A DNA stretch of 64,000 bases from IMG/VR virus record IMGVR_UViG_3300017978_000189. One strand, 5' to 3'. How positions within the stretch are numbered: position 1 is the stretch's first letter; each line of letters begins with the position of its first letter. The position numbers and the translations under genes were made by a program. Below the pieces are notes generated by a model. That model had not been told where the DNA came from. It was given only the letters and a program-made list of their open reading frames with translations, and did no database searches. Origin of the DNA: an uncultured virus (IMG/VR IMGVR_UViG_3300017978_000189). Lineage: Duplodnaviria > Heunggongvirae > Uroviricota > Caudoviricetes. Below are positions 1 through 64,000 of this stretch, piece by piece.

Positions 1-541
1 ATGTTTCTCCACCGATTGGGCGTGAGCATGGGCACAACTCGCCAGTTTGCAATGCATCTAGTACACGCAATGCTTCGTCTGGGTTACGACCAACGTCCAA
101 GTTGTTGACTGTAACGTGCTGGATAACGTTCTCTGGGTCAACAATGAATGTTGCACGAAGTGCTGCACCTGCTGGACCATAGAAGATACCAAGTTGTTCT
201 GCCAATGACATTTCATCACGTGCTACGTCTGCGAATGACCACGAGTTAGTCTTCTTCAAGTCTTCGTGTGCGTTACGCCATGCCAACTTACAGAATTCAT
301 TATCAGTAGAGCCAATCATTAGAACAGCATCGCGGTCTGCGAAGTCGCCATTCAATTTGTCGTATGCTACGATTTCAGTTGGGCACACGAATGTGAAGTC
401 CTTTGGGTAGTAAACAATTACTTTCCACTTGCCTTCAAAACTCTTTTCAGTAATTGTTTCGAATGCGCCATCTGGTGTGAGTGCGCCTGGCTTAACGCCT
501 GTGACTGCAAAACTTGTGATTTTATCGCCGATTGTTTTCAT
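1..541 (-). CDS. ahpC: Peroxiredoxin (alkyl hydroperoxide reductase C); 3' end runs off the window edge
   Basis: Not in the ORF track. Manual translation: MKTIGDKITSFAVTGVKPG...YYPKDFTFVCPTEI...RATFIVDPENVIQH...GRNPDEALRVLDALQTGELCPCSRPIGGET. Peroxidatic FTFVCPTE motif and resolving GELCP motif; AAGGA SD upstream. Confidence 0.95.
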   Translation of the reverse strand, partial: MKTIGDKITSFAVTGVKPGALTPDGAFETITEKSFEGKWKVIVYYPKDFTFVCPTEIVAYDKLNGDFADRDAVLMIGSTDNEFCKLAWRNAHEDLKKTNSWSFADVARDEMSLAEQLGIFYGPAGAALRATFIVDPENVIQHVTVNNLDVGRNPDEALRVLDALQTGELCPCSRPIGGET

Positions 542-565
542 TTTAATTTCCTTTATGTTAATGAA

Positions 566-931
566 TTATTTTCTTTGTGACTTGCAATTAGGGCATATCA
601 ACATTAGATTATCTTCTTTGTTGTTGTAACTGTCACCATCTTTATAGATTACATCTAATGGGATAGCTAGACCGTTATGATGTGTGTTATCACATTCCTG
701 GCAACGATGTTCTCTTTGATTAATCAAGTACTGTCTTACCCACTCGGGAATCTTTGCCCACGCTTGTGGCGTAGCTGATTCTTTCCATTTCTGAACATTC
801 TCAAACGCCTTGTTTCTGCGTTGGTGTTCTTGTTGGCAACTATTATTACAGTACTTGTTAGTGTATGAGTGACCTTTGATAGGATTAACTTTTCCACAGT
901 TTAAACAAGTAAAACAACCTAAATTTGACAT
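566..931 (-). CDS. Zinc-binding protein with degenerate HNH domain
   Basis: CxxC...CxxxC N-terminus; C-terminal CxxC...DGD..NN..NL..ICPNC HNH pattern, but the usual His positions read IY and CK. Confidence 0.7.
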   Translation of the reverse strand: MSNLGCFTCLNCGKVNPIKGHSYTNKYCNNSCQQEHQRRNKAFENVQKWKESATPQAWAKIPEWVRQYLINQREHRCQECDNTHHNGLAIPLDVIYKDGDSYNNKEDNLMLICPNCKSQRK

Positions 932-998
932 TTCCTTCTTTCTACTAGAGCACTTGAGTAGAGCACTCAGAACATTTACTTAGTGCTCTATGAGATAC

Positions 999-1027
999 AT
1001 TATATACGTATATATTAGGTTATGCAA
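999..1027 (-). promoter_or_regulatory. Sigma70-type (early) promoter
   Basis: TTGCAT-N17-TATAAT on the minus strand upstream of 566..931. Confidence 0.7.
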
Positions 1028-1028
1028 C

Positions 1029-1051
1029 AAAAAAGGGCACCTATGTGCCCT
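1029..1051 (-). terminator. Intrinsic terminator
   Basis: GGGCAC-ATAG-GTGCCC followed by T6, just after the 1055..1363 stop. Confidence 0.8.
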
Positions 1052-1054
1052 AAA

Positions 1055-1363
1055 TTATTCATCAATGTCTGTTGACGGAAGTCCGTTTGAATGTCTATCA
1101 GTAGTCTTATCTACATCTTGGTACAAACGTTTTTCTTGCGCTGTTAATTTGTCTTTGTGAGTTTTGCGTGGGTTACCACATAGATAGCACTTTGGATTAC
1201 CGCAATCCATAGCATGTCGTTTTGCTAAACGGTGTGGTTGTCTAGCAACTTTAGAAGTGTCATGTGACAAACTTTGTCTGGCAATCTTCACTTGTCTAGC
1301 AATGTGAACGTCCGTTTTGTGACGGCGTTGGCTGTTGATAAATTTAGCGATTTCGTTACTCAT
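1055..1363 (-). CDS. Small basic hypothetical protein with CxxxxCxxC-GNPR motif
   Basis: 102-aa ORF preceded by TTGCAA-N16-TATACT ending 6 nt before the ATG, and followed by a terminator. Confidence 0.75.
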   Translation of the reverse strand: MSNEIAKFINSQRRHKTDVHIARQVKIARQSLSHDTSKVARQPHRLAKRHAMDCGNPKCYLCGNPRKTHKDKLTAQEKRLYQDVDKTTDRHSNGLPSTDIDE

Positions 1364-1406
1364 AGTGCTAGTATATAGTATTCTAGGACTATTGCAACAA
1401 AAAAGG

Positions 1407-1541
1407 CTACCTACACTGACATGTTCCTATACGTTTCTTGTCACAGTTAGGGCAACCTCGTGAGCAAGTTCTAATTAAAAAAATTGTCTCGTACTTGCTA
1501 GGCTTGTCGTCAGAATGTTCTTTGGGTTTTGTTAGTTGCAT
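1407..1541 (-). CDS. 44-aa Cys-rich hypothetical protein
   Basis: Manual: MQLTKPKEHSDDKPSKYETIFLIRTCSRGCPNCDKKRIGTCQCR; GGAG SD 5 nt upstream. Confidence 0.5.
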   Translation of the reverse strand: MQLTKPKEHSDDKPSKYETIFLIRTCSRGCPNCDKKRIGTCQCR

Positions 1542-1590
1542 ATTAGCTCCATACATATACAACGCCTTTGCCTTACATTACGTTGACAAA

Positions 1591-1616
1591 GAAAAAGGCT
1601 CCGAAGAGCCTTTTCT
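1591..1616 (-). terminator. Intrinsic terminator of the tmRNA (possibly bidirectional)
   Basis: AAAAGGCTC-TTCG-GAGCCTTTTT; cUUCGg tetraloop. Confidence 0.85.
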
Positions 1617-1990
1617 GAGTTTCTGTTGCGAGGTATGTCTTACCCCAAGCAGTGTTTAGGCTGCTAATGCGTAAACTGAATCGTTTGCATTTATAGGTTT
1701 TGCTTCTACGACCGGGAAATACTGATATCATATTGACATGACATTACTGTACTCTTACCCCCAATCCTACGGGTTTCACATTCCCGTGCTGTCCACTTAC
1801 TTACTTGTTGCCCTGTCGAAACCATGACAGGCCCATTATAAAACACACTATGTGGAATCGAACCACTGACCCTTTCACTCCGAAGAGACCGTGCAATACG
1901 CTTAGTCGCCGACTAGTATGCTTTATGGTGGACCTGGCGGGAGTCGAACCCGCGTCCAGAACACTTTTCTATCCGCTTCATACAGCAATA
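1617..1990 (-). ncRNA. ssrA: Circularly permuted (two-piece) tmRNA gene
   Basis: Acceptor piece GGACGCGGGTTCGACTCCCGCCAGGTCCACCA ends at 1926 and lies upstream of the coding-piece 5' end GGGCCTGTCATGGTTTCGAC starting at 1834. GGGCCTG pairs with CAGGTCC, giving G3:U70. Tag ORF 1688-1656 reads ANDSVYALAA*. Outer boundaries are approximate. Confidence 0.93.
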
Positions 1991-1991
1991 A

Positions 1992-2087
1992 TCATTCACC
2001 GTCAGGAAATTGCTTCTTCCAATCCATTATCCAATAGATGGCTCCACCAACTAATCCTGCGATGACTATCCAAAATAAGTACGTCAT
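1992..2087 (-). CDS. 31-aa single-pass membrane microprotein
   Basis: Manual: MTYLFWIVIAGLVGGAIYWIMDWKKQFPDGE; AATAAATA motif 5 nt before the ATG. Confidence 0.6.
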   Translation of the reverse strand: MTYLFWIVIAGLVGGAIYWIMDWKKQFPDGE

Positions 2088-2091
2088 GTAC

Positions 2092-3828
2092 TTATTTATT
2101 GAATTTCTCTCTTAACCATGCCCAATCATAGGATAATTTGAGTTTTTCAAAGTCTCCGTTGACTGATTCATAGTATTCTACTGCATCCTTAGCACCCTGT
2201 AAACAACTTTGGGCAAACGGTCCAGAAGCAACAGTTGTCCATATATGTAAACGTTCTTTAGATTGTTCGTCGGTTGCGTTACACAGCTTAATACATTCTC
2301 TAAAGCTAGTGCGCCATATATCCCATTCACTGTTAAACACAGCTTCGCCAGACAATATATCTACAACTTCATGGGCTCTTTCCATTGTAAAGTCAAGTCC
2401 ATTACCCGTAGTCTCTAGTGTAAGTTTCTTATTGTTAGCGACCATAGCCATGTGACCATAGACTAATCCGTTGATAGGATTCTTTGCTCTAAAGATATAA
2501 TGTCTACGTGACTTCATAATGTCGGGTTGCCAACTAAAGTCAAATGATTCGTCAACTCTTAACTTTGCATTGACTAAGAAGTACCACGGTGTTTCGCTGC
2601 TATTCGCTGCGGCATGTTGACTAGCTACACGACCGTTAACTCCATCAACTCTTACTAAACGATTAGGTAAGTTCATATCAACTAAACGTTGATAGTTTTC
2701 TTCTGCACAAGTTTCTCCGTTACTAAAGAAGATAATGTCTAGTGGCTTTTCATATGTACCGCAATCATGCTTAATATAAGGATAATCTGTCAACTTGTCA
2801 TATAAAGTATGTTTGATTCCTTTTGGAACAATTGCTGCGTTGTTGTCTATGATATGAATATATTGTTTTTCATTCTCATAGTTAGGGATAAACATCTTGT
2901 AGTCTGTTGGATGCTGGCTATTCTGAAAATGTACATATCCTGTATCAAATCGATGTTCCATAACTGCATCATAGATAGAATCTACAAATGATACTTTATC
3001 GACTAAGAGTTTTGCGTTAATGTCTGTAATGTGTTTCACAGAACTTGCTCCGGAAACTTTATACATTACTGTTGGCATAATCTTACTTGAATGATACTCG
3101 TTACCAAAGATATATCTGTATGGTTCTTCTGTATCATCAGGATGCCAAGAAAAATCAAAACTCTCTATATCAATGGGTTCGATTATTCTCCAATTGCGAT
3201 TATCTTTATTGGGTAGTTTAGTTGCACGTTGGACATCTGAGTATTTCACTACGGTCGCATTTTCAGCCTTATACTTGGGACCGCCGTTCTTTTGCCATTG
3301 AGTGCCGAACTGCCAGATGAATGGTGGTTCATCAGGATGCGGTTCCCAGCTGTAGTCAAAGTCTCCAATGTCGTCCGGCACGACCCATCTGTCTCCGGTG
3401 GGTAAAAGTCTCGCACGGACATCTTCCACGTACTTTTTCTCAGTAGCACCTTTAACACGGTACTGAATCGTAGGCATAGTGTGGACATCATACCACTGAT
3501 TGCCGAAAACATAGATATAGGGAGGATCATTATCATCAGGATGCCAAGAATAATCAAAGCTAACATTTGGTTTAAGGTTCCGCCACGCTCTACTAGATTC
3601 GTCCCGTAGTCTAATAGCGTGTTGATGTGATTGATACTTGATTCCTTCATTCTCTGGAATAATGAATCGTGGACCTCCGGTCTTTTGCCATTGAGTACCA
3701 AATTGGTGGATATAGGGTCTATCATAAGGATCAGGTCTCCAATTAAAATCGAAGTGAGTGGTATCAAGGTTATCAGGAACTTCCCAATAACCTTGTTTAA
3801 ATAATTCTATTCTACGTTGAATATCCAT
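2092..3828 (-). CDS. Putative glycosyltransferase-like protein with four N-terminal Trp/Pro repeats
   Basis: Four FD(F/Y)xWxP...P(Y/F)...FG repeats; the C-terminal domain (LDIIFFS...RVDGVNG...HAAA...NPINGLVYG) is paralogous to 14699..15646. Confidence 0.6.
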   Translation of the reverse strand: MDIQRRIELFKQGYWEVPDNLDTTHFDFNWRPDPYDRPYIHQFGTQWQKTGGPRFIIPENEGIKYQSHQHAIRLRDESSRAWRNLKPNVSFDYSWHPDDNDPPYIYVFGNQWYDVHTMPTIQYRVKGATEKKYVEDVRARLLPTGDRWVVPDDIGDFDYSWEPHPDEPPFIWQFGTQWQKNGGPKYKAENATVVKYSDVQRATKLPNKDNRNWRIIEPIDIESFDFSWHPDDTEEPYRYIFGNEYHSSKIMPTVMYKVSGASSVKHITDINAKLLVDKVSFVDSIYDAVMEHRFDTGYVHFQNSQHPTDYKMFIPNYENEKQYIHIIDNNAAIVPKGIKHTLYDKLTDYPYIKHDCGTYEKPLDIIFFSNGETCAEENYQRLVDMNLPNRLVRVDGVNGRVASQHAAANSSETPWYFLVNAKLRVDESFDFSWQPDIMKSRRHYIFRAKNPINGLVYGHMAMVANNKKLTLETTGNGLDFTMERAHEVVDILSGEAVFNSEWDIWRTSFRECIKLCNATDEQSKERLHIWTTVASGPFAQSCLQGAKDAVEYYESVNGDFEKLKLSYDWAWLREKFNK

Positions 3829-5318
3829 TAGCTACAAACTTTCACTCCGTACATAGTTTCAAATCTATCTGCATCATATCTATCGTTAACCATTGGCTCA
3901 CCTCTAATGTTCAAACTTGTGTTAAGTAACATAGGACAGCCCGTTTCTTTATACCATGCTTCTAAGAGTTTTCTTATTCCCGATCCGTCGTTCGGGACAG
4001 TTTGGACACGACTAGTCCCGTCATGATGAACGATAGCAGGAAATAAGTCAGGATGCCTGCAAGTACTGACGACTTGCATATACCGACTGTTATCCCAATT
4101 ACTAGGCATGATAAAATGCTGATGAACCAACTCTTCCAGAATAACTGGCGCAAAGGGTCTATATTGTTGTCTACGTTTAATGTCATTTACTTTTTCCTTG
4201 ATTTCTTTTCTTCTGGGGTCAGCAAGTAACGAGCGGTTTCCAAGACTCCTAGGTCCGAATTCGGCTCGCCCGGAAGCCACTCCCACAATTTGTGTAGTAA
4301 GCAACTCATTAAGTAAGTCATCAACAGGATAATCACCATGAATATCAAACCCAAGATAACTATTGTTCCAGTTAACTTTACCCCCATAAGCCAGACAGGC
4401 AGCGCCAAGGCTACTCCCAGCATCACCGGGATTAGGCATAATCCATATTTGTTCAAAGTATTTCCCTAAGTTTCTGTTAGCAAGACAATTTAATGCTACT
4501 CCACCACTATATACTAGGTTCTTGCTCTTACCTAATAGTCTAGCTTTTAATATTACTTTGTCAATCAAATGCTCAACTACCAGTTGACTAGAATTAGCAA
4601 TATCCATAATATCTGCACCCTCTAGATAATCATCAGGTACACCAACATGCAAGTTCTCTCTAAACTTTAATTCTACTGCATCTTCGATAAAGTCGCTATA
4701 CATTTTGGATGCATGTGTTGGGTTGCCATAAGCACTCATACCCATTAAGATATATTCTTCATCTAGGGGCTTGAGTCCTACACGTTTAGTCATAGCACTA
4801 TAGAACAATCCAATTGAATCAGGATATGTCTGACTATATATCTTCTTGTACTGTGCGATGCCATTAACGTATGTAGCATCCCATATAGTGATAGTTTCAA
4901 ACTCTCCGATACTATCAATCACTACTACAGTTGCATCATCGTAGGGGCTAGTTTGAAACCCTGATGCCGCATGAGTCTTGTGATGGTCATGCGTGTGTAG
5001 AGTACGATACTTACCGTTACGTAACAGTTTGGTATTCTTTAATCCAATATTCATACAAGTGAACATTGAAGATAGTGAGGGTTTCTCCCCTGCACGTAGT
5101 CTACGCAAGAACTTCTTTACTGGTCTTTCATAGAAGTGAAGTTCATAGTCACTACCTGCGTGTTTCAATGCTTCTTGTATTAAACCTTCACACAACTCTT
5201 TGTCGTGCTTGATTTTACTATGACGTTCTGAATGGTCAGCAAATAGTACTTCACCCTTGTCACTGACGACGGATATTGCGGCATCGTGAAACCCGCAACT
5301 GATACCAATATAATTCAT
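3828..5318 (-). CDS. Carbamoyltransferase (NodU/CmcH family)
   Basis: HDAA, HHKTHAAS, GGVALNC, GDAG, RAEFGPRSLGNRSLL, RPFAP, DGTSRVQTV and LNTSLN motifs. Confidence 0.93.
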   Translation of the reverse strand: MNYIGISCGFHDAAISVVSDKGEVLFADHSERHSKIKHDKELCEGLIQEALKHAGSDYELHFYERPVKKFLRRLRAGEKPSLSSMFTCMNIGLKNTKLLRNGKYRTLHTHDHHKTHAASGFQTSPYDDATVVVIDSIGEFETITIWDATYVNGIAQYKKIYSQTYPDSIGLFYSAMTKRVGLKPLDEEYILMGMSAYGNPTHASKMYSDFIEDAVELKFRENLHVGVPDDYLEGADIMDIANSSQLVVEHLIDKVILKARLLGKSKNLVYSGGVALNCLANRNLGKYFEQIWIMPNPGDAGSSLGAACLAYGGKVNWNNSYLGFDIHGDYPVDDLLNELLTTQIVGVASGRAEFGPRSLGNRSLLADPRRKEIKEKVNDIKRRQQYRPFAPVILEELVHQHFIMPSNWDNSRYMQVVSTCRHPDLFPAIVHHDGTSRVQTVPNDGSGIRKLLEAWYKETGCPMLLNTSLNIRGEPMVNDRYDADRFETMYGVKVCS

Positions 5319-5319
5319 A

Positions 5320-5424
5320 TTAATAGATAAAGGGATCTCGTCCCCGTAACTCTTTCAAGCGTTTACGATATCGGTACTCTTTTATCAATTTCCCGATTGT
5401 TAAATCGTATAGTTTTTTAAACAT
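5320..5424 (-). CDS. 34-aa basic protein ending DPFIY
   Basis: Manual: MFKKLYDLTIGKLIKEYRYRKRLKELRGRDPFIY; exactly fills the gap between neighbours. Confidence 0.7.
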   Translation of the reverse strand: MFKKLYDLTIGKLIKEYRYRKRLKELRGRDPFIY

Positions 5425-5963
5425 TATTCAAAATACTTTTGTGGATATTCTACAATAACGTGAACTCCACCTTGATTATACGCATTAATATAAGTTTCGT
5501 AAATGTTTTCGGACGTTTGTAAGTCATGGAATGTAATGTTCTTACACATAGACTTAAACTCATCCAAATAACTATTCTTGTGTTGTACGCCCGGATCTAA
5601 CGGGGTGTCAGAACCTTTACCCAAACGAACAATGACATTAGCTTGTTTACCAGTCATTGATTCATACTTGTCTAAGTGATTAACCATTTGATTAGTTGCT
5701 GAGATAATAAAGTCCCAACGTGGGTAAAAGCTAATAACAGTCTTACCCACCATTGCTAATCCCAGACTCATACCCATTTGTGTTTCTTCCATGACGGGTA
5801 ATTCAATCATCTTGTCTTTAGAAACCTCAGTAAGTGTAGTACTCATAGGGTTTCCTGCATAGACAATCTGTTGTCCAATAAAGATTGTGTTATCTTGTTG
5901 TCCCAAGAACGTCATTGCTCGTGTCAATTCGTCCTTGTACAGGGTAGTTTGTGGTTTACTCAT
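5424..5963 (-). CDS. TPP-dependent E1 beta / transketolase pyrimidine-binding domain protein (no C-terminal domain)
   Basis: IFIGQ, IELPVMEETQMGMSLGLA, DFIISATNQMVN and GVQH motifs. Confidence 0.85.
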   Translation of the reverse strand: MSKPQTTLYKDELTRAMTFLGQQDNTIFIGQQIVYAGNPMSTTLTEVSKDKMIELPVMEETQMGMSLGLAMVGKTVISFYPRWDFIISATNQMVNHLDKYESMTGKQANVIVRLGKGSDTPLDPGVQHKNSYLDEFKSMCKNITFHDLQTSENIYETYINAYNQGGVHVIVEYPQKYFE

Positions 5964-6421
5964 GGTGTTGATGGCTTGTTATCTTTAGATACGTCACGAT
6001 TCCAACTGATTTCCCAGTCTTTAAAGTCTGCGGCTAAGCAGTCTACTTTATAATCTTTACGTCCACCAATAACTTCTTGGATAATGTTCTTACTAGTATT
6101 ACGAATACCGTTCAACCCGTGTGTTAATTCTAAGTTGTTTCCATCTTTGATACCACGACGGTAATTACTCTCGTTGTGCCAGATATGTAAGTTCATCTGT
6201 GAGCATACAATAATAGCACGGATAGTTTCAGCATCTAATACTGCGTCAGATTCGTCTAGGATAATCTGAATATCATGTACGATATCGCTAATCTCCTGTG
6301 CATACATCTCTTTATGCTCTGAAATAAACACTTCTTTTAATTGAACGATTGAAAGACGGTCAATCAATTCGCTCAATGTCTGAATGTATCTACGTTGTTT
6401 TGGTTGTTTGTTTTTGCTCAT
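5960..6421 (-). CDS. Hypothetical helical protein (DUF4254-like motif)
   Basis: TLSELIDRLSIVQLKE and N..IWH.E motifs; overlaps both neighbours. Confidence 0.6.
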   Translation of the reverse strand: MSKNKQPKQRRYIQTLSELIDRLSIVQLKEVFISEHKEMYAQEISDIVHDIQIILDESDAVLDAETIRAIIVCSQMNLHIWHNESNYRRGIKDGNNLELTHGLNGIRNTSKNIIQEVIGGRKDYKVDCLAADFKDWEISWNRDVSKDNKPSTP

Positions 6422-7356
6422 AGGTTTGTGAAATTTGTGTTGTTTACTGTTGTGATTAACTGATAGCTTTCAATTAGTTGCTTGACCCCATAATCAATAT
6501 CAAATCTAGGACTCCATCCCAAACTCTCTAATTTCTCGTTAGAGACAATATAATTACGCTGGTCAAAGTCTTTATTAAATTCATCCTCTTTAATAACTAA
6601 TTTTGGAATATACTTCTTAATCGTCTGAGCTAACTCAAGTTTGCTCAAGTTAGCACTAGATAGTCCCACATTATATACTTCACCTCTACACTGTTCATAG
6701 TTTTCAATGATGAACTGAAAGGTTCTAGCAATATCCTGTACATGTATATAGTTACGCTTGAAGTGACCCTCAAATAAAACTAGATAACCATCTGTCACTG
6801 CTTTGTAAGTAAAGTCGTTTACCAGTAAGTCTTGACGCATTCTTGGGCTTACTCCGAATACAGTAGCTAATCTTAACACAACGCCGTTACCCTTTTGTAG
6901 TACACAGGCTTCTGCGTTGCACTTTGTTTCAGCATATAAACTTAATGGTTTAAATGGTGATTCTTCTGTGATAACGTCAGGGCTAGAGCCATACTGACTA
7001 TTAGTGTTAGGGATGATTAGTTTCTGGTCATCACGCAATACGTCTACAATGTTCTTAATGTGAATATAGTTAACGTCAATAGCTAGTTGAGGGTTATCTC
7101 TACACGCGGGCATACCCACGATAGCTGCTAAGGGGATAATAACGTCATGCTGTTCTACTAGTTTCTGCAACATTGTAGTGTTTCTAACGTCACCCTTAAT
7201 GAACTTAAACTTATCACGTTTGAACAAGTGTAGTACTGACAATTGCTTGTACATTAGATTGTCTAAAATCGTGACTTCGTATCCATTAATTAATAGATAT
7301 TCTGCTAGTGTGGAGCCAAGATATCCTGCTCCCCCGGTAATTAAAACTTTACTCAT
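6418..7356 (-). CDS. NAD-dependent nucleotide-sugar epimerase/reductase (extended SDR)
   Basis: TGGAGYLG, LAAIVG, YAETK (YxxxK) and RLATVFG motifs. Confidence 0.9.
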   Translation of the reverse strand: MSKVLITGGAGYLGSTLAEYLLINGYEVTILDNLMYKQLSVLHLFKRDKFKFIKGDVRNTTMLQKLVEQHDVIIPLAAIVGMPACRDNPQLAIDVNYIHIKNIVDVLRDDQKLIIPNTNSQYGSSPDVITEESPFKPLSLYAETKCNAEACVLQKGNGVVLRLATVFGVSPRMRQDLLVNDFTYKAVTDGYLVLFEGHFKRNYIHVQDIARTFQFIIENYEQCRGEVYNVGLSSANLSKLELAQTIKKYIPKLVIKEDEFNKDFDQRNYIVSNEKLESLGWSPRFDIDYGVKQLIESYQLITTVNNTNFTNL

Positions 7357-8345
7357 GGCTTAGAATTAGGATCAAATTGGTCTTTGTGTGAGCGATACCA
7401 TTCAATAGTATCTTTCAATGCTTCTTTAATCTCACGCTTTGGCTTCCAGCCCAATTGTTTTAATTTCTCATTAGAAACTAATCGAACAGGAATCATGGGC
7501 GCTCTGTTATTCACGTATTCAATTGGGTTAGTGTTATTATCTGCTTCTTTCATCCACTCAAGCAATTGATTCACACTGAAACCTTCTCCGTAACTAACGT
7601 TATAGATATCGTATTTGTCAACGTGTTCTGCAACATAGACAATACCACCAGCCATATCGTCGGCATGAAGTACGTCACGAATTTCAGTACCGTCACCCCA
7701 TACTGGGATGGGGTTTAATCCGTCTGCCACTTTGCGAATATTTGCAGGGGTAACGTGACATTTTTCAAAGTCATACTTGTCATTAGGTCCGAACGCATTG
7801 CTAGGACGAATGATAATACACTGCATCGGGTCATGAATTTGATTACTAAAGAAATCGCACATCATTTCTCCAAATCTTTTCATAGCCCCAACTGCTTTAT
7901 ATACAGGAACTAGGGGCATATTCATAAAGTTTGGATCTTCTACAGCATAAACTTCACCCAAGTCTCCGTTAACGTTAGCTGTACTAATAAAGATAAACTT
8001 GCGTACTTTATTAATCCAAGATTGTTCCATTAAAATAGTGTTCATTGTCACGTTAGGAGTGACATGTAGTAATGGATTAAACTTAGTATCTAGTGCATTG
8101 CTTGTGTTAGCTGCACCATGAATTACAACATCGATGCCCTCAGTGAGGCTCTTGCAAAATGCCTCACTGTTTAAATCACCCTTAACTAGTTTAATAGTTT
8201 CACAACCGGGAAAATCGTTTCGCAAGTCACGAGTCATTGAATTTGCTACTAGGTTCGTAAAACCTTGCTGATATAACACACGCAATATGTTGGATCCAAT
8301 AAATCCACTTGCACCTGTTACTAATATTCTGTCTGTCTTTTTCAT
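7353..8345 (-). CDS. GDP-fucose synthase-like NDP-sugar epimerase/reductase
   Basis: TGASGFIG, RPSNAFGPND, HVTPA and VWGDGTEIRD motifs. Confidence 0.85.
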   Translation of the reverse strand: MKKTDRILVTGASGFIGSNILRVLYQQGFTNLVANSMTRDLRNDFPGCETIKLVKGDLNSEAFCKSLTEGIDVVIHGAANTSNALDTKFNPLLHVTPNVTMNTILMEQSWINKVRKFIFISTANVNGDLGEVYAVEDPNFMNMPLVPVYKAVGAMKRFGEMMCDFFSNQIHDPMQCIIIRPSNAFGPNDKYDFEKCHVTPANIRKVADGLNPIPVWGDGTEIRDVLHADDMAGGIVYVAEHVDKYDIYNVSYGEGFSVNQLLEWMKEADNNTNPIEYVNNRAPMIPVRLVSNEKLKQLGWKPKREIKEALKDTIEWYRSHKDQFDPNSKP

Positions 8346-9325
8346 TTGCCAAGTCTTTCTTTGTATGCAATCATTGAACGCTTGATACCCTCTTTAAGAG
8401 TAGTTTGAGGGACAATGCCATACTTTGCTTGGCGAGTTCCATCTAAACAGCGAACAGGATCTCCGTTCATTTTACTCTCATCCCATACAATTGTCAACTG
8501 TTTTCCGGATATTTCTTTAAATGTTTCTACAATTGTTTCAATTGTTTCTTTAATAGATACTGCTTCTCCACATCCGTAGTTAATAATGTCTTTGACTTCT
8601 TTCTTAACTACGTCAATAGTAGCTTGGGCAACGTCATCACCGAATACAAAGTCTCTACGTGCAGAACCGTTACCCCAGCATACAATATCATCTCCGGGCA
8701 CATTGTATAGTTTCCAGATATTCGTACTAATAACGGTTGCATCTTCTGCAAAGTTATCATTAGTACCATAGATATTGCTAGGACGGATTACTGTCCAGTT
8801 ATCCCAACCGTACTGTACAGTCAATGATTCTAGTGTAGCTTCTCCCATACGTTTTGTCCAGCCAGGATACCAATCGTTCTTACTAGGAGTTGTGACCCAT
8901 ACATCGTCTTCACGCATTAATTCTGCTGGCTGATATACTCCAACACTAGATAGATATACAAACCAATCTACTTTTGCGTCAAACGCTGCTTTAATCATGT
9001 TTGTGTTAAACATTAGCATTGGGAATAGATAATCGCACGGTTGCTTAGAACTACGTGCGGGTGAACCCTTAATACCCGCAATATGGAGTACAATGTTAAT
9101 CTTCTCACCTGCAAACAAATCTTCGCAGTTAGTTAAGTAAGTCAAGTCTTTATTAACGATAACCAAGTTAGGATTATCATTCTGAAGTGCTAGTAACTCA
9201 TTACCAATCTTAATGTCTACTGCGTACACTTTAGATGCACCCTCAGCTAAACACTTCTTTACAGTAGGTAGACCCACTAAACCATTAGCGCCAGTAATTA
9301 CTACTGTTTTGTTTTTGAATTCCAT
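8342..9325 (-). CDS. GDP-fucose synthase-like NDP-sugar epimerase/reductase
   Basis: TGANGLVG, RPSNIYG.NDNF and WGNGSARRDF motifs. Confidence 0.85.
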   Translation of the reverse strand: MEFKNKTVVITGANGLVGLPTVKKCLAEGASKVYAVDIKIGNELLALQNDNPNLVIVNKDLTYLTNCEDLFAGEKINIVLHIAGIKGSPARSSKQPCDYLFPMLMFNTNMIKAAFDAKVDWFVYLSSVGVYQPAELMREDDVWVTTPSKNDWYPGWTKRMGEATLESLTVQYGWDNWTVIRPSNIYGTNDNFAEDATVISTNIWKLYNVPGDDIVCWGNGSARRDFVFGDDVAQATIDVVKKEVKDIINYGCGEAVSIKETIETIVETFKEISGKQLTIVWDESKMNGDPVRCLDGTRQAKYGIVPQTTLKEGIKRSMIAYKERLGK

Positions 9326-10714
9326 TTAATTTCCTTTTAAGTATGTGAATGTTTCTTCGTATGGGTTCAATGAACTCATAGTCATTAATAATTGTTGATT
9401 GTGTAATAGAACATCTTTAATAGAGTAATACCAATCATGTAGCTCTTGTATTGGCATATTGTTTAATCGTTCGATTTCACTATAGATATGCTTCATGCGA
9501 AGTTTATAGTCCGTGATTTCGTCATATGATTCATCAATAAACGGACTGAATGTTTTGAACCCTAACTCTTTTAAATAACTAAGAGTATGATGATTCCCAA
9601 CCATAACAAAGGGTTGAAGATTGGCAATTGGTTTCCAAGTCTTTTCTGATACAAACGGTGTCTCACCTTCTATAAACCTAGTCTCACTGGTTATATGAAG
9701 ATAAGTGTCTTTGAACCAAGATTGTTTACTGTTAGCTGAGTTAAATCCTTGACGTTCATTTTGTGATAAATGCTGAGTATCTAATTCGTATGGAATCAAA
9801 TCATGTAGAGCCTTAGAAAAGTCATTACTATCACTGAACTCAAAGGTTTCAAGTTCATTAAGAACTGACTCGACATTATAATCAAACTTATTCAAAAAGC
9901 TAAAGATACTATTATCTAACAGATTTAATTTTAATGCCATATAACCCAATATGTAACGATGTGGGCGCATGGTTCTATTAAAACACAAAAATCGTTTAGG
10001 TCTTATTACTGAGTGGTCTAAGTCACTCTCTCGTACAATATCTGATACATATCCCAAAGAGGTCACACACGGAAATGAATGTATTTCTGCTGCAAGCTGC
10101 TGGCACATTAATAATTTAGTTGCGGTGATATGTAGTTTAGACTTAGGGTTTGCTAACTTGTACTCTCGGGAACAATCGTTTCCAGGAATAAGAAAGATAT
10201 TGGATCCCAAGATACCTAAATTAGAAAAATAGTCTTCGATTTCCTTGATATCTCTCATGTTGTTAGCCGGGTCGTGTGCATAGTTGATTGCTATCTTTAC
10301 TTTACCCAACTTCATTAGTTTTAGTAACTCAGGACTAATAGTATCCTTTAGTGAATATCTATCTGTTTTTCCATTAATAACTAAAGTGTGACTCTTTGGT
10401 GTATCATGTAAACCAGTGCGAACTTCGATAGGCCATACATACACTGAATTGTCATCAGTGACTTGATTAGGGCTTACAATCTCTGTTTTGTTATTAAATC
10501 TTTTAAAGTAACTCCAGAAATTAGAGTGGTCATAAAGAAAAGCGTTTCCTTCTATCTTTTCACTAAGAAAGTTTTGTGCATGTGACCAAGACTCTCTGTG
10601 ATTTTCTTTGATATCTTGACGCAATAGTTTGTTAATGAGTGGATGGCGACCGTTGGGTAATGGGAACCCATCAGTAGTCCAGTTATCATATACTAATTTT
10701 AAAATGCGATCCAT
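9326..10714 (-). CDS. Putative glycosyltransferase (paralog of 11878..13308)
   Basis: C-terminal ET.F...SEKTWKPIANLQPF...LGFKTFSPFIDESYD, reminiscent of the GT10-like donor-binding EK motif; sugar-cluster context. Confidence 0.6.
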   Translation of the reverse strand: MDRILKLVYDNWTTDGFPLPNGRHPLINKLLRQDIKENHRESWSHAQNFLSEKIEGNAFLYDHSNFWSYFKRFNNKTEIVSPNQVTDDNSVYVWPIEVRTGLHDTPKSHTLVINGKTDRYSLKDTISPELLKLMKLGKVKIAINYAHDPANNMRDIKEIEDYFSNLGILGSNIFLIPGNDCSREYKLANPKSKLHITATKLLMCQQLAAEIHSFPCVTSLGYVSDIVRESDLDHSVIRPKRFLCFNRTMRPHRYILGYMALKLNLLDNSIFSFLNKFDYNVESVLNELETFEFSDSNDFSKALHDLIPYELDTQHLSQNERQGFNSANSKQSWFKDTYLHITSETRFIEGETPFVSEKTWKPIANLQPFVMVGNHHTLSYLKELGFKTFSPFIDESYDEITDYKLRMKHIYSEIERLNNMPIQELHDWYYSIKDVLLHNQQLLMTMSSLNPYEETFTYLKGN

Positions 10715-11325
10715 TTTCCTGAACCATAGTGAGGATATTTACTTTTGTAAGAATAGTGAATAACGTCTGAGGGGATTTCTCGTTTCTTTTCCCATGTTGC
10801 AACGGTGGGTGTGTATGTAGAAACATCATTATCCTCGACAATAAAGTATAACGGTAAGTCAAAGTTACGTGCATACTTGTGTACTTCATAGAAGATTCCT
10901 GACTCAAAACTCATGTCTCCCACAAAGCACCATACTTTATCTGGTAGACCGTTACTTTTAATAGCTTGAGCAACTCCTAAAGCAATCGATAGAGTACCGC
11001 CGACAATAGCAGAGCTATAGAACTTTTCATCAATGTTACAAACGCTGATAGACTTACCGTTAAGAATCTCATTCTCAATATAGCTAGGATCCATTCCCTT
11101 TAATAAAGCATGGTAATGACTGCGCCAATTACTAAACACCCAATCAGTTGTTTTAATTCTTTTGAATATCTCAATCAGTTGTTCTTCATTATTACTAGAT
11201 AGATGCACTGGGCCTCTAATTTTAGCATTTTCCCAGTGACTTACAATTAAATTCTCAAAATTAATCAAGTCGTCTTTGGTATATTGTGCTTCACGCACGA
11301 TAGGGTATTGTTCTAAGTTAATCAT
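10699..11325 (-). CDS. TPP-dependent dehydrogenase E1 alpha-like subunit (short)
   Basis: HLS, WRSHYHAL, IVGG and the TPP-binding GD(M)...EDN motif. Confidence 0.88.
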   Translation of the reverse strand: MINLEQYPIVREAQYTKDDLINFENLIVSHWENAKIRGPVHLSSNNEEQLIEIFKRIKTTDWVFSNWRSHYHALLKGMDPSYIENEILNGKSISVCNIDEKFYSSAIVGGTLSIALGVAQAIKSNGLPDKVWCFVGDMSFESGIFYEVHKYARNFDLPLYFIVEDNDVSTYTPTVATWEKKREIPSDVIHYSYKSKYPHYGSGKWIAF

Positions 11326-11867
11326 CTGTCTCGTCTTTGTAATGTTGGTTTATCTGTAGGCCATTCAATGTTGAATCGTGTGTCATTATACTTAATAACG
11401 CCCTGCTGATTCTCGTCTACGTAGTCGCCCTCGTAGAATAAGTTATAGTGGAAGATACAGTCAGTAAGAGCATAGTGCCCGTTAGCAAAACCCGGGGGAA
11501 TTAATACTTGGTCACGTGTCTTTTCCGTGATAATATATGATTCCCATTTACCAAACGTTTTGCTATCTTCTCTAACGTCAAGTACAACTAAGTAAATGTC
11601 CCCTACTACTGCTTGAACTAGTTTCCAAGTCTTGGTATCATAGTGTAAGCCCCTTAGGACGTTCTGATACGACTTCGAGAACCTTCCGTGTACATTGGCT
11701 CTTGACGGTATAACCTGTGAAACTGGGTGTTTGTCTGTATGATATGTTGTAAAGATTTCCCCACGATATTCACGGTATATTGAGGGGGAATATACCGGAA
11801 CGTCTGTACCAAATGTGTTTAAATATGAAACAGCAAAATGGTCCCAACTGTTATTTTTGTAATTCAT
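11322..11867 (-). CDS. rmlC: dTDP-4-dehydrorhamnose 3,5-epimerase family (RmlC-like cupin)
   Basis: RGLHY, KLV...G.I..V.LD.R..S.TFGKW, IPPGFANG and IEWP motifs. Confidence 0.88.
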   Translation of the reverse strand: MNYKNNSWDHFAVSYLNTFGTDVPVYSPSIYREYRGEIFTTYHTDKHPVSQVIPSRANVHGRFSKSYQNVLRGLHYDTKTWKLVQAVVGDIYLVVLDVREDSKTFGKWESYIITEKTRDQVLIPPGFANGHYALTDCIFHYNLFYEGDYVDENQQGVIKYNDTRFNIEWPTDKPTLQRRDR

Positions 11868-11877
11868 AGCAGAATAT

Positions 11878-13308
11878 TTATTGAGTCACCCTTGCATGTA
11901 GATATTTTATCAAGCTACTAGCTAATTCTTCATTATCTCTAAGACTTAATAAGTGCTTTTGATTGTATATTAGAATATCTTCCATAGACCAATACCATGC
12001 ATGAATTTCTTCTTTACTCATACTAGATAGTCTAACTATCTCTCGGTATATCATATTCAAACGTTTCCCTTCATCAAGTTCATCGTCATATGATTCGTCA
12101 ATAAAGGGGCTGAACGTTTTGAACCCTAAGGATTGTAGCATTTTTAGTGCGCCCGGATAAGCCATGAACAAGAATGGTTGGAAGTTAGCAATAGGCTTAA
12201 AAACCTTCTCTGTCAGTGACTTATGCTCACCGTGCGTGAATGTCTCTGTGCAAATATAAAAATATGATGAAATATGAGCATCAGGGTTAGTATCAGTCCA
12301 TGCACTGATTTGAGTATAATCTAGATTACTCTCGTGCTTTAGTGTTTTAGGGGTATTGGATATTAAATTTTTAACTTTGTCATCATCGAATTCAAAATAA
12401 TATCTTTGAGTTAGACCTATATATTCACGTTGGTCAAATTCGATTGGTGACAGACATGACCAATCTCCGTATTGTAATAAGTCATCTGAAGCTAATTTAA
12501 ATAGCAATGCTTGACGATGTGTTCTTGCTCTGCGAATTTTAAATAGATAATGGTTGTCTCTTAATGTGTTCCGTGATGCTTGAAAATCTTCGGGGCTAAC
12601 TCTAATATGGGGATTGTTGCAAAACTCCTCAACTGTATGCATAGTAACGAATGGCCAGTTAAACACTTCAATCAATCGTTCTTCAGGGGTAAACCAAGAC
12701 TCGTATATTTCTTTTGCATTGAAACTGTTGAGTGCTAAAATAACATTAGACTTATGGATTCCTGAATTTTCTAATCCTTTATGCAAGTTAACATAAGTTT
12801 GTCTTTCGACAAAGTTTTCTTGCCCGTAATCTAATAAGATAATAGCAGTTCCCTGTTGGGCATCATGTAATGCTTCGGCTGACATATGCTTCCAGAAGTA
12901 CTCGCCGTTCATCTTACTGCCGATAGGAGCTACCCCCGTAAACATATCTAAATGCGGAGTAACGTTAATCAAATAGACATATCGATTGAATTCAACTTCA
13001 CCATACTTCTTTTTACCAAAATAAACAGAGTCAAGTACTGCATCCATATACCTTTCATAACAAGGGCTGTATAAATTAGAACTAGAAAGACTGTTAGGCC
13101 AAGAGCCAAACGCATCACCAAATAGTGCTACCACCGGAGTCTGGTCTTTATAACCCTCAGTTTGGTCAAAAAAACTTGTATTCTTTGCAATTTTCGTAGA
13201 GTGTAGTGAGTGGAGGAAATCAATTAAACCCATTTCGGTAACCAATGCGTTTGGCATCACGAAACTAGGGAATACATAATCGTAAAAGAAGGGAATTCTA
13301 TATTTCAT
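11878..13308 (-). CDS. Putative glycosyltransferase (paralog of 9326..10714)
   Basis: TET...LTEKVFKPIANFQPF...LGFKTFSPFIDESYD shared C-terminal domain. Confidence 0.6.
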   Translation of the reverse strand: MKYRIPFFYDYVFPSFVMPNALVTEMGLIDFLHSLHSTKIAKNTSFFDQTEGYKDQTPVVALFGDAFGSWPNSLSSSNLYSPCYERYMDAVLDSVYFGKKKYGEVEFNRYVYLINVTPHLDMFTGVAPIGSKMNGEYFWKHMSAEALHDAQQGTAIILLDYGQENFVERQTYVNLHKGLENSGIHKSNVILALNSFNAKEIYESWFTPEERLIEVFNWPFVTMHTVEEFCNNPHIRVSPEDFQASRNTLRDNHYLFKIRRARTHRQALLFKLASDDLLQYGDWSCLSPIEFDQREYIGLTQRYYFEFDDDKVKNLISNTPKTLKHESNLDYTQISAWTDTNPDAHISSYFYICTETFTHGEHKSLTEKVFKPIANFQPFLFMAYPGALKMLQSLGFKTFSPFIDESYDDELDEGKRLNMIYREIVRLSSMSKEEIHAWYWSMEDILIYNQKHLLSLRDNEELASSLIKYLHARVTQ

Positions 13309-14699
13309 AAGTCTTTACACTTTCTCAAAAAGTCTGATAGTTCAGGGAATGTCTCAGCGAAGTTAGTTCCTCTACGTTTATCATGTTCTAACACAAAGAT
13401 AGCAAAGTCTTTACGGTTCTGCTCTGTGTATTCTGTGGGGTTTTTAATACTATGCTCTACTATCGTGTAAATGCGTTTTAGCTTCTCAGCTTCATTAACA
13501 AAGAACCCGCGATTAATTGTATCAGGCCAGTCTTTGTTCTCTAAGTTCTTATACATGAATGTTACTTGCTCTTTAAGCATATTCAATTGCTCTTCATCCA
13601 TAATAAAGACTGACTGATGCTCAGGGTAGCGCAAGTAAGGAATATCTAATAGCATAGGGTTATACGTTGGAGTACCGTACTTTTGTTTGATAGCTAAAAC
13701 ATCCTGCAAGAATTGCGTATATGTAGTTGAACTGAGTACGTTATAGGTGCTCATAATAGTAAACTGCATCGAAGGGATTGCTTGATAAGTCTTATGGATG
13801 TTCTCAAGCCACAAGTCATAATCCATACCAAATCGAATATACTCAGACTGTTTACCATGTGCCTCTGCTGAGGTAAATAGTTTAAAGTTCTTTAGTAACT
13901 TACCGTCAATAATAATCTTAGCCTTCTCTAAGAACTTGTCAAATAGTTCTTTAGGTGGATTCATGTTCGTATTGATTGCCACTTCTAAATTAGGGTTAGG
14001 GTTAGCAATAATATAGTCTAAGACCTTGAACGTATTCTTATTCAATAATGGTTCGCCGCCCGTGATTCTAAAGTACTTTAATTCTTTGTACATAGTAGGG
14101 AACCATTCCCAGAACGCATCAACATAGGGATTGTCCTGATTGTTTGGAATAGGCATCTGATTCTGTTGCTTGATCCAAGTCAAGTTGTTGAAGTTATGCT
14201 TTGTAGGGTAGGGACCAAATCGTTCAATTTCTTCCATCCATTGACTTGAGATGTGTGGTGAGCAATAGCTACACTTGAAGTTACACACGTTACCGAATGA
14301 GACTTCTACATACGATGGGTCTGTGTTATCATCCCAAGGCTTAGTTAATATATCATTGATATATGGACGTGCCCACGAATCGTCTGCTGACTTATGAATT
14401 CTATCACTGAAACTGTCTTTCGCATTGTCTTCTACACGCCAGCAATAGTCGCATTCGCTAGGACGTTCGCCCTCAAGCATTAACTTACGTTGTTCTTTCT
14501 TAAACTGACTATTATGTAATGCTGTTGGATTCTTTTTAATCTCGTCAACAGAAACAAAATGCGTTGTGGGATGATGACATGAATGCGTGTGTCCGTTTTG
14601 CAAGTGCATCGTAACTTGCTTCCATTTAGCAACACAGAAGCTAGGACTTACTTCATCTAGCTCTTGTTTTACTTTAGTTAAGTGTGTGTTATAATCCAT
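13305..14699 (-). CDS. Radical SAM protein with N-terminal Cys-rich (twitch-like) region
   Basis: CNFKCSYC (CxxxCxxC) and ITGGEPLL; N-terminal C...SCHH...C..C auxiliary ligands. Confidence 0.9.
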   Translation of the reverse strand: MDYNTHLTKVKQELDEVSPSFCVAKWKQVTMHLQNGHTHSCHHPTTHFVSVDEIKKNPTALHNSQFKKEQRKLMLEGERPSECDYCWRVEDNAKDSFSDRIHKSADDSWARPYINDILTKPWDDNTDPSYVEVSFGNVCNFKCSYCSPHISSQWMEEIERFGPYPTKHNFNNLTWIKQQNQMPIPNNQDNPYVDAFWEWFPTMYKELKYFRITGGEPLLNKNTFKVLDYIIANPNPNLEVAINTNMNPPKELFDKFLEKAKIIIDGKLLKNFKLFTSAEAHGKQSEYIRFGMDYDLWLENIHKTYQAIPSMQFTIMSTYNVLSSTTYTQFLQDVLAIKQKYGTPTYNPMLLDIPYLRYPEHQSVFIMDEEQLNMLKEQVTFMYKNLENKDWPDTINRGFFVNEAEKLKRIYTIVEHSIKNPTEYTEQNRKDFAIFVLEHDKRRGTNFAETFPELSDFLRKCKDL

Positions 14700-15646
14700 T
14701 ACCAGCCTTCTTGTTGTCGTATAATATCTATCTCTTTGACCAATGGTCCTAAATTCTTTTTGTCTTTATTTGCATGACGTTTAAAGAATTTACTTTGCTC
14801 TGCTGAGAGAGTACACATTGGCAAGTCAAGTTTATCGCTTAAGGCTTCTCCAAAGAACTTAGATGAATAATGAGGGTCTCTGTCCTTATAGTCTTCCCAA
14901 ATAGTAGTTAGATTATCGAACCATTGAACTTGCTTAGGGTCAAAGTCATGTAGCATTGTCATGTAAGTGCCAAGTCTAGCTCCGTAGATAGCCCAGATTC
15001 CATTCTCTACGTCTGCGCCTACGTTGTGCCAGATAGTAAGATTGTCAAAGTTGCGACCAGATACCGAACGTTTGAACTCATTGATACTGGGAGTTAGACC
15101 ATCTACTAAGCACATCTTTACACCCTCTCTGAAGCCTGCACGCCATGCTTGAAAGGGTGTGTAGTTAGGGTATGTTGTGCTATAGCAATCGTGCATACTC
15201 CAGTATAAACTGTTGTTATAGTCTAAGCAGAAGTCAACGGTGGTAGTGTTGTTACCATCACTAGCCTCATGTGTCTTCATGTTCATCACATAGTCTTTTG
15301 TCCAGCTGGACATACCACCGTTGCCATACACTAACCCGTTGATATTGTTACGTGCTCTCCAGCGAAACTGTGCTTCTTTATATGATTCGTCTTTGCCCGT
15401 GAAGTCTAAAGTCAAGTCAAAGAAGTTAAAGTCGGGTAAGTTATCTCCGTCGATTAGAATAAATCGTTCTGTGTCTGATTCCTCTGCAGCGGCTTTGTGT
15501 GCTGCATCACTACCCTTGACCCCATCTACTCTACGTGCCCACGGCACCATGTTCTTAATCTTAACCCAGAATTCTTCTTTCTGCGGTTCGTCATAGCTTA
15601 GATAAATGCAATCTAAGTCCTGTACTTCAATTATGTCTGAATTCAT
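14699..15646 (-). CDS. Putative GT-A fold glycosyltransferase
   Basis: FILIDGDN (DxD), RVDGVKGSDAAHKAAA and AWRAGFREGVK; paralogous to the C-terminus of 2092..3828. Confidence 0.65.
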   Translation of the reverse strand: MNSDIIEVQDLDCIYLSYDEPQKEEFWVKIKNMVPWARRVDGVKGSDAAHKAAAEESDTERFILIDGDNLPDFNFFDLTLDFTGKDESYKEAQFRWRARNNINGLVYGNGGMSSWTKDYVMNMKTHEASDGNNTTTVDFCLDYNNSLYWSMHDCYSTTYPNYTPFQAWRAGFREGVKMCLVDGLTPSINEFKRSVSGRNFDNLTIWHNVGADVENGIWAIYGARLGTYMTMLHDFDPKQVQWFDNLTTIWEDYKDRDPHYSSKFFGEALSDKLDLPMCTLSAEQSKFFKRHANKDKKNLGPLVKEIDIIRQQEGW

Positions 15647-15911
15647 TTACGGTTAAATCCCATGTTATACCTTCACTTGTAATCATTGATATGTCATCAC
15701 TGCTACAAGTGATTCCTTTAGTTGAGGGCTTTAGTTTTCTAATCACCGTCATCTCACTCTTTTTAACAATCTCACCATTAATTACATACACATCAGGTCT
15801 GCATTCATGGTAAGTGTCACCATCGATGACGATATAATTACCCTCAATATTCTCACAAGTATAACATAAAACTTTCCCTGTGTCATCATAATATAGTCTA
15901 AATTCAACCAT
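15627..15911 (-). CDS. Hypothetical protein
   Basis: 94-aa ORF overlapping both neighbours in the operon. Confidence 0.7.
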   Translation of the reverse strand: MVEFRLYYDDTGKVLCYTCENIEGNYIVIDGDTYHECRPDVYVINGEIVKKSEMTVIRKLKPSTKGITCSSDDISMITSEGITWDLTVNEFRHN

Positions 15912-16617
15912 AATACTTGTCTCCGAATGTTTTTACATAGTAATGAAACGGGTACTGCTGCGGGATAGTTTGAATACGTAACGGGTTGAACTCATAGACT
16001 AATTCACTTGTCCAGTCTTCTGTCGCTAAGTTGTTGATAAATTGTTTCATATGGACAAAAGAAAAGTCATCGTAGTTCATAGTTGTATTCTCTGTACCCA
16101 TAATGTGACATGCAATAGAGTACACCCAATCTGTACTAGCCTCTTCGTCAGTGTCACAGATTAAGATTTTCTTGTATTCTTCCCAGTTTTGAAAGATTTC
16201 CTTAGTTAAGTTAAAGAAATCTTCTGAGAATTTACTTTTCTTAAAGTAAGTCATAGCGTTATATACGTCTGGGAGATTGTTGGCACGGGTGAACTCTCTG
16301 TACGCTTTCACATTAGATATATTACCCTTATAGTCTCTGATTGTATTACACACTACGATATCTTTTTGTGATAACACATCGAACCAGTAGTCAACATTCT
16401 TAGTCATAATCATGTCAGCTTCTAATTTGATTGTATCGTCATAGGGTGATAGATTGTATACCTCACTATCTGTACTGAATGATGGCTTACCCTCAGTGAT
16501 AATTGTCACGGGAATGTCGGGCATGTGTCGCTCAATACTGTCACGCAACGTTTCAGCACACTTAACATAGTCTGTAGTGTCTGAGTTCTGAGCCATAATA
16601 ACAAAGCCCTTACTCAT
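15904..16617 (-). CDS. Putative GT-A glycosyltransferase (paralog of 16610..17383)
   Basis: SPYDDTIKLEADM motif; cluster context. Confidence 0.6.
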   Translation of the reverse strand: MSKGFVIMAQNSDTTDYVKCAETLRDSIERHMPDIPVTIITEGKPSFSTDSEVYNLSPYDDTIKLEADMIMTKNVDYWFDVLSQKDIVVCNTIRDYKGNISNVKAYREFTRANNLPDVYNAMTYFKKSKFSEDFFNLTKEIFQNWEEYKKILICDTDEEASTDWVYSIACHIMGTENTTMNYDDFSFVHMKQFINNLATEDWTSELVYEFNPLRIQTIPQQYPFHYYVKTFGDKYYG

Positions 16618-17383
16618 CTACTAACTCCATAAATGTTTCTTTGCTCATACAGTGAAAGTCCATGTCTTTGATTTTCATATACTCAGCACGTTTTCCTGTC
16701 TCATTTAATAACACATACTCTGTATTAAATGAAGTATCATTTGTGCGATATACTTTCACGTAACTGTTTACGTGATTCAATGTCCACGGGATATAGTTAC
16801 GTTTCTCGTCATAGTGCCCGTCAACAATGCGTGTAGCAATAGTGATACCATAGTCATTACGGTACATAGGGCTATTGATATGATAGAGGTTAATATAGTG
16901 ACTGTAGTTATTCTGAACCATTTCTAAACACTGAAAGATATGTTTAACTCTCTCAGTCTTTTTGAATACAATAACTGTAGCCCATAATGTCTTAAAACTT
17001 CTGTCACTGACGTATTCAGTATCATGCCCTTCAGTTAGAAAGAATGTACTGTCATGGCACATAAAGTCATCGTAGATATCAAAGACTTTCAATAACTGGT
17101 CACTGTTTACTAGATAGTCTGTGTCTAATAAGATAGTTTCATCGTAGGGTGTTAAGTCGTATGCTCTGTATCTACCCTTGTTATACCATGGATTACTGTC
17201 TTTCTCGTTACTTGTTTCAGCACTTACGTTAATGATATTGAACTCTGGGTTCTCGGGCTGAATATCCGTAACAATAGTAACGGGTAAGTTTAGAAAGTGT
17301 TTTACTCGTTCGGCTGCTTTAACTGCCATTGTGTAATAATCTACTTTAGGATTATTAAAGGCAAAGAACATTACTCCCCTCAT
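16610..17383 (-). CDS. Putative GT-A glycosyltransferase
   Basis: TPYDETILLDTDY (DxD) and YRND motifs. Confidence 0.65.
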   Translation of the reverse strand: MRGVMFFAFNNPKVDYYTMAVKAAERVKHFLNLPVTIVTDIQPENPEFNIINVSAETSNEKDSNPWYNKGRYRAYDLTPYDETILLDTDYLVNSDQLLKVFDIYDDFMCHDSTFFLTEGHDTEYVSDRSFKTLWATVIVFKKTERVKHIFQCLEMVQNNYSHYINLYHINSPMYRNDYGITIATRIVDGHYDEKRNYIPWTLNHVNSYVKVYRTNDTSFNTEYVLLNETGKRAEYMKIKDMDFHCMSKETFMELVDE

Positions 17384-17685
17384 CGCAATGACTGTAGTTT
17401 ACTGTATTCTTCGTGCCACTCGTGCATGACTGCAACGTACAAATCGTTAGCAAACGTTAACAAATCGAAACGGTCTACCTTGATAGGGTTCTCATAGTTA
17501 TCTAACAATACTAATGACTTAGCAGGGCTACTTGCTAACTGTGCTAAAAGCTCAGGGGACGCTGTCCACATTCCACCTTGTTGGGCGAATATGAGTTTAC
17601 CTTGATACTTTGCTTTAAGATATTCTTTGTTTTGGTTGTGACTAAATCTAGCTTTAGCCTGGCTCAATATGGTTTTGGTATCCAT
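17380..17685 (-). CDS. Hypothetical protein
   Basis: 101-aa ORF with GGAG SD and an upstream TAAATA motif (17704-17709). Confidence 0.75.
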   Translation of the reverse strand: MDTKTILSQAKARFSHNQNKEYLKAKYQGKLIFAQQGGMWTASPELLAQLASSPAKSLVLLDNYENPIKVDRFDLLTFANDLYVAVMHEWHEEYSKLQSLR

Positions 17686-17738
17686 TCAAAATACTCCGTA
17701 GAATATTTAAATGAATACCAGTTGCCCAATATATTTTA

Positions 17739-18656
17739 TTAAGCGTAGTTCGTCAATACAGTTGGGGTGCCCCAAGCATTAGAAGTTACATATGTTGTTG
17801 ACGGTGGCTTGACAGTCAAGTTCATTGTAGTCCCAGTAGATACAGTTAAGCCGACACCTTGTGACCAGTTTTCATCAATTGTAGTTACGAATGTAATTAT
17901 ACCGCCGGTTACGTCAACTTTTGCAGTTACATTAATGAAAGATGTAACATATTTTGACAATGCACCCACAGCAGATTGTTTGAATATTTCAACTGAAGTT
18001 GTTGTTAACGCATGATATCCAGTATTAGTACTGATAGTAAAGTCAGTACCCACTGAACCAGAACCACCTGTCTTTGTTGTTCCTGTAAAACTTGTTCCAG
18101 CGATAGTTGATGTGCCAGCACTCAACGTAACTGTACCAAATGCACGACATAAATCATAGAACACTTTATCGATGCCGGAAGATAGATTTGAACCATGTGA
18201 ACATGTAATAGCTAGTTGTCCGCCTGCATTAAAGAAATAACGTGCAGCAGCTCCAGATGTAAATGTAACTGTAGTTGTGTATGTTACTTTATCTAAGAAC
18301 GTTGTAGTTGTTGCCTTTGATGTAGTGACTGACGTTGCTTGCGCGGAAGCATTCAATCTGTTTGTAGTGATAGTTGCCAAATTCGTATTGATAGCATTCA
18401 CGAATTTAACTGAATCCCCAGCTGCTGGTGCAGTGACCGCAGTGATTGTAGAATTCTGATGCGAGGCAATCGAGCTGATTTTGTTTACTAAGTCTGCCCA
18501 TTCTGTAGCTCCTACTTTTCCACCAGCAGCAACTACTGGAAGACTAGTTTGTCCGTACCCAGAATTTCCAGAACCAGAACCCCAAACTGCGTTTAGAGTT
18601 CCTACCAAACTATTGTAATCTTCCGCTTGAATTAATCCATATTGTTGATATGTCAT
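17739..18656 (-). CDS. Virion structural (tail fibre/collar-like) protein
   Basis: Thr/Gly/Ser-rich, GYGQ and RYFFNAGG motifs, GAGGA SD, tail-module location. Confidence 0.65.
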   Translation of the reverse strand: MTYQQYGLIQAEDYNSLVGTLNAVWGSGSGNSGYGQTSLPVVAAGGKVGATEWADLVNKISSIASHQNSTITAVTAPAAGDSVKFVNAINTNLATITTNRLNASAQATSVTTSKATTTTFLDKVTYTTTVTFTSGAAARYFFNAGGQLAITCSHGSNLSSGIDKVFYDLCRAFGTVTLSAGTSTIAGTSFTGTTKTGGSGSVGTDFTISTNTGYHALTTTSVEIFKQSAVGALSKYVTSFINVTAKVDVTGGIITFVTTIDENWSQGVGLTVSTGTTMNLTVKPPSTTYVTSNAWGTPTVLTNYA

Positions 18657-18665
18657 GTTATCCTC

Positions 18666-19898
18666 TTAATTAATCTTGACAGCGGCTTCAATGATGCCTT
18701 CACCGTCATCTGTCTTATTTACTAGAGAACGACCGATTACATTAAAACTTGTCAATTCTTCGTCTTTACCAGCACGGGCAAGACCGTTACCAGCAGAGAC
18801 TAAACGTTGACCCTTCTTAACTTGCCCGACGACACGAACAGATACACGTCCAGACAATGCGATTGGTGGGTGAGTTTCATCAGTACCTGCGCCACCGTTC
18901 AACAAGTATGCGTATGTGTTAGACACAACGCCGAATACTTCTGAACTCAACTCAGCTTTAGCTAATGTAACTTCATAATCACCACCCAATTCAACTACTG
19001 TACCAACAGTATAAACACCGTCAGCAGCATAACGTTCTGCAATGTCAGCAGAGTAAGTAGCTGTCAAACGTGATGTACCTTGTAGTACCCAGTTACCTGT
19101 GATGTTACCACGTGTGCCTTCAGCACCAGTAGTAATGTTTCCAGTTTGAACTGTGTGAGGGAAAATGTTACCAGTAAACTTAGTTACGGATACGTTAGTA
19201 CCTGATAGATATTCAGCAACGTTAGCGTTAGTATATGTACCTGATGGGACCCAAGGAGAACCATCTGTATTCAAATAATGGTCACAACGAACTGATTGTG
19301 TTGTACCCAATGAGATATTGCCGCTTGTAATATTGAAAGCATTTCCAGTAGAAGGACCTACAACAGTCCAAGCTCCAGTAAATGTGCCACCTGTTGTTGC
19401 ACCACCTGTAGTAATTACACGAGTCTCAGTTGTACCTATGTTAGCAGTACCGACGTTTGCAAGAGCAGAGTATACTCGTGTGTTGAAAATACCGTTACCT
19501 TGAGCAATAACATCACGACCTACTAGAACATCAATGTTTGCTGTAATAGTGTTTGCAACAATAGAGTTAGTAACTTCTAAGTTACCTAAGAAAGAGTCAC
19601 CTACTGCATTTGATGATGTTAGAACTACCCAATCAGAAGTAACTGTTGTACCGTCAGCTGGACAAACTTTAAGTTTGTTGTCACTTGTATCATACCACAA
19701 CTGACCCTTCAATGGGTGAGCAGGAGGGGTGTCATTTGCAAAGTTTTCTAGCAAATGCACAAAGTTAGTGTTTAGGACGTTACCGTAACCTGCGTAGTTA
19801 CGTCCTGGTAAGCCCAATGTAGTTCTCTGAGTTTCAAGAACTCCATCCTGAATCGTTACTAGAGTAGAATTATTAGTTCTTAGAATCGTATATGCCAT
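18666..19898 (-). CDS. Tail fibre-like protein with C-terminal intramolecular-chaperone (peptidase G2-like) domain
   Basis: N-terminal GRNYAGYG...LLENFA...GQLWYD; C-terminal ADIAERY...GTVV...GVVS...IALSGRV.V.V.G.V.KG.RLVS. Confidence 0.75.
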   Translation of the reverse strand: MAYTILRTNNSTLVTIQDGVLETQRTTLGLPGRNYAGYGNVLNTNFVHLLENFANDTPPAHPLKGQLWYDTSDNKLKVCPADGTTVTSDWVVLTSSNAVGDSFLGNLEVTNSIVANTITANIDVLVGRDVIAQGNGIFNTRVYSALANVGTANIGTTETRVITTGGATTGGTFTGAWTVVGPSTGNAFNITSGNISLGTTQSVRCDHYLNTDGSPWVPSGTYTNANVAEYLSGTNVSVTKFTGNIFPHTVQTGNITTGAEGTRGNITGNWVLQGTSRLTATYSADIAERYAADGVYTVGTVVELGGDYEVTLAKAELSSEVFGVVSNTYAYLLNGGAGTDETHPPIALSGRVSVRVVGQVKKGQRLVSAGNGLARAGKDEELTSFNVIGRSLVNKTDDGEGIIEAAVKIN

Positions 19899-19928
19899 GA
19901 AAATGCTCCGTTATTATTATATTTATCT

Positions 19929-20549
19929 TTAACCTGTAATCAAGTTTGTCAATGATTGGATTCTGACTGTATAATCAATCTGAATCTGTCTGTTTAGTGA
20001 CTTTTGTACCGGATGAAAAATGACATGGGTTAGCATTTTTGTCAATTCATCCCCGCTTTCGTTAATACCGTCGAAACTCACCAAGCCCAATTCATCAAAA
20101 ACGTATGGAGTTTGGGTTTCTGTACCGTTGTCGAATGCCATTTGCCCAGCGGGTTCACTGTAATCTAACAAACAAGAAACAACAATGTCAGAGTAGACTT
20201 TCCCCAATGGGTGACTAATTGACATTTTGTTACGTGATGGATTCGTGTTGGAAATGTTAGTATCGTCAACTACTTTTGCAAACGTTTGATTATACAAAGT
20301 CGCACTTGCACCAGTAACGTTCGGTGGCAAATATGTAATAACACCTGTCTGGTCAATGCTTGAACCACCGTTACCGAAAGCCATCTTGTAGATTGCCCCT
20401 GTGCCGCGATTGCTCAAAGCATTAGCTAACGCAATACTCATATTCTCATAGTGAATAGCGTTTTTCTTATCCACTAAAACTTCCCCAGTAGTTGGGTCAA
20501 AAATCTTCAAAAAGCCCTCGATTTGCATAGGGATTAAAACTTGTGCCAT
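19929..20549 (-). CDS. Baseplate/tail-fibre attachment protein
   Basis: KNAIH, MAFGNGG, FDELGL and LTHVIFHPVQKS motifs; tail-module location. Confidence 0.6.
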   Translation of the reverse strand: MAQVLIPMQIEGFLKIFDPTTGEVLVDKKNAIHYENMSIALANALSNRGTGAIYKMAFGNGGSSIDQTGVITYLPPNVTGASATLYNQTFAKVVDDTNISNTNPSRNKMSISHPLGKVYSDIVVSCLLDYSEPAGQMAFDNGTETQTPYVFDELGLVSFDGINESGDELTKMLTHVIFHPVQKSLNRQIQIDYTVRIQSLTNLITG

Positions 20550-20699
20550 TTAAATGTCGCCTCGTAATTGTACTAACACTTCTTCCGTGTTAGGGTCGTG
20601 TATTTTCACACTTGTACTAAAGAAAACCCCGTTGAACTCATCTACTTTGGACTGTTCAACTTTTTCTTGGGGTTCTTTGTCTTCGGGTTTATCACTCAT
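20550..20699 (-). CDS. 49-aa hypothetical protein
   Basis: Manual: MSDKPEDKEPQEKVEQSKVDEFNGVFFSTSVKIHDPNTEEVLVQLRGDI; GATAAATA 6 nt before the ATG; its stop abuts the next ATG. Confidence 0.7.
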   Translation of the reverse strand: MSDKPEDKEPQEKVEQSKVDEFNGVFFSTSVKIHDPNTEEVLVQLRGDI

Positions 20700-20715
20700 A
20701 AACTATATTTATCTC

Positions 20716-23700
20716 TCAAATATTGTTCATTTGCAAGAACTTCGCAGGTTCAGTCTGACTCAACTGCAACGGAATCTCGAACGTATGATATTGGAACACT
20801 GTAGTATCTGTCCAAACTCTATCATAGTACGCTGGGTCCATTACCTTTGCGCTACTTAAACTAATTACTCTGCTATTGACAGGGTGATATGGTTGAATCT
20901 GTGTTCCGTATGAACCTCTTGTGATTCCAAGCAATACGTTATTTTCTAAGTCAACTTCTGCAAAATGAATCTTTTCACCGTTGACTTCGATAGTATCACC
21001 ACGGTAAATTGTCAAGGTCAATTCATCACCAACTTCAACAAAATCGTCAAACACTACTGCAGGACGACCAGTAATCATTCTCAATGCTGTGAAATCGTAA
21101 GGAACCTGAACGTCTTTAGTTATATCATAGATTGACACGCCTGACACATCAGTGAAGAAGCCGTTAACAAATGCATATAGTGTACCATCGGCATTCTGTT
21201 CTACAATTGATTGTGTATTTGACTTCTCAATCAAGTACTCAACGTCTTGAACATGGATTTCTGTGTCAACATCGTTGATTTCTTTAACCAACCATGTTGT
21301 GTCTTCCATATTCATACGGCGAATAACTTTATTGTTGTTCTTGTCAATCTCGATGCGATATGTTTGCTGATTTGGTGAAGCTGACGATACCATAGCAGTT
21401 GCCATTACAACTTGACCTTCTTGTACAGGATAGTCAATAGTCATCAAGTTGTCATCCCCAAATGTAATTAACGCAGGGTCGATGCGAAGACCATCAACTG
21501 TCACCCAAGCACGTTGACCGTTGCTGTATACAATCGGAGACATTGGGCTCGGTACCAACGTATCTGGACTCGGTACTGTTATTGAGTATGTTGAGTAATT
21601 GTCAGTTGACACTTCACTAGCAGTAGACATATATTGACGAGTAATACCATTAAACATAGTTACTGCTACAGTTTGTCCTTCCTGAACTTCGTTCAATAAA
21701 GTTAGTGTGAAACTGTTTTCATCTATTAAGTAGTCGTTTAAGAATCTTAAACGAACACCGTCGACTTCAACGATTGCACTTGGAATTGAATTTCTAAAGT
21801 TAGGGGTAGGTAGAGCTGTCACTCCTAATGAGATAACAAACTCAGTACCACCTTCAGTAAACAATTGGGTTTCTGGCAATGAGACATAATGCTCATCAAT
21901 GTTGTCAGAAGATTTACCAGTACGTACAATAGAATATACAATGTAATCTGTTTCCGAATCGTATGTTTCGTTCAGTGACAAGATTAACGAATTGTTGTCG
22001 CCTTCATACGTTGTGAAGTCTACCCCAAACTCTAAGCGTGTTAACACTTCGCCTTGTTTTTGTGCAAGAACGACTGGAGTAAGGTCTTTACCATACAACA
22101 TTGGCAGTCCGGTGTTAATAGAGCTATGTCCGGTATTAACGTCATCGAACAACGGCATAGTCTCAGTGCTTTCACGTTGTCTCTCTGTCGCATTGCCAAA
22201 TTCATAAAGTTCTAATAACACAGTTTTCCCTATCAAACCTTCACTGTTAACTGTAACAGTTTTAGTATTCCAGTTGATTGTGTAAGTGTACGGGATTGCT
22301 ACTGTTGAGAAGTTTTCATACAAACGAGTCATAGTACCATCTTCATTTATAATGAATACCGCTGCACCTGCACCATTGGCTACAGTTTCCGCGAAAGATG
22401 CTGTTAGAGTTTCGTTGATTTCACGCTTGACTTGGATCATACTAAATCCAGACGCATAGTACCAAATCTGTTCAGATCCGTCTCTGTTCCAATATGCACC
22501 GGGCGCTGAGGTAACAGTCATGTTGACTTTATCTGAAATAATGCCAGCGACCATTTCTTCTGGTCCATAACCAAACAAGAAGTCGTTGCCCTTAACTACA
22601 TAAGTAGTGTCAGATAAAGTTTGAGTCAAGATGTTTGTCCAAGTTGAACCATTAGAGCTAACTCGCAATGTTCCGTTTTGTCCAGAAATTACAAAATTGC
22701 TATTAATGAATACAATCGAGAACAATGTTTCATTGACGGTAACTGACTGTTGTACCCATGTCAAACCATCATCTGACGTTAAAATGATGCCAGACGCAGT
22801 GATTGCAATTAACATTCCATTTCCGTAAGCAACGTCAATGATAGATTCGTTGATATCGTCACCGTCGATGAACGCTTCAACCCATGTTACTGCATTTCCG
22901 CTGAACATTATCTTACCAGATTCTCCTACTGCTACCAATCCTTCAGGTGTTGCTGTTGCTGCTACTGGAACAAACATAGTATTCACTGAATTTACCACTG
23001 ACCATGTCTTTGCGTCAACACTAGTCAAGACTAATGCAGCAGTACCGAGTGTTGGTGCAGGAGTATCGACTCCATCAGTCACAATTATTCTAGATCCTAC
23101 AGCAACATATCCTTTATATTGCTCAGTGTCTAAGAATACTACATCTCTGAGAGTATTAAATGTTCTAATTGCATCACCGACTGTGTGAGTAGTTGTCCAG
23201 ACTAAGCATCCAGATGATGCATCAATTTTGCTTCCGACAGTGATGAACTCACCGTCCACTGTTGCGGAATTCAAAATGCCACCTAAACTAATTTGTAAAG
23301 TAGAGTCATCGTATGAACCGTCATCAAAATCTAACGAATCGTAAGTAGTTTTATCACCTAGACCTATCCAGCGAGCTCCATCAAAACTAACCAATAGTGG
23401 ATTAGTATCATCATCAAGAGTAATTACATACTTTTCATCTGAATAAGAGAAACTTGTCACTGGCAATTCTTGTAGAGAAATTCTAGTTGATTTCCATGTG
23501 CCAACCTCAGTTTGTGTCAACACGAACGTTAGACCGTCACATGTAGCGACTGCGACATAATTTGTGCCGTTAAAGACTACGCCCTTAACATCAGCTTCGC
23601 TATTTGTGAATAAGTTATCAGTCAAGATTACATCTTCTTCAACAACGTCTTCAGGTGCAAACTTGTTACCAAAGTACACAGTGTTTGGATAAGTAATGCC

Positions 23701-26700
23701 TTTTAATAATTGCTGATGGTCTTTCGGAACCATACCAATTGTTGGCTGATAGAATCCGTCAATACGTTCCAACGCTGTCATTGACACGTCGGCAGTTGTC
23801 AACGGAGTCCACTTAGATGGGTCAAACACCTCATCAAAATTACTCTCCTTACATGCCCAAATTACTCCGGCATATGTTACTATCGAGACAGTCTCGTGCT
23901 GTGAGAAGATATCGTGAGACACTGGTTCAGGTAAGTAAGCATAATCATTGCCTACGTCACCGAAGTCCTGTGTTAGATTCAACGCACCATTCCAAATGAA
24001 TGATGTGAACGGTACTCTACTAATCATCGCTGGGTCTGAGTATACGTTAACTTCTGTGCTATTAACTGGCTTAACATAGAATTCATCAAATGTGCCGGCT
24101 GCTCTACCTGATACAGTTGCAATTATAATCGCACCAGTGTTTTCATCAGCATACTTGATTAGAATAGTCGCATCATTTACACCATCTTGTCCACCTAGTT
24201 CTGAGCCACTAATTCTAATTACATAGTCGTTAGTGTAGATAGTTCCCGGAGATACTACTTTAATAGTGTACACTTCTGATAACTTGTTGTTACCAAATTT
24301 TGGTCTAAAGATTTGAATCTCAGCACGTCCGTTTGTTCCATCAACAATTGATGGAGTATAACTAGGAGTAACTTTGTAGAATTGCAGCATTGCGTTATCA
24401 ATTTGCCCAGGGCTAATGTTACTGTATGCGTAGTCAAATCCTACGACTGCAAAGCCGTTGTCATTACGCAGACCATTAATTGGTAACACTACACCTTGTG
24501 CGCTTGATAAGATTGTAGTAGAACTACTTTCTTCAGAAGAAGAAGAATCGTTACCTAAACTAGAGTAAGGAGCTGACCAGAATAAACCTGGTTGCCATTC
24601 TTTAACTTTACTTGAATAACTAACTCTGTCAAATTTGATAGTTGTTTTCAAATCACGAACACCAGTAGTTCTCATTGTAGGTACTAGTTGTGCAGTGACA
24701 TGTACGTTCAGTACATAGCCAGCTGTTTTTACTGTATTGTTGAACTGAATTCCTTTAGAATCAGTTTTTGCATCTTTGTATGTTTCAAAGAATGTAAGTA
24801 CATAACTTCCACTGCTCTCTGATACTTTTACATAATAGAACCCATCGGCAATTACTGGCTCACCGTCAGTGACCGATTCAACTTTTACAACATCATATGA
24901 ACTAATATCAGCAGTTACATTAACTGTTGTAACTAACTTACTATTGGCAACATCAATTAGATTATCAGCGCCAAGAGTATCAGTGCTAAAATTATCAAAT
25001 GTGAATGTTGCGCTAGGTTCGACAATCAATTCAGGAGTAGTTACATAACCTTCACCTGGTTGAATTACTTTTACTGCCACTACTTTATCAGCCTGCATCA
25101 CAGCTTCGAATAATGCTTCGCTTCGTGGGGCTGGGTAAACAGTAGTGTCAATCACCGCTGTAATCTTTGGAGGGAGTTGATAGTTTTTACCAGGGTTTAA
25201 AACAAACACATCAGGTGTATACATAAAGATAGGTGTGCCTACATGATGTACTGAACGAGGTGTATTATTGACACCACGAGAAACTCCAGTTAACTTGCCA
25301 AGCTGTCTGTCGATACTAGTATAACCGATTTGTTCTGCGCCCAAGTACATGATACCTTGATAAGGAAGTGTGTACGCATTTTCGACATAAACATCAATCA
25401 TGGTCTCGTTAATGTACTGAGTCAAGTTTGTGATGTGCTGAGCCTCACCACCCTTAACGCCCATTCCTAAATTGCTAATCCAGTCAAAGTATCTATAGTC
25501 TCCCCAAACAGAGTCATTGATTGTTTTTTGTTCTGCGTTTGCAGATACACCGAATACAACTTGAGGTGATACAAATTTACCTGCTTCAAAGTCGTAGTAT
25601 GACGGCAAATCAAAGTCCGTAGCTGTACCGTTGACTACATCAGATACTTTATATGTTTCAACAAACTCTTTAAGAACAACGCTGAACGGTTTAATTTCGT
25701 TAACATACCCTTCGATTAAAGAAGTCTCGTCTGCTATATACTTAGGAGTTTGTTTCAACGTGCGGACTGTGTAATTAACATCAGCAAACTTTGTCTTATT
25801 CAACCATGGTAGATAGTTATGAGATTCAATGTTCTCACTTTGAATGAATTCAAACATCAATGTCAAACTCTTGTTACGGTGGATTTCTAAGTCACCTACA
25901 AATAGCTGTTCATTGATTGCACGTACAATATATCTAGTCTCCTGTGCAGTATTGTTGTCGTATAGTTCTAAATCATAGAAACCATTACCGAAACCAATAC
26001 CCTCTGGTGCATAGTCGTACACAGTAGATAAGAATTGATAAGTTCCATTCTCTAAACCAATACGAACCCATTCAGAATTCTGGACTACATAGACTTCTCT
26101 GTTTCCGTTAGAATTCTTAGAGACTGACACAATTAAATTCTCAACTGGTTCGATAGTTTTCAAAATATCAACCGACTCAACTTCAAACTTAGGTCTATTC
26201 TTTTCAGAGTAACCTGTTGCCCACCAATATGAGTAATCCCAATATTTTGTAGTGTCGATGGTTTCTGTAGCGGAGTGCAAGAATGTAGCCGAAGCTGTTT
26301 CTGCTACTGGGAATTGGATGATAATTTTATTAGTGTATTCAACCAAGTTCTTCAGCGCCAGCAAGCGATTGACAAACATACTTTGTCTTGGTCTTACGCT
26401 TACGCCGACTTGCATCAGTTTTGGTAAAGATGCATCAGGTACTGTTGCACCGGCAGCGTCTTCACCTGCAAAGCTGTCAACATATTTTGCGTATAGACCG
26501 TAAGGCTCTGAAACACCTTTCTTGAAATCAGGTAATCCTGGTAAGAACTCAGTTGTATTTGTACTAATCAACTTAAATTCTGTGTGACCTCGAACATCTC
26601 TGTCTGTTGTACTGAAACCAACGTGTATGAATGTATCATCACCTCGAATAAAATCTAATGAGTTATACAATCCAAACACATTAGTGCGTAATGGAGCAAC

Positions 26701-29700
26701 GAAAGGTACACCAGACTCTTGTGGGTATTTGATATACGTTGCGATTGCAGAGTCGGTCAGCGTCTTGCCTAATTTTGAACTAAGCATGTTGGTACCGTTA
26801 ACCCAGAAATAGTATTTTGCAACCAATGCATCAGATGAATCAGTTGTAAAGGATACGCTAAATTGTGTAGTGTTTAACACGATGCCAGGACCAGTGTATT
26901 CGTTAGGTGGAGTGCTACTCTCGACCCAAGTATATACATCGACTGAACTGCCCGGGAACGGAACACCCCAGTGTTTACTATTGTAGGCAACATCATTAGC
27001 TTGATGGTAATTGTAGAATCTTACGTTAGCAGTATTGAACCAAATTTTACCAACGTGGTCTTTACCCCAAGCAATCGTAGTATTAGTGCTACCATTGTTA
27101 TATGCTGCAGGGTCAACAGAGCGGGCAAAATCGATGTTCGATTCTACAACACTTAGTAATTTTCCTTGCAATGGATCAAAATAATCTAATGAGACTTCAG
27201 TTACATTAGTTGAGTTATTGAACAATTGGATCTTGCTTATTTTGTTAATATCAACTACTTGCTCAGATGAGCGATGTACAGACCAGTTAGGTGTTCCAGT
27301 GTCATTTTTATAGATAGTAACTTTGCCACCTAAAGATTCGAAACCAGGTGAGCCAATGATGACTCTGTTGTTAGTAAAATCAACAGAAGCACCATACATC
27401 GGGTGGGATCCATACGCACTAGTTATGTCATTACATGGTTGAGAGTAGACATATTTGCCCATGTTATCTAACGCCTCTTCATATGAATCGATATAGTCGT
27501 ACATATAGACTGCACCGGCACGAGTGAAGGAATCCTCCCAGATTATCATATTATTATCGAAGGCAGTATCAGTATGTGCTGTAGTTTCATCTGTGTAATC
27601 GAAACGTGTAGCTGCAAATCTAGTTGCTGTCGGCGCACCGACTACGAATGAATTCGCCTCATTATACTTAACTGCGAAACCGAACTGTGTTTGATGCTCT
27701 TTATGTGGAGCAACAATAGTTTGCGACATTGGATAAGGCATCATACCTAACATTGTCCAGAAGTTACCGTTAAACACACTTAGATTCAATTTGTTCATGC
27801 TAGGTGCTAACGACATGTCACGCAAGCGAATAATTAATCTGTTATCTTCAGTTGCATACGCAAATATGTTTGTAATATTTGAATTATTGATGCGGTTAGC
27901 AATGTTAGTAGCTGCCCCTAATGGTGTGTATAGTTGACTTGTTGATGGTGCGCAACTTACATTGTACGGGAAAGGTACGCTAAATGTAATCACGCCAGTA
28001 GTGTCATTGACTGAACTATATGCAATATCATATGAGTCACCTGCAAACTTAACAAATCTAATCACGCCAGATTCAGGTAATAGTTTTGCTTCGTTTGGAT
28101 CGATAGTCACTGAAGTAGAGTTTTGAGTTACAGTCGTAGTGATATTAGAAATACCAAACGCATTCACACGATATCCGTTCAAGAGTATGTATGTAGGTTC
28201 GTTCAATGATGCAGGAGTCGACCCAACTAACATACCATAGCGTTTGCCTGGATCAGTGAATCGATAGACTGCACCCTCGTAACCGTCAGAAGTTAATGCA
28301 TATGGAGCTCCGACAATCAATTCTGTACCGTCACTAGAACAGTCCATAGAATAACCGAACCACTGACCTGAGCGTAAGTCTTCGGGAGCACCGTTGATAA
28401 ATGTTCCTGTTTGAACTACCTTAGAATCCTTGACTGTGATAATGTCACCTGCATCAAACCCGATTGGTCCGAAATAAATTGCATTCAGGATAATCAAGTA
28501 TTGGTTAGTACGCAGTCTCTTGCCGTTTTTATAAACCATTGCAGAAATGCCAGGGTACCATGGTAGAATTACCAAGTGTGTGCTTGACTTTGGTACATCT
28601 CTTTGTACTTCAAATGATTCTGCTAGTCTATCAAACGCATAGATGTGTCCTGTAGCAATTTGAGAACCTGATTGGTTGTGCTTAGGAGCACCGATGAACA
28701 GCTTCGTACCATCATAGTTAGTTGCGATACTAGCACCTAGCTGGTCGCCAGCTACATATGACACTGGGTTAGCTAAAATTTCAACTAACTCGTAGTTCAT
28801 TGTTGCAACATATAACTGAGAACCACTAGGAATACTATGAGTAAACTTACTCATTACGTAGAAAGTAGTCTTATCAGTTGTGCTGTTATATGATTTAGTT
28901 GAAACAGTGTAAGTTGCAGTATCATCGAATGAGACTTTATAAACCATTGTGCCAAGTGGGATATTAGGGAAGTATGTAGGTACACCATTCTCTAACCCAA
29001 CCATCAACACAGGTTGTTGCTCAATATAGAACATTGTCTTATTCTCGGAAGGTACATAACTTGACAATATCACTGTAAACAATGTATTTTTAAGATGTGT
29101 ATCACCGAAAGAAATAGTATCTCCGTTTGACAACAATGAAGTTTGATTACCTTCAAGTTTAAACGATTCGCGGATGCGGTCGACTGCATCACTTCTATCA
29201 GGAACAAACTCTTCCGCCAATACAGCCAACTGAGCAAATGATGTTGCGAACGTCACACGCTGACCGTCCTTTACAGTTTGTGTTGCATTACCTGCAACTG
29301 TAAATGAGTTTGAATTGACAACGATATCAGAAGCAACTGCTAAACCTAAACCTGTTTTTAGCAATGAAGGATCTAATGTGTACATGAATACAGAATCGTA
29401 GTCACCTGACTGTGCATTCATAAAGATGTGGTTGCCGTCGCCTGATATAGCGATAGAGTTACCAACAATATCAGATGCTTCGCCTACCCAAACAATAGTT
29501 TGTTCTAACACTGGTTGAGAGAAACCCTCATCAGTTGCATCACGGTATACAAAGATTTGACTGATGTTCGAATGTGGAGCAGAGATAACAATAGTCTTGT
29601 TAGCATGTTTAATCACAGAACCAAAGTTGGTACCTGGATATGATAATGTATTCTTTGGATAGTAGACTCCGTCATCTTTTAAAGATGCATAAACAGTTAC

Positions 29701-32700
29701 TACACCTTCTGTTTTATCTCCAGCAAAGTAACCGATACCAGGTACATATGCAACAGCATCACCTAAGCTAGATGAAGTTGAGCCTTCATTAACTTGAGTG
29801 TGTTTGTAGTTTAGTTCCTTCTTGTATACTTTCCAATCACCGTCACTAGATTGGTCTACCCATACTTTAGCAGGGTCATATTCACTGTGATTCAATGGAA
29901 GATACGGGATGTCTCTTGGTGTAGTGACACGGTGGCTTTGCAACAAGAAAGCTAAACCTGTGCTAGTAACACTAGTAATAGTAGAGTCAACTGTCTTGTA
30001 AACTGTCAACGCAGTAAGTCCAGGAACATCAGCTACAACATGATATCCGTCAAATCTTGTATCAAAATTCTGCAAACCGATTACTTGATTAATCTGGATG
30101 CCGTGAGGTTTGTCGAATGTAATAGTAACAGTGCCATTTAAATTATTGGTCGCAGATATTACCTGAGACGGTACTGTGATAGGAGTGAACACATCCCATT
30201 TGTTATCTTTATTTGCTACCCAAATATAATCGTTTCTGTAGATTGCACCAATTGCAGCATCATTGAAACTATCAATCGAGTATCCCATTTCAATCACATC
30301 ATCGAGGTGTACGTAACCGGCGCTTCGTAAAATGTCGTCTGTTCCAACAGCACGTTGTGGTAGAATAAATTCATTCGCTAGGGTTCTACCATAATTAGTA
30401 ACATCTGCAAATGAAACTTCTTGGTTTACGTCTGGAACACGGACGTTATTGACTAATGAAACTACAGACGGGTTGCTAGAAAGTTTACTTGCAGAAAGTC
30501 CAAATTGCACGTAGTTGTGGTTATTCACCCCGCCGAATTCACTGTTCTTGATTGCCCAGTTTTCATGTACAGAGTAACTGACTGTTTCATTTTTAATGGT
30601 TGCGTTATTCAAGCCCGCTACTGTTAATGGTGTTCCTTTAACAGCAATAGTATCAACGTGCATCTTAACCTGAGAAACTTCCGACAAGTCTGCACTTGCC
30701 AAATAATCACGTGGTCTAAATCCAACTAACGAGAAGCCTAGTAAATCAGAATCCAATGCCATGTTAGCATTGTTAATATCATAGAACAATGTTGATTCTA
30801 CTGAGCGAGATGACTGGTTCGGCAACATGCGTTGACGTACCATTTCATATGATGTTTTGATCCAATCAGTTAGGTCAAATTTATTTGTTGGGTTGATGAC
30901 TGTTTGATTAGCCATCCAATAATCATTCTTGTATTTTACAACTTGACCCTTTACGTATTTTGCGTTAGGAACCCAATCAGTGATAGAGTCTAGCGACATA
31001 ATAAAGCCTGCGTTGTTCACATAACCTTGCCATTCTGCGGTCTTTGTACCCTTAACATACATACGTTGCTGACGCAAGCCTGTAGTTAAATTAGCGATAG
31101 TGTCTCCGAAAACTGTCTTATTATCAAACACAACAACATGCTCAATTGAGCCAACGTGTCCGGAGAAGAAACTTAATGCATCTCCTGCGTTTAATGCTTT
31201 GATTGTAAGTTCGGTTCCGTTTCTGTGTACTGACAAATCAGATAAAGAGATTGGAAGCAAGTTTTGATTTAGAACAAAGTTCTGCTTAGTCAATGTCAAT
31301 GGTTCAACAATTGCATTAGGTGTGTTGATTCTCAAGACGTTTGCTGCAGGGTTTACGTTAACTGTACTGCCAACGTCCCAACCTGTTTGAATCCAGTATA
31401 ATATTTCTGCAATCATCTGGTCCCATGACAATTCGATGCTATTCTCAACATCAATGAAAGTCATACCTTGTGATTCTAAATACTTGCCGTAGCCCTTGAT
31501 GAATTCTAAAAGACTTTCAATAGTCTTAAATTCATATCCGTAAGGAACAGTTACTTTAGTTGCCGAATACTTTTTCGCCAACTGTATGTTTTTACCGTTT
31601 ACTGATAGTGTTTCATACGAACCAGATACAGGTGTCATCGCTAAGAAGAAAGCACTTGATTGTCTGTTGCCGTAAACTTTATACCCGGTTTGTGTGCGTT
31701 GTACAATTACTGAACTGTAAGTGATAGTATCAACTGCTTGGTTTCTGTGTAATAGAATACTATAGCTATCTTCTGGAATTAAAGATGCTTTAGAAGAAGA
31801 TGTTGAACTATTTTCTGTAAAGAATTTAATCATATCTTTATTAGTAAAGCCAGCTACGTTATAAGTCAAACGCACATCTGTGTTACTAAACAATGACTTG
31901 ATATCTTCAGAACCAACTGAACCGCTGTGGTTAACATAGTCAACAATCCAATTGATGTAACTATGAGCAGCAGTGGTGTCATCAGTCCCGTAAATTGTGA
32001 TTTCAGGAGGAGAAATTCTATAACGTTCGTTGGTCAAATATTGGTCAAACGTAGAACTATATTGATAGTAATCTAAGTCAATGTTCAAGTTAAAGAATTT
32101 TGCAGGAGATTGCAATGCAGTCACACGAATCAAATCAAATGCCCAAGCACTAGATTTTCTATACGCATATTCTGCAGGACCAACATCACCCATCATCCAT
32201 GTTTGCTTGAATGTTCCTACATCGTAACTAGAGATGCAATTGCTGAAAGGTGAAACCAAACGACCCAACGAGTCTGCTGGAATAATTGACATTAACCCAG
32301 GACGTACCGCAGTTTCAACAATATAGTCGTCACCGTTGTTCCATACGTAACCATTAGCAATATCTTGCCACATGAGTGTGTTATCACATGTATACGGAGC
32401 TTCTCCGTAATGACTATCCCACCACGTTGGCTTGATAGACAATCCTAACATTTCCCACGGTGTTGTGTTAGGTGTAGTGGTATCGTACAACCACAAGTAA
32501 ATACCTCTCCAGCCACCGATTGTGATAGGAGTATTATTTAACTTTAACTTAGAACCAGTATAGTTCCAAGTCCAATCATTTGATTGGTCATATGTTTGAG
32601 TTTCATAATCAATTCTATTCAAACCAACCCAATTCATAAATTGAGTTTCGTATGCACTTGCAAATGTTTTTGTTTCGTGTGTTGAGTTTCTGAAAAAGCC

Positions 32701-35700
32701 AGGAACGATATCAGCGTATTTGATAGGAGTAGTTTTATTCAACACTTTCAAGTTGTTGAAAATTCGTTGTTCGAATTCAAACAACACTCTATCACGTGCA
32801 TCTGTCAAAATACCAGCATTGTATGAACCGTATAAGCGATTGTATGAGCCATCATGACCTTTGATGAACCATGTAGGTGATACATAACTTGCATCTAATA
32901 CAACTTCAGGAATAAATGCAGGGTACAAGCCCAACTTAGTTGGAGTACTTGGTACAAATGATCCGAATGTTTGATGATACTCATTGATTTGAATCTTATC
33001 ACCTGGGATCAAATCTTTAGTAATTGTTAATTTAGCTTCATCAGTAGATACAACATAATCAACTGTGCGAGTTAGTTGAGTAGTTACAACACCTGAAGTG
33101 CCTGTTCTTGTCAAATACACTAACACACTAGAATAGTTTGCATTATCAAAATCATATATCTTAGACAAATCAAATTCAGAATTATCTAGTGTTGACTTGA
33201 ATGTGTATGTTTTAGACAACGCTTTGTTTTTCGCTGGCAGCATGTCACCCCAGAAGAAAGAGTTACTTACTGTCTTTGGTTCTGTGATGATTTCGATTAC
33301 TTCGTCAAGAAGACCGATTGCTGAGTCGATGTACGTAAAGTCATTATTTTCTAAAGTGTTGACAATCAATGCTTTGTATTTTGCATACTCATTGCTATTG
33401 AACGTCATCGCATCAAAGAAATTATAACCGTTATTACGCAAAAATGCTGCCGGTAGAGTTAGAGGAGCACTGTTCTGAATGATTCGAGTACCATAAGGAA
33501 CTAGATTATCTAAATCTCTAGAATTGTTTGCCCCGAAGGCTTGCCCCGTTAAACCCGGTGCGTTGTTAAACATTGTCTTATAGTGACCACGTAGGTCGCC
33601 TAAAGTCAATTTTTCAATCTGCTCGTTGTACGGATTGTGGTCTAAATTTAGTGGAATTTGATAGTAACCAAGTTGGCTAACCGAATCACTTAACAACATA
33701 ATATCAACTTTAGTTCCAACTTCTGGATAGGTCGAAAGTGTAATAGCTGTTGTTTGTCCAGTAGTAGTTACAGTGAACTCTGAGTTTGATTGACGGACAT
33801 TGTCAACATAAACAACGGTTGTTGCCCATGCTGTTTCAGAAGCCGATTTAACTGGGATATCACAAATAAATGTCGGCTCGAAAGGCGTTCCAGTGTAAAC
33901 CATGTTAAACACTTGGTATTGGAAACTTTCTTCAACCGCAGTTTGCCATCCTAAATTATACTTGCCATCGTTGACAACGTAGCCTGTTCTAACATTCTCA
34001 TTGATTTCTTTACCGTTCAAATTATAAGTGAAGGTATCTGAATTCAATGAAACTGTAAACTCGATATCACCCACGTTCTGAATGAAGTCATATTTGACAG
34101 GGAAGCGTAACTCAGCATCATTAGATCCTGTGCCTGTGCTATACTGAAATAATGTTGTTCCAGAGAATGATGTTGATGGGTAGAAATCCATGTCACTAAA
34201 ACTATGACCATTCTTGTCAACGATATCAAACAACGGGAATTGATTGATGTATGCTTTATCCTGTGAAGGTAGCCATGAGCTGCCATTGAAATAATAAATC
34301 TTACCTGCGTTTGAACCAGAAGTTACAGTAACTTGATCCATGTGTTTTACTGAATCAGTAGGATTTAGTGTTAACTCTAAATTAGTAACTAGATAGGTTG
34401 AGCCTGTTGCATCCCAATTACCAGTCGGCATTGTAGGATACAGTAACGTAATTTGAGATGCTGACGAACTGACAACTTGGAACGTACCTTGGAATGAACC
34501 ATTCGTGCTACTAACTAGCGACAAATACTTCTTCGCTGGAACTGTTGTAGTTTGTGGGGTAATATTAAAAGTTAAGGATGCACTTCCATCAGCATTAATG
34601 ACAGACGCACTCAAGTTAGTTACTGGAATCTGCGCTGAGTTAACTGTTTCTGAGTAGAAAACTGTATAGACAGTTGTTCGGACATCCTTGTTGCTATCGT
34701 TGGCAAACAGCACACGAGCGCCGTTGAATAACGTACTCAATGTACCATCAGGTAAGAAGTCAGTAGAACCTGCTACTGTTTTCAACGCATCAGTTTCAGT
34801 GAAGTTAATATAAGTGATGTTATCAACTGAAGTGTCACCTGAATTCATCATCTTTAGATTAGGATAGAATTCAATGATTGGACGTTTAGCCATCATCTCA
34901 ACATTACCCAATGCTCGTGACACGAGTTTTGCACCTGGGTTATGTTCTAACGTAGTTTTTAAAACATCAATATGGAACCAGCGGTTTCCACGTGACCATG
35001 CATTTTTGTTTTTGCTATTACGAGAAATAGTGATGTAATCTTTTTCGATTGGCAAGAAAGTTGTTCCATTGAATGGACCCACGTCATACGGTTGTCCATC
35101 AAAATCAGAACTCTCTGCATACGCAAAACGCTCAGGTACAATCAATTCAGAAATAGGCACTAAGTTAATACTAGAACCTACACCTTCAACATAGTATTGC
35201 CCATCGGCATACTCTTCAGGGTAAATGTTACCTGCAAACTCAACTTTCAAGCCGTTTGTAAATTTAATACCGTTGATACTGGTATAGTTTTTCTTTCCCA
35301 AGATATCATTAACGTTGATGAATGAACTATCTTCTTTCTCAACAATTCTAATAACGCCGTAGATTTCAGAGTTAGTGCCGTACTGGTAGTAGTACGTATC
35401 GCAAGGTGCAGTCACAAACGGAACTAAAATGATTTCACCGTATTCATTCTTGACAAAATCTCTGCCGTTGTATTCAACACCGTGTTGTATCTTCATCAAT
35501 GAGTTGATTGGCAATGTGTCTGCTTCAATTAATTCAATGAATTGACCGTCGTTCTTATCTCCGACGTATACAACTTTAAATGCATGTGCTGACAAACGTG
35601 AAGACGCAGTTTCATCAAAACTTGTCGTATCGTATTCTTCTGTGTCAGTGTCATACAGTTTAGTAATATTGCCTGTAGCAGTGATAGTGTGACCGTAAAA

Positions 35701-36567
35701 CAGCACAGTCTTACCTTCTAGGTCAGTAACTCCGTCAATTGATACTGAGCCTGCAGGTTGAGCATGAATCTCGCTGAATTTCAATGTAGTCGCTAAATCA
35801 ATATCAATGCCACGGCTTAATTCCCAATCTTGCTGTGCATCGATGAGTGGCACTTCAAATTTTACTGTACCGGTAGAAACACCGTTATTTTGCAAACCAA
35901 AAATGTCTCGGGTGCTGATGTTGGGTCTGTTTTCAAAGTAGCCGCTAGTGCCCTTTGTCATTTGAATGTAGAACGGTGCAGCTTGGTCAACATTAAAATA
36001 ATAAGTACCACCACGAACTAAAGTCAGTTCAGGGTTGTAGTCGCCGATTAACTCATTCTTTGCACTTATAGAAAAAGCAAGAGGTGTTGCAGTAACGTTA
36101 TAGGAAACAGTTTTGCTTAATAAAACATTCGTGACCGTGACTGCTTCAGGTCCACTAGGTAGCCAATAGTATTGACTATAGTTTACCATCTTATCTAAGT
36201 CACAGAAGCTATCAAATGAATAAAATTGATTTGAGTACAAATCTGATTCCGAAGCTACACTACCGGCGAGACGTAACGCATTGTTCAATTCAGTGTATGT
36301 CATTACATCTAACGGAGCATTAGTGTCTTTCTTTTTAAAGACTACTGCCGGGTTGAGTTGATAGGCAGAACGTTGCGTAGATGGCTCATTCAAATACTTG
36401 TCCGACGCATTCACGCCGTAACCAAATTTACTTCCAATGAAGCCTTGAAGTTTTTGAACCTGCGGTGGCTGAACCAAAGTATCTAATGTTGAAGTAAGAA
36501 ATTCTTCATTTGATTTTGTTCTAAAGATTTCTGGTAAGAAATCAAGTGTTCTAACTCTGTTTGTCAT
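20716..36567 (-). CDS. Giant 5283-aa baseplate/tail structural protein (gp7-like position) with FG-GAP-like and Asp-box repeats
   Basis: Uninterrupted ORF directly downstream of the gp6-like gene; propeller-type repeats (FGYSMDCSSDGTELIVGAP; LTSDDGLTW). Confidence 0.75.
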   Translation of the reverse strand: MTNRVRTLDFLPEIFRTKSNEEFLTSTLDTLVQPPQVQKLQGFIGSKFGYGVNASDKYLNEPSTQRSAYQLNPAVVFKKKDTNAPLDVMTYTELNNALRLAGSVASESDLYSNQFYSFDSFCDLDKMVNYSQYYWLPSGPEAVTVTNVLLSKTVSYNVTATPLAFSISAKNELIGDYNPELTLVRGGTYYFNVDQAAPFYIQMTKGTSGYFENRPNISTRDIFGLQNNGVSTGTVKFEVPLIDAQQDWELSRGIDIDLATTLKFSEIHAQPAGSVSIDGVTDLEGKTVLFYGHTITATGNITKLYDTDTEEYDTTSFDETASSRLSAHAFKVVYVGDKNDGQFIELIEADTLPINSLMKIQHGVEYNGRDFVKNEYGEIILVPFVTAPCDTYYYQYGTNSEIYGVIRIVEKEDSSFINVNDILGKKNYTSINGIKFTNGLKVEFAGNIYPEEYADGQYYVEGVGSSINLVPISELIVPERFAYAESSDFDGQPYDVGPFNGTTFLPIEKDYITISRNSKNKNAWSRGNRWFHIDVLKTTLEHNPGAKLVSRALGNVEMMAKRPIIEFYPNLKMMNSGDTSVDNITYINFTETDALKTVAGSTDFLPDGTLSTLFNGARVLFANDSNKDVRTTVYTVFYSETVNSAQIPVTNLSASVINADGSASLTFNITPQTTTVPAKKYLSLVSSTNGSFQGTFQVVSSSASQITLLYPTMPTGNWDATGSTYLVTNLELTLNPTDSVKHMDQVTVTSGSNAGKIYYFNGSSWLPSQDKAYINQFPLFDIVDKNGHSFSDMDFYPSTSFSGTTLFQYSTGTGSNDAELRFPVKYDFIQNVGDIEFTVSLNSDTFTYNLNGKEINENVRTGYVVNDGKYNLGWQTAVEESFQYQVFNMVYTGTPFEPTFICDIPVKSASETAWATTVVYVDNVRQSNSEFTVTTTGQTTAITLSTYPEVGTKVDIMLLSDSVSQLGYYQIPLNLDHNPYNEQIEKLTLGDLRGHYKTMFNNAPGLTGQAFGANNSRDLDNLVPYGTRIIQNSAPLTLPAAFLRNNGYNFFDAMTFNSNEYAKYKALIVNTLENNDFTYIDSAIGLLDEVIEIITEPKTVSNSFFWGDMLPAKNKALSKTYTFKSTLDNSEFDLSKIYDFDNANYSSVLVYLTRTGTSGVVTTQLTRTVDYVVSTDEAKLTITKDLIPGDKIQINEYHQTFGSFVPSTPTKLGLYPAFIPEVVLDASYVSPTWFIKGHDGSYNRLYGSYNAGILTDARDRVLFEFEQRIFNNLKVLNKTTPIKYADIVPGFFRNSTHETKTFASAYETQFMNWVGLNRIDYETQTYDQSNDWTWNYTGSKLKLNNTPITIGGWRGIYLWLYDTTTPNTTPWEMLGLSIKPTWWDSHYGEAPYTCDNTLMWQDIANGYVWNNGDDYIVETAVRPGLMSIIPADSLGRLVSPFSNCISSYDVGTFKQTWMMGDVGPAEYAYRKSSAWAFDLIRVTALQSPAKFFNLNIDLDYYQYSSTFDQYLTNERYRISPPEITIYGTDDTTAAHSYINWIVDYVNHSGSVGSEDIKSLFSNTDVRLTYNVAGFTNKDMIKFFTENSSTSSSKASLIPEDSYSILLHRNQAVDTITYSSVIVQRTQTGYKVYGNRQSSAFFLAMTPVSGSYETLSVNGKNIQLAKKYSATKVTVPYGYEFKTIESLLEFIKGYGKYLESQGMTFIDVENSIELSWDQMIAEILYWIQTGWDVGSTVNVNPAANVLRINTPNAIVEPLTLTKQNFVLNQNLLPISLSDLSVHRNGTELTIKALNAGDALSFFSGHVGSIEHVVVFDNKTVFGDTIANLTTGLRQQRMYVKGTKTAEWQGYVNNAGFIMSLDSITDWVPNAKYVKGQVVKYKNDYWMANQTVINPTNKFDLTDWIKTSYEMVRQRMLPNQSSRSVESTLFYDINNANMALDSDLLGFSLVGFRPRDYLASADLSEVSQVKMHVDTIAVKGTPLTVAGLNNATIKNETVSYSVHENWAIKNSEFGGVNNHNYVQFGLSASKLSSNPSVVSLVNNVRVPDVNQEVSFADVTNYGRTLANEFILPQRAVGTDDILRSAGYVHLDDVIEMGYSIDSFNDAAIGAIYRNDYIWVANKDNKWDVFTPITVPSQVISATNNLNGTVTITFDKPHGIQINQVIGLQNFDTRFDGYHVVADVPGLTALTVYKTVDSTITSVTSTGLAFLLQSHRVTTPRDIPYLPLNHSEYDPAKVWVDQSSDGDWKVYKKELNYKHTQVNEGSTSSSLGDAVAYVPGIGYFAGDKTEGVVTVYASLKDDGVYYPKNTLSYPGTNFGSVIKHANKTIVISAPHSNISQIFVYRDATDEGFSQPVLEQTIVWVGEASDIVGNSIAISGDGNHIFMNAQSGDYDSVFMYTLDPSLLKTGLGLAVASDIVVNSNSFTVAGNATQTVKDGQRVTFATSFAQLAVLAEEFVPDRSDAVDRIRESFKLEGNQTSLLSNGDTISFGDTHLKNTLFTVILSSYVPSENKTMFYIEQQPVLMVGLENGVPTYFPNIPLGTMVYKVSFDDTATYTVSTKSYNSTTDKTTFYVMSKFTHSIPSGSQLYVATMNYELVEILANPVSYVAGDQLGASIATNYDGTKLFIGAPKHNQSGSQIATGHIYAFDRLAESFEVQRDVPKSSTHLVILPWYPGISAMVYKNGKRLRTNQYLIILNAIYFGPIGFDAGDIITVKDSKVVQTGTFINGAPEDLRSGQWFGYSMDCSSDGTELIVGAPYALTSDGYEGAVYRFTDPGKRYGMLVGSTPASLNEPTYILLNGYRVNAFGISNITTTVTQNSTSVTIDPNEAKLLPESGVIRFVKFAGDSYDIAYSSVNDTTGVITFSVPFPYNVSCAPSTSQLYTPLGAATNIANRINNSNITNIFAYATEDNRLIIRLRDMSLAPSMNKLNLSVFNGNFWTMLGMMPYPMSQTIVAPHKEHQTQFGFAVKYNEANSFVVGAPTATRFAATRFDYTDETTAHTDTAFDNNMIIWEDSFTRAGAVYMYDYIDSYEEALDNMGKYVYSQPCNDITSAYGSHPMYGASVDFTNNRVIIGSPGFESLGGKVTIYKNDTGTPNWSVHRSSEQVVDINKISKIQLFNNSTNVTEVSLDYFDPLQGKLLSVVESNIDFARSVDPAAYNNGSTNTTIAWGKDHVGKIWFNTANVRFYNYHQANDVAYNSKHWGVPFPGSSVDVYTWVESSTPPNEYTGPGIVLNTTQFSVSFTTDSSDALVAKYYFWVNGTNMLSSKLGKTLTDSAIATYIKYPQESGVPFVAPLRTNVFGLYNSLDFIRGDDTFIHVGFSTTDRDVRGHTEFKLISTNTTEFLPGLPDFKKGVSEPYGLYAKYVDSFAGEDAAGATVPDASLPKLMQVGVSVRPRQSMFVNRLLALKNLVEYTNKIIIQFPVAETASATFLHSATETIDTTKYWDYSYWWATGYSEKNRPKFEVESVDILKTIEPVENLIVSVSKNSNGNREVYVVQNSEWVRIGLENGTYQFLSTVYDYAPEGIGFGNGFYDLELYDNNTAQETRYIVRAINEQLFVGDLEIHRNKSLTLMFEFIQSENIESHNYLPWLNKTKFADVNYTVRTLKQTPKYIADETSLIEGYVNEIKPFSVVLKEFVETYKVSDVVNGTATDFDLPSYYDFEAGKFVSPQVVFGVSANAEQKTINDSVWGDYRYFDWISNLGMGVKGGEAQHITNLTQYINETMIDVYVENAYTLPYQGIMYLGAEQIGYTSIDRQLGKLTGVSRGVNNTPRSVHHVGTPIFMYTPDVFVLNPGKNYQLPPKITAVIDTTVYPAPRSEALFEAVMQADKVVAVKVIQPGEGYVTTPELIVEPSATFTFDNFSTDTLGADNLIDVANSKLVTTVNVTADISSYDVVKVESVTDGEPVIADGFYYVKVSESSGSYVLTFFETYKDAKTDSKGIQFNNTVKTAGYVLNVHVTAQLVPTMRTTGVRDLKTTIKFDRVSYSSKVKEWQPGLFWSAPYSSLGNDSSSSEESSSTTILSSAQGVVLPINGLRNDNGFAVVGFDYAYSNISPGQIDNAMLQFYKVTPSYTPSIVDGTNGRAEIQIFRPKFGNNKLSEVYTIKVVSPGTIYTNDYVIRISGSELGGQDGVNDATILIKYADENTGAIIIATVSGRAAGTFDEFYVKPVNSTEVNVYSDPAMISRVPFTSFIWNGALNLTQDFGDVGNDYAYLPEPVSHDIFSQHETVSIVTYAGVIWACKESNFDEVFDPSKWTPLTTADVSMTALERIDGFYQPTIGMVPKDHQQLLKGITYPNTVYFGNKFAPEDVVEEDVILTDNLFTNSEADVKGVVFNGTNYVAVATCDGLTFVLTQTEVGTWKSTRISLQELPVTSFSYSDEKYVITLDDDTNPLLVSFDGARWIGLGDKTTYDSLDFDDGSYDDSTLQISLGGILNSATVDGEFITVGSKIDASSGCLVWTTTHTVGDAIRTFNTLRDVVFLDTEQYKGYVAVGSRIIVTDGVDTPAPTLGTAALVLTSVDAKTWSVVNSVNTMFVPVAATATPEGLVAVGESGKIMFSGNAVTWVEAFIDGDDINESIIDVAYGNGMLIAITASGIILTSDDGLTWVQQSVTVNETLFSIVFINSNFVISGQNGTLRVSSNGSTWTNILTQTLSDTTYVVKGNDFLFGYGPEEMVAGIISDKVNMTVTSAPGAYWNRDGSEQIWYYASGFSMIQVKREINETLTASFAETVANGAGAAVFIINEDGTMTRLYENFSTVAIPYTYTINWNTKTVTVNSEGLIGKTVLLELYEFGNATERQRESTETMPLFDDVNTGHSSINTGLPMLYGKDLTPVVLAQKQGEVLTRLEFGVDFTTYEGDNNSLILSLNETYDSETDYIVYSIVRTGKSSDNIDEHYVSLPETQLFTEGGTEFVISLGVTALPTPNFRNSIPSAIVEVDGVRLRFLNDYLIDENSFTLTLLNEVQEGQTVAVTMFNGITRQYMSTASEVSTDNYSTYSITVPSPDTLVPSPMSPIVYSNGQRAWVTVDGLRIDPALITFGDDNLMTIDYPVQEGQVVMATAMVSSASPNQQTYRIEIDKNNNKVIRRMNMEDTTWLVKEINDVDTEIHVQDVEYLIEKSNTQSIVEQNADGTLYAFVNGFFTDVSGVSIYDITKDVQVPYDFTALRMITGRPAVVFDDFVEVGDELTLTIYRGDTIEVNGEKIHFAEVDLENNVLLGITRGSYGTQIQPYHPVNSRVISLSSAKVMDPAYYDRVWTDTTVFQYHTFEIPLQLSQTEPAKFLQMNNI

Positions 36568-36587
36568 TACTTTATTTACCTATTTTT

Positions 36588-39500
36588 TTAACCTGCAATT
36601 TGTAACTCTGATGATGTTAATGCAGAGATTACAACGATGTCACTAGCTTGTGCTGCACTAGTAAAAATTTCATACGGTGCGCTCTTAATTTCATAGAGGT
36701 CACCAAATGATAATGAAGGGTCGTTCGGCACTAATACTGCTGAACTAATCAAATCTCCTAGTGCCGAGTGTAGGTATGCACTCAATTCACTAAAGTAGAA
36801 TGTGTCACCGAAGTCCCAGTTATCAATGCTGAAGTAGTTATTCATTTCTGTAATAATAGCGGATCTAATCTCACTATCACTAGCAGTTGTTGTGCTTGAC
36901 TTAATTACTTTGATTGTGGCACGTAATGAAGTTTCAGCTTTGCTACCAAAAAGTGGCTTGAATCTAACACTATTTAATATCACGCTATCCGTCAGCATTT
37001 TATAATCATTGACTTTATTGTATGCGTCGGATAGTTCAGCAATAGTTGGTCTGAGTGGTTCAGCAATTGTTCCTGTAGTATCACGTAACCAGTTGTTATA
37101 CTGTGTTAGGTAGTCCTGAGTCACTAGGTACATATCAATGATTGTTGAAGTCGACGGGTCCACACGGTGTGTTTCACCTGAAATATGTTTATACTGGAAG
37201 AACAATCCCTGACGACCAATCTTTACTGAGTAGTTAGATAATAATTCCAAGTTAACAATGTTAGCTGCGGTAGTGTCGTGAATCGACTGATAAAATTTAT
37301 CTTCTAACACGGCGTAGAAAACTTGTCCTACAGGGAATTCGTATTTAACAACTGCAATATCAGATTGTGTACCGTAATTAGATACGATAGCAGATGACGG
37401 AACTAACTCAACACGAGTTAGTTTATTGACATCTGTTACGATTTTAAAGAAAGTAAAATGCAATGTATTGCGAGTGTTAAACTGGTACCCAGTAACTTGT
37501 GTAAAGAAGTCAGGGTTTTTAAATGTATTGTTTGCAGTGATATCACCCAACGATACTTCAACACTGAAGTCGTCAACATAACCATCTGTCTCAGTTGTTT
37601 GTCCTACTACATTCAATGATATCTCATTTGCCAATGGATAGTTATTACCGTATTGAGAATTTGTCTTTAGTATAGTCACAGAATCTTGCGCTACTTTACC
37701 AGTAGTTGGATCGTAAACAGAACGGTTACGCTCAAATGTAAATCTAATATCAGACACACTACCGAAGTAGAATGACAGTGATTTATAAGATACAATGTAT
37801 TTACCATATCCCAAGCCTCTGAATCTCACAAAATAGTTAGTAGCATTGTAAGGCTGAACTGACCAACGTTCCTGAGTTGATAGGAGTGTGCTGTCATATG
37901 CTAATGAAAAATCTTGAGACAAGATAATGTTATTAACTATTTCTTGAGTAAGCAATGATCCAAACTCATTAGTGAATGACGGTATAACTGTATTAAGTAT
38001 TGCTCCATCAGGGATGTAGTTTGTCAAGGTGATTGGACCGTCTCCTGTAGGCAAATTGCCAACACCACTATTGCTACCATCGCCTACGACACTCGCAACA
38101 CTAGTCCAAACATAAGTTACATCACTCGGTCCAGCGATGCCAGAGACCAACTTATTGCCCTTCGTGAAGTATTTGCCAGACGGAGCTACAAATTTAATCA
38201 TCGATCCAGTAGTCAGATATTTGATGTTATTGCCGGCAACAATGCCTACCGAAACAGGTGCTTGTCCTGCATTATAGAAATAACCTGTACTAGAATCAGC
38301 ATTGAATACAGTTTGATTCCAATATATAGTACCATCACCTGACTCAGTATTAATCTGATATCGAGTGTACGCTTGAGAGTAATATTGATAAGCACGGTAA
38401 CTGCCCAAAGCTGACGACAAATCACGAGTTAAGAATTTAATGATATCGTTAGTAGTTGATGCAGTGAACGTGACGAAATCATCATTTCTATCCATATACA
38501 AGCCGCCATCTTCCGCAAAGTCGTTCGTACTAGAATATTTGCCAGTAGGGTCAGCTAAGTCAAAGTTGCGACTTACGCCAACGCTTGAACGATTAATTGC
38601 CTTTGATTTTACGATACTGTTGAACATAGTAAACGGGAAGTTGTTATAATCTTCTCCGTTAACCATACGATTTTGTGTGTAGAATCTTTGCGGAGCACGG
38701 ATCTTAATATCAGTTAACGTTTCACGTGATTGCGCTGTTGCGTTTGGCAACATCAACTCTAAAGACAATGTTATTTTTTCAGTTCTGTTATTTTTACTGA
38801 TGTAAGAAAGAGTGACCGTTGTTCCTTGCATTTCGCTTGGGTCGATAACATATGACAATCCATTGCTTGTTCTGATGTATGAAGCAAAATTGCCGACAGG
38901 AATCTCTCCGAACACACCGTCACCGAAGTTACATGTAATCTGGTCGTTGTACCCAGATGTTACACTGAATAATTTTTTTGATGAGCTTGATGATTGACTC
39001 GTGAACACACTTTCTACTTTTTTCCACTCAGTAGGTAATAGCGTGATTGGATCATATTCATATAACCAAACATCTTCATTGTTAATGCCCTGGACGTTGA
39101 TATCTATGTTTTGATTTTCAAGCTGTGCATCGAACGAGAAAGGGAATTGCTGTAGTGAGCCTTGTTTGAAATAAACAAAAAAGCCTGTGTTAGAACTACT
39201 GTACCCTAGCTTATCATTTCGATACAATAAATTGAATACGTTGCTAGACCCAGGAGAGATTTCATACAGTTTATCTGCGCCAACACTCGTCATGCTAGTA
39301 CATTCGAACGTCATATTGTTGCCATCTACTACTGCTCCAAACGGTGCAACAGGAGAAGAATTTTGCGGGATTCTTATTGAATACTCGTCTGTTTTAACTT
39401 CTAAAATATTAGCAGAATTTCCAGGACGACCTACACGTTGACCGTCAACAAGCGCGGCGTTGATGATAGCATTAAATTGCTCTTGCCAGTTTACGTTAGC

Positions 39501-39941
39501 TGGGTCGTTCCAAAGTACAGTAACGTTATTCAACGAGAAGTTGTTAACGTCTTTAATTTGTTCTGTCGTAGAGATAGCAGTAATCTTCAAGAAGCCTTGA
39601 CTAGCAGAATTACGCTTTGGGGTGTAGCCCACAAGTTTAGCTAGTTTGACGACGGAGTCGCGGCGCTCTGCTGTGTCGATGAAGTTTTCACGTGTGTTTA
39701 AGTCGTTGCGGAATGCAAGACCTTGTCCCATGAATGCGATAACATCTAATAATGCAACATATTCTGAACTTTCAACATAGTCGTTGAATGTTTCAGGATA
39801 GTTTGTACGTAGAAAATCAACCATTGATTTTCTAAGAGTTTCGTAGTCGTAGCTTTGGAAGTCAGCTTGACTGTAATTCTTATAGATTGATTTCCAATCG
39901 TTTACGCCGAATAAAGATGTTTGTCTTGAACTGTTAGCCAT
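36588..39941 (-). CDS. gp6: Baseplate wedge subunit (T4 gp6-like)
   Basis: YDYETLR...FNDY..SSE...LLD..A...E.FIDTA.RRDSV..LAK.VGY.P; FGDGVFG.IP; ET..DIK..AP..F..QNR.V..EDY. Confidence 0.88.
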   Translation of the reverse strand: MANSSRQTSLFGVNDWKSIYKNYSQADFQSYDYETLRKSMVDFLRTNYPETFNDYVESSEYVALLDVIAFMGQGLAFRNDLNTRENFIDTAERRDSVVKLAKLVGYTPKRNSASQGFLKITAISTTEQIKDVNNFSLNNVTVLWNDPANVNWQEQFNAIINAALVDGQRVGRPGNSANILEVKTDEYSIRIPQNSSPVAPFGAVVDGNNMTFECTSMTSVGADKLYEISPGSSNVFNLLYRNDKLGYSSSNTGFFVYFKQGSLQQFPFSFDAQLENQNIDINVQGINNEDVWLYEYDPITLLPTEWKKVESVFTSQSSSSSKKLFSVTSGYNDQITCNFGDGVFGEIPVGNFASYIRTSNGLSYVIDPSEMQGTTVTLSYISKNNRTEKITLSLELMLPNATAQSRETLTDIKIRAPQRFYTQNRMVNGEDYNNFPFTMFNSIVKSKAINRSSVGVSRNFDLADPTGKYSSTNDFAEDGGLYMDRNDDFVTFTASTTNDIIKFLTRDLSSALGSYRAYQYYSQAYTRYQINTESGDGTIYWNQTVFNADSSTGYFYNAGQAPVSVGIVAGNNIKYLTTGSMIKFVAPSGKYFTKGNKLVSGIAGPSDVTYVWTSVASVVGDGSNSGVGNLPTGDGPITLTNYIPDGAILNTVIPSFTNEFGSLLTQEIVNNIILSQDFSLAYDSTLLSTQERWSVQPYNATNYFVRFRGLGYGKYIVSYKSLSFYFGSVSDIRFTFERNRSVYDPTTGKVAQDSVTILKTNSQYGNNYPLANEISLNVVGQTTETDGYVDDFSVEVSLGDITANNTFKNPDFFTQVTGYQFNTRNTLHFTFFKIVTDVNKLTRVELVPSSAIVSNYGTQSDIAVVKYEFPVGQVFYAVLEDKFYQSIHDTTAANIVNLELLSNYSVKIGRQGLFFQYKHISGETHRVDPSTSTIIDMYLVTQDYLTQYNNWLRDTTGTIAEPLRPTIAELSDAYNKVNDYKMLTDSVILNSVRFKPLFGSKAETSLRATIKVIKSSTTTASDSEIRSAIITEMNNYFSIDNWDFGDTFYFSELSAYLHSALGDLISSAVLVPNDPSLSFGDLYEIKSAPYEIFTSAAQASDIVVISALTSSELQIAG

Positions 39942-39990
39942 AGTTGTATGCTCTCTTTATAGTATTTATCATACCAAAAAAGTGCATTTT

Positions 39991-40440
39991 TTAGCTTCTT
40001 ACAGTAGCCGATCCTGTAGATTGGTCGAATATAACCTGGAGAAGTTGCACATCATTGAATGGGCTCACGGTGATTTGCATTTCTACTACGATTCCAGTGT
40101 CAATTGCATATAGATTAACTTGTTGCAAAGATAATCGAGGGTCAAGTGAGGCAAGTCTGATTAGTTCTTCTTCGATTTTTGCAGACGTTGTAGTGTCGTT
40201 TGGTTCAAAGATATACTGCCAAACTGTTGTGCCATAACTTGGATTTCCGGGTTTTGATCCCTGTGGAATATTCATTGCATTAGTGAAATCTCTAATGACA
40301 AGTTCTCTGTCAGTTAAGCGAAATTTTCTACCAGTAGTTGTAGTAGGACCAGTAGATATAAACCCTGACGTACCCTGTGGCTGGGGTGCAGGTTTGATTG
40401 CGTCTGCTGTTTGAGTGTTGAAACCGAAGAATGTTGCCAT
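39991..40440 (-). CDS. gp25: Baseplate wedge / sheath initiator (gp25-like)
   Basis: G.KPGNP.YGT.VW.YIFEP...DPR GPW_gp25 pattern. Confidence 0.85.
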   Translation of the reverse strand: MATFFGFNTQTADAIKPAPQPQGTSGFISTGPTTTTGRKFRLTDRELVIRDFTNAMNIPQGSKPGNPSYGTTVWQYIFEPNDTTTSAKIEEELIRLASLDPRLSLQQVNLYAIDTGIVVEMQITVSPFNDVQLLQVIFDQSTGSATVRS

Positions 40441-40453
40441 AATAATATTTATC

Positions 40454-43400
40454 TTATGCTACTTTGTCCATATCAGCAATTGCTTGCTTCCACTCTGCAA
40501 ACGCAGCCGCTGTAGCGGGGTCGATTCTACTACCAGTTTTAGCCAATGATTTTTCATACGCCTCTTGAGCCGCAAGTGCTTTATCTGAGGCTGCTGTTCT
40601 AGCTCTTGATATTCTAAGCATTTCTGAGGAATCTAATATAGGGGGCGCATCTCCGAATTTTAGTGCAGGAATCTTAGGATCACCGAGCAATTCTTTACTC
40701 TTAGCTGCAATAGACCCTGCGTCAAACCCACCTTCAGATATAGTAGGAAGTTTAATGCCCAAGCCGCCACCGGTACCCAATGATCCAATCGCACCTTTGA
40801 GTTTTGCTGCTGGGTCAGGTCCTAACATAGACAATGCTTTACCGGCAAGACTATTTCCACCTAATGCAGTTTTAGCTATACCGATAGCACCGTTAATTGA
40901 ACTATTTGATGTTGAACCTACTAGGTTCTTGATTGATGAACCGATTGAATCTAATCCAGGAACTTCCATCTTTCCGCTCTTTAGACTATTTGATAATCCG
41001 TCAGTAGATGAGCCACTAGACGAGAGCATTGCAGAGCCCTTTGACATCAACGATGTAGCAGAGTCACCCAACTTTGACGCTGATGACATTAGACCTTTCG
41101 CAGAATCTAATGCACCTTTAACATCATTGGGTAGAATTCCACCTAAACTTGCAGTTGCTTTGTTTAGTGCTCCCATAGGATTCATATTTTTAACTGAGTC
41201 GAGCAAGCTACCACTTGATTTTGCTTCTGCTGCTTCATTTTTTAATTTCTCTGCTGTCAAGCTCACCGGCTCACCGGCTGCAAAATCTTTAAATTTAGCA
41301 GTGACTGAATCGAAGGCGGCAGCCGCAGAATCTTTCAGTGAGTTCAAGCCATCCTTTAGTTTGTCGCCAAGACCACCTAAACCAGAAAGTGCTTTATCAG
41401 CTAAACCAGTAGCAAAGTTACCACCTGCGATTTGCTTACCGATATCACCACCCAATGGATTTGGTATCTTATCTGCGCTCAAGCCTAAGCCTGAAGGGAG
41501 ACTAGGGAAGCTAAAGTTCGATGGGGTAGCTCCTTTAACAAAATCCATAGTAGCTTTTATGCCACTAGTTGCTGCCGCCATAATCAATCCACCTGATTGT
41601 GTCGGGCTTTCTTTACCTGACAACAATCCAGTTTGCTTCAACATACTCTCACCTTTAGCAAGCAATGACGTTGCTGCACCTACTTGAGCAGGGGTACTCT
41701 TTAAGAAGTCTGAAGCATTGTTGACTCCATCCTTACCAGTAAACATATTAGGCGTTAGTGCTTGCTCAATTGACTTGCCGCTAGCAATAGCTGCCGACAC
41801 TGCGGCTGATGCGCCTGGCTTCAAATTGCCTGCATCTTCCATTTGCTGAGGTGTCATGCCAAGTTTGCCGATTGCCGCAGTTGTACCTGATTCAGTCTGT
41901 ACTACTTTTGCTCCTTCTTTGACAGCATCGGCTGCAGGTCCGGTAGCAGCATTAACAGCCATCTGAGATACCATTGCAGTAGTGCTTGCTTTATCTAAGG
42001 TTGGTGATGCTGCTGGGGATGACGGCACCGATGCGCTCAACGCAGGGCTTGTTGTGTTATCCGGTGCCGATGGTGCTGTTGCATTCGCAGCCGCTACTGC
42101 CGGGGCAGGAGGTGAGGGGAAGTTTACTGCTGCATCTAAGTTGACTTTAACATCAACTCCTTTGCCTGCGCCATCCCACGGAGCATGTGCAGGTGCTCTG
42201 CTTGCAATACTAGATAATTTACCCGGTGCTGATGCATACCCTTTAGCCGAGTCGTTCAATGTGTCGCTGTGCTTTGTTTCTTTTAACGGAGTAACATCTG
42301 CAGGATTCAATGGCATACTACCAGTGTTCAGATTCACCTTTGCGCCAGTTACGTAAGCATCACCGCCGGCAGTCATACCAGCATTACTGCCCGCTTTTAC
42401 TGCATACTGTGAGCCTACTTTAATAGAATGATTTGCTTTAACTTGTTGTTTTAAATCAGTACCAACCAGCTGTGATGTTTCTTTTGAACTTTCGAATCTC
42501 ATGTTTTCAGCACGAATGTTCAAATCTTTTACTGCGTTGATGTTGATATTGTTATCAGCGTGTAGGTTTAAGTCACCCATTGTTCTGATGTTAACTGAGT
42601 TTGTAGAATACATGTCGATTGTACCCTCTTTACCTAACTCAATATAACTTTGTCCGTTTGAATGAATAATGAACAACGTGCCAGCACTATCATTCATCAT
42701 AATCATATGACCGGATGAAGTTCGTAATCTGAATAGCTGGTCTCTACCTTGTAAATCACCGTCATCCATAACAAATGAATGTCCACCTAAACGACCAGTA
42801 ACTTTAAAACTACTATCAGGGGATGACGTATCTTTTACAGCATCTTTAATTGACGCATCATCAAAGCCACCTCCGTAGATAGGGCGTCCCGGTGTACTCA
42901 TACCAAACACACGACTAGGTGTCTCACGTGTACTACTTGAGCCAATCGTGCCTCTATCAGGATCACGTAACAAACCCTGTTTGTTTAAGATTGCTGCTTG
43001 ATAACTATGAATAGGTCTAGGCTGATTAGACAAGTCGGGAGAACCGCTTTGCTTGTCATTAGCATTGTTGAATTCAGCTACCGGCAATCTCGTTGCGCCA
43101 CCGTAGCTCTTTGATTCTGGACCGTTTGCGATAATGTTATCAGTCGATCCGATAGCAGGAACCATGTGATTCAAACCTGTTTTAGGTATTGAGCCTATAT
43201 AATATCCGAAGTTAGGATCACCATTTTCAAACACACACAATACTTCTGTGCCAATGTCAGGAGGTGTAGCCCAGAAACCATAGCTGTTTGGGTTACCAGA
43301 GTAAGTACCATTCGAATCTTTGCTTCCAGTATTCGGGGTATATCCAAAGAACGGGCTTAGGTAGTTCACTGTTACCCAACTATTTTTGTCGTCGGGATTG

Positions 43401-43561
43401 GTTCCTTTATATTTGTTAATAAAAACCTGAATTCTACCAGAGCGTGTGCTGTCGATATTGTTTTTAACAATACCCTTCACAGGCATCTTTAGTAATGCCT
43501 GACCGCCACCGCCGTCTTGCATGTTACTAGGGGCACCTTTAGGTTGTAAATTATCTTCCAT
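40454..43561 (-). CDS. gp5: Baseplate hub/spike (gp5-like OB-fold plus beta-helix) with long low-complexity C-terminus
   Basis: D....GRIQV, PDIGTEVLCVF.NGDP and GH...M.D repeats; Ala/Gly/Ser-rich tail. Confidence 0.8.
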   Translation of the reverse strand: MEDNLQPKGAPSNMQDGGGGQALLKMPVKGIVKNNIDSTRSGRIQVFINKYKGTNPDDKNSWVTVNYLSPFFGYTPNTGSKDSNGTYSGNPNSYGFWATPPDIGTEVLCVFENGDPNFGYYIGSIPKTGLNHMVPAIGSTDNIIANGPESKSYGGATRLPVAEFNNANDKQSGSPDLSNQPRPIHSYQAAILNKQGLLRDPDRGTIGSSSTRETPSRVFGMSTPGRPIYGGGFDDASIKDAVKDTSSPDSSFKVTGRLGGHSFVMDDGDLQGRDQLFRLRTSSGHMIMMNDSAGTLFIIHSNGQSYIELGKEGTIDMYSTNSVNIRTMGDLNLHADNNININAVKDLNIRAENMRFESSKETSQLVGTDLKQQVKANHSIKVGSQYAVKAGSNAGMTAGGDAYVTGAKVNLNTGSMPLNPADVTPLKETKHSDTLNDSAKGYASAPGKLSSIASRAPAHAPWDGAGKGVDVKVNLDAAVNFPSPPAPAVAAANATAPSAPDNTTSPALSASVPSSPAASPTLDKASTTAMVSQMAVNAATGPAADAVKEGAKVVQTESGTTAAIGKLGMTPQQMEDAGNLKPGASAAVSAAIASGKSIEQALTPNMFTGKDGVNNASDFLKSTPAQVGAATSLLAKGESMLKQTGLLSGKESPTQSGGLIMAAATSGIKATMDFVKGATPSNFSFPSLPSGLGLSADKIPNPLGGDIGKQIAGGNFATGLADKALSGLGGLGDKLKDGLNSLKDSAAAAFDSVTAKFKDFAAGEPVSLTAEKLKNEAAEAKSSGSLLDSVKNMNPMGALNKATASLGGILPNDVKGALDSAKGLMSSASKLGDSATSLMSKGSAMLSSSGSSTDGLSNSLKSGKMEVPGLDSIGSSIKNLVGSTSNSSINGAIGIAKTALGGNSLAGKALSMLGPDPAAKLKGAIGSLGTGGGLGIKLPTISEGGFDAGSIAAKSKELLGDPKIPALKFGDAPPILDSSEMLRISRARTAASDKALAAQEAYEKSLAKTGSRIDPATAAAFAEWKQAIADMDKVA

Positions 43562-43575
43562 TTAGTTTCTACCTG

Positions 43576-46086
43576 TTATTTTCTTTTCGGTAATAGTGTT
43601 ACCGAGTCACGACTCACAGCATCCTTGTTAAACACTTGTGCTGCGGTTGAGTACCCTTTGCCAACTAATTTTTTATTAGCGTTTTCGTCCTCTGCCGTTG
43701 CTGGAGCTAAGATAGGTTTGCCGTTGTCATGGTGAGTTGGTTTAGGCAAATCTAAACGTCTAGGATCTATTTTAGCAAATGCTGATGTGGATCTTCCACT
43801 AGATATTACTCCAGGCGCCTTGGGACTTGCAGCTTCTCTGTTTTGTGCATCTTGTTTCACGGGTTGTTTCATCCATTCAGTTGGTGGTATACCCAAGTCC
43901 GTGAATTCTTGCGTGAACATGCCTTTAGTAAATTTGCTTTTTACAGAGTTGACCATATAAATCATTCGACCCTGTAATTGTTTTTCTAATTCTTCATTGA
44001 ACTTTGCAAATTGATAATTAGCGATTGGTGTCATCTTTCCTGAATCATCGTAATCACTTACACTTCTCAAGTCAACTTCAACATACACAACACCATTCAC
44101 CGGATTCACTGGTGCTTCTTCTGAAATAGAAGTAGATGACATTTCATCGAATGTTCCATAGGCAGCTGTCATTAGAAAATCAGGATCACCGTAAATCACG
44201 ATAGTCGCTTTTAGCTGGTCGTCCGGTGACATCAACCATGATTTAAGTGACGACACTTCTTCTGATGTTCCAGGAAGTTTACCTGCAGTATCTTGACCCA
44301 TAGAAGTAGTTAACACCATTGGCACACTGCTGTTGTTCTTCACTTCACCGGTTGAATATAAACTACCAACTGTCTGATATAAACCATTGAACGTCATGTT
44401 AAACGAAATCATTCCTTCATTCTGTCCAGTATACCAGTAGTTAAATATCTTTGAAGGACCAGAATACCCTGTCCTATTAGGGAAATACTCACTTCTAATG
44501 AAAGGTATCTCATAGCTTTTTACGTAGAATGTAATTTCATATGCATTAGAGTTAAGTCGTGAATCAAATTCAGGTAAGTATTTTACTTGTGGTACGATTG
44601 TAAACCAAACCAATTCTTTGGGTTTTGGGTTTGTGACGCTTACGTCCTCACCGTCAGTCACTGGTTCTAGTACTTCTTTATTGACAACTGACAAACAATC
44701 AGTGATGTACGTACTCTGACTAACTATCTGCTCGATTGCCTGCATGATTCTTGTTCCTGCAGTTATTTGTATTGCTCGTTTGCTTTTACTAATAGTCGAG
44801 GCGCCGCCTTTGTTTGCTTCTCTCACGTTTGCTGCACCAGGAAGTCCGTTCAATGGAGATTGACTTGGTACGTAATGATTTTTATCAACTAACAATGCAT
44901 CGCCGATGCCACTTCTGTCCTCAAAGACAATCTTGTATTTGTTCGCAACATCCTTTTTCTTTGCCTTAACTTGTTCTTCTTCTTTTTTATTCAAAATTTG
45001 AATCAAGCTCGAAGTATCATTGACTAAGATATCACTGACTGTTGATCCCGAAAGGTTAATGTTCTCTTGGATAACAGAATGGAATTGACTCATACCGATT
45101 TTTTGATTAATAGGTACGGCAGAAATTTGATACTTTGTTATTTTGTTATCTAACTTAGTTGATATTTCCTGAATCGTGAACGGGAATGTTCTTTCAAACA
45201 ATCCAGGATCATTTGTTTTGTTCATAGAACCAGGCGCTGCCGCAGAGGATGATACTAAGTTACCCTTGTCGTCATACCCGTAGAATCTAATTACCATAAG
45301 ATAGTGCTGACTAACTGCTGAACCTAAAGTACCGTTAGGAGATGGACTACGATTATTACCTACTTTCTCGGCGGCTTCTATTAGATTTTTCAAGAATGTC
45401 ATACCGTATGGTTCGAAGATATCGAATTTAAAATCTTCAAGTAGCGCACCACTGAACCCTGATTCTTTCGGGGTCAACGATGTTAGCATTTGCAAGTTGT
45501 CAATGAAATAATCATACTCGAAGCCCGGCGCACGTAAGCCATCAGCTCCTGCTGATTGAGCAACTACATACATGCCACTCTTGTCCCATACACCTGTATC
45601 CAAATAAGCTGAAAACGTTGCTGGAGAAATCATATACATCGTCAATCTATATGTGTAGCTAGAAAACTTACCCAATGGATTATATGTTCTTCTCGGTGTT
45701 TTGAATCTATTTCGTTTTGCTACTGTTTCGGTAGGAATACTATCATCCGCAGTTGCTGGTTTTTTTGTTGTCTTTGGCTTAGGAGGTGCAGACAACATTT
45801 CTTTCTGATGTTTTAAGTCTGACAGCTTTGCTTCTAACTCTTTAATTGTTTGTTGATAACCTTCAGATTGCTTTTTAAGTTTCTCAATGTACGCTTGGTT
45901 CATTTGATACTTAGGGTCAACGTTCTTCAAACTTTGATTAGCTATCCTGAGCAAATCTTTAGTTTTCGCAAGTTCTTTTTCAACCGAAGCAATCTCAGTA
46001 TCAATGGACGATGACGGTGCTTTTCCACCTTCAACGTTCGTTAAATCTTCGTCGGGAATCCAGTCCCCGGCTGCGTTATATCCCAT
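43576..46086 (-). CDS. Baseplate hub protein (gp27-like position)
   Basis: 836 aa between gp53- and gp5-like genes; NPL..F.SYTY, I.EPYG..F and I.GDP motifs. Confidence 0.6.
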   Translation of the reverse strand: MGYNAAGDWIPDEDLTNVEGGKAPSSSIDTEIASVEKELAKTKDLLRIANQSLKNVDPKYQMNQAYIEKLKKQSEGYQQTIKELEAKLSDLKHQKEMLSAPPKPKTTKKPATADDSIPTETVAKRNRFKTPRRTYNPLGKFSSYTYRLTMYMISPATFSAYLDTGVWDKSGMYVVAQSAGADGLRAPGFEYDYFIDNLQMLTSLTPKESGFSGALLEDFKFDIFEPYGMTFLKNLIEAAEKVGNNRSPSPNGTLGSAVSQHYLMVIRFYGYDDKGNLVSSSAAAPGSMNKTNDPGLFERTFPFTIQEISTKLDNKITKYQISAVPINQKIGMSQFHSVIQENINLSGSTVSDILVNDTSSLIQILNKKEEEQVKAKKKDVANKYKIVFEDRSGIGDALLVDKNHYVPSQSPLNGLPGAANVREANKGGASTISKSKRAIQITAGTRIMQAIEQIVSQSTYITDCLSVVNKEVLEPVTDGEDVSVTNPKPKELVWFTIVPQVKYLPEFDSRLNSNAYEITFYVKSYEIPFIRSEYFPNRTGYSGPSKIFNYWYTGQNEGMISFNMTFNGLYQTVGSLYSTGEVKNNSSVPMVLTTSMGQDTAGKLPGTSEEVSSLKSWLMSPDDQLKATIVIYGDPDFLMTAAYGTFDEMSSTSISEEAPVNPVNGVVYVEVDLRSVSDYDDSGKMTPIANYQFAKFNEELEKQLQGRMIYMVNSVKSKFTKGMFTQEFTDLGIPPTEWMKQPVKQDAQNREAASPKAPGVISSGRSTSAFAKIDPRRLDLPKPTHHDNGKPILAPATAEDENANKKLVGKGYSTAAQVFNKDAVSRDSVTLLPKRK

Positions 46087-46087
46087 G

Positions 46088-46390
46088 TTATATTCCTAAC
46101 GCTGCTTTAATATTCTCAATCTTAGGGACGAAGATTTTAGTGCCTACAGTGAAATCAAAAATAGGATCTTGTATTCTATTTGGATTTCTTTGAGCAAACA
46201 CCCACCATAGTTTACTATCGTCATATAAGTCAAATGCCAACAAGTCTGGTCTCAGATGGTAAGTTTGATTAATCTCCCATTCATCATCGTCAATGCTAGG
46301 TGGTATTTCTCTATTCTCCATCAAATCCAAAAATGAATTGTTGTACACCGGTGTAAATGCGTACGGACTTGTGTTAGGGTATTTTACCAT
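46088..46390 (-). CDS. gp53: Baseplate wedge subunit (gp53-like, LysM-like)
   Basis: RPDLLAFDLY.D..LWWVF..RN motif. Confidence 0.85.
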   Translation of the reverse strand: MVKYPNTSPYAFTPVYNNSFLDLMENREIPPSIDDDEWEINQTYHLRPDLLAFDLYDDSKLWWVFAQRNPNRIQDPIFDFTVGTKIFVPKIENIKAALGI

Positions 46391-47595
46391 ATTCCGCTTC
46401 CTCCTCGTTGTGATCCTCTATATATAGTTCCTTTTGCATATTGCTCTAAACTAAAAGTCTGACTTACATCTCTGCGTGTGATTATCGGATATGCCGAGAT
46501 TGATATTTGTATTTTTGTAGGTACGTATGTGGTATCGAATCTGTTAGCTATTCCTTTTATCGTACCAACACTAGCAGTAGTGCTTCCGCCTTTGTTTAAC
46601 CCAGAACTAGCCAACCTATTAATACTACTGAACATGTTGCTAATACCACCGAAACCGAATTTAGATGCAGTTGATGCGAGACCAGCTAAACCAGACGCCC
46701 CTGTAACAGAACCTGGACTTGTACTCGAATAACCTCCGTTAGACGTAGTTCGGATGTAGTCAACATCATTCGGCATTGTGTAACTGAAAGATGAAATTAA
46801 GACTGGATGATTGTCATACTGATATGCCCCAAAGCCATTTAAAAATACTAGCGGAGGAGGTGTGCCTGCAGTCGGTGACTTGTCCTGTCCATAGAACATC
46901 TTTGTGACTGACCTAAAGAAGTGAATAACAGCTAACATGTATCGTGCTTCTTCTTGATCCTGTGCAGTAAAATCAGCAGTTATAGTCAAATCTTCTACTG
47001 AACTATTTTTGTAAAAATAATTTTTATAATTAGTATGGACTAACTCGCTTACTTCATAGTTAGCTTTGTAGCCTGTTTGAATTGTTGGGGTATAAGGGAA
47101 TATAACTCCACCAGTTGCTTTCAACGGAGTCAGAATGTCATCTTTAGCAGCAACGTTATAGAATGCCTGAAGTGTTGGAGCAATGCTCATACGCACACGC
47201 CAATCTTTCATCGGTGGCAATGGAACTACTTTACCTACAGGCTTTTGCGGATTTTCTTCTGCACGTAGTTTTGCTCTGTTGTCTGCTTGTGTTTTTTCTA
47301 GTGCTGCTTGGTCCTCTTTGGTGAGCTGAGGTTCATCCGTCTTGTCAATTACATCCTGTTCTGTAGGGGCTGCGGTTTCTTCTTCTTCAGCTTGGGCTGC
47401 ATACATCCTTAATTTTTCTTCAGGATCCTGTTCTGCGTCAATAACATCTTGTTCGGTGGGCGAAGGTGCTTCTTCTACCTCAGGAGTTGGAAGTTCGATT
47501 TCTTCTTGCACTTCAGGTAAATCGTTCTGTTCACCAAATGGGCTAATCTGTTCAGACAATTCTGGTGTTTGTTGCGGTGCGATAATGTCAGCCAT
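46384..47595 (-). CDS. Baseplate-tail tube initiator-like protein with acidic N-terminal repeats
   Basis: FPYTP.I and G.PPPLV.L.G.G...F/Y...PV motifs. Start moved to ATG 47595 (AAGGT SD) because a late motif at 47622-47629 lies inside the longer ORF call. Confidence 0.65.
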   Translation of the reverse strand: MADIIAPQQTPELSEQISPFGEQNDLPEVQEEIELPTPEVEEAPSPTEQDVIDAEQDPEEKLRMYAAQAEEEETAAPTEQDVIDKTDEPQLTKEDQAALEKTQADNRAKLRAEENPQKPVGKVVPLPPMKDWRVRMSIAPTLQAFYNVAAKDDILTPLKATGGVIFPYTPTIQTGYKANYEVSELVHTNYKNYFYKNSSVEDLTITADFTAQDQEEARYMLAVIHFFRSVTKMFYGQDKSPTAGTPPPLVFLNGFGAYQYDNHPVLISSFSYTMPNDVDYIRTTSNGGYSSTSPGSVTGASGLAGLASTASKFGFGGISNMFSSINRLASSGLNKGGSTTASVGTIKGIANRFDTTYVPTKIQISISAYPIITRRDVSQTFSLEQYAKGTIYRGSQRGGSGIW

Positions 47596-47661
47596 GTTCG
47601 TAGTTATACCTTTACTAAATATATTTATCGCATAAAAAATCACCGTTTTTTACCGTTTCTG

Positions 47662-47690
47662 TTGCAATTGTACAACGAAAGTTGTATAAT
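47662..47690 (+). promoter_or_regulatory. Sigma70-type promoter with palindromic spacer
   Basis: TTGCAA-N17-TATAAT; TACAAC-GAAA-GTTGTA palindrome overlaps the spacer and -10. Confidence 0.8.
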
Positions 47691-47715
47691 TTTATCATTA
47701 TAACTACGGAACACT

Positions 47716-48612
47716 ATGTCTCTAATACCACAGAAAAAACCAGTAAACTACTTAAATAACAAGGACATTCTCAAAGAGATTCACACAAGCAAAAATGCTT
47801 ATTGCTCATTCTTAGACCCTACAAAGGATCATAGATATGACTTAATTATTGATATGCCTACAGAATCAATGGAGAAATCATTAAAACAAGCAAGCAAGCG
47901 TGAAACTATACAAGAAGCCCGCGAAGTCAGGGCAGCTCGATTATCAATAGAAACCGGTGAGAAGATTGACCCAAAGTCTATACCAGTAACCGATTTAGTA
48001 TTCAGAGTAATGACCTGGGATCATGTCCCTGTTGCACCGAAAGCTCCACGTAAAGTAGACAAAAAGAAAACTGCAAAAGACATTTTCGACTTTGACGAAG
48101 ACGGTGAAGAAATTTTCGCTGATTTGGAAGATACTACAACCAAAGCTGAAATCGATGACATGGTTCATGTTAAAGTTAACTTCCCACCATTCCAGCATTT
48201 TAGAATGGACGAGAATAAGAGTTTCCAATGTATCGGTAAGAGTCATTGGAAAGGTAATTTGGAAACCGGAGAATTCTCAAAGGATCACGGTCAAATCACT
48301 AACAAACTAGCACGTATGTACATTATGATGTGTGAGAAATACGCTATGAAATTTAACTGGCGTGGTTATACATACAACGATGAAATGCGTAATTCAGCCA
48401 TTCTACAGTTGACATATGTTGGGTTGCGTTTCAACGAAGCCAAATCTGCAAACCCATTCGCTTACTACACAGCCGCTATCACAAATAGTTTCTGTCGTGT
48501 CTTAAACTCTGAAAAGAGAAACCAAAACATTCGTGATGACATTCTAGAGATGAATGGTCTGAATCCATCGTGGACTCGTCAGGGCACATCAGCTGGTTCT
48601 TACGAAGAATAA
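47716..48612 (+). CDS. gp55: Late-transcription sigma factor (T4 gp55-like)
   Basis: NYLNNKD.L, NW.GYTY.DEM...A and F...KS.NPFAYYT...NSF...EK motifs; upstream of gp47/gp46 as in T4-like phages. Confidence 0.85.
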   Translation: MSLIPQKKPVNYLNNKDILKEIHTSKNAYCSFLDPTKDHRYDLIIDMPTESMEKSLKQASKRETIQEAREVRAARLSIETGEKIDPKSIPVTDLVFRVMTWDHVPVAPKAPRKVDKKKTAKDIFDFDEDGEEIFADLEDTTTKAEIDDMVHVKVNFPPFQHFRMDENKSFQCIGKSHWKGNLETGEFSKDHGQITNKLARMYIMMCEKYAMKFNWRGYTYNDEMRNSAILQLTYVGLRFNEAKSANPFAYYTAAITNSFCRVLNSEKRNQNIRDDILEMNGLNPSWTRQGTSAGSYEE

Positions 48613-48672
48613 TTAATCTAATTTGACCAGAGGGGTTGTTTTTACATCCCCTCTTCCTGTATACTAACACTT

Positions 48673-49686
48673 ATGAGTAACCTTTTTAAAAAAGCCGCTG
48701 TCTTCACTGACATTCATTTCGGTATGAAGTCAAACAGTCTACAGCATAACCAAGACTGTTCAGATTTCGTTGATTGGTTCATCCAAGAAGCAAAGAAAGA
48801 GGGATGTGAAACCTGTTTCTTCTTGGGTGATTGGAATCATCATCGTGCAACTATAAATATCCATACACTGCAATTTGGTTTGCAGGCATTGGAGAAACTT
48901 AGTGCTGCGTTTGATATCGTATATTTTATTCCCGGTAATCACGATTTGTATTATCGTGACCGCCGTGATATACATTCTGTTGAGTGGGCCAAGCATCTCC
49001 CGAACATTCGAATCATTAATGACTTCTTCAAAGAAGGTGATGTAGTCATTGCACCCTGGCTAGTTCAAGAAGATTACAAAAAGATTAAGAAAATGTCTGG
49101 ACAATACTTGTTCGGTCATTTTGAACTCCCACACTTTCACATGAATGCTATGGTTGAGATGCCGGATCACGGTGAACTCAACAGCGAACACGTTGATGGT
49201 TTCGGCTTAGTGTTCTCCGGACATTTTCACAAACGTCAAGCAAAGAAAAACATTTGGTACATTGGCAATGCGTTCCCGCACAACTTTGCTGATGCAGGTG
49301 ATGATGCTCGTGGTATGATGATTTTAGAGTGGGGACAAGATCCTGAGTTTCGTTCTTGGCCTAAGCAACCTCTATTCAGAGTTTACAAACTGTCTGATAT
49401 CTTAGAAAACCCTAAGGGCTTGCTATTGCCCGACAGTCATGTTAGAGTACATCTTGACATTGACATTTCATACGAAGAGGCAAACTTCTTGCGTGAAACA
49501 TTTATTCCTGATTACAAACTAAGAGAAATGGCACTCATCCCAATGAAAGTAGACCAAGTTGAACAGCAAGGTCCTGAAGGCTTGAAGTTTGAATCAGTAG
49601 ACCAAATCGTCATCGACCAAATTAACTCAATCGAATCTAACAGTTTCGACAAGAAAATCCTATTAGAAATCTATAACAATCTATGA
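48673..49686 (+). CDS. gp47: Recombination endonuclease (gp47 / Mre11 / SbcD-like)
   Basis: DIHFG, GDW, GNHD and SGHFH metallophosphoesterase motifs. Confidence 0.93.
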   Translation: MSNLFKKAAVFTDIHFGMKSNSLQHNQDCSDFVDWFIQEAKKEGCETCFFLGDWNHHRATINIHTLQFGLQALEKLSAAFDIVYFIPGNHDLYYRDRRDIHSVEWAKHLPNIRIINDFFKEGDVVIAPWLVQEDYKKIKKMSGQYLFGHFELPHFHMNAMVEMPDHGELNSEHVDGFGLVFSGHFHKRQAKKNIWYIGNAFPHNFADAGDDARGMMILEWGQDPEFRSWPKQPLFRVYKLSDILENPKGLLLPDSHVRVHLDIDISYEEANFLRETFIPDYKLREMALIPMKVDQVEQQGPEGLKFESVDQIVIDQINSIESNSFDKKILLEIYNNL

Positions 49687-51755
49687 TCCAATTTAAGAAT
49701 ATTACCCTTCGCAACTTTCTATCAATCGGACAAGTAACACAAGCAGTATCATTTGACAAACAAGACTTAACACTGATTCTAGGTGAGAACTTAGACTTAG
49801 GTGGTGACGGTGCTCGTAACGGTACGGGTAAGACTACATTGATTCAAGGCTTATCGTATGCGTTGTTCGGTAACCCTATTAACGACATTCGTAAAGATAA
49901 CTTAGTTAACCGCACGAATGCAAAAAACATGCTGGTTACACTTGAGTTCAGTGCGAACGGTAAGGACTACAAGATTGAACGCGGTCGCAAGCCTAACGTT
50001 TTGAAGTTTTACGTTAACAACGAACTACAAAAACAAGAAGATACTGCACAAGGTGAGAACAAAGAAACGCAAGCAGAGATTGAAAAGGTAATTCATATGT
50101 CACGTGACATGTTTACCCACATCGTTGCGTTGAACACATACACTCAACCATTCTTAGCGTTGAAGAATAACGAACAACGTGAGATTATCGAACAGTTGCT
50201 CGGTATCACGTTGCTTTCTGAGAAGGCTGAAGGTATCAAAGAGTTAATGAAGTCTGTCAAAGACGACATTCAATCAGAAGAATTCAAAGTTAAAGCGGTT
50301 GAAGAAGCCAACAAGCGTGTTAAAGAACAAATTGACAGCTTGAAGCGCCGTAGTGGGTTGTGGAAAGCAAAGTACGATAGTGATTTAGCATACCTAGCTG
50401 ACACATACGATACTTTGGCTAAGATTGATATCGGTGCAGAGTTAGTTGCACACAAAGAACTTGCTATTTGGAATGAACACAAGAAGCATAAAGATACATA
50501 CGATGCATTAGTTGCTCGTCAGATTGCTTGGCAGCAAAAGCAAGAATCTGATATTGAAAAATTAGAGAACGATGCAATCAAGTTGAGTAAGATTGACATT
50601 GTTGTTGAAATCAATGCACATCGTCAATTGGCTGAGCATACATTAAAGCAAAAAGAATTAGATGACCGTGACAAAGAACTTGCACGATTGACTAAAGACA
50701 TTGACAAAGAAGATAAGCTAATCAAAAAGCTAGAACTCGAAGTTGAAAAACTAGAGGCTCACACCTGCTATGCATGTGGTCAAGATTTCCATGACGATGC
50801 ACACAAAGAAGTGTTAGACGGTAAGCAAGATATGCTACGTGAAGCACGTGCTCATGCTACATCACTATTGAATCAGTGGAATGAACTACGCAGTATTGAA
50901 ATCTTTGTGCCTGAAAAGCCAAAGACACATTACAAAACAGAAGCAGAAGCAATTCGTCACGGCGGCGACTTAGAAAACATTCGCACAAAGATTTTAGAAA
51001 AAGAAAAAGAAGTTGATCCGTACTGTGAACAACTAAAAGAGATGAACGTTGTTGATTTAGGTCCTCAACCAAAGACTCATTATGATACAGAAGCTAAGGC
51101 AGTTGAACATCGTAGCAAAGTTGCTAACGTAGAACATCAGCTAGAGACAAAAGCGCAAGAGACTGACCCATACACTGAACAAATCAATGAGATGGAAAGT
51201 CAAGCACTGCAAACTATCAACTTTGACAAGATTAATACATTGACAAAGAAGATGGAACATCAAAAGTTCTTGCTCGACTTGCTAACTAGCAAAGATTCGT
51301 TTGTTCGTAAGAAGATTATCGACCAGAACTTGAGTTACTTGAACTCACGCTTAACACACTACCTCGATAAGATTGGTTTACCACACAATGTCGTCTTTAA
51401 GAACGACTTGAGTGTTGAGATTACAGAATTAGGTCGTGAACTCGACTTTGATAACTTGTCTCGCGGTGAACGTAACCGTCTAATCTTAGGCTTGTCGTTT
51501 GCATTCCGTGATGTTTGGGAGAACTTGTATGTTCCTATCAATACATTGTTCATTGATGAATTGATTGATTCAGGTATGGATACAATGGGCGTTGAAAACT
51601 CTATTGCGATTCTAAAAGACTTGTCTCGTACTCGTAACAAGAGTGTTTGGCTCGTTTCACACCGTGAAGAACTCGCCGGTCGAGTCCCAAGTGTGCTGAA
51701 AGTCGTTAAAGAGAACGGGTTTACTAGCTACAACACTGCTACAGATATAGAATAA
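49683..51755 (+). CDS. gp46: Recombination ATPase (gp46 / Rad50 / SbcC-like)
   Basis: NGTGKTT Walker A, CYACGQ zinc hook, LSRGE signature, LFIDE Walker B, VSH. Confidence 0.95.
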   Translation: MIQFKNITLRNFLSIGQVTQAVSFDKQDLTLILGENLDLGGDGARNGTGKTTLIQGLSYALFGNPINDIRKDNLVNRTNAKNMLVTLEFSANGKDYKIERGRKPNVLKFYVNNELQKQEDTAQGENKETQAEIEKVIHMSRDMFTHIVALNTYTQPFLALKNNEQREIIEQLLGITLLSEKAEGIKELMKSVKDDIQSEEFKVKAVEEANKRVKEQIDSLKRRSGLWKAKYDSDLAYLADTYDTLAKIDIGAELVAHKELAIWNEHKKHKDTYDALVARQIAWQQKQESDIEKLENDAIKLSKIDIVVEINAHRQLAEHTLKQKELDDRDKELARLTKDIDKEDKLIKKLELEVEKLEAHTCYACGQDFHDDAHKEVLDGKQDMLREARAHATSLLNQWNELRSIEIFVPEKPKTHYKTEAEAIRHGGDLENIRTKILEKEKEVDPYCEQLKEMNVVDLGPQPKTHYDTEAKAVEHRSKVANVEHQLETKAQETDPYTEQINEMESQALQTINFDKINTLTKKMEHQKFLLDLLTSKDSFVRKKIIDQNLSYLNSRLTHYLDKIGLPHNVVFKNDLSVEITELGRELDFDNLSRGERNRLILGLSFAFRDVWENLYVPINTLFIDELIDSGMDTMGVENSIAILKDLSRTRNKSVWLVSHREELAGRVPSVLKVVKENGFTSYNTATDIE

Positions 51756-51788
51756 TTTTGGGCAGCAGTTTCAAGTATAAGTAGTTAT

Positions 51789-52328
51789 ATGTCATCACCA
51801 CAGAAAAACAAAGGATCAGGCTACGAGAGAGAAGTTGCAAAATTTCTCTCTGAGACTTACGGGGAATCGTTCATTCGTGCCCCTGGATCCGGCGCTTATG
51901 TTGGTGGCAAGAATCAAGCAAGAACCCAATTCTTGCACGAAGGTCAGATTCGTTCATTCAAAGGAGACATTGTTCCAGGACAAAGTTTCACAAAGATGAA
52001 TGTAGAATGCAAATTCTACGCTGACTTTCCGTGGCACTTAACTCTTACGGGTGAGTGTAAACAACTTGATTCGTGGCTAGAGCAACTACTTGACGTAGAA
52101 GACGAAGGCGACTTGAACATTCTTTTTATGAAGTTTAATCGCAAAGGTCAATACGTTGCTGTCCAAGGTAAACACACATGGATCACAGATAATTGCATAC
52201 TTTACAGTAGCAAGAAATGGGGCGATTGGGTAATCATGGAGCACTCTAGCTTTTTCAAACACAACACAGAATTAGTAAAAACTTATTCAACATCAGACAC
52301 CACGTCAAAACAAAACAAACCAACTTAA
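51789..52328 (+). CDS. PD-(D/E)xK nuclease, Holliday junction resolvase-like
   Basis: KGSGYEREVA, GDI and VECK motifs. Confidence 0.75.
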   Translation: MSSPQKNKGSGYEREVAKFLSETYGESFIRAPGSGAYVGGKNQARTQFLHEGQIRSFKGDIVPGQSFTKMNVECKFYADFPWHLTLTGECKQLDSWLEQLLDVEDEGDLNILFMKFNRKGQYVAVQGKHTWITDNCILYSSKKWGDWVIMEHSSFFKHNTELVKTYSTSDTTSKQNKPT

Positions 52329-52339
52329 TACATAGTAAA

Positions 52340-52700
52340 AATTTGTCGTCAGAGTTTGTCTGACCTCCTTGAAGATGCTTAATAGCTGATGGAACTGGAG
52401 TATAGCGTGTAATGGTGACATTACTCGGAACACCGAGAAGGCAATCGACAAAAGCGAACCTTCAATGAGTCTATAATCTACTCTGTCTTGATGATTATAG
52501 AACATGCGTTGCTGAACGAAACACTTAGAGTGCGTACTTCAACTACAGACCAGCAAACCTTACAGGGCAACCGGTGGCATTAAGTGGCAATAGTAGCCGA
52601 CTTAATGGGTATAGACGGCAAAGGATGACGGGCATGGCAAATCCCTTTTTTTGGTAGTGCTTGAACAGCACTACCATGGCTTCAAAGCGGCAATATGTTT
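52340..52700. ncRNA. Candidate large structured ncRNA (unassigned family)
   Basis: Non-coding; multiple stems (52348-52364, 52409-52424, 52424-52437, 52471-52500, 52578-52607, 52652-52676) plus long-range complements. Confidence 0.5.
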
Positions 52701-52757
52701 CCCATGAAGTAAGATAGAAGTTAAGATTATATTTCCATATAAAAAGAATCTAATACA

Positions 52758-52821
52758 CTTTCCGAACTTAGATTCTGAGCGAAGCGAAGAATTAAGTGAA
52801 GGAAGATGAGCGAAGCTCATC
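52758..52821. other. Two stem-loops carrying GCGAAGC (candidate origin/priming signal)
   Basis: GCGAAGC at 52779-52785, in the loop of an interrupted stem, and at 52810-52816 within GATGAGC-GAA-GCTCATC. Confidence 0.4.
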
Positions 52822-52874
52822 AGTAAGTATATCCCTTAGATAAATGAATAGGTACGGAATGATAGACCGAACTA

Positions 52875-53108
52875 TTAGAAGAATGGCAAATTAGAATTCT
52901 TAGTGGTTTCTAAGTTTTCTTCGATAATCTTATTAATGGCTTTTCGTTCTTCAATCGATAGGTTCAACACATCAGTGTAACTAATACCCCCGCGCATGAA
53001 CCAAGACATTTTAAGACTATCATTCTTAATGTCTATGCAATCCTTCTCCATTGAATCTAACAGCTTCTTAATTCCCTCGGAGTCAAGGGACAGAAGCCTT
53101 AGACGAAA
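52875..53108 (-). CDS. gp51-like small ORF; probable -1 frameshift extension of 53099..53926 (alternative own ATG at 53051)
   Basis: Not in the ORF track. Open -1 frame FRLRLLSLDSEGIKKLLDSMEKDCIDIKNDSLKMSWFMRGGISYTDVLNLSIEERKAINKIIEENLETTKNSNLPFF*; slippery T-TTT-TTC at 53111-53105. Confidence 0.75.
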   Translation of the reverse strand, partial: FRLRLLSLDSEGIKKLLDSMEKDCIDIKNDSLKMSWFMRGGISYTDVLNLSIEERKAINKIIEENLETTKNSNLPFF

Positions 53109-53926
53109 AAATCAGAAACGTTGATACTGAACGGTTGTTCGTAATCATGTTGACATGCAACACATTTGATTTTCAATGGTTTACTTTCAGTACTTTGCTT
53201 CAACATAATACTGTGCTTTTTGATGTGTTCAAATGCAGTAACATCAATGTTATTTAGGAATTCAACCAAGTGTACTTTATCCATTACAGTTGCTGTTGGA
53301 ACCTTGATGTATTCGATACTCTCAGATAACATTTGTGTAGAAAGAGTATTCAATTCGAATAGAATCTGTTTGGATTTTTGATTTCGTTCGTCATCATCGG
53401 TAATCAACGACAAGCCTTGAATTCCCTTTTGAAATTGAAACTGCTTCATGCTAGTTTGGTTAATCAGTTTGAATGACAATGGTTTGAACTTAATCTTAAT
53501 GTCATTACCCAAGCTCAGAGGAGTCTCGTAATCACCAGGAGAGAACGAACCTAACACACCTGAAAGATTGATATTATAGCCAGAAGTCTCGTCACACTTA
53601 GGACAAGATGAACTTAACTCCATACTTCCACCGTGGGTTGCAGTTTTGATAGCAACTAAGATAGGGTCTAAGTCTACGTTTGATACGCTCCATGGATCCT
53701 TGATGTTTGGGGCGCAACTTTTGATAATTTCCACGACTGCGTTTCCGTTGAACAATGCATCGGGTGTTCGTGCAGTAATCTCGTCAATTGCAGTCATTGG
53801 ATAGATAGGTATTTCACCGTTCTCTGGTAAGTCTAGTGAACCCTCTGGGTATCCTGCCCCGCTTGATGGTAGTTTTAAGAATACTGACGGTCTACGGAAA
53901 TATTGTTGTAATGGATTTTGTTGCAT
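53099..53926 (-). CDS. gp26: Baseplate hub / tail assembly chaperone (gp26-like)
   Basis: LPS.G..YP, PMTA.DE, D.D.IL.AI..AT.G, two CxxC motifs, C-terminal DFF. Confidence 0.75.
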   Translation of the reverse strand: MQQNPLQQYFRRPSVFLKLPSSGAGYPEGSLDLPENGEIPIYPMTAIDEITARTPDALFNGNAVVEIIKSCAPNIKDPWSVSNVDLDPILVAIKTATHGGSMELSSSCPKCDETSGYNINLSGVLGSFSPGDYETPLSLGNDIKIKFKPLSFKLINQTSMKQFQFQKGIQGLSLITDDDERNQKSKQILFELNTLSTQMLSESIEYIKVPTATVMDKVHLVEFLNNIDVTAFEHIKKHSIMLKQSTESKPLKIKCVACQHDYEQPFSINVSDFFV

Positions 53927-53997
53927 TTTTGCTCCTAAAAACGCACTTTCATGTTGTGCTAAATATATCTAATGCCCATTATTTATAGTTGGAATCC

Positions 53998-56304
53998 ATG
54001 AGTGAAAATATAAACCTAGAAGATATTAGAAAACTATCAGAAGAAGTTAACTCGCTAGTTAATAGCGGGATGATCCCACTCAATGATGGTACCAAGAAAG
54101 TAGTTGACAAATTTACCAACCTCGCTGATGCAGTCAGTAAGGTTGAAATGCAAAATTTTGGTAAGTCAGTTAAAAGAGTATCAGACGCATTGGATGATGT
54201 AACTGATGCAACAAAAGATTTAATTGAAAAAGAAGAAAAGTTAGCAGATGAGTTTGGTCTGCTCACTGGCGGCGCACTGAAGAAGTTTGGTAAGGAATTA
54301 TTAGGTGCCGCAGGCGAATTCTTGTCAGCGATGAATGGTGCTAGTACTGGTACCGGCAAGTACGCAAGAAGTGTTGAGCACGTTGGTCGTGCTACCAAAG
54401 ACTTAGCAAGTAATTTTGGTACATATGGTGAGATTGCGGGATGGTCTGCTGACAAGATGGCTCAGTTTGCGGCAGAAAGTTTAAAGCAAAATGATGTTTT
54501 AAACAAGGCATTTGAAAACCTAGCTAAATTTGGTCAAATCGATACGACTGACTTTAGAACAATGCTCGACCAGTTTCATCAAGCTGGATTTGGCTTGGCG
54601 GATGTTGAATCATATCTACAATCTGTTAACAAAGCCTCATCTGAACTTGCAATGTTTGGGTCAACTGCTGCCCAAGGTAGAAAAGCGTTTGACGGTGTAC
54701 TATCAGAGCTAGTTTTAAATGAAGAAGAACGAACCCGCTACATGCGTATGGGTTATAGCGTTCAGGATATCATTGAGAGTTCTGCTGGTGTTATGTCTAG
54801 TGTTGCATTATCTGCTAGAGGAATGAAGTTAGATACCGCTGCCCTGCATAAAATTACAGGGGAGTATCTAGAAACTCAGGCAGAGTTAAACTCTCTTACT
54901 GGTGGAAACCGTGATGATTTATTGAAAGCAAGACGAGCACAGGAAGAAGACGTTGGCTTTCAAATGTACCTAACGTCTTTGTCAAAAGACCAAGCAGAGC
55001 AAGCTCGTAATACAGCCGCAGCGTTTGGAAAAGAGTTCGGTAGAGATATGCAAGTTGCAGTACAGCAATTTCTTAGAACTGGTGGCAATGTCTTTGGTCC
55101 ATTGTCGAGTACGTTATATAAAACAGTTGGTCCTGGGGCTATGCAACAAGTTCTTGCTGCCCAAAATGCAACAGGTGAGAATAAAAATAAAGCAATCATT
55201 GATGCAATGTCAAGTGTGGGTAAGGGTGTCTTAGCAACAGGTAAAATGTACGAGACAAACATCCAGGCTTCTAAAACAGGCACATTGCCCGGTCTGATGC
55301 AAACCGCTGATATTTACAAAGGTGCAGTCAAAACAAGCACAATGGACTCTCAGTATTTGGCTGAGTTTGCTAGGATGCAAGCAGAAAGACCTGAAGACGA
55401 CAGAAGAAAAAAAATGTCGGAGTTGTATAGCAGGGAACTAGAATTCAAGCAGGTAACTGACAAAGCAACGTATGCAATGGGAGAAATTGCAGTTAAGTCT
55501 ATCACTGCGATGGCAGGCGCAGCAGATAAAGCGACTGAAGCATTAGCAAAACTTGGAGATAAAGTCGGGGTAACTAATAACTGGAAGCCTAACCAAACTT
55601 CAGGTGGTAAAACACAAGATACTAGTAGCAATAGAAGCCCTTCAGCCGCTGCAAGTGGGCAAAATGCCCCAGTAGCTTCACTTGAAGGCATACCGATGAA
55701 GTCTGGTGCACACACTAGAGAACAATTGGATGCAAGATTAGCCGAAGTCATGCAAAAAGTCTCGAAAGAAATTCCTGGATTTAATCGTGTCACCGCAGTA
55801 AACGATAGAACTGATCCTAGTTCAATGCATAGCAAAGGTAAGGCATTTGATTTTACTATTAATAATCCTACACCTGAGAACTTAGATGCAGCTATCAAGG
55901 TCTTGAGAAGTCATGGTCTGAAAGTTGCAGATGAATACAGATATCCCATCCCTGGAAAAACAACTGGACCTCATTTACATGCTGCATTGCAAGGTAGAAC
56001 TGGTGGTATTTTCTCTGGACCTAATACTGGATATCAAGTTGAGTTGCATGGTAAAGAAGCAGTTATCCCAATGAGTAATCTTAAATCGATGTTAGGTGAT
56101 AAATCTAAAGGGGATGATTCTGTTACTAAGCACATGTTGTCTAATCCAGGTGCTGCATCATCCTCACCGATGACCCATTCTGATTCAGGTATGCTACGTC
56201 AACTAATGAACTTGTTAGTCGGTCGATTAGATGATATGATTTATGAATTGCAAGCAGCAAATGGAGCTTCTGCTAAGATTGCAAAGAACACAAAGAAGAA
56301 GTAA
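53998..56304 (+). CDS. Tape-measure-like protein with C-terminal M15-type metallopeptidase motif
   Basis: Ala/Gly-rich helical body; SMHSKGKAFD (HxxxxxxD) and GPHLH; GG...GP..GY.VELHG.EAVIP. Start uncertain (TTG 53989 or ATG 53998). Confidence 0.7.
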   Translation: MSENINLEDIRKLSEEVNSLVNSGMIPLNDGTKKVVDKFTNLADAVSKVEMQNFGKSVKRVSDALDDVTDATKDLIEKEEKLADEFGLLTGGALKKFGKELLGAAGEFLSAMNGASTGTGKYARSVEHVGRATKDLASNFGTYGEIAGWSADKMAQFAAESLKQNDVLNKAFENLAKFGQIDTTDFRTMLDQFHQAGFGLADVESYLQSVNKASSELAMFGSTAAQGRKAFDGVLSELVLNEEERTRYMRMGYSVQDIIESSAGVMSSVALSARGMKLDTAALHKITGEYLETQAELNSLTGGNRDDLLKARRAQEEDVGFQMYLTSLSKDQAEQARNTAAAFGKEFGRDMQVAVQQFLRTGGNVFGPLSSTLYKTVGPGAMQQVLAAQNATGENKNKAIIDAMSSVGKGVLATGKMYETNIQASKTGTLPGLMQTADIYKGAVKTSTMDSQYLAEFARMQAERPEDDRRKKMSELYSRELEFKQVTDKATYAMGEIAVKSITAMAGAADKATEALAKLGDKVGVTNNWKPNQTSGGKTQDTSSNRSPSAAASGQNAPVASLEGIPMKSGAHTREQLDARLAEVMQKVSKEIPGFNRVTAVNDRTDPSSMHSKGKAFDFTINNPTPENLDAAIKVLRSHGLKVADEYRYPIPGKTTGPHLHAALQGRTGGIFSGPNTGYQVELHGKEAVIPMSNLKSMLGDKSKGDDSVTKHMLSNPGAASSSPMTHSDSGMLRQLMNLLVGRLDDMIYELQAANGASAKIAKNTKKK

Positions 56305-56322
56305 TTCGATTGCGGGATAACA

Positions 56323-56330
56323 GATAAATA
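56323..56330 (+). promoter_or_regulatory. Late promoter GATAAATA (representative copy)
   Basis: T4-late-like TAAATA core. Other copies at 2093, 11875, 19920, 20706, 36573, 39963, 40446, 47622, 53980 (minus) and 53958, 58111, 58411, 62354, 62832, 63231 (plus), all upstream of and oriented toward gene starts. Confidence 0.8.
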
Positions 56331-56335
56331 TCATT

Positions 56336-58108
56336 ATGTCATATAAGAAGCGTTTTTCCAACACAACAGGGCAGTCTAGCCCAATCTCAGGTGCTAACAG
56401 TAACCACGGTGCGTGGAACTTCGGCAATAATTCTGACCCTTCTTTGGGTACTCAGCAGTTTGGCTATCGTAACTATCAAAGTCGCTTGCCAGAAGTCTAT
56501 ACAGGTCATCCAAACCGTATCGAAAGATACAATCAGTATGAAATGATGGACGTTGATGCAGAAGTTAACGCATGTTTAGACATTATTTCTGAGTTCAGTA
56601 CACAGAAAAACGACCAAAACAACACACCGTTCGAAGTTTTATTCCATGAAGAACCAACTCCCCATGAAGTTGAATTGATTAAGAAGCAACTACAACAGTG
56701 GTGTAAACTAAACGAGTTTGAAACTCGTATGTTTAAGATTTTCCGTAATACTATCAAGTACGGAGACCAGATTTTTATTCGTGACCCAGAAAACTTCAAG
56801 TTATACTGGGTTGACATGGTCAAAGTTAGTAAAGTTATCGTTAATGAAAGTGAAGGCAAGAAGCCTGAGCAATACGTTGTTAAAGATATCAATCCTAACT
56901 TAGAAAACTTATCAGTTGCACAGAAAGTATCCAATGACTTTGCAGCGAACCCTGCTACTGGCTTCGGCGGCACAGGTGGCGGTGGTGGCTCACAGGGTTA
57001 TACTGTTCCAAGTATGCCAGCAGGTACTACTGGTTCACGTTTTGCAATGGCAATGAACGAATCAGCGATTGATTCAAAGCACGTGATGCATTTATCACTA
57101 ACTGAAGGTCTTGACCGCTTCTGGCCGTTTGGTCAGTCAGTGCTTGAAAACATTTTCAAAGTCTACAAACAAAAAGAATTGCTCGAAGATGCGATTCTAA
57201 TCTATCGTATATCTCGTGCTCCAGAGCGCAGAGTGTTTAAGATTGACGTGGGTAACATGCCATCACATATGGCTATGGCTTTCGTTGATAGAGTAAAGAA
57301 TGAGATTCACCAGCGTAGAATTCCATCTACTCAAGGTGGTGCTTCGATGATGGATGCTACATACAATCCATTATCAATGAACGAAGATTATTTCTTCCCA
57401 GTTACTGCTGATGGTCGTGGTTCTGATGTAACTACACTAGCAGGTGGTGCTAATTTGGGTGAGATTGATGACTTGCGTTACTTCAATAATAGATTGGCAC
57501 GTGGTTTAAGAGTTCCTTCTAGCTATTTGCCGCAAGGTCCGGAAGACAATCCTACTCCATTGAGTGACGGTCGTGTTGGTACAGCGATGATTCAAGAATT
57601 TCGATTCAATGAGTATTGCAAACGCTTACAAAACTACGTAAGTCAGAAGCTAAATGAAGAATTTAAGTTGTTTATGCGTTGGAGAGGGTTTAATATTGAC
57701 AGTGCGTTGTTTGATATTAAGTTTAACAACCCGCAAAACTTTGCTTCTTACCGTCAATCTGAACTAGATACAGCACGTGTATCAGTATTTCAAACTCTTG
57801 AGCAATTACCTTACATTAGTAAGCGTTTCGCTATGGAACGCTTCTTGGGCTTGAGTAAAGAAGAAATCGAAGAAAACTCTAAGTTGTGGTTTGAAGAGCG
57901 TGAAGAGCCAGCATCAGATGATGCTAAAGGAAGTGATTTGCGTAGTATCGGTATTAGTGCAGGTGACCTTGATACTGATACAGAAGATGCTGAATCAGTT
58001 GAAGATATGCCAGATGATGGCAGTATGCCACCTGAAATGGGTCCGGCAGTTGGTGGAGCTGAAGCAATGCCAGCAGGCGGCGGTGTACCTCCCCCTCCTC
58101 CAGTCTAA
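56336..58108 (+). CDS. gp20: Portal protein (gp20-like)
   Basis: LEDAILIYRISRAPERRVFKIDVGNMP, EDYFFP...GRGSDVTTL.GG.NLGEIDD and LRVP.SYL motifs. Confidence 0.95.
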   Translation: MSYKKRFSNTTGQSSPISGANSNHGAWNFGNNSDPSLGTQQFGYRNYQSRLPEVYTGHPNRIERYNQYEMMDVDAEVNACLDIISEFSTQKNDQNNTPFEVLFHEEPTPHEVELIKKQLQQWCKLNEFETRMFKIFRNTIKYGDQIFIRDPENFKLYWVDMVKVSKVIVNESEGKKPEQYVVKDINPNLENLSVAQKVSNDFAANPATGFGGTGGGGGSQGYTVPSMPAGTTGSRFAMAMNESAIDSKHVMHLSLTEGLDRFWPFGQSVLENIFKVYKQKELLEDAILIYRISRAPERRVFKIDVGNMPSHMAMAFVDRVKNEIHQRRIPSTQGGASMMDATYNPLSMNEDYFFPVTADGRGSDVTTLAGGANLGEIDDLRYFNNRLARGLRVPSSYLPQGPEDNPTPLSDGRVGTAMIQEFRFNEYCKRLQNYVSQKLNEEFKLFMRWRGFNIDSALFDIKFNNPQNFASYRQSELDTARVSVFQTLEQLPYISKRFAMERFLGLSKEEIEENSKLWFEEREEPASDDAKGSDLRSIGISAGDLDTDTEDAESVEDMPDDGSMPPEMGPAVGGAEAMPAGGGVPPPPPV

Positions 58109-58123
58109 GAGATAAATAATACT

Positions 58124-58348
58124 ATGAAATTATTTGAAATGTACGCTCCAGCCGTTGAAGGTTATCAAGACACCAGTCAAGATAACAGTAAAATCAAATG
58201 GAAAGAGACAAGAAAATCTAAGCTAACTTTACGTCAAATACGTAAGTTGCGTAAGATGATGGACGTTCGTAACTACGAAAAAGTATCCAACCTCAAGAAA
58301 GTTCGTACACAATATAAGCCGGTAAATCCCGAACAACCAGCACTATAA
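58124..58348 (+). CDS. Small basic head-region protein
   Basis: 74 aa; own late motif 5 nt before the ATG; followed by a terminator. Confidence 0.75.
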   Translation: MKLFEMYAPAVEGYQDTSQDNSKIKWKETRKSKLTLRQIRKLRKMMDVRNYEKVSNLKKVRTQYKPVNPEQPAL

Positions 58349-58378
58349 TCGCATATTCTAAGTGAAAATGCAAAAAAC

Positions 58379-58402
58379 TAGCACTTAATGTGCTATTTTT
58401 TT
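58379..58402 (+). terminator. Intrinsic terminator
   Basis: TAGCAC-TTAAT-GTGCTA followed by T7. Confidence 0.7.
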
Positions 58403-58455
58403 GTATACTCACTAAATATTTTTACAAAAGCCATTTCTAATCAGGAGACAAAACA

Positions 58456-59286
58456 ATGGATAACAAAAAATTTGAACAACTTATTGATTTAATCATCAAT
58501 GAGAATGAAGAACAAGCCCGTGCTTTATTCCACGATATCGTGGTAGAGAAGTCACGTGAAATTTATGAATCAATCATGGACGAAGAATTCGGTCAAGACC
58601 AAGTCGGCGGTTTAGTTGACGAAATCTCTGCCGAAGAAGAAGGCATGACTGAAGAAGAAGACGAATTTGCTGATATCGGTGCAGACGAAGGTGACGAAGA
58701 AGTTGCTTTAGATGCTGACGATATCGGTGGCGAAGAAACAGGTGAAGAAGACCTTGAAGACCGCGTTGTTGACTTGGAAGACAAGTTAGACGAATTGATG
58801 GCTGAATTTGAATCCATCATGTCAGGTGACGAAGGCGGTAGCGACATGGGCGGCGAAGAAGACTTCGGCGGCGACATGGGCGGTGACGAAATGATGGAAG
58901 GTGAAGACGAAGATTTGGAAGAGTCAGAAGATGACGAAGAAGAAACTTTGGAAGAAGCCGTTCAATTACAAAAAGTTTCCGTAACACACGGTGACAACGG
59001 TGTAAACACAAAATCAATCGTTTCAGGCGGACCAAAAGTCGGTGGTAACGGCGCATCAGCAGCTAACATTGCTAAAGGCGGCGAATCTACTAAAGGTGGC
59101 ACACAAGGTGGTTTGTTAAACCCAGCTACTAAAGACTTGAAGGGCGCAGGCACATTCAAGAATGCTCCAGGCAATAAGAACGTTGATCCAACAGCAGCTC
59201 CAAAAGCAAAGTTTGGTGATGACGGTGTAAACACAAAATCAATCGTTGGCGAGTCACGCAAGACTGTCAAGAAGATTGTTAAGTAA
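58456..59286 (+). CDS. Acidic prohead core protein
   Basis: Very acidic middle region; between portal and protease; AGGAG SD. Confidence 0.7.
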   Translation: MDNKKFEQLIDLIINENEEQARALFHDIVVEKSREIYESIMDEEFGQDQVGGLVDEISAEEEGMTEEEDEFADIGADEGDEEVALDADDIGGEETGEEDLEDRVVDLEDKLDELMAEFESIMSGDEGGSDMGGEEDFGGDMGGDEMMEGEDEDLEESEDDEEETLEEAVQLQKVSVTHGDNGVNTKSIVSGGPKVGGNGASAANIAKGGESTKGGTQGGLLNPATKDLKGAGTFKNAPGNKNVDPTAAPKAKFGDDGVNTKSIVGESRKTVKKIVK

Positions 59287-59299
59287 GGATACCTGAGAA

Positions 59300-59935
59300 A
59301 TGGCTTTGTATCTCAGAGAAAACCTAACATTCGACAATGCTAATATCATTGTTGAAAGTGAAGGTGACGGTAGTAAGAAGTCCCTTTATATGAAGGGCAT
59401 CTTCATCCAGGGCGGGGTAAAAAACGCAAATGAGCGTGTTTACCCTGTTTCCGAAATTGATAACGCCGTCAATACTCTCAACGAACAAATCAAAACAGGC
59501 TATTCAGTACTAGGCGAAGTTGACCATCCGGATGATTTAAAAATCAATTTGGATCGTGTATCTCATATGATTACTCAAATGTGGATGGACGGACCAAACG
59601 GATTCGGCAAGCTAAAGATTTTACCAACTCCAATGGGACAGTTAGTGTCTACTATGTTGGAGAGTGGTGTTAAGTTAGGCGTTTCAAGTCGTGGTAGCGG
59701 TAACGTGAATGACTTAGACGGCAGAGTTAGTGACTTTGAAATAGTCACGGTTGATATTGTCGCTCAACCTAGCGCTCCTAATGCGTATCCAAAAGCAATT
59801 TATGAAGGCATGATGAATATGCGTCATGGTCATAAGATGCTTGATATTGCAAAAGAAGCACAATCAGACAGAAAAGTACAGAGATACCTACAAGAGGAAG
59901 TAACTCGCCTCATCAAGGATCTCAAAATTAAATAA
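59300..59935 (+). CDS. gp21: Prohead protease (gp21-like)
   Basis: N.N.RVYP, LGEVDHP, VSH, GVSSRGSG and DIVAQPSAP motifs. Confidence 0.95.
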   Translation: MALYLRENLTFDNANIIVESEGDGSKKSLYMKGIFIQGGVKNANERVYPVSEIDNAVNTLNEQIKTGYSVLGEVDHPDDLKINLDRVSHMITQMWMDGPNGFGKLKILPTPMGQLVSTMLESGVKLGVSSRGSGNVNDLDGRVSDFEIVTVDIVAQPSAPNAYPKAIYEGMMNMRHGHKMLDIAKEAQSDRKVQRYLQEEVTRLIKDLKIK

Positions 59936-59947
59936 AGGGGATTAAGC

Positions 59948-61045
59948 ATGTTAGATGCTATCAAACCATTACTTGAATCTGGACTTATCAACGAAGAAAC
60001 TTCTTCTGCTTTGAATGAAGCATGGGAATCTAAGTTGAATGAAGCTAGAGAACAAGTTCGTGCTGAACTACGTGATGAATTTGCACAACGTTACGAGCAT
60101 GATAAATCAGTTATGGTCGACGCCCTAGATAAAATGGTATCAGAAGGTCTATCAGTTGAAATTCAAGAATTCAACTCTGAAAGACAAGCAATGAATGAAG
60201 ACCGTGTTAAAGCGCAAGTAAAATTGCGTGAAAACGTAAGCAAGTTCAATGATTTCATGGTAAAGCACTTATCAGAAGAAATCAAAGAATTGCGCTCAGA
60301 GCGCAAGCTACAGTTAGAAAGTCAGCAAAAGTTGGAACAATTCGTTGTTTCTGCTCTAGCACGTGAAATCAAAGAATTCTCACAAGACAAACAAGCTGTT
60401 GTTGAAGCTAAGGTCAAGTTAGTTGCGGAAGGTCGCTCACAACTAGAAGCATTGAAGGCAAAATTTGTTGCTGAATCTGCTAAACGTGTGAACGAAGCTG
60501 TTACATCACATCTAAAGGGTGAATTGACTCAATTGAAAGAAGATATCCAGACTGCCCGTGCAAACGATTTTGGTCGCCGTATTTTCGAATCATTCGCAAC
60601 CGAATTCTCTGCTACTCACTTGAATGAGAAAGCCGAGACTAGAAAGCTAATGTCTGCATTAGCTCAAAAAGAACAGCAATTAGCTGAGTCTTCAAAACAA
60701 ATCGCTCAAGCTAAGAAATTAGTCGAAAGCAAAGAACGTGAAGTTCGTATTATCAAAGAATCTAATAGCCGTACAAAAGCTATGGATGAGTTGCTAGGTA
60801 CTCTAAATGAGGAAAAAGCAACTGTAATGCGTAACTTACTAGAAAGCGTACAAACTGCAAAATTGCAGTCCGCTTTCGATAAGTATCTACCAGCAGTGCT
60901 CAACACTAGCTCAGAAAAGAAGGCTGGAAAGTCTATGATTTCTGAATCAGTTAAAGAAGTAACTGGGGATAAAACTGCCATCAAACAAGTTGAAGCCGAA
61001 GGACGTGATAACGTTATCGACATTAGACGTTTGGCAGGGCTATAA
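59948..61045 (+). CDS. gp22: Prohead scaffolding/core protein (gp22-like)
   Basis: Coiled-coil E/K/A-rich protein between protease and capsid genes. Confidence 0.8.
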   Translation: MLDAIKPLLESGLINEETSSALNEAWESKLNEAREQVRAELRDEFAQRYEHDKSVMVDALDKMVSEGLSVEIQEFNSERQAMNEDRVKAQVKLRENVSKFNDFMVKHLSEEIKELRSERKLQLESQQKLEQFVVSALAREIKEFSQDKQAVVEAKVKLVAEGRSQLEALKAKFVAESAKRVNEAVTSHLKGELTQLKEDIQTARANDFGRRIFESFATEFSATHLNEKAETRKLMSALAQKEQQLAESSKQIAQAKKLVESKEREVRIIKESNSRTKAMDELLGTLNEEKATVMRNLLESVQTAKLQSAFDKYLPAVLNTSSEKKAGKSMISESVKEVTGDKTAIKQVEAEGRDNVIDIRRLAGL

Positions 61046-61074
61046 AAAGACATAAAAATTAGGAGATTATTAAA

Positions 61075-62277
61075 ATGTCACAAGTTCTATTAGAAAGCCG
61101 TTGGGACGAGACCAAAGATACCCTGCTCGAAGGTTTAAAAGGTACTCGCCGCTCAACTATGGGTGTCATCTTGGAAAACACCAAGAAAGCATTGTTGTCA
61201 GAATCGGCAGCAGGCACAACTACAGCTGGTAATGTAGCAACACTTAACCGTGTTATTCTTCCAGTTATCCGTCGTGTAATGCCAACAGTTATCGCTAACG
61301 AGTTGGTAGGCGTTCAGCCAATGACAGGTCCAGTTGGTCAAATCCACACATTGCGTGTTCGTTATGCTCAAGGTCTTGACGACCAATCATCAGCTCAAAC
61401 TTCTGTTACAGCTGGCGAAGAAGCATTGTCACCATTCAAAATCGCTCAAGCATATTCTACAGTTAAGAATGACGCATCGGTTGCTAACAGCTACCGTGGT
61501 GCTTCTACTTCTACTCTAGAAGGTAACGGCGGTAAGCAAATCAGCGTACAAATCTTGCGTCAAGCTGTTGAAGCTAAGTCACGTAAGTTGCAAGCACGTT
61601 GGACATTTGAAGCTGCTCAAGACGCTCAATCACAACACGGTATTGACGTTGAAGCAGAAATCATGGCTGCTCTAGCACAAGAAATCACTGCTGAAATCGA
61701 CCAAGAGATTCTATTGTCTCTAGGTTCATTGGCAACTGTTGAAGATACATACAACCAAGCTAACGTTTCTGGTACAGCAACTTTCGTTGGTGACGAACAC
61801 GCTGCTTTGGCTGTTCTTATCAACCGCGCTGCTAACCGTATCGCTCAACGCACTCGTCGTGGTGCTGGTAACTGGGCTGTTGTTTCTCCAGCTGCATTGA
61901 CAGTATTGCAATCTGCAACTACTTCAGCGTTTGCTCGTACAACAGAAGGTACTTTCGAAGCTCCAACAAACACTAAGTTAGTTGGTACATTGAACGGTGC
62001 TATGAAAGTTTATGTAAACTCATACGCTACTGATGACGCTGACGTTCTAGTTGGTTACAAAGGTTCAAGCGAAACTGACGCTGCTGCGTTCTACTGCCCA
62101 TACATCCCATTGATGTCATCTGGTGTTGTTCTAGATCCAGCAACATTCGAACCAGTCGTATCATTTATGACTCGTTACGGATATGTTGAGTTGACAAACA
62201 CAGCATCATCATTCGGTAATGCTGCTGACTACTTGGCTGCTATCGGTATCAACTCCGACAACCTATCATTCTATTAA
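61075..62277 (+). CDS. gp23: Major capsid protein (gp23-like)
   Basis: RRVMP..IANELVGVQPMTGP.GQI, AKSRKL.A.WT.EAAQD, GYKG....DA..FYCPYIPL and TRYG motifs. Confidence 0.97.
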   Translation: MSQVLLESRWDETKDTLLEGLKGTRRSTMGVILENTKKALLSESAAGTTTAGNVATLNRVILPVIRRVMPTVIANELVGVQPMTGPVGQIHTLRVRYAQGLDDQSSAQTSVTAGEEALSPFKIAQAYSTVKNDASVANSYRGASTSTLEGNGGKQISVQILRQAVEAKSRKLQARWTFEAAQDAQSQHGIDVEAEIMAALAQEITAEIDQEILLSLGSLATVEDTYNQANVSGTATFVGDEHAALAVLINRAANRIAQRTRRGAGNWAVVSPAALTVLQSATTSAFARTTEGTFEAPTNTKLVGTLNGAMKVYVNSYATDDADVLVGYKGSSETDAAAFYCPYIPLMSSGVVLDPATFEPVVSFMTRYGYVELTNTASSFGNAADYLAAIGINSDNLSFY

Positions 62278-62320
62278 TCATAGAATAAACTTTTTACCCT
62301 CGGGATGGGAAGTTACAATT

Positions 62321-62344
62321 AAGCACTCTTCGGAGTGCTTTTTT
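62321..62344 (+). terminator. Intrinsic terminator
   Basis: AAGCACTC-TTCG-GAGTGCTT followed by TTTT. Confidence 0.9.
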
Positions 62345-62406
62345 GTTTTTGGTACTAAATAATCGTATGCACTCTATATGAATGCAAAATTTAAAGGAAA
62401 CTTATC

Positions 62407-62778
62407 ATGGCACAAAACAACGCTAAAATTCACAGTGCAACTACACCTCAATCAAACTTCGCAACACGTAAACTAGCTTTCGTGGTTGTTGATATGAACA
62501 CAGACGTTGAAACAGATTTCGACACAATCGGTTCAGTATACCAGAAGGCAGTTCAAGGTATCCAGCAAATCGCTGAAATCTACGCATTGGGTCAACCTAA
62601 TGGTGAATTATTCACGGTTATCTTATCTGATGACACATTACCGTATGATGACGGTCAAGAGTTTGCTGACGGTGGCGAAAATTCTCCGTTATCAAGAGCA
62701 ATCCGCGAAACTACAGGCGTACAAGGCGCATGGGCTTGGAACGCTAACTTAAACGGCGACAACTTGAGCTACGATTAA
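62407..62778 (+). CDS. Small putative head-associated protein
   Basis: Own late promoter and AAGGA SD directly after the MCP gene; N-terminus MAQNNAKIH. Confidence 0.7.
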   Translation: MAQNNAKIHSATTPQSNFATRKLAFVVVDMNTDVETDFDTIGSVYQKAVQGIQQIAEIYALGQPNGELFTVILSDDTLPYDDGQEFADGGENSPLSRAIRETTGVQGAWAWNANLNGDNLSYD

Positions 62779-62796
62779 TCATTCAGTGAATGAAGT

Positions 62797-62822
62797 AAAA
62801 GCACTCTTCGGAGTGCTTTTTT
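62797..62822 (+). terminator. Intrinsic terminator
   Basis: Same hairpin as at 62321. Confidence 0.9.
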
Positions 62823-62885
62823 ATTACCTGGCATAAATAATAGTATGCACTTCTATATGAAGGCAACATTTAAAGGAAAATTATC

Positions 62886-63152
62886 ATGGCACAAAACAAC
62901 GCTAAAATTCACGGTTTAACAGCTCCAGCAGCATCTTTCGTAGGTAAAGACCTATTGTGGATCGCTAATGACAGCAATATGAGCAACGCTGCAACAGCAG
63001 CCGCAGCTATTCAAGCTGTTCAACAAGTAGCAACTGTAATGATTATCGGTGAAGCAACTTCAGCAGGTTTAATCTTAGCTATCGAAGGACCAACAACAGC
63101 TCCAGATGGTTGGTACGTAGTTACTATCTCTGGCGTATCTTTCGCTGACTAA
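62886..63152 (+). CDS. Small putative head-associated protein (paralog of 62407..62778)
   Basis: Same MAQNNAKIH start; AIQAVQQVA resembles AVQGIQQIA. Confidence 0.7.
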   Translation: MAQNNAKIHGLTAPAASFVGKDLLWIANDSNMSNAATAAAAIQAVQQVATVMIIGEATSAGLILAIEGPTTAPDGWYVVTISGVSFAD

Positions 63153-63173
63153 TCACTAGTTGATGACTGAAAT

Positions 63174-63200
63174 AAAAAGCACACTTCGGTGTGCTTTTTT
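63174..63200 (+). terminator. Intrinsic terminator
   Basis: AAAAAGCACAC-TTCG-GTGTGCTTTTTT. Confidence 0.9.
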
Positions 63201-63266
63201 AATGGCTGTAAAGGGCTATTGTACAATAAAGATAAATACTACATAAAATAATATTTGGGACCATTC

Positions 63267-63956
63267 ATGGCAGTAGATGCATTCAATTCGGTGGGAGGGT
63301 ATACAGTTGGTATCCCACCTACACCTATTATTAGCGAAGCAGGTGATATCACAGCTCCATCGGCAACAGTTAATCAACTAACAGTTAATGGTGATGCAAC
63401 TGTAACTGGTGCGATTAGCGCCGATGTGTTTCGCGGTAGTTTTGAAGGTCAAATTTCAGGTGATATTGTATTAACTGGTAATGATACTGAGGTTGTTTTT
63501 AATAAAAACGGCGAAGCGGCATCAGACATTGGGCTAACATTTGATTATGTTAACCAACGATTGAAAGTTCAAAAAGACTTATCTGCAAACTCATTTACAT
63601 TGGGTACAGGTACGAATGAATTTTCAACCGCATCAGTTATGTTTGCGATTACGAATAGTGCTGCGGCGGGACAAGTTTTACATTTTCAATTAGCATCTAG
63701 AATATGTTCAGTTGATTATACAATCATTGCAACAGATGCAACATCAAACATCAGACAAACAAGCAAACTATTTGCTAGTGTATTGGGTGATGATGTTGGG
63801 TATTTTGAATACGGTACAATTGATGTTCCGCAGTCAAGTCCAGGAGTAGCTGATTTTAAAGTAGAACATATTTCTGGCAACATAGCATTAACAGTGAAGC
63901 CCATGACAGCACACAGTACGTCATATAAGATTATGGTAACAAGTTATAAAGAATAA
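63267..63956 (+). CDS. Virion structural/fibre-like protein
   Basis: Likely start ATG 63267 (MAVDAFNSVGG); beta-rich; late motif at 63231. Confidence 0.65.
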   Translation: MAVDAFNSVGGYTVGIPPTPIISEAGDITAPSATVNQLTVNGDATVTGAISADVFRGSFEGQISGDIVLTGNDTEVVFNKNGEAASDIGLTFDYVNQRLKVQKDLSANSFTLGTGTNEFSTASVMFAITNSAAAGQVLHFQLASRICSVDYTIIATDATSNIRQTSKLFASVLGDDVGYFEYGTIDVPQSSPGVADFKVEHISGNIALTVKPMTAHSTSYKIMVTSYKE

Positions 63957-63967
63957 GGAAAAAAGAA

Positions 63968-64000
63968 ATGGCAATTAGAACCTTTAACTCGGTAGGTGGT
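63968..64000 (+). CDS. Start of next gene (partial), MAIRTFNSVGG
   Basis: AAGGA SD; N-terminus shares FNSVGG with the preceding gene. Confidence 0.65.
   Translation, partial: MAIRTFNSVGG

What the first reader, a model, noticed from the sequence alone, without database searches (positions are those of the whole stretch)
1835..1925. The tmRNA intervening segment is a tRNA-sized pseudo-tRNA
Seen: the excised segment is closed by a 12-bp stem (TAAAGCATACTA 1925-1914 with TAGTGTGTTTTA 1850-1839, two G:U). It contains GGGTC followed by a T-arm GTGG-TTCGATT-CCAC next to the 3' stem strand, and a CTC-TTCG-GAG hairpin near the anticodon position; 1920-1844 spans 77 nt. It has no good D or anticodon stems and no CCA. 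Inference: either a decayed tRNA that records how the permutation arose, or a tRNA mimic acting as a processing guide or as a decoy for host anticodon nucleases.
Basis: partly seen in the sequence, partly recalled or inferred. Interest (0 to 1): 0.7.

Follow-up and report, generated by a model that had tools for sequence, protein, structure and literature searches.

The report
Swappable pseudo-tRNA in phage tmRNA spacer
The piece cut out of this phage's two-piece ribosome-rescue RNA is a degenerate tRNA-like module that aquatic phages pass around as optional cargo, and it also sits between ordinary tRNA genes in giant phages.

Summary
Window 1590-2035 (-) is a permuted two-piece tmRNA gene of a myovirus-like phage. 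It carries a variable-loop-like GGGTC and a T-arm abutting the 3' stem strand. ARAGORN at default settings and Rfam do not call it a tRNA.

- The IVS is not a relic of the permutation. Bacterial relatives and some phages carry a bare 29-33-nt hairpin here.
- 161 distinct phage IVS fall into 106 unrelated interior types set in the same stem.
- Near-identical tmRNAs carry unrelated interiors.
- This interior is 88-99% identical across diverged tmRNA genes.
- The same ~84-nt module, 89-100% identical, also lies just after CCA ends in tRNA arrays, mostly beside tRNA-Lys genes.
- T-arms abutting the stem recur in 18 of 161 IVS against 0.67 expected. One relative passes the Rfam tRNA threshold, so the module is tRNA-derived.

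Best reading: exchangeable tRNA-derived passenger RNA, released by tRNA-processing enzymes. tmRNA maturation does not need it. Release and function are inferred, not shown.

The parts
1590..2035 (-). Permuted (two-piece) tmRNA gene: acceptor piece, then IVS, then coding piece
   Evidence: Rfam RF01850 scores 108.6 bits (threshold 84) over 1590-2035. RF04321 scores 119.2 bits (threshold 47) over 1656-1987. ARAGORN calls a permuted tmRNA at 1565-2018 with tag ANDSVYALAA.
1926..1987 (-). Acceptor piece: tmRNA T-arm, 3' acceptor strand CAGGTCC, discriminator A1929, CCA 1928-1926
   Evidence: Alignment to RF04321 and the sequence itself.
1835..1925 (-). Intervening segment (IVS), 91 nt, absent from the mature tmRNA
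   Evidence: It is an unaligned insert between the CCA and GGGCCTG in both Rfam alignments.
1914..1925 (-). 5' strand of the 12-bp closing stem
   Evidence: Pair probabilities 0.77-1.0. The same register is kept in 145 of 161 distinct IVS. In an alignment of 14 copies, 92% of cells pair, against 33-60% in slid controls.
1839..1850 (-). 3' strand of the closing stem. TAAT at 1838-1835 follows, then G1834.
   Evidence: The IVS ends in TGAT or TAAT in 153 of 161.
1844..1920 (-). 77-nt pseudo-tRNA: 7-bp acceptor-like stem, degenerate middle, GGGTC, T-arm
   Evidence: The Rfam mascRNA (tRNA-like) model aligns exactly here at 14.5 bits, below threshold. ARAGORN gives a cloverleaf only at the -ps80 setting.
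1852..1866 (-). T-arm GTGG-TTCGATT-CCAC
   Evidence: Rfam T-arm match. It is invariant in 13 of the 14 aligned copies; the 14th, L419, is a chimera. L107 and L299 carry a one-base insertion that turns the flanking A.A into an A-U fifth pair.
1590..1834 (-). Coding piece, with the tag reading frame at 1688-1656

Best explanation
The IVS is one copy of a discrete, tRNA-derived RNA module of about 84 nt. The module is an acceptor-like stem stacked on a T-arm, with the D and anticodon region degenerate. It sits as optional cargo in the loop of the hairpin that normally forms the IVS of this tmRNA lineage. Phages exchange the module as a unit between diverged tmRNA genes and the spacers that follow CCA ends in tRNA arrays.

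Inferred mechanism:
1. The module is transcribed inside the tmRNA precursor.
2. The closing stem holds the CCA end and G1834 together, so RNase P cuts 5' of G1834 as in any tmRNA.
3. The stem-plus-T-arm mimic offers a second RNase P site 7 bp from the T-arm, between G1921 and C1920.
4. That cut leaves a 5-nt trailer on the acceptor piece, which 3' exonucleases trim.
5. A pseudo-tRNA of about 77-86 nt is set free.

tmRNA maturation does not need the module. Its near-invariance suggests it is kept for a role of its own or spreads selfishly. That role is unknown.
For: Shown:
1. Slot architecture. In 161 distinct IVS from 261 loci, the first IVS base pairs with the fifth base from the end in 145. 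The median stem is 12 pairs, against a median of 7 when 5' and 3' ends of different IVS are cross-paired.
2. Bare slots exist. Three of four distinct 29-30-nt viral IVS are an 11-12-bp stem plus a tetraloop. Beta-proteobacterial tmRNAs (Gallionellaceae, Burkholderiales and Cupriavidus records) have 30-33-nt hairpin IVS ending TGAT or TGCT.
3. The interiors fall into 106 clusters.
4. Interiors are swapped. On a tree of the mature tmRNA parts, the T-arm class needs 14 changes across 17 rows. L036 and L147 are 98.6% and 90.7% identical in the mature parts but 53% in the IVS. The window-type IVS is 88-99% identical between genes whose coding pieces are 55-77% identical.
5. The module occurs outside tmRNA. 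Of 14 distinct copies, 6 are in tmRNA IVS and 8 in tRNA arrays or cassette runs, and the same interior variants occur in both settings. Array copies are 88.8-100% identical while the 80 nt upstream, mostly tRNA genes, are 42-75% identical. Two jumbo-phage records carry both the module in their tRNA array and a tmRNA with a different IVS.
6. tRNA descent. T-arms are enriched and positioned against the stem. L113 passes the Rfam tRNA threshold and L024 falls just below it.
7. Changes in the stem keep pairing: G.U to A-U, U.G to C-G, C-G to U-A.

Established knowledge, recalled: RNase P measures the acceptor plus T-stem helix and cuts minihelix substrates. Read in passages of PMC1920247: t-elements of plant mitochondria are cut by RNase P and RNase Z.
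Against: - No RNA ends were seen. The RNA runs are contigs only, so excision sites and the stability of the freed RNA are inference.
- The T-arm has only 0.25 probability in the nearest-neighbour ensemble.
- The T-arm and the middle of the module never vary, so covariation says nothing for or against them.
- The proposed second RNase P site lies inside a continuous helix with C at +1 and G at -1, which is a poor context.
- 143 of 161 IVS lack a T-arm, so any help to processing is dispensable.
- Near-identity between copies could reflect recent spread alone, without selection.
Confidence: 0.6

Rival explanations
1. Neutral filler. A tRNA gene once landed in the IVS loop, decayed, and now only keeps the stem closed. 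Its conservation is due to recent recombinational spread through the conserved flanks. The freed RNA is degraded and does nothing.
For: The D and anticodon arms are gone. The slot tolerates 106 unrelated interiors as well as bare hairpins. The conserved tmRNA flanks give homology arms for exchange.
Against: The 66-nt interior is almost invariant in 14 distinct copies that sit in unrelated flanks and two kinds of host gene, while the neighbouring functional tRNA genes differ by 25-58%. The few changes preserve pairing or UNCG-type loops. T-arms recur in several unrelated cassette families.
Confidence: 0.25
2. tRNA mimic with a defence-related role. The freed pseudo-tRNA binds or distracts a host factor that acts on tRNA, for example a tRNA-Lys-directed anticodon nuclease or a tRNA-modifying or tRNA-repair enzyme.
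For: In 8 of 13 array loci the module lies directly after a tRNA-Lys(UUU) gene or within the cassette run behind one. Those phages carry two to three tRNA-Lys genes. The module is strongly conserved.
Against: There is no anticodon stem-loop to be recognised or cut. The other 5 array loci lie beside tRNA-Ser, tRNA-Met or tRNA-His genes. No experiment or protein partner is known.
Confidence: 0.1
3. Relic of the gene permutation. The segment is the remnant of a tRNA that mediated, or was trapped by, the rearrangement that made the tmRNA two-piece.
For: It lies exactly between the two pieces.
Against: Bacterial and some viral members of the same tmRNA lineage have a bare hairpin there. Only 18 of 161 IVS have a T-arm, and they are scattered on the tmRNA tree. 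The module also occurs in tRNA arrays.
Confidence: 0.02
4. A working but unorthodox tRNA, or a self-cleaving ribozyme (HDV-like 'theta' type) that trims the CCA end.
For: It sits directly 3' of a CCA end, as theta ribozymes do (PMC10879173, passages read). ARAGORN draws a cloverleaf at -ps80.
Against: Rfam gives no tRNA and no ribozyme match at E up to 10. No CCA is encoded, while the neighbouring array tRNAs encode it. The 5'-most bases pair with the 3'-most bases, which does not fit the HDV fold, where the first strand pairs internally (sequence).
Confidence: 0.02

Closest known systems
Intervening sequence of permuted two-piece tmRNA genes (Rfam RF04321 / RF01850), including the one reported permuted tmRNA with an intact tRNA-Ala in its IVS (PMC11915505, passages read)
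   Same: Same place and fate: between the CCA of the acceptor piece and G1 of the coding piece, and absent from the mature RNA. A tRNA-type insert at this spot has one printed precedent.
   Different: That paper calls the tRNA-Ala case unique. It reports an intact tRNA, in a MAG nominally assigned to archaea. Here the insert is a degenerate pseudo-tRNA in phages, one of more than 100 interchangeable interiors, and it is shared with tRNA arrays.
t-elements of plant mitochondria (PMC1920247, passages read); also mascRNA at the MALAT1 3' end (recalled)
   Same: Non-canonical tRNA-like folds that keep the GGTTCRANYCC T-arm and an acceptor-like stem, embedded in longer transcripts and used by RNase P and RNase Z as cut sites.
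   Different: Those elements define mRNA or lncRNA ends in organelles and nuclei. Here the host transcript is itself a tRNA-type RNA in a phage, cleavage has not been shown, and the element is mobile between genes.
Theta (HDV-like) ribozymes next to phage tRNA genes (PMC10879173)
   Same: A small cis RNA placed right after a phage tRNA 3' end and proposed to deal with the 3' trailer.
   Different: The element shows no ribozyme fold or match. Theta ribozymes are reported from gut phages. This element is found in contigs of public viral and metagenome collections, and runs labelled freshwater or other aquatic metagenome hold the window's tmRNA stretch.
Small stable RNAs (species 1 and 2, rnaC/rnaD) in the phage T4 tRNA cluster (recalled, not checked in a paper)
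   Same: Non-tRNA stable RNAs of unknown function, co-transcribed and co-processed with phage tRNAs.
   Different: No sequence relation was tested. The T4 RNAs are not known to sit inside a tmRNA gene.

Membership tests
Canonical tRNA (Rfam RF00005) | Scores at or above the family threshold of 29 bits | tested here: not met
   On the IVS alone no tRNA match is listed at E up to 10. Clan matches scoring below 6.3 bits were suppressed.
Canonical tRNA (Rfam RF00005) | 7-bp acceptor stem and a 5-bp T-stem with a TTCRANN loop directly stacked on it | tested here: met
   CATACTA pairs with TAGTGTG over 7 bp. The T-stem is 4 bp plus an A.A, with loop TTCGATT, one base from the stem.
Canonical tRNA (Rfam RF00005) | D-arm, and an anticodon arm with a 7-nt loop | tested here: not met
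   ARAGORN at default calls none in the window and 0 in 161 distinct IVS. The -ps80 drawing has mismatched stems and a 6-nt loop.
Canonical tRNA (Rfam RF00005) | Encoded or added 3' CCA, and aminoacylation | not testable with these tools
   No CCA is encoded after TAGTGTG-T. Post-transcriptional addition cannot be tested here.
Permuted two-piece tmRNA (RF04321 / RF01850), the host gene | Scores above threshold, order is acceptor piece then IVS then coding piece, tag frame ends in ALAA | tested here: met
   119.2 and 108.6 bits. Tag ANDSVYALAA. A G3.U70 pair is visible in GGGCCTG/CAGGTCC.
tRNA-like processing signal (t-element type) | GGTTCRANYCC T-arm motif next to an acceptor-like stem inside a longer transcript | tested here: met
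   GGTTCGATTCC at 1864-1854 abuts the stem. The motif is the one used in PMC1920247.
tRNA-like processing signal (t-element type) | RNA ends that coincide with the element, and cleavage by RNase P or RNase Z | not testable with these tools
   Only contigs of RNA libraries were available, so no ends could be read.
HDV-like / theta ribozyme | Nested double pseudoknot whose first strand pairs internally, and a match to ribozyme models | tested here: not met
   No ribozyme family matches at E up to 10. The first 12 nt pair with the last 16 nt. The theta descriptor itself is in a supplementary figure that I did not see.
mascRNA-menRNA (RF01684) | Scores at or above 42.5 bits | tested here: not met
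   14.5 bits, E 0.84. This is a resemblance of shape only.

The most novel reading that the evidence does not exclude
The hairpin spacers that follow CCA ends, both in phage tRNA arrays and in two-piece tmRNA genes, are one shared slot system. Aquatic phages use it to exchange and express small cargo RNAs that the host's tRNA-processing enzymes set free. The cargo includes pseudo-tRNAs, folded RNAs, and Shine-Dalgarno-led micro-ORFs for 19-37-residue membrane peptides. Under this reading the window's pseudo-tRNA, which travels with tRNA-Lys(UUU) gene clusters, is a selected tRNA mimic that acts on a tRNA-directed host factor.
Probability: 0.15. Interest if true: 0.8.

Novelty: new variant of a known kind. 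Interest (0 to 1): 0.55.

Why it matters
Two-piece tmRNA is usually drawn with a throw-away spacer. This work shows three things about that spacer in aquatic phages:
- It is a fixed-geometry slot with more than 100 interchangeable fillings.
- At least two fillings are shared with tRNA arrays.
- The window's filling is a conserved, tRNA-derived RNA of unknown role.

This gives a route by which phages could express small RNAs and peptides at tRNA-gene levels without promoters or terminators of their own. It also affects annotation: tRNA finders and tmRNA finders interfere at these loci. And it yields clean candidates (about 80-nt RNAs, 20-40-residue peptides) for defence and counter-defence tests.

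Four searches of the held library found no paper that describes this. The nearest is the single tRNA-Ala case in PMC11915505. The original two-piece tmRNA papers (Keiler 2000, Sharkady and Williams 2004) are not held, so I could not see what they say about IVS hairpins.

Tried and rejected
- The window's own assembly is not held. The nearest held virus record, G001, gave no permuted-tmRNA match. It is a fragment at 18% completeness.
- Cultured phage genomes: the tmRNA region matched only over the tRNA-like domain. The IVS alone matched only 20-nt T-arm stretches of ordinary tRNAs. So the module has no annotated relative there.
- Scans for longer IVS (101-131 nt) were made to look for intact tRNAs. 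ARAGORN at default found none in any of the 161 distinct IVS.
- RNA evidence. The 4 RNA-library runs laid are contigs only, so they give no ends, strand or level. The module appears in RNA-library contigs of two studies. Other contigs join the same stems across different 98- and 111-nt interiors. DNA carry-over cannot be excluded, and contigs that cross a shared 80-nt repeat may be chimeric. The lower contig depth over the IVS is no evidence of excision.
- Interior structure. The two interior variants are compatible with a GCG...UGC hairpin or with a D-like arm. With 14 near-identical copies neither can be chosen.
- I weighed a resemblance of the 3' half to tRNA-Pro (GGAGNGAAAGG then T-arm) and an Arg-like reading of the loop (TCG or ACG). 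Both remain unproven.
- The CCATAT...ATATGG flanks in arrays were considered as target-site duplications of a mobile element. They are reverse complements of each other, so they read better as a stem extension.
- The L138-family IVS and the array cassette 'A2' gave no tRNA match beyond the T-arm.
- Earlier-findings look-ups by place and by sequence returned nothing.

Full report
**What is there.** ARAGORN finds one RNA gene in the 64-kb window, a permuted tmRNA at 1565-2018 (-) with tag ANDSVYALAA. Rfam agrees: RF04321 tmRNA_permuted scores 119.2 bits and RF01850 beta_tmRNA 108.6 bits, both above threshold. The window is phage DNA. PHROGs hits include portal, major head protein, baseplate wedge and hub, and an HNH endonuclease ORF at 566-931 (-) just downstream of the tmRNA. 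On the minus strand the acceptor piece ends with CCA at 1928-1926, the IVS is 1925-1835 (91 nt), and the coding piece starts at G1834.

**The observation.**
- Rfam on the IVS alone gives no tRNA match. Its best hit is the tRNA-like mascRNA model over exactly 1844-1920, at 14.5 bits and far below threshold.
- ARAGORN draws a cloverleaf only at its most permissive setting, with mismatched stems and a 6-nt loop.
- Thermodynamically the closing stem is near-certain. The T-arm has probability 0.25, with the stem-plus-T-arm fold 1.8 kcal/mol above the minimum. The CTC/GAG hairpin has probability 0.02.

**Relatives.** I scanned viral contigs for the same acceptor stem (GTCCACCA ... GGGCCTGNNNTGGNTTCGAC) with IVS lengths of 39-69, 70-100 and 101-131 nt, and also with an exact-match pattern. 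The 70-100 scan stopped at its 120-locus limit. With the window these gave 261 loci and 161 distinct IVS.
- In 145 of 161 the first IVS base pairs with the fifth base from the end. The median stem is 12 pairs, against 7 when 5' and 3' ends of different IVS are cross-paired.
- 153 of 161 end in TGAT or TAAT.
- The interiors are otherwise unrelated and form 106 clusters.
- A further scan for IVS of 1-31 nt found 7 loci with 4 distinct IVS. Three of these are just an 11-12-bp stem with a tetraloop.
- A looser scan of bacterial genomes returned two-piece tmRNAs of Gallionellaceae, Burkholderiales, Cupriavidus and others. Their IVS are 30-33-nt hairpins with 8-12 closing pairs, ending TGAT or TGCT. 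Other lineages in that scan have weaker stems.

The hairpin with its UGAU or UAAU tail is therefore the basic IVS of this lineage. The phage interiors are insertions in its loop.

**Swapping.** A tree of the mature parts (70 nt plus 230 nt, 148 rows, FastTree) scatters the IVS classes. The T-arm class needs 14 changes for 17 rows, against a shuffled mean of 16.2.
- L036 carries the window-type IVS. It is 98.6% and 90.7% identical to L147 in the two mature parts but 53% in the IVS.
- Conversely, the window-type IVS is 88-99% identical among five genes whose coding pieces are 55-77% identical and whose upstream flanks are at random level.
- Contigs from RNA libraries also join the same stems across other interiors of 98 and 111 nt.

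**The module outside tmRNA.**
- A 21-base stretch of variable loop plus T-arm hit 13 viral loci. In five of them it lies among ordinary tRNA genes, and ARAGORN does not call it.
- There the whole ~84-nt module follows a CCA end and is flanked by CCATATA ... TATATGG, which extends the stem to up to 18 pairs.
- An 18-base pattern from the module's 5' interior, scanned over the metagenome collection, added 8 more loci out of 70 hits. All 8 are in arrays or runs of such hairpin cassettes.
- In total there are 14 distinct copies with flanks: 6 in tmRNA genes and 8 in arrays. The interior variants (TATTGCAC or TAATTAATGC; TTCG or TACG) occur in both settings.
- Array copies are 88.8-100% identical, while the 80 nt upstream, mostly tRNA genes, are 42-75% identical.
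- Each of five records holds one copy. Two jumbo-phage records (92% and 100% complete) hold the module in their tRNA array and also a permuted tmRNA with a different IVS.
- A second IVS type (L025) is also found in a cassette run, at 95% identity over 42 nt.
- In those arrays most spacers are 3-10 nt. CCATATGG between two tRNA-Lys genes looks like an empty slot.
- In 8 of 13 array loci the module lies directly after a tRNA-Lys(UUU) gene or within the cassette run behind one. The others are beside tRNA-Ser, tRNA-Met or tRNA-His genes.

**tRNA descent.** A T-arm of 4 bp or more with a TTCRANN loop occurs in 18 of 161 IVS, against 0.67 expected (maximum 4 in 300 shuffles; 1 on the reverse strand). 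In 16 of the 18 it abuts the 3' stem strand, as in a tRNA. The 18 belong to about six unrelated interior families.
- L113 passes the Rfam tRNA threshold at 40.9 bits, with a canonical D-arm and a 14-nt anticodon loop.
- L024 scores 25.7 bits and has lost its anticodon arm.
- The L138 family and a second array cassette ('A2') keep only the T-arm.
- The window's module sits at the decayed end of this series.

In the 14-copy alignment the closing stem pairs in 92% of cells, against 33-60% in slid controls, and its changes keep pairing. The T-arm and the middle never vary, which says nothing either way.

**Reading.**
- Shown: the IVS is a tRNA-derived, exchangeable module in a conserved hairpin slot. 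It is not required by the tmRNA and is not a trace of the permutation.
- Inferred: RNase P cuts at G1834 as in all tmRNAs. The acceptor-like stem plus T-arm may give a second RNase P site at 1921/1920, which would shorten the trailer on the acceptor piece and free a 77-86-nt RNA.
- The closest working analogues are the t-elements of plant mitochondria and, as another phage device at tRNA 3' ends, theta ribozymes.
- Whether the freed RNA does anything is open. Its conservation in unrelated flanks argues for selection or active spread. The tRNA-Lys neighbourhood is a lead, not evidence.

**Literature.** In the held library only four papers mention permuted or two-piece tmRNA together with the relevant terms.
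- PMC11915505 reports, as unique, an intact tRNA-Ala inside one IVS, and lists 79 phage tmRNA sequences (passages).
- PMC9004378 counts 53 two-piece tmRNAs in phage genomes, mostly aquatic, and says nothing about the IVS (passages).
- The founding papers are not held.
- Notes by other agents of this scan on other genomes describe the same slot-and-cargo picture. They are not independent evidence.

Noticed in passing
Related loci, IVS of e.g. L009, L020, L049, L074, L094, L136, L008, L014, L021 (viral contigs): 21 of 161 distinct IVS hold an ATG-started ORF of 15 or more codons that ends exactly at the terminal TGA/TAA just before G1 of the coding piece (shuffle mean 5.4, maximum 16). 18 of the 21 have a Shine-Dalgarno-like AAGGAG or similar in the 5' stem strand. 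The products are unrelated hydrophobic peptides of 19-37 residues. Within families the differences fall 61/30/96 on codon positions 1/2/3, and 75 of 143 differing codons are synonymous.
   Followed up: partly
Related loci L147, L131, L165, L164, L180, L091: Other IVS micro-ORFs, for example a 29-residue CxxC...HxC peptide in the 101-nt family, have no stop inside the IVS and read on into the coding piece. After RNase P cleavage at G1 such a message would have no stop codon, which is the kind of substrate tmRNA itself acts on.
   Followed up: partly
L276 1286-1412 (also L290, L292, L291): A second T-arm cassette ('A2', about 125-133 nt) lies between the two tRNA-Lys(UUU) genes of jumbo-phage arrays. 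It has an 18-bp closing stem that covaries between L290 and L291. It shares with the window's module a small hairpin, an AAAGG stretch and a T-arm.
   Followed up: partly
L425 (whole locus, minus strand); L419: Runs of hairpin cassettes lie behind a tRNA-Lys(UUU) gene, each bounded by CCATAT...ATATGG. L419 carries a chimera of the module's 5' part with the 3' end of an ordinary tRNA, joined in the T-loop.
   Followed up: partly
window 1720-1758 (-), inside the coding piece: Compared with its closest relatives, the window's tmRNA (and L005) has an extra ~39 nt (GTAAGAGTACAGTAATGTCATGTCAATATGATATCAGTA...) in the region after the first pseudoknot. L001-L004, L006 and L007 lack it.
   Followed up: no
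window 566-931 (-): An HNH endonuclease ORF (PHROGs, E 2e-9) lies about 650 nt downstream of the tmRNA gene. Free-standing nucleases of this kind could drive the local gene conversion that swaps cassettes.
   Followed up: no
window 20716-36567 (-): A single ORF of 5283 codons sits next to the baseplate genes. It was not analysed.
   Followed up: no
L415 around 18035-18134 and L416 688-787: A 100-nt spacer in the jumbo-phage arrays looks like a long-arm tRNA that ARAGORN does not call. It begins with GGGGAG and ends with a T-arm and CTCCCCGCCA.
   Followed up: no
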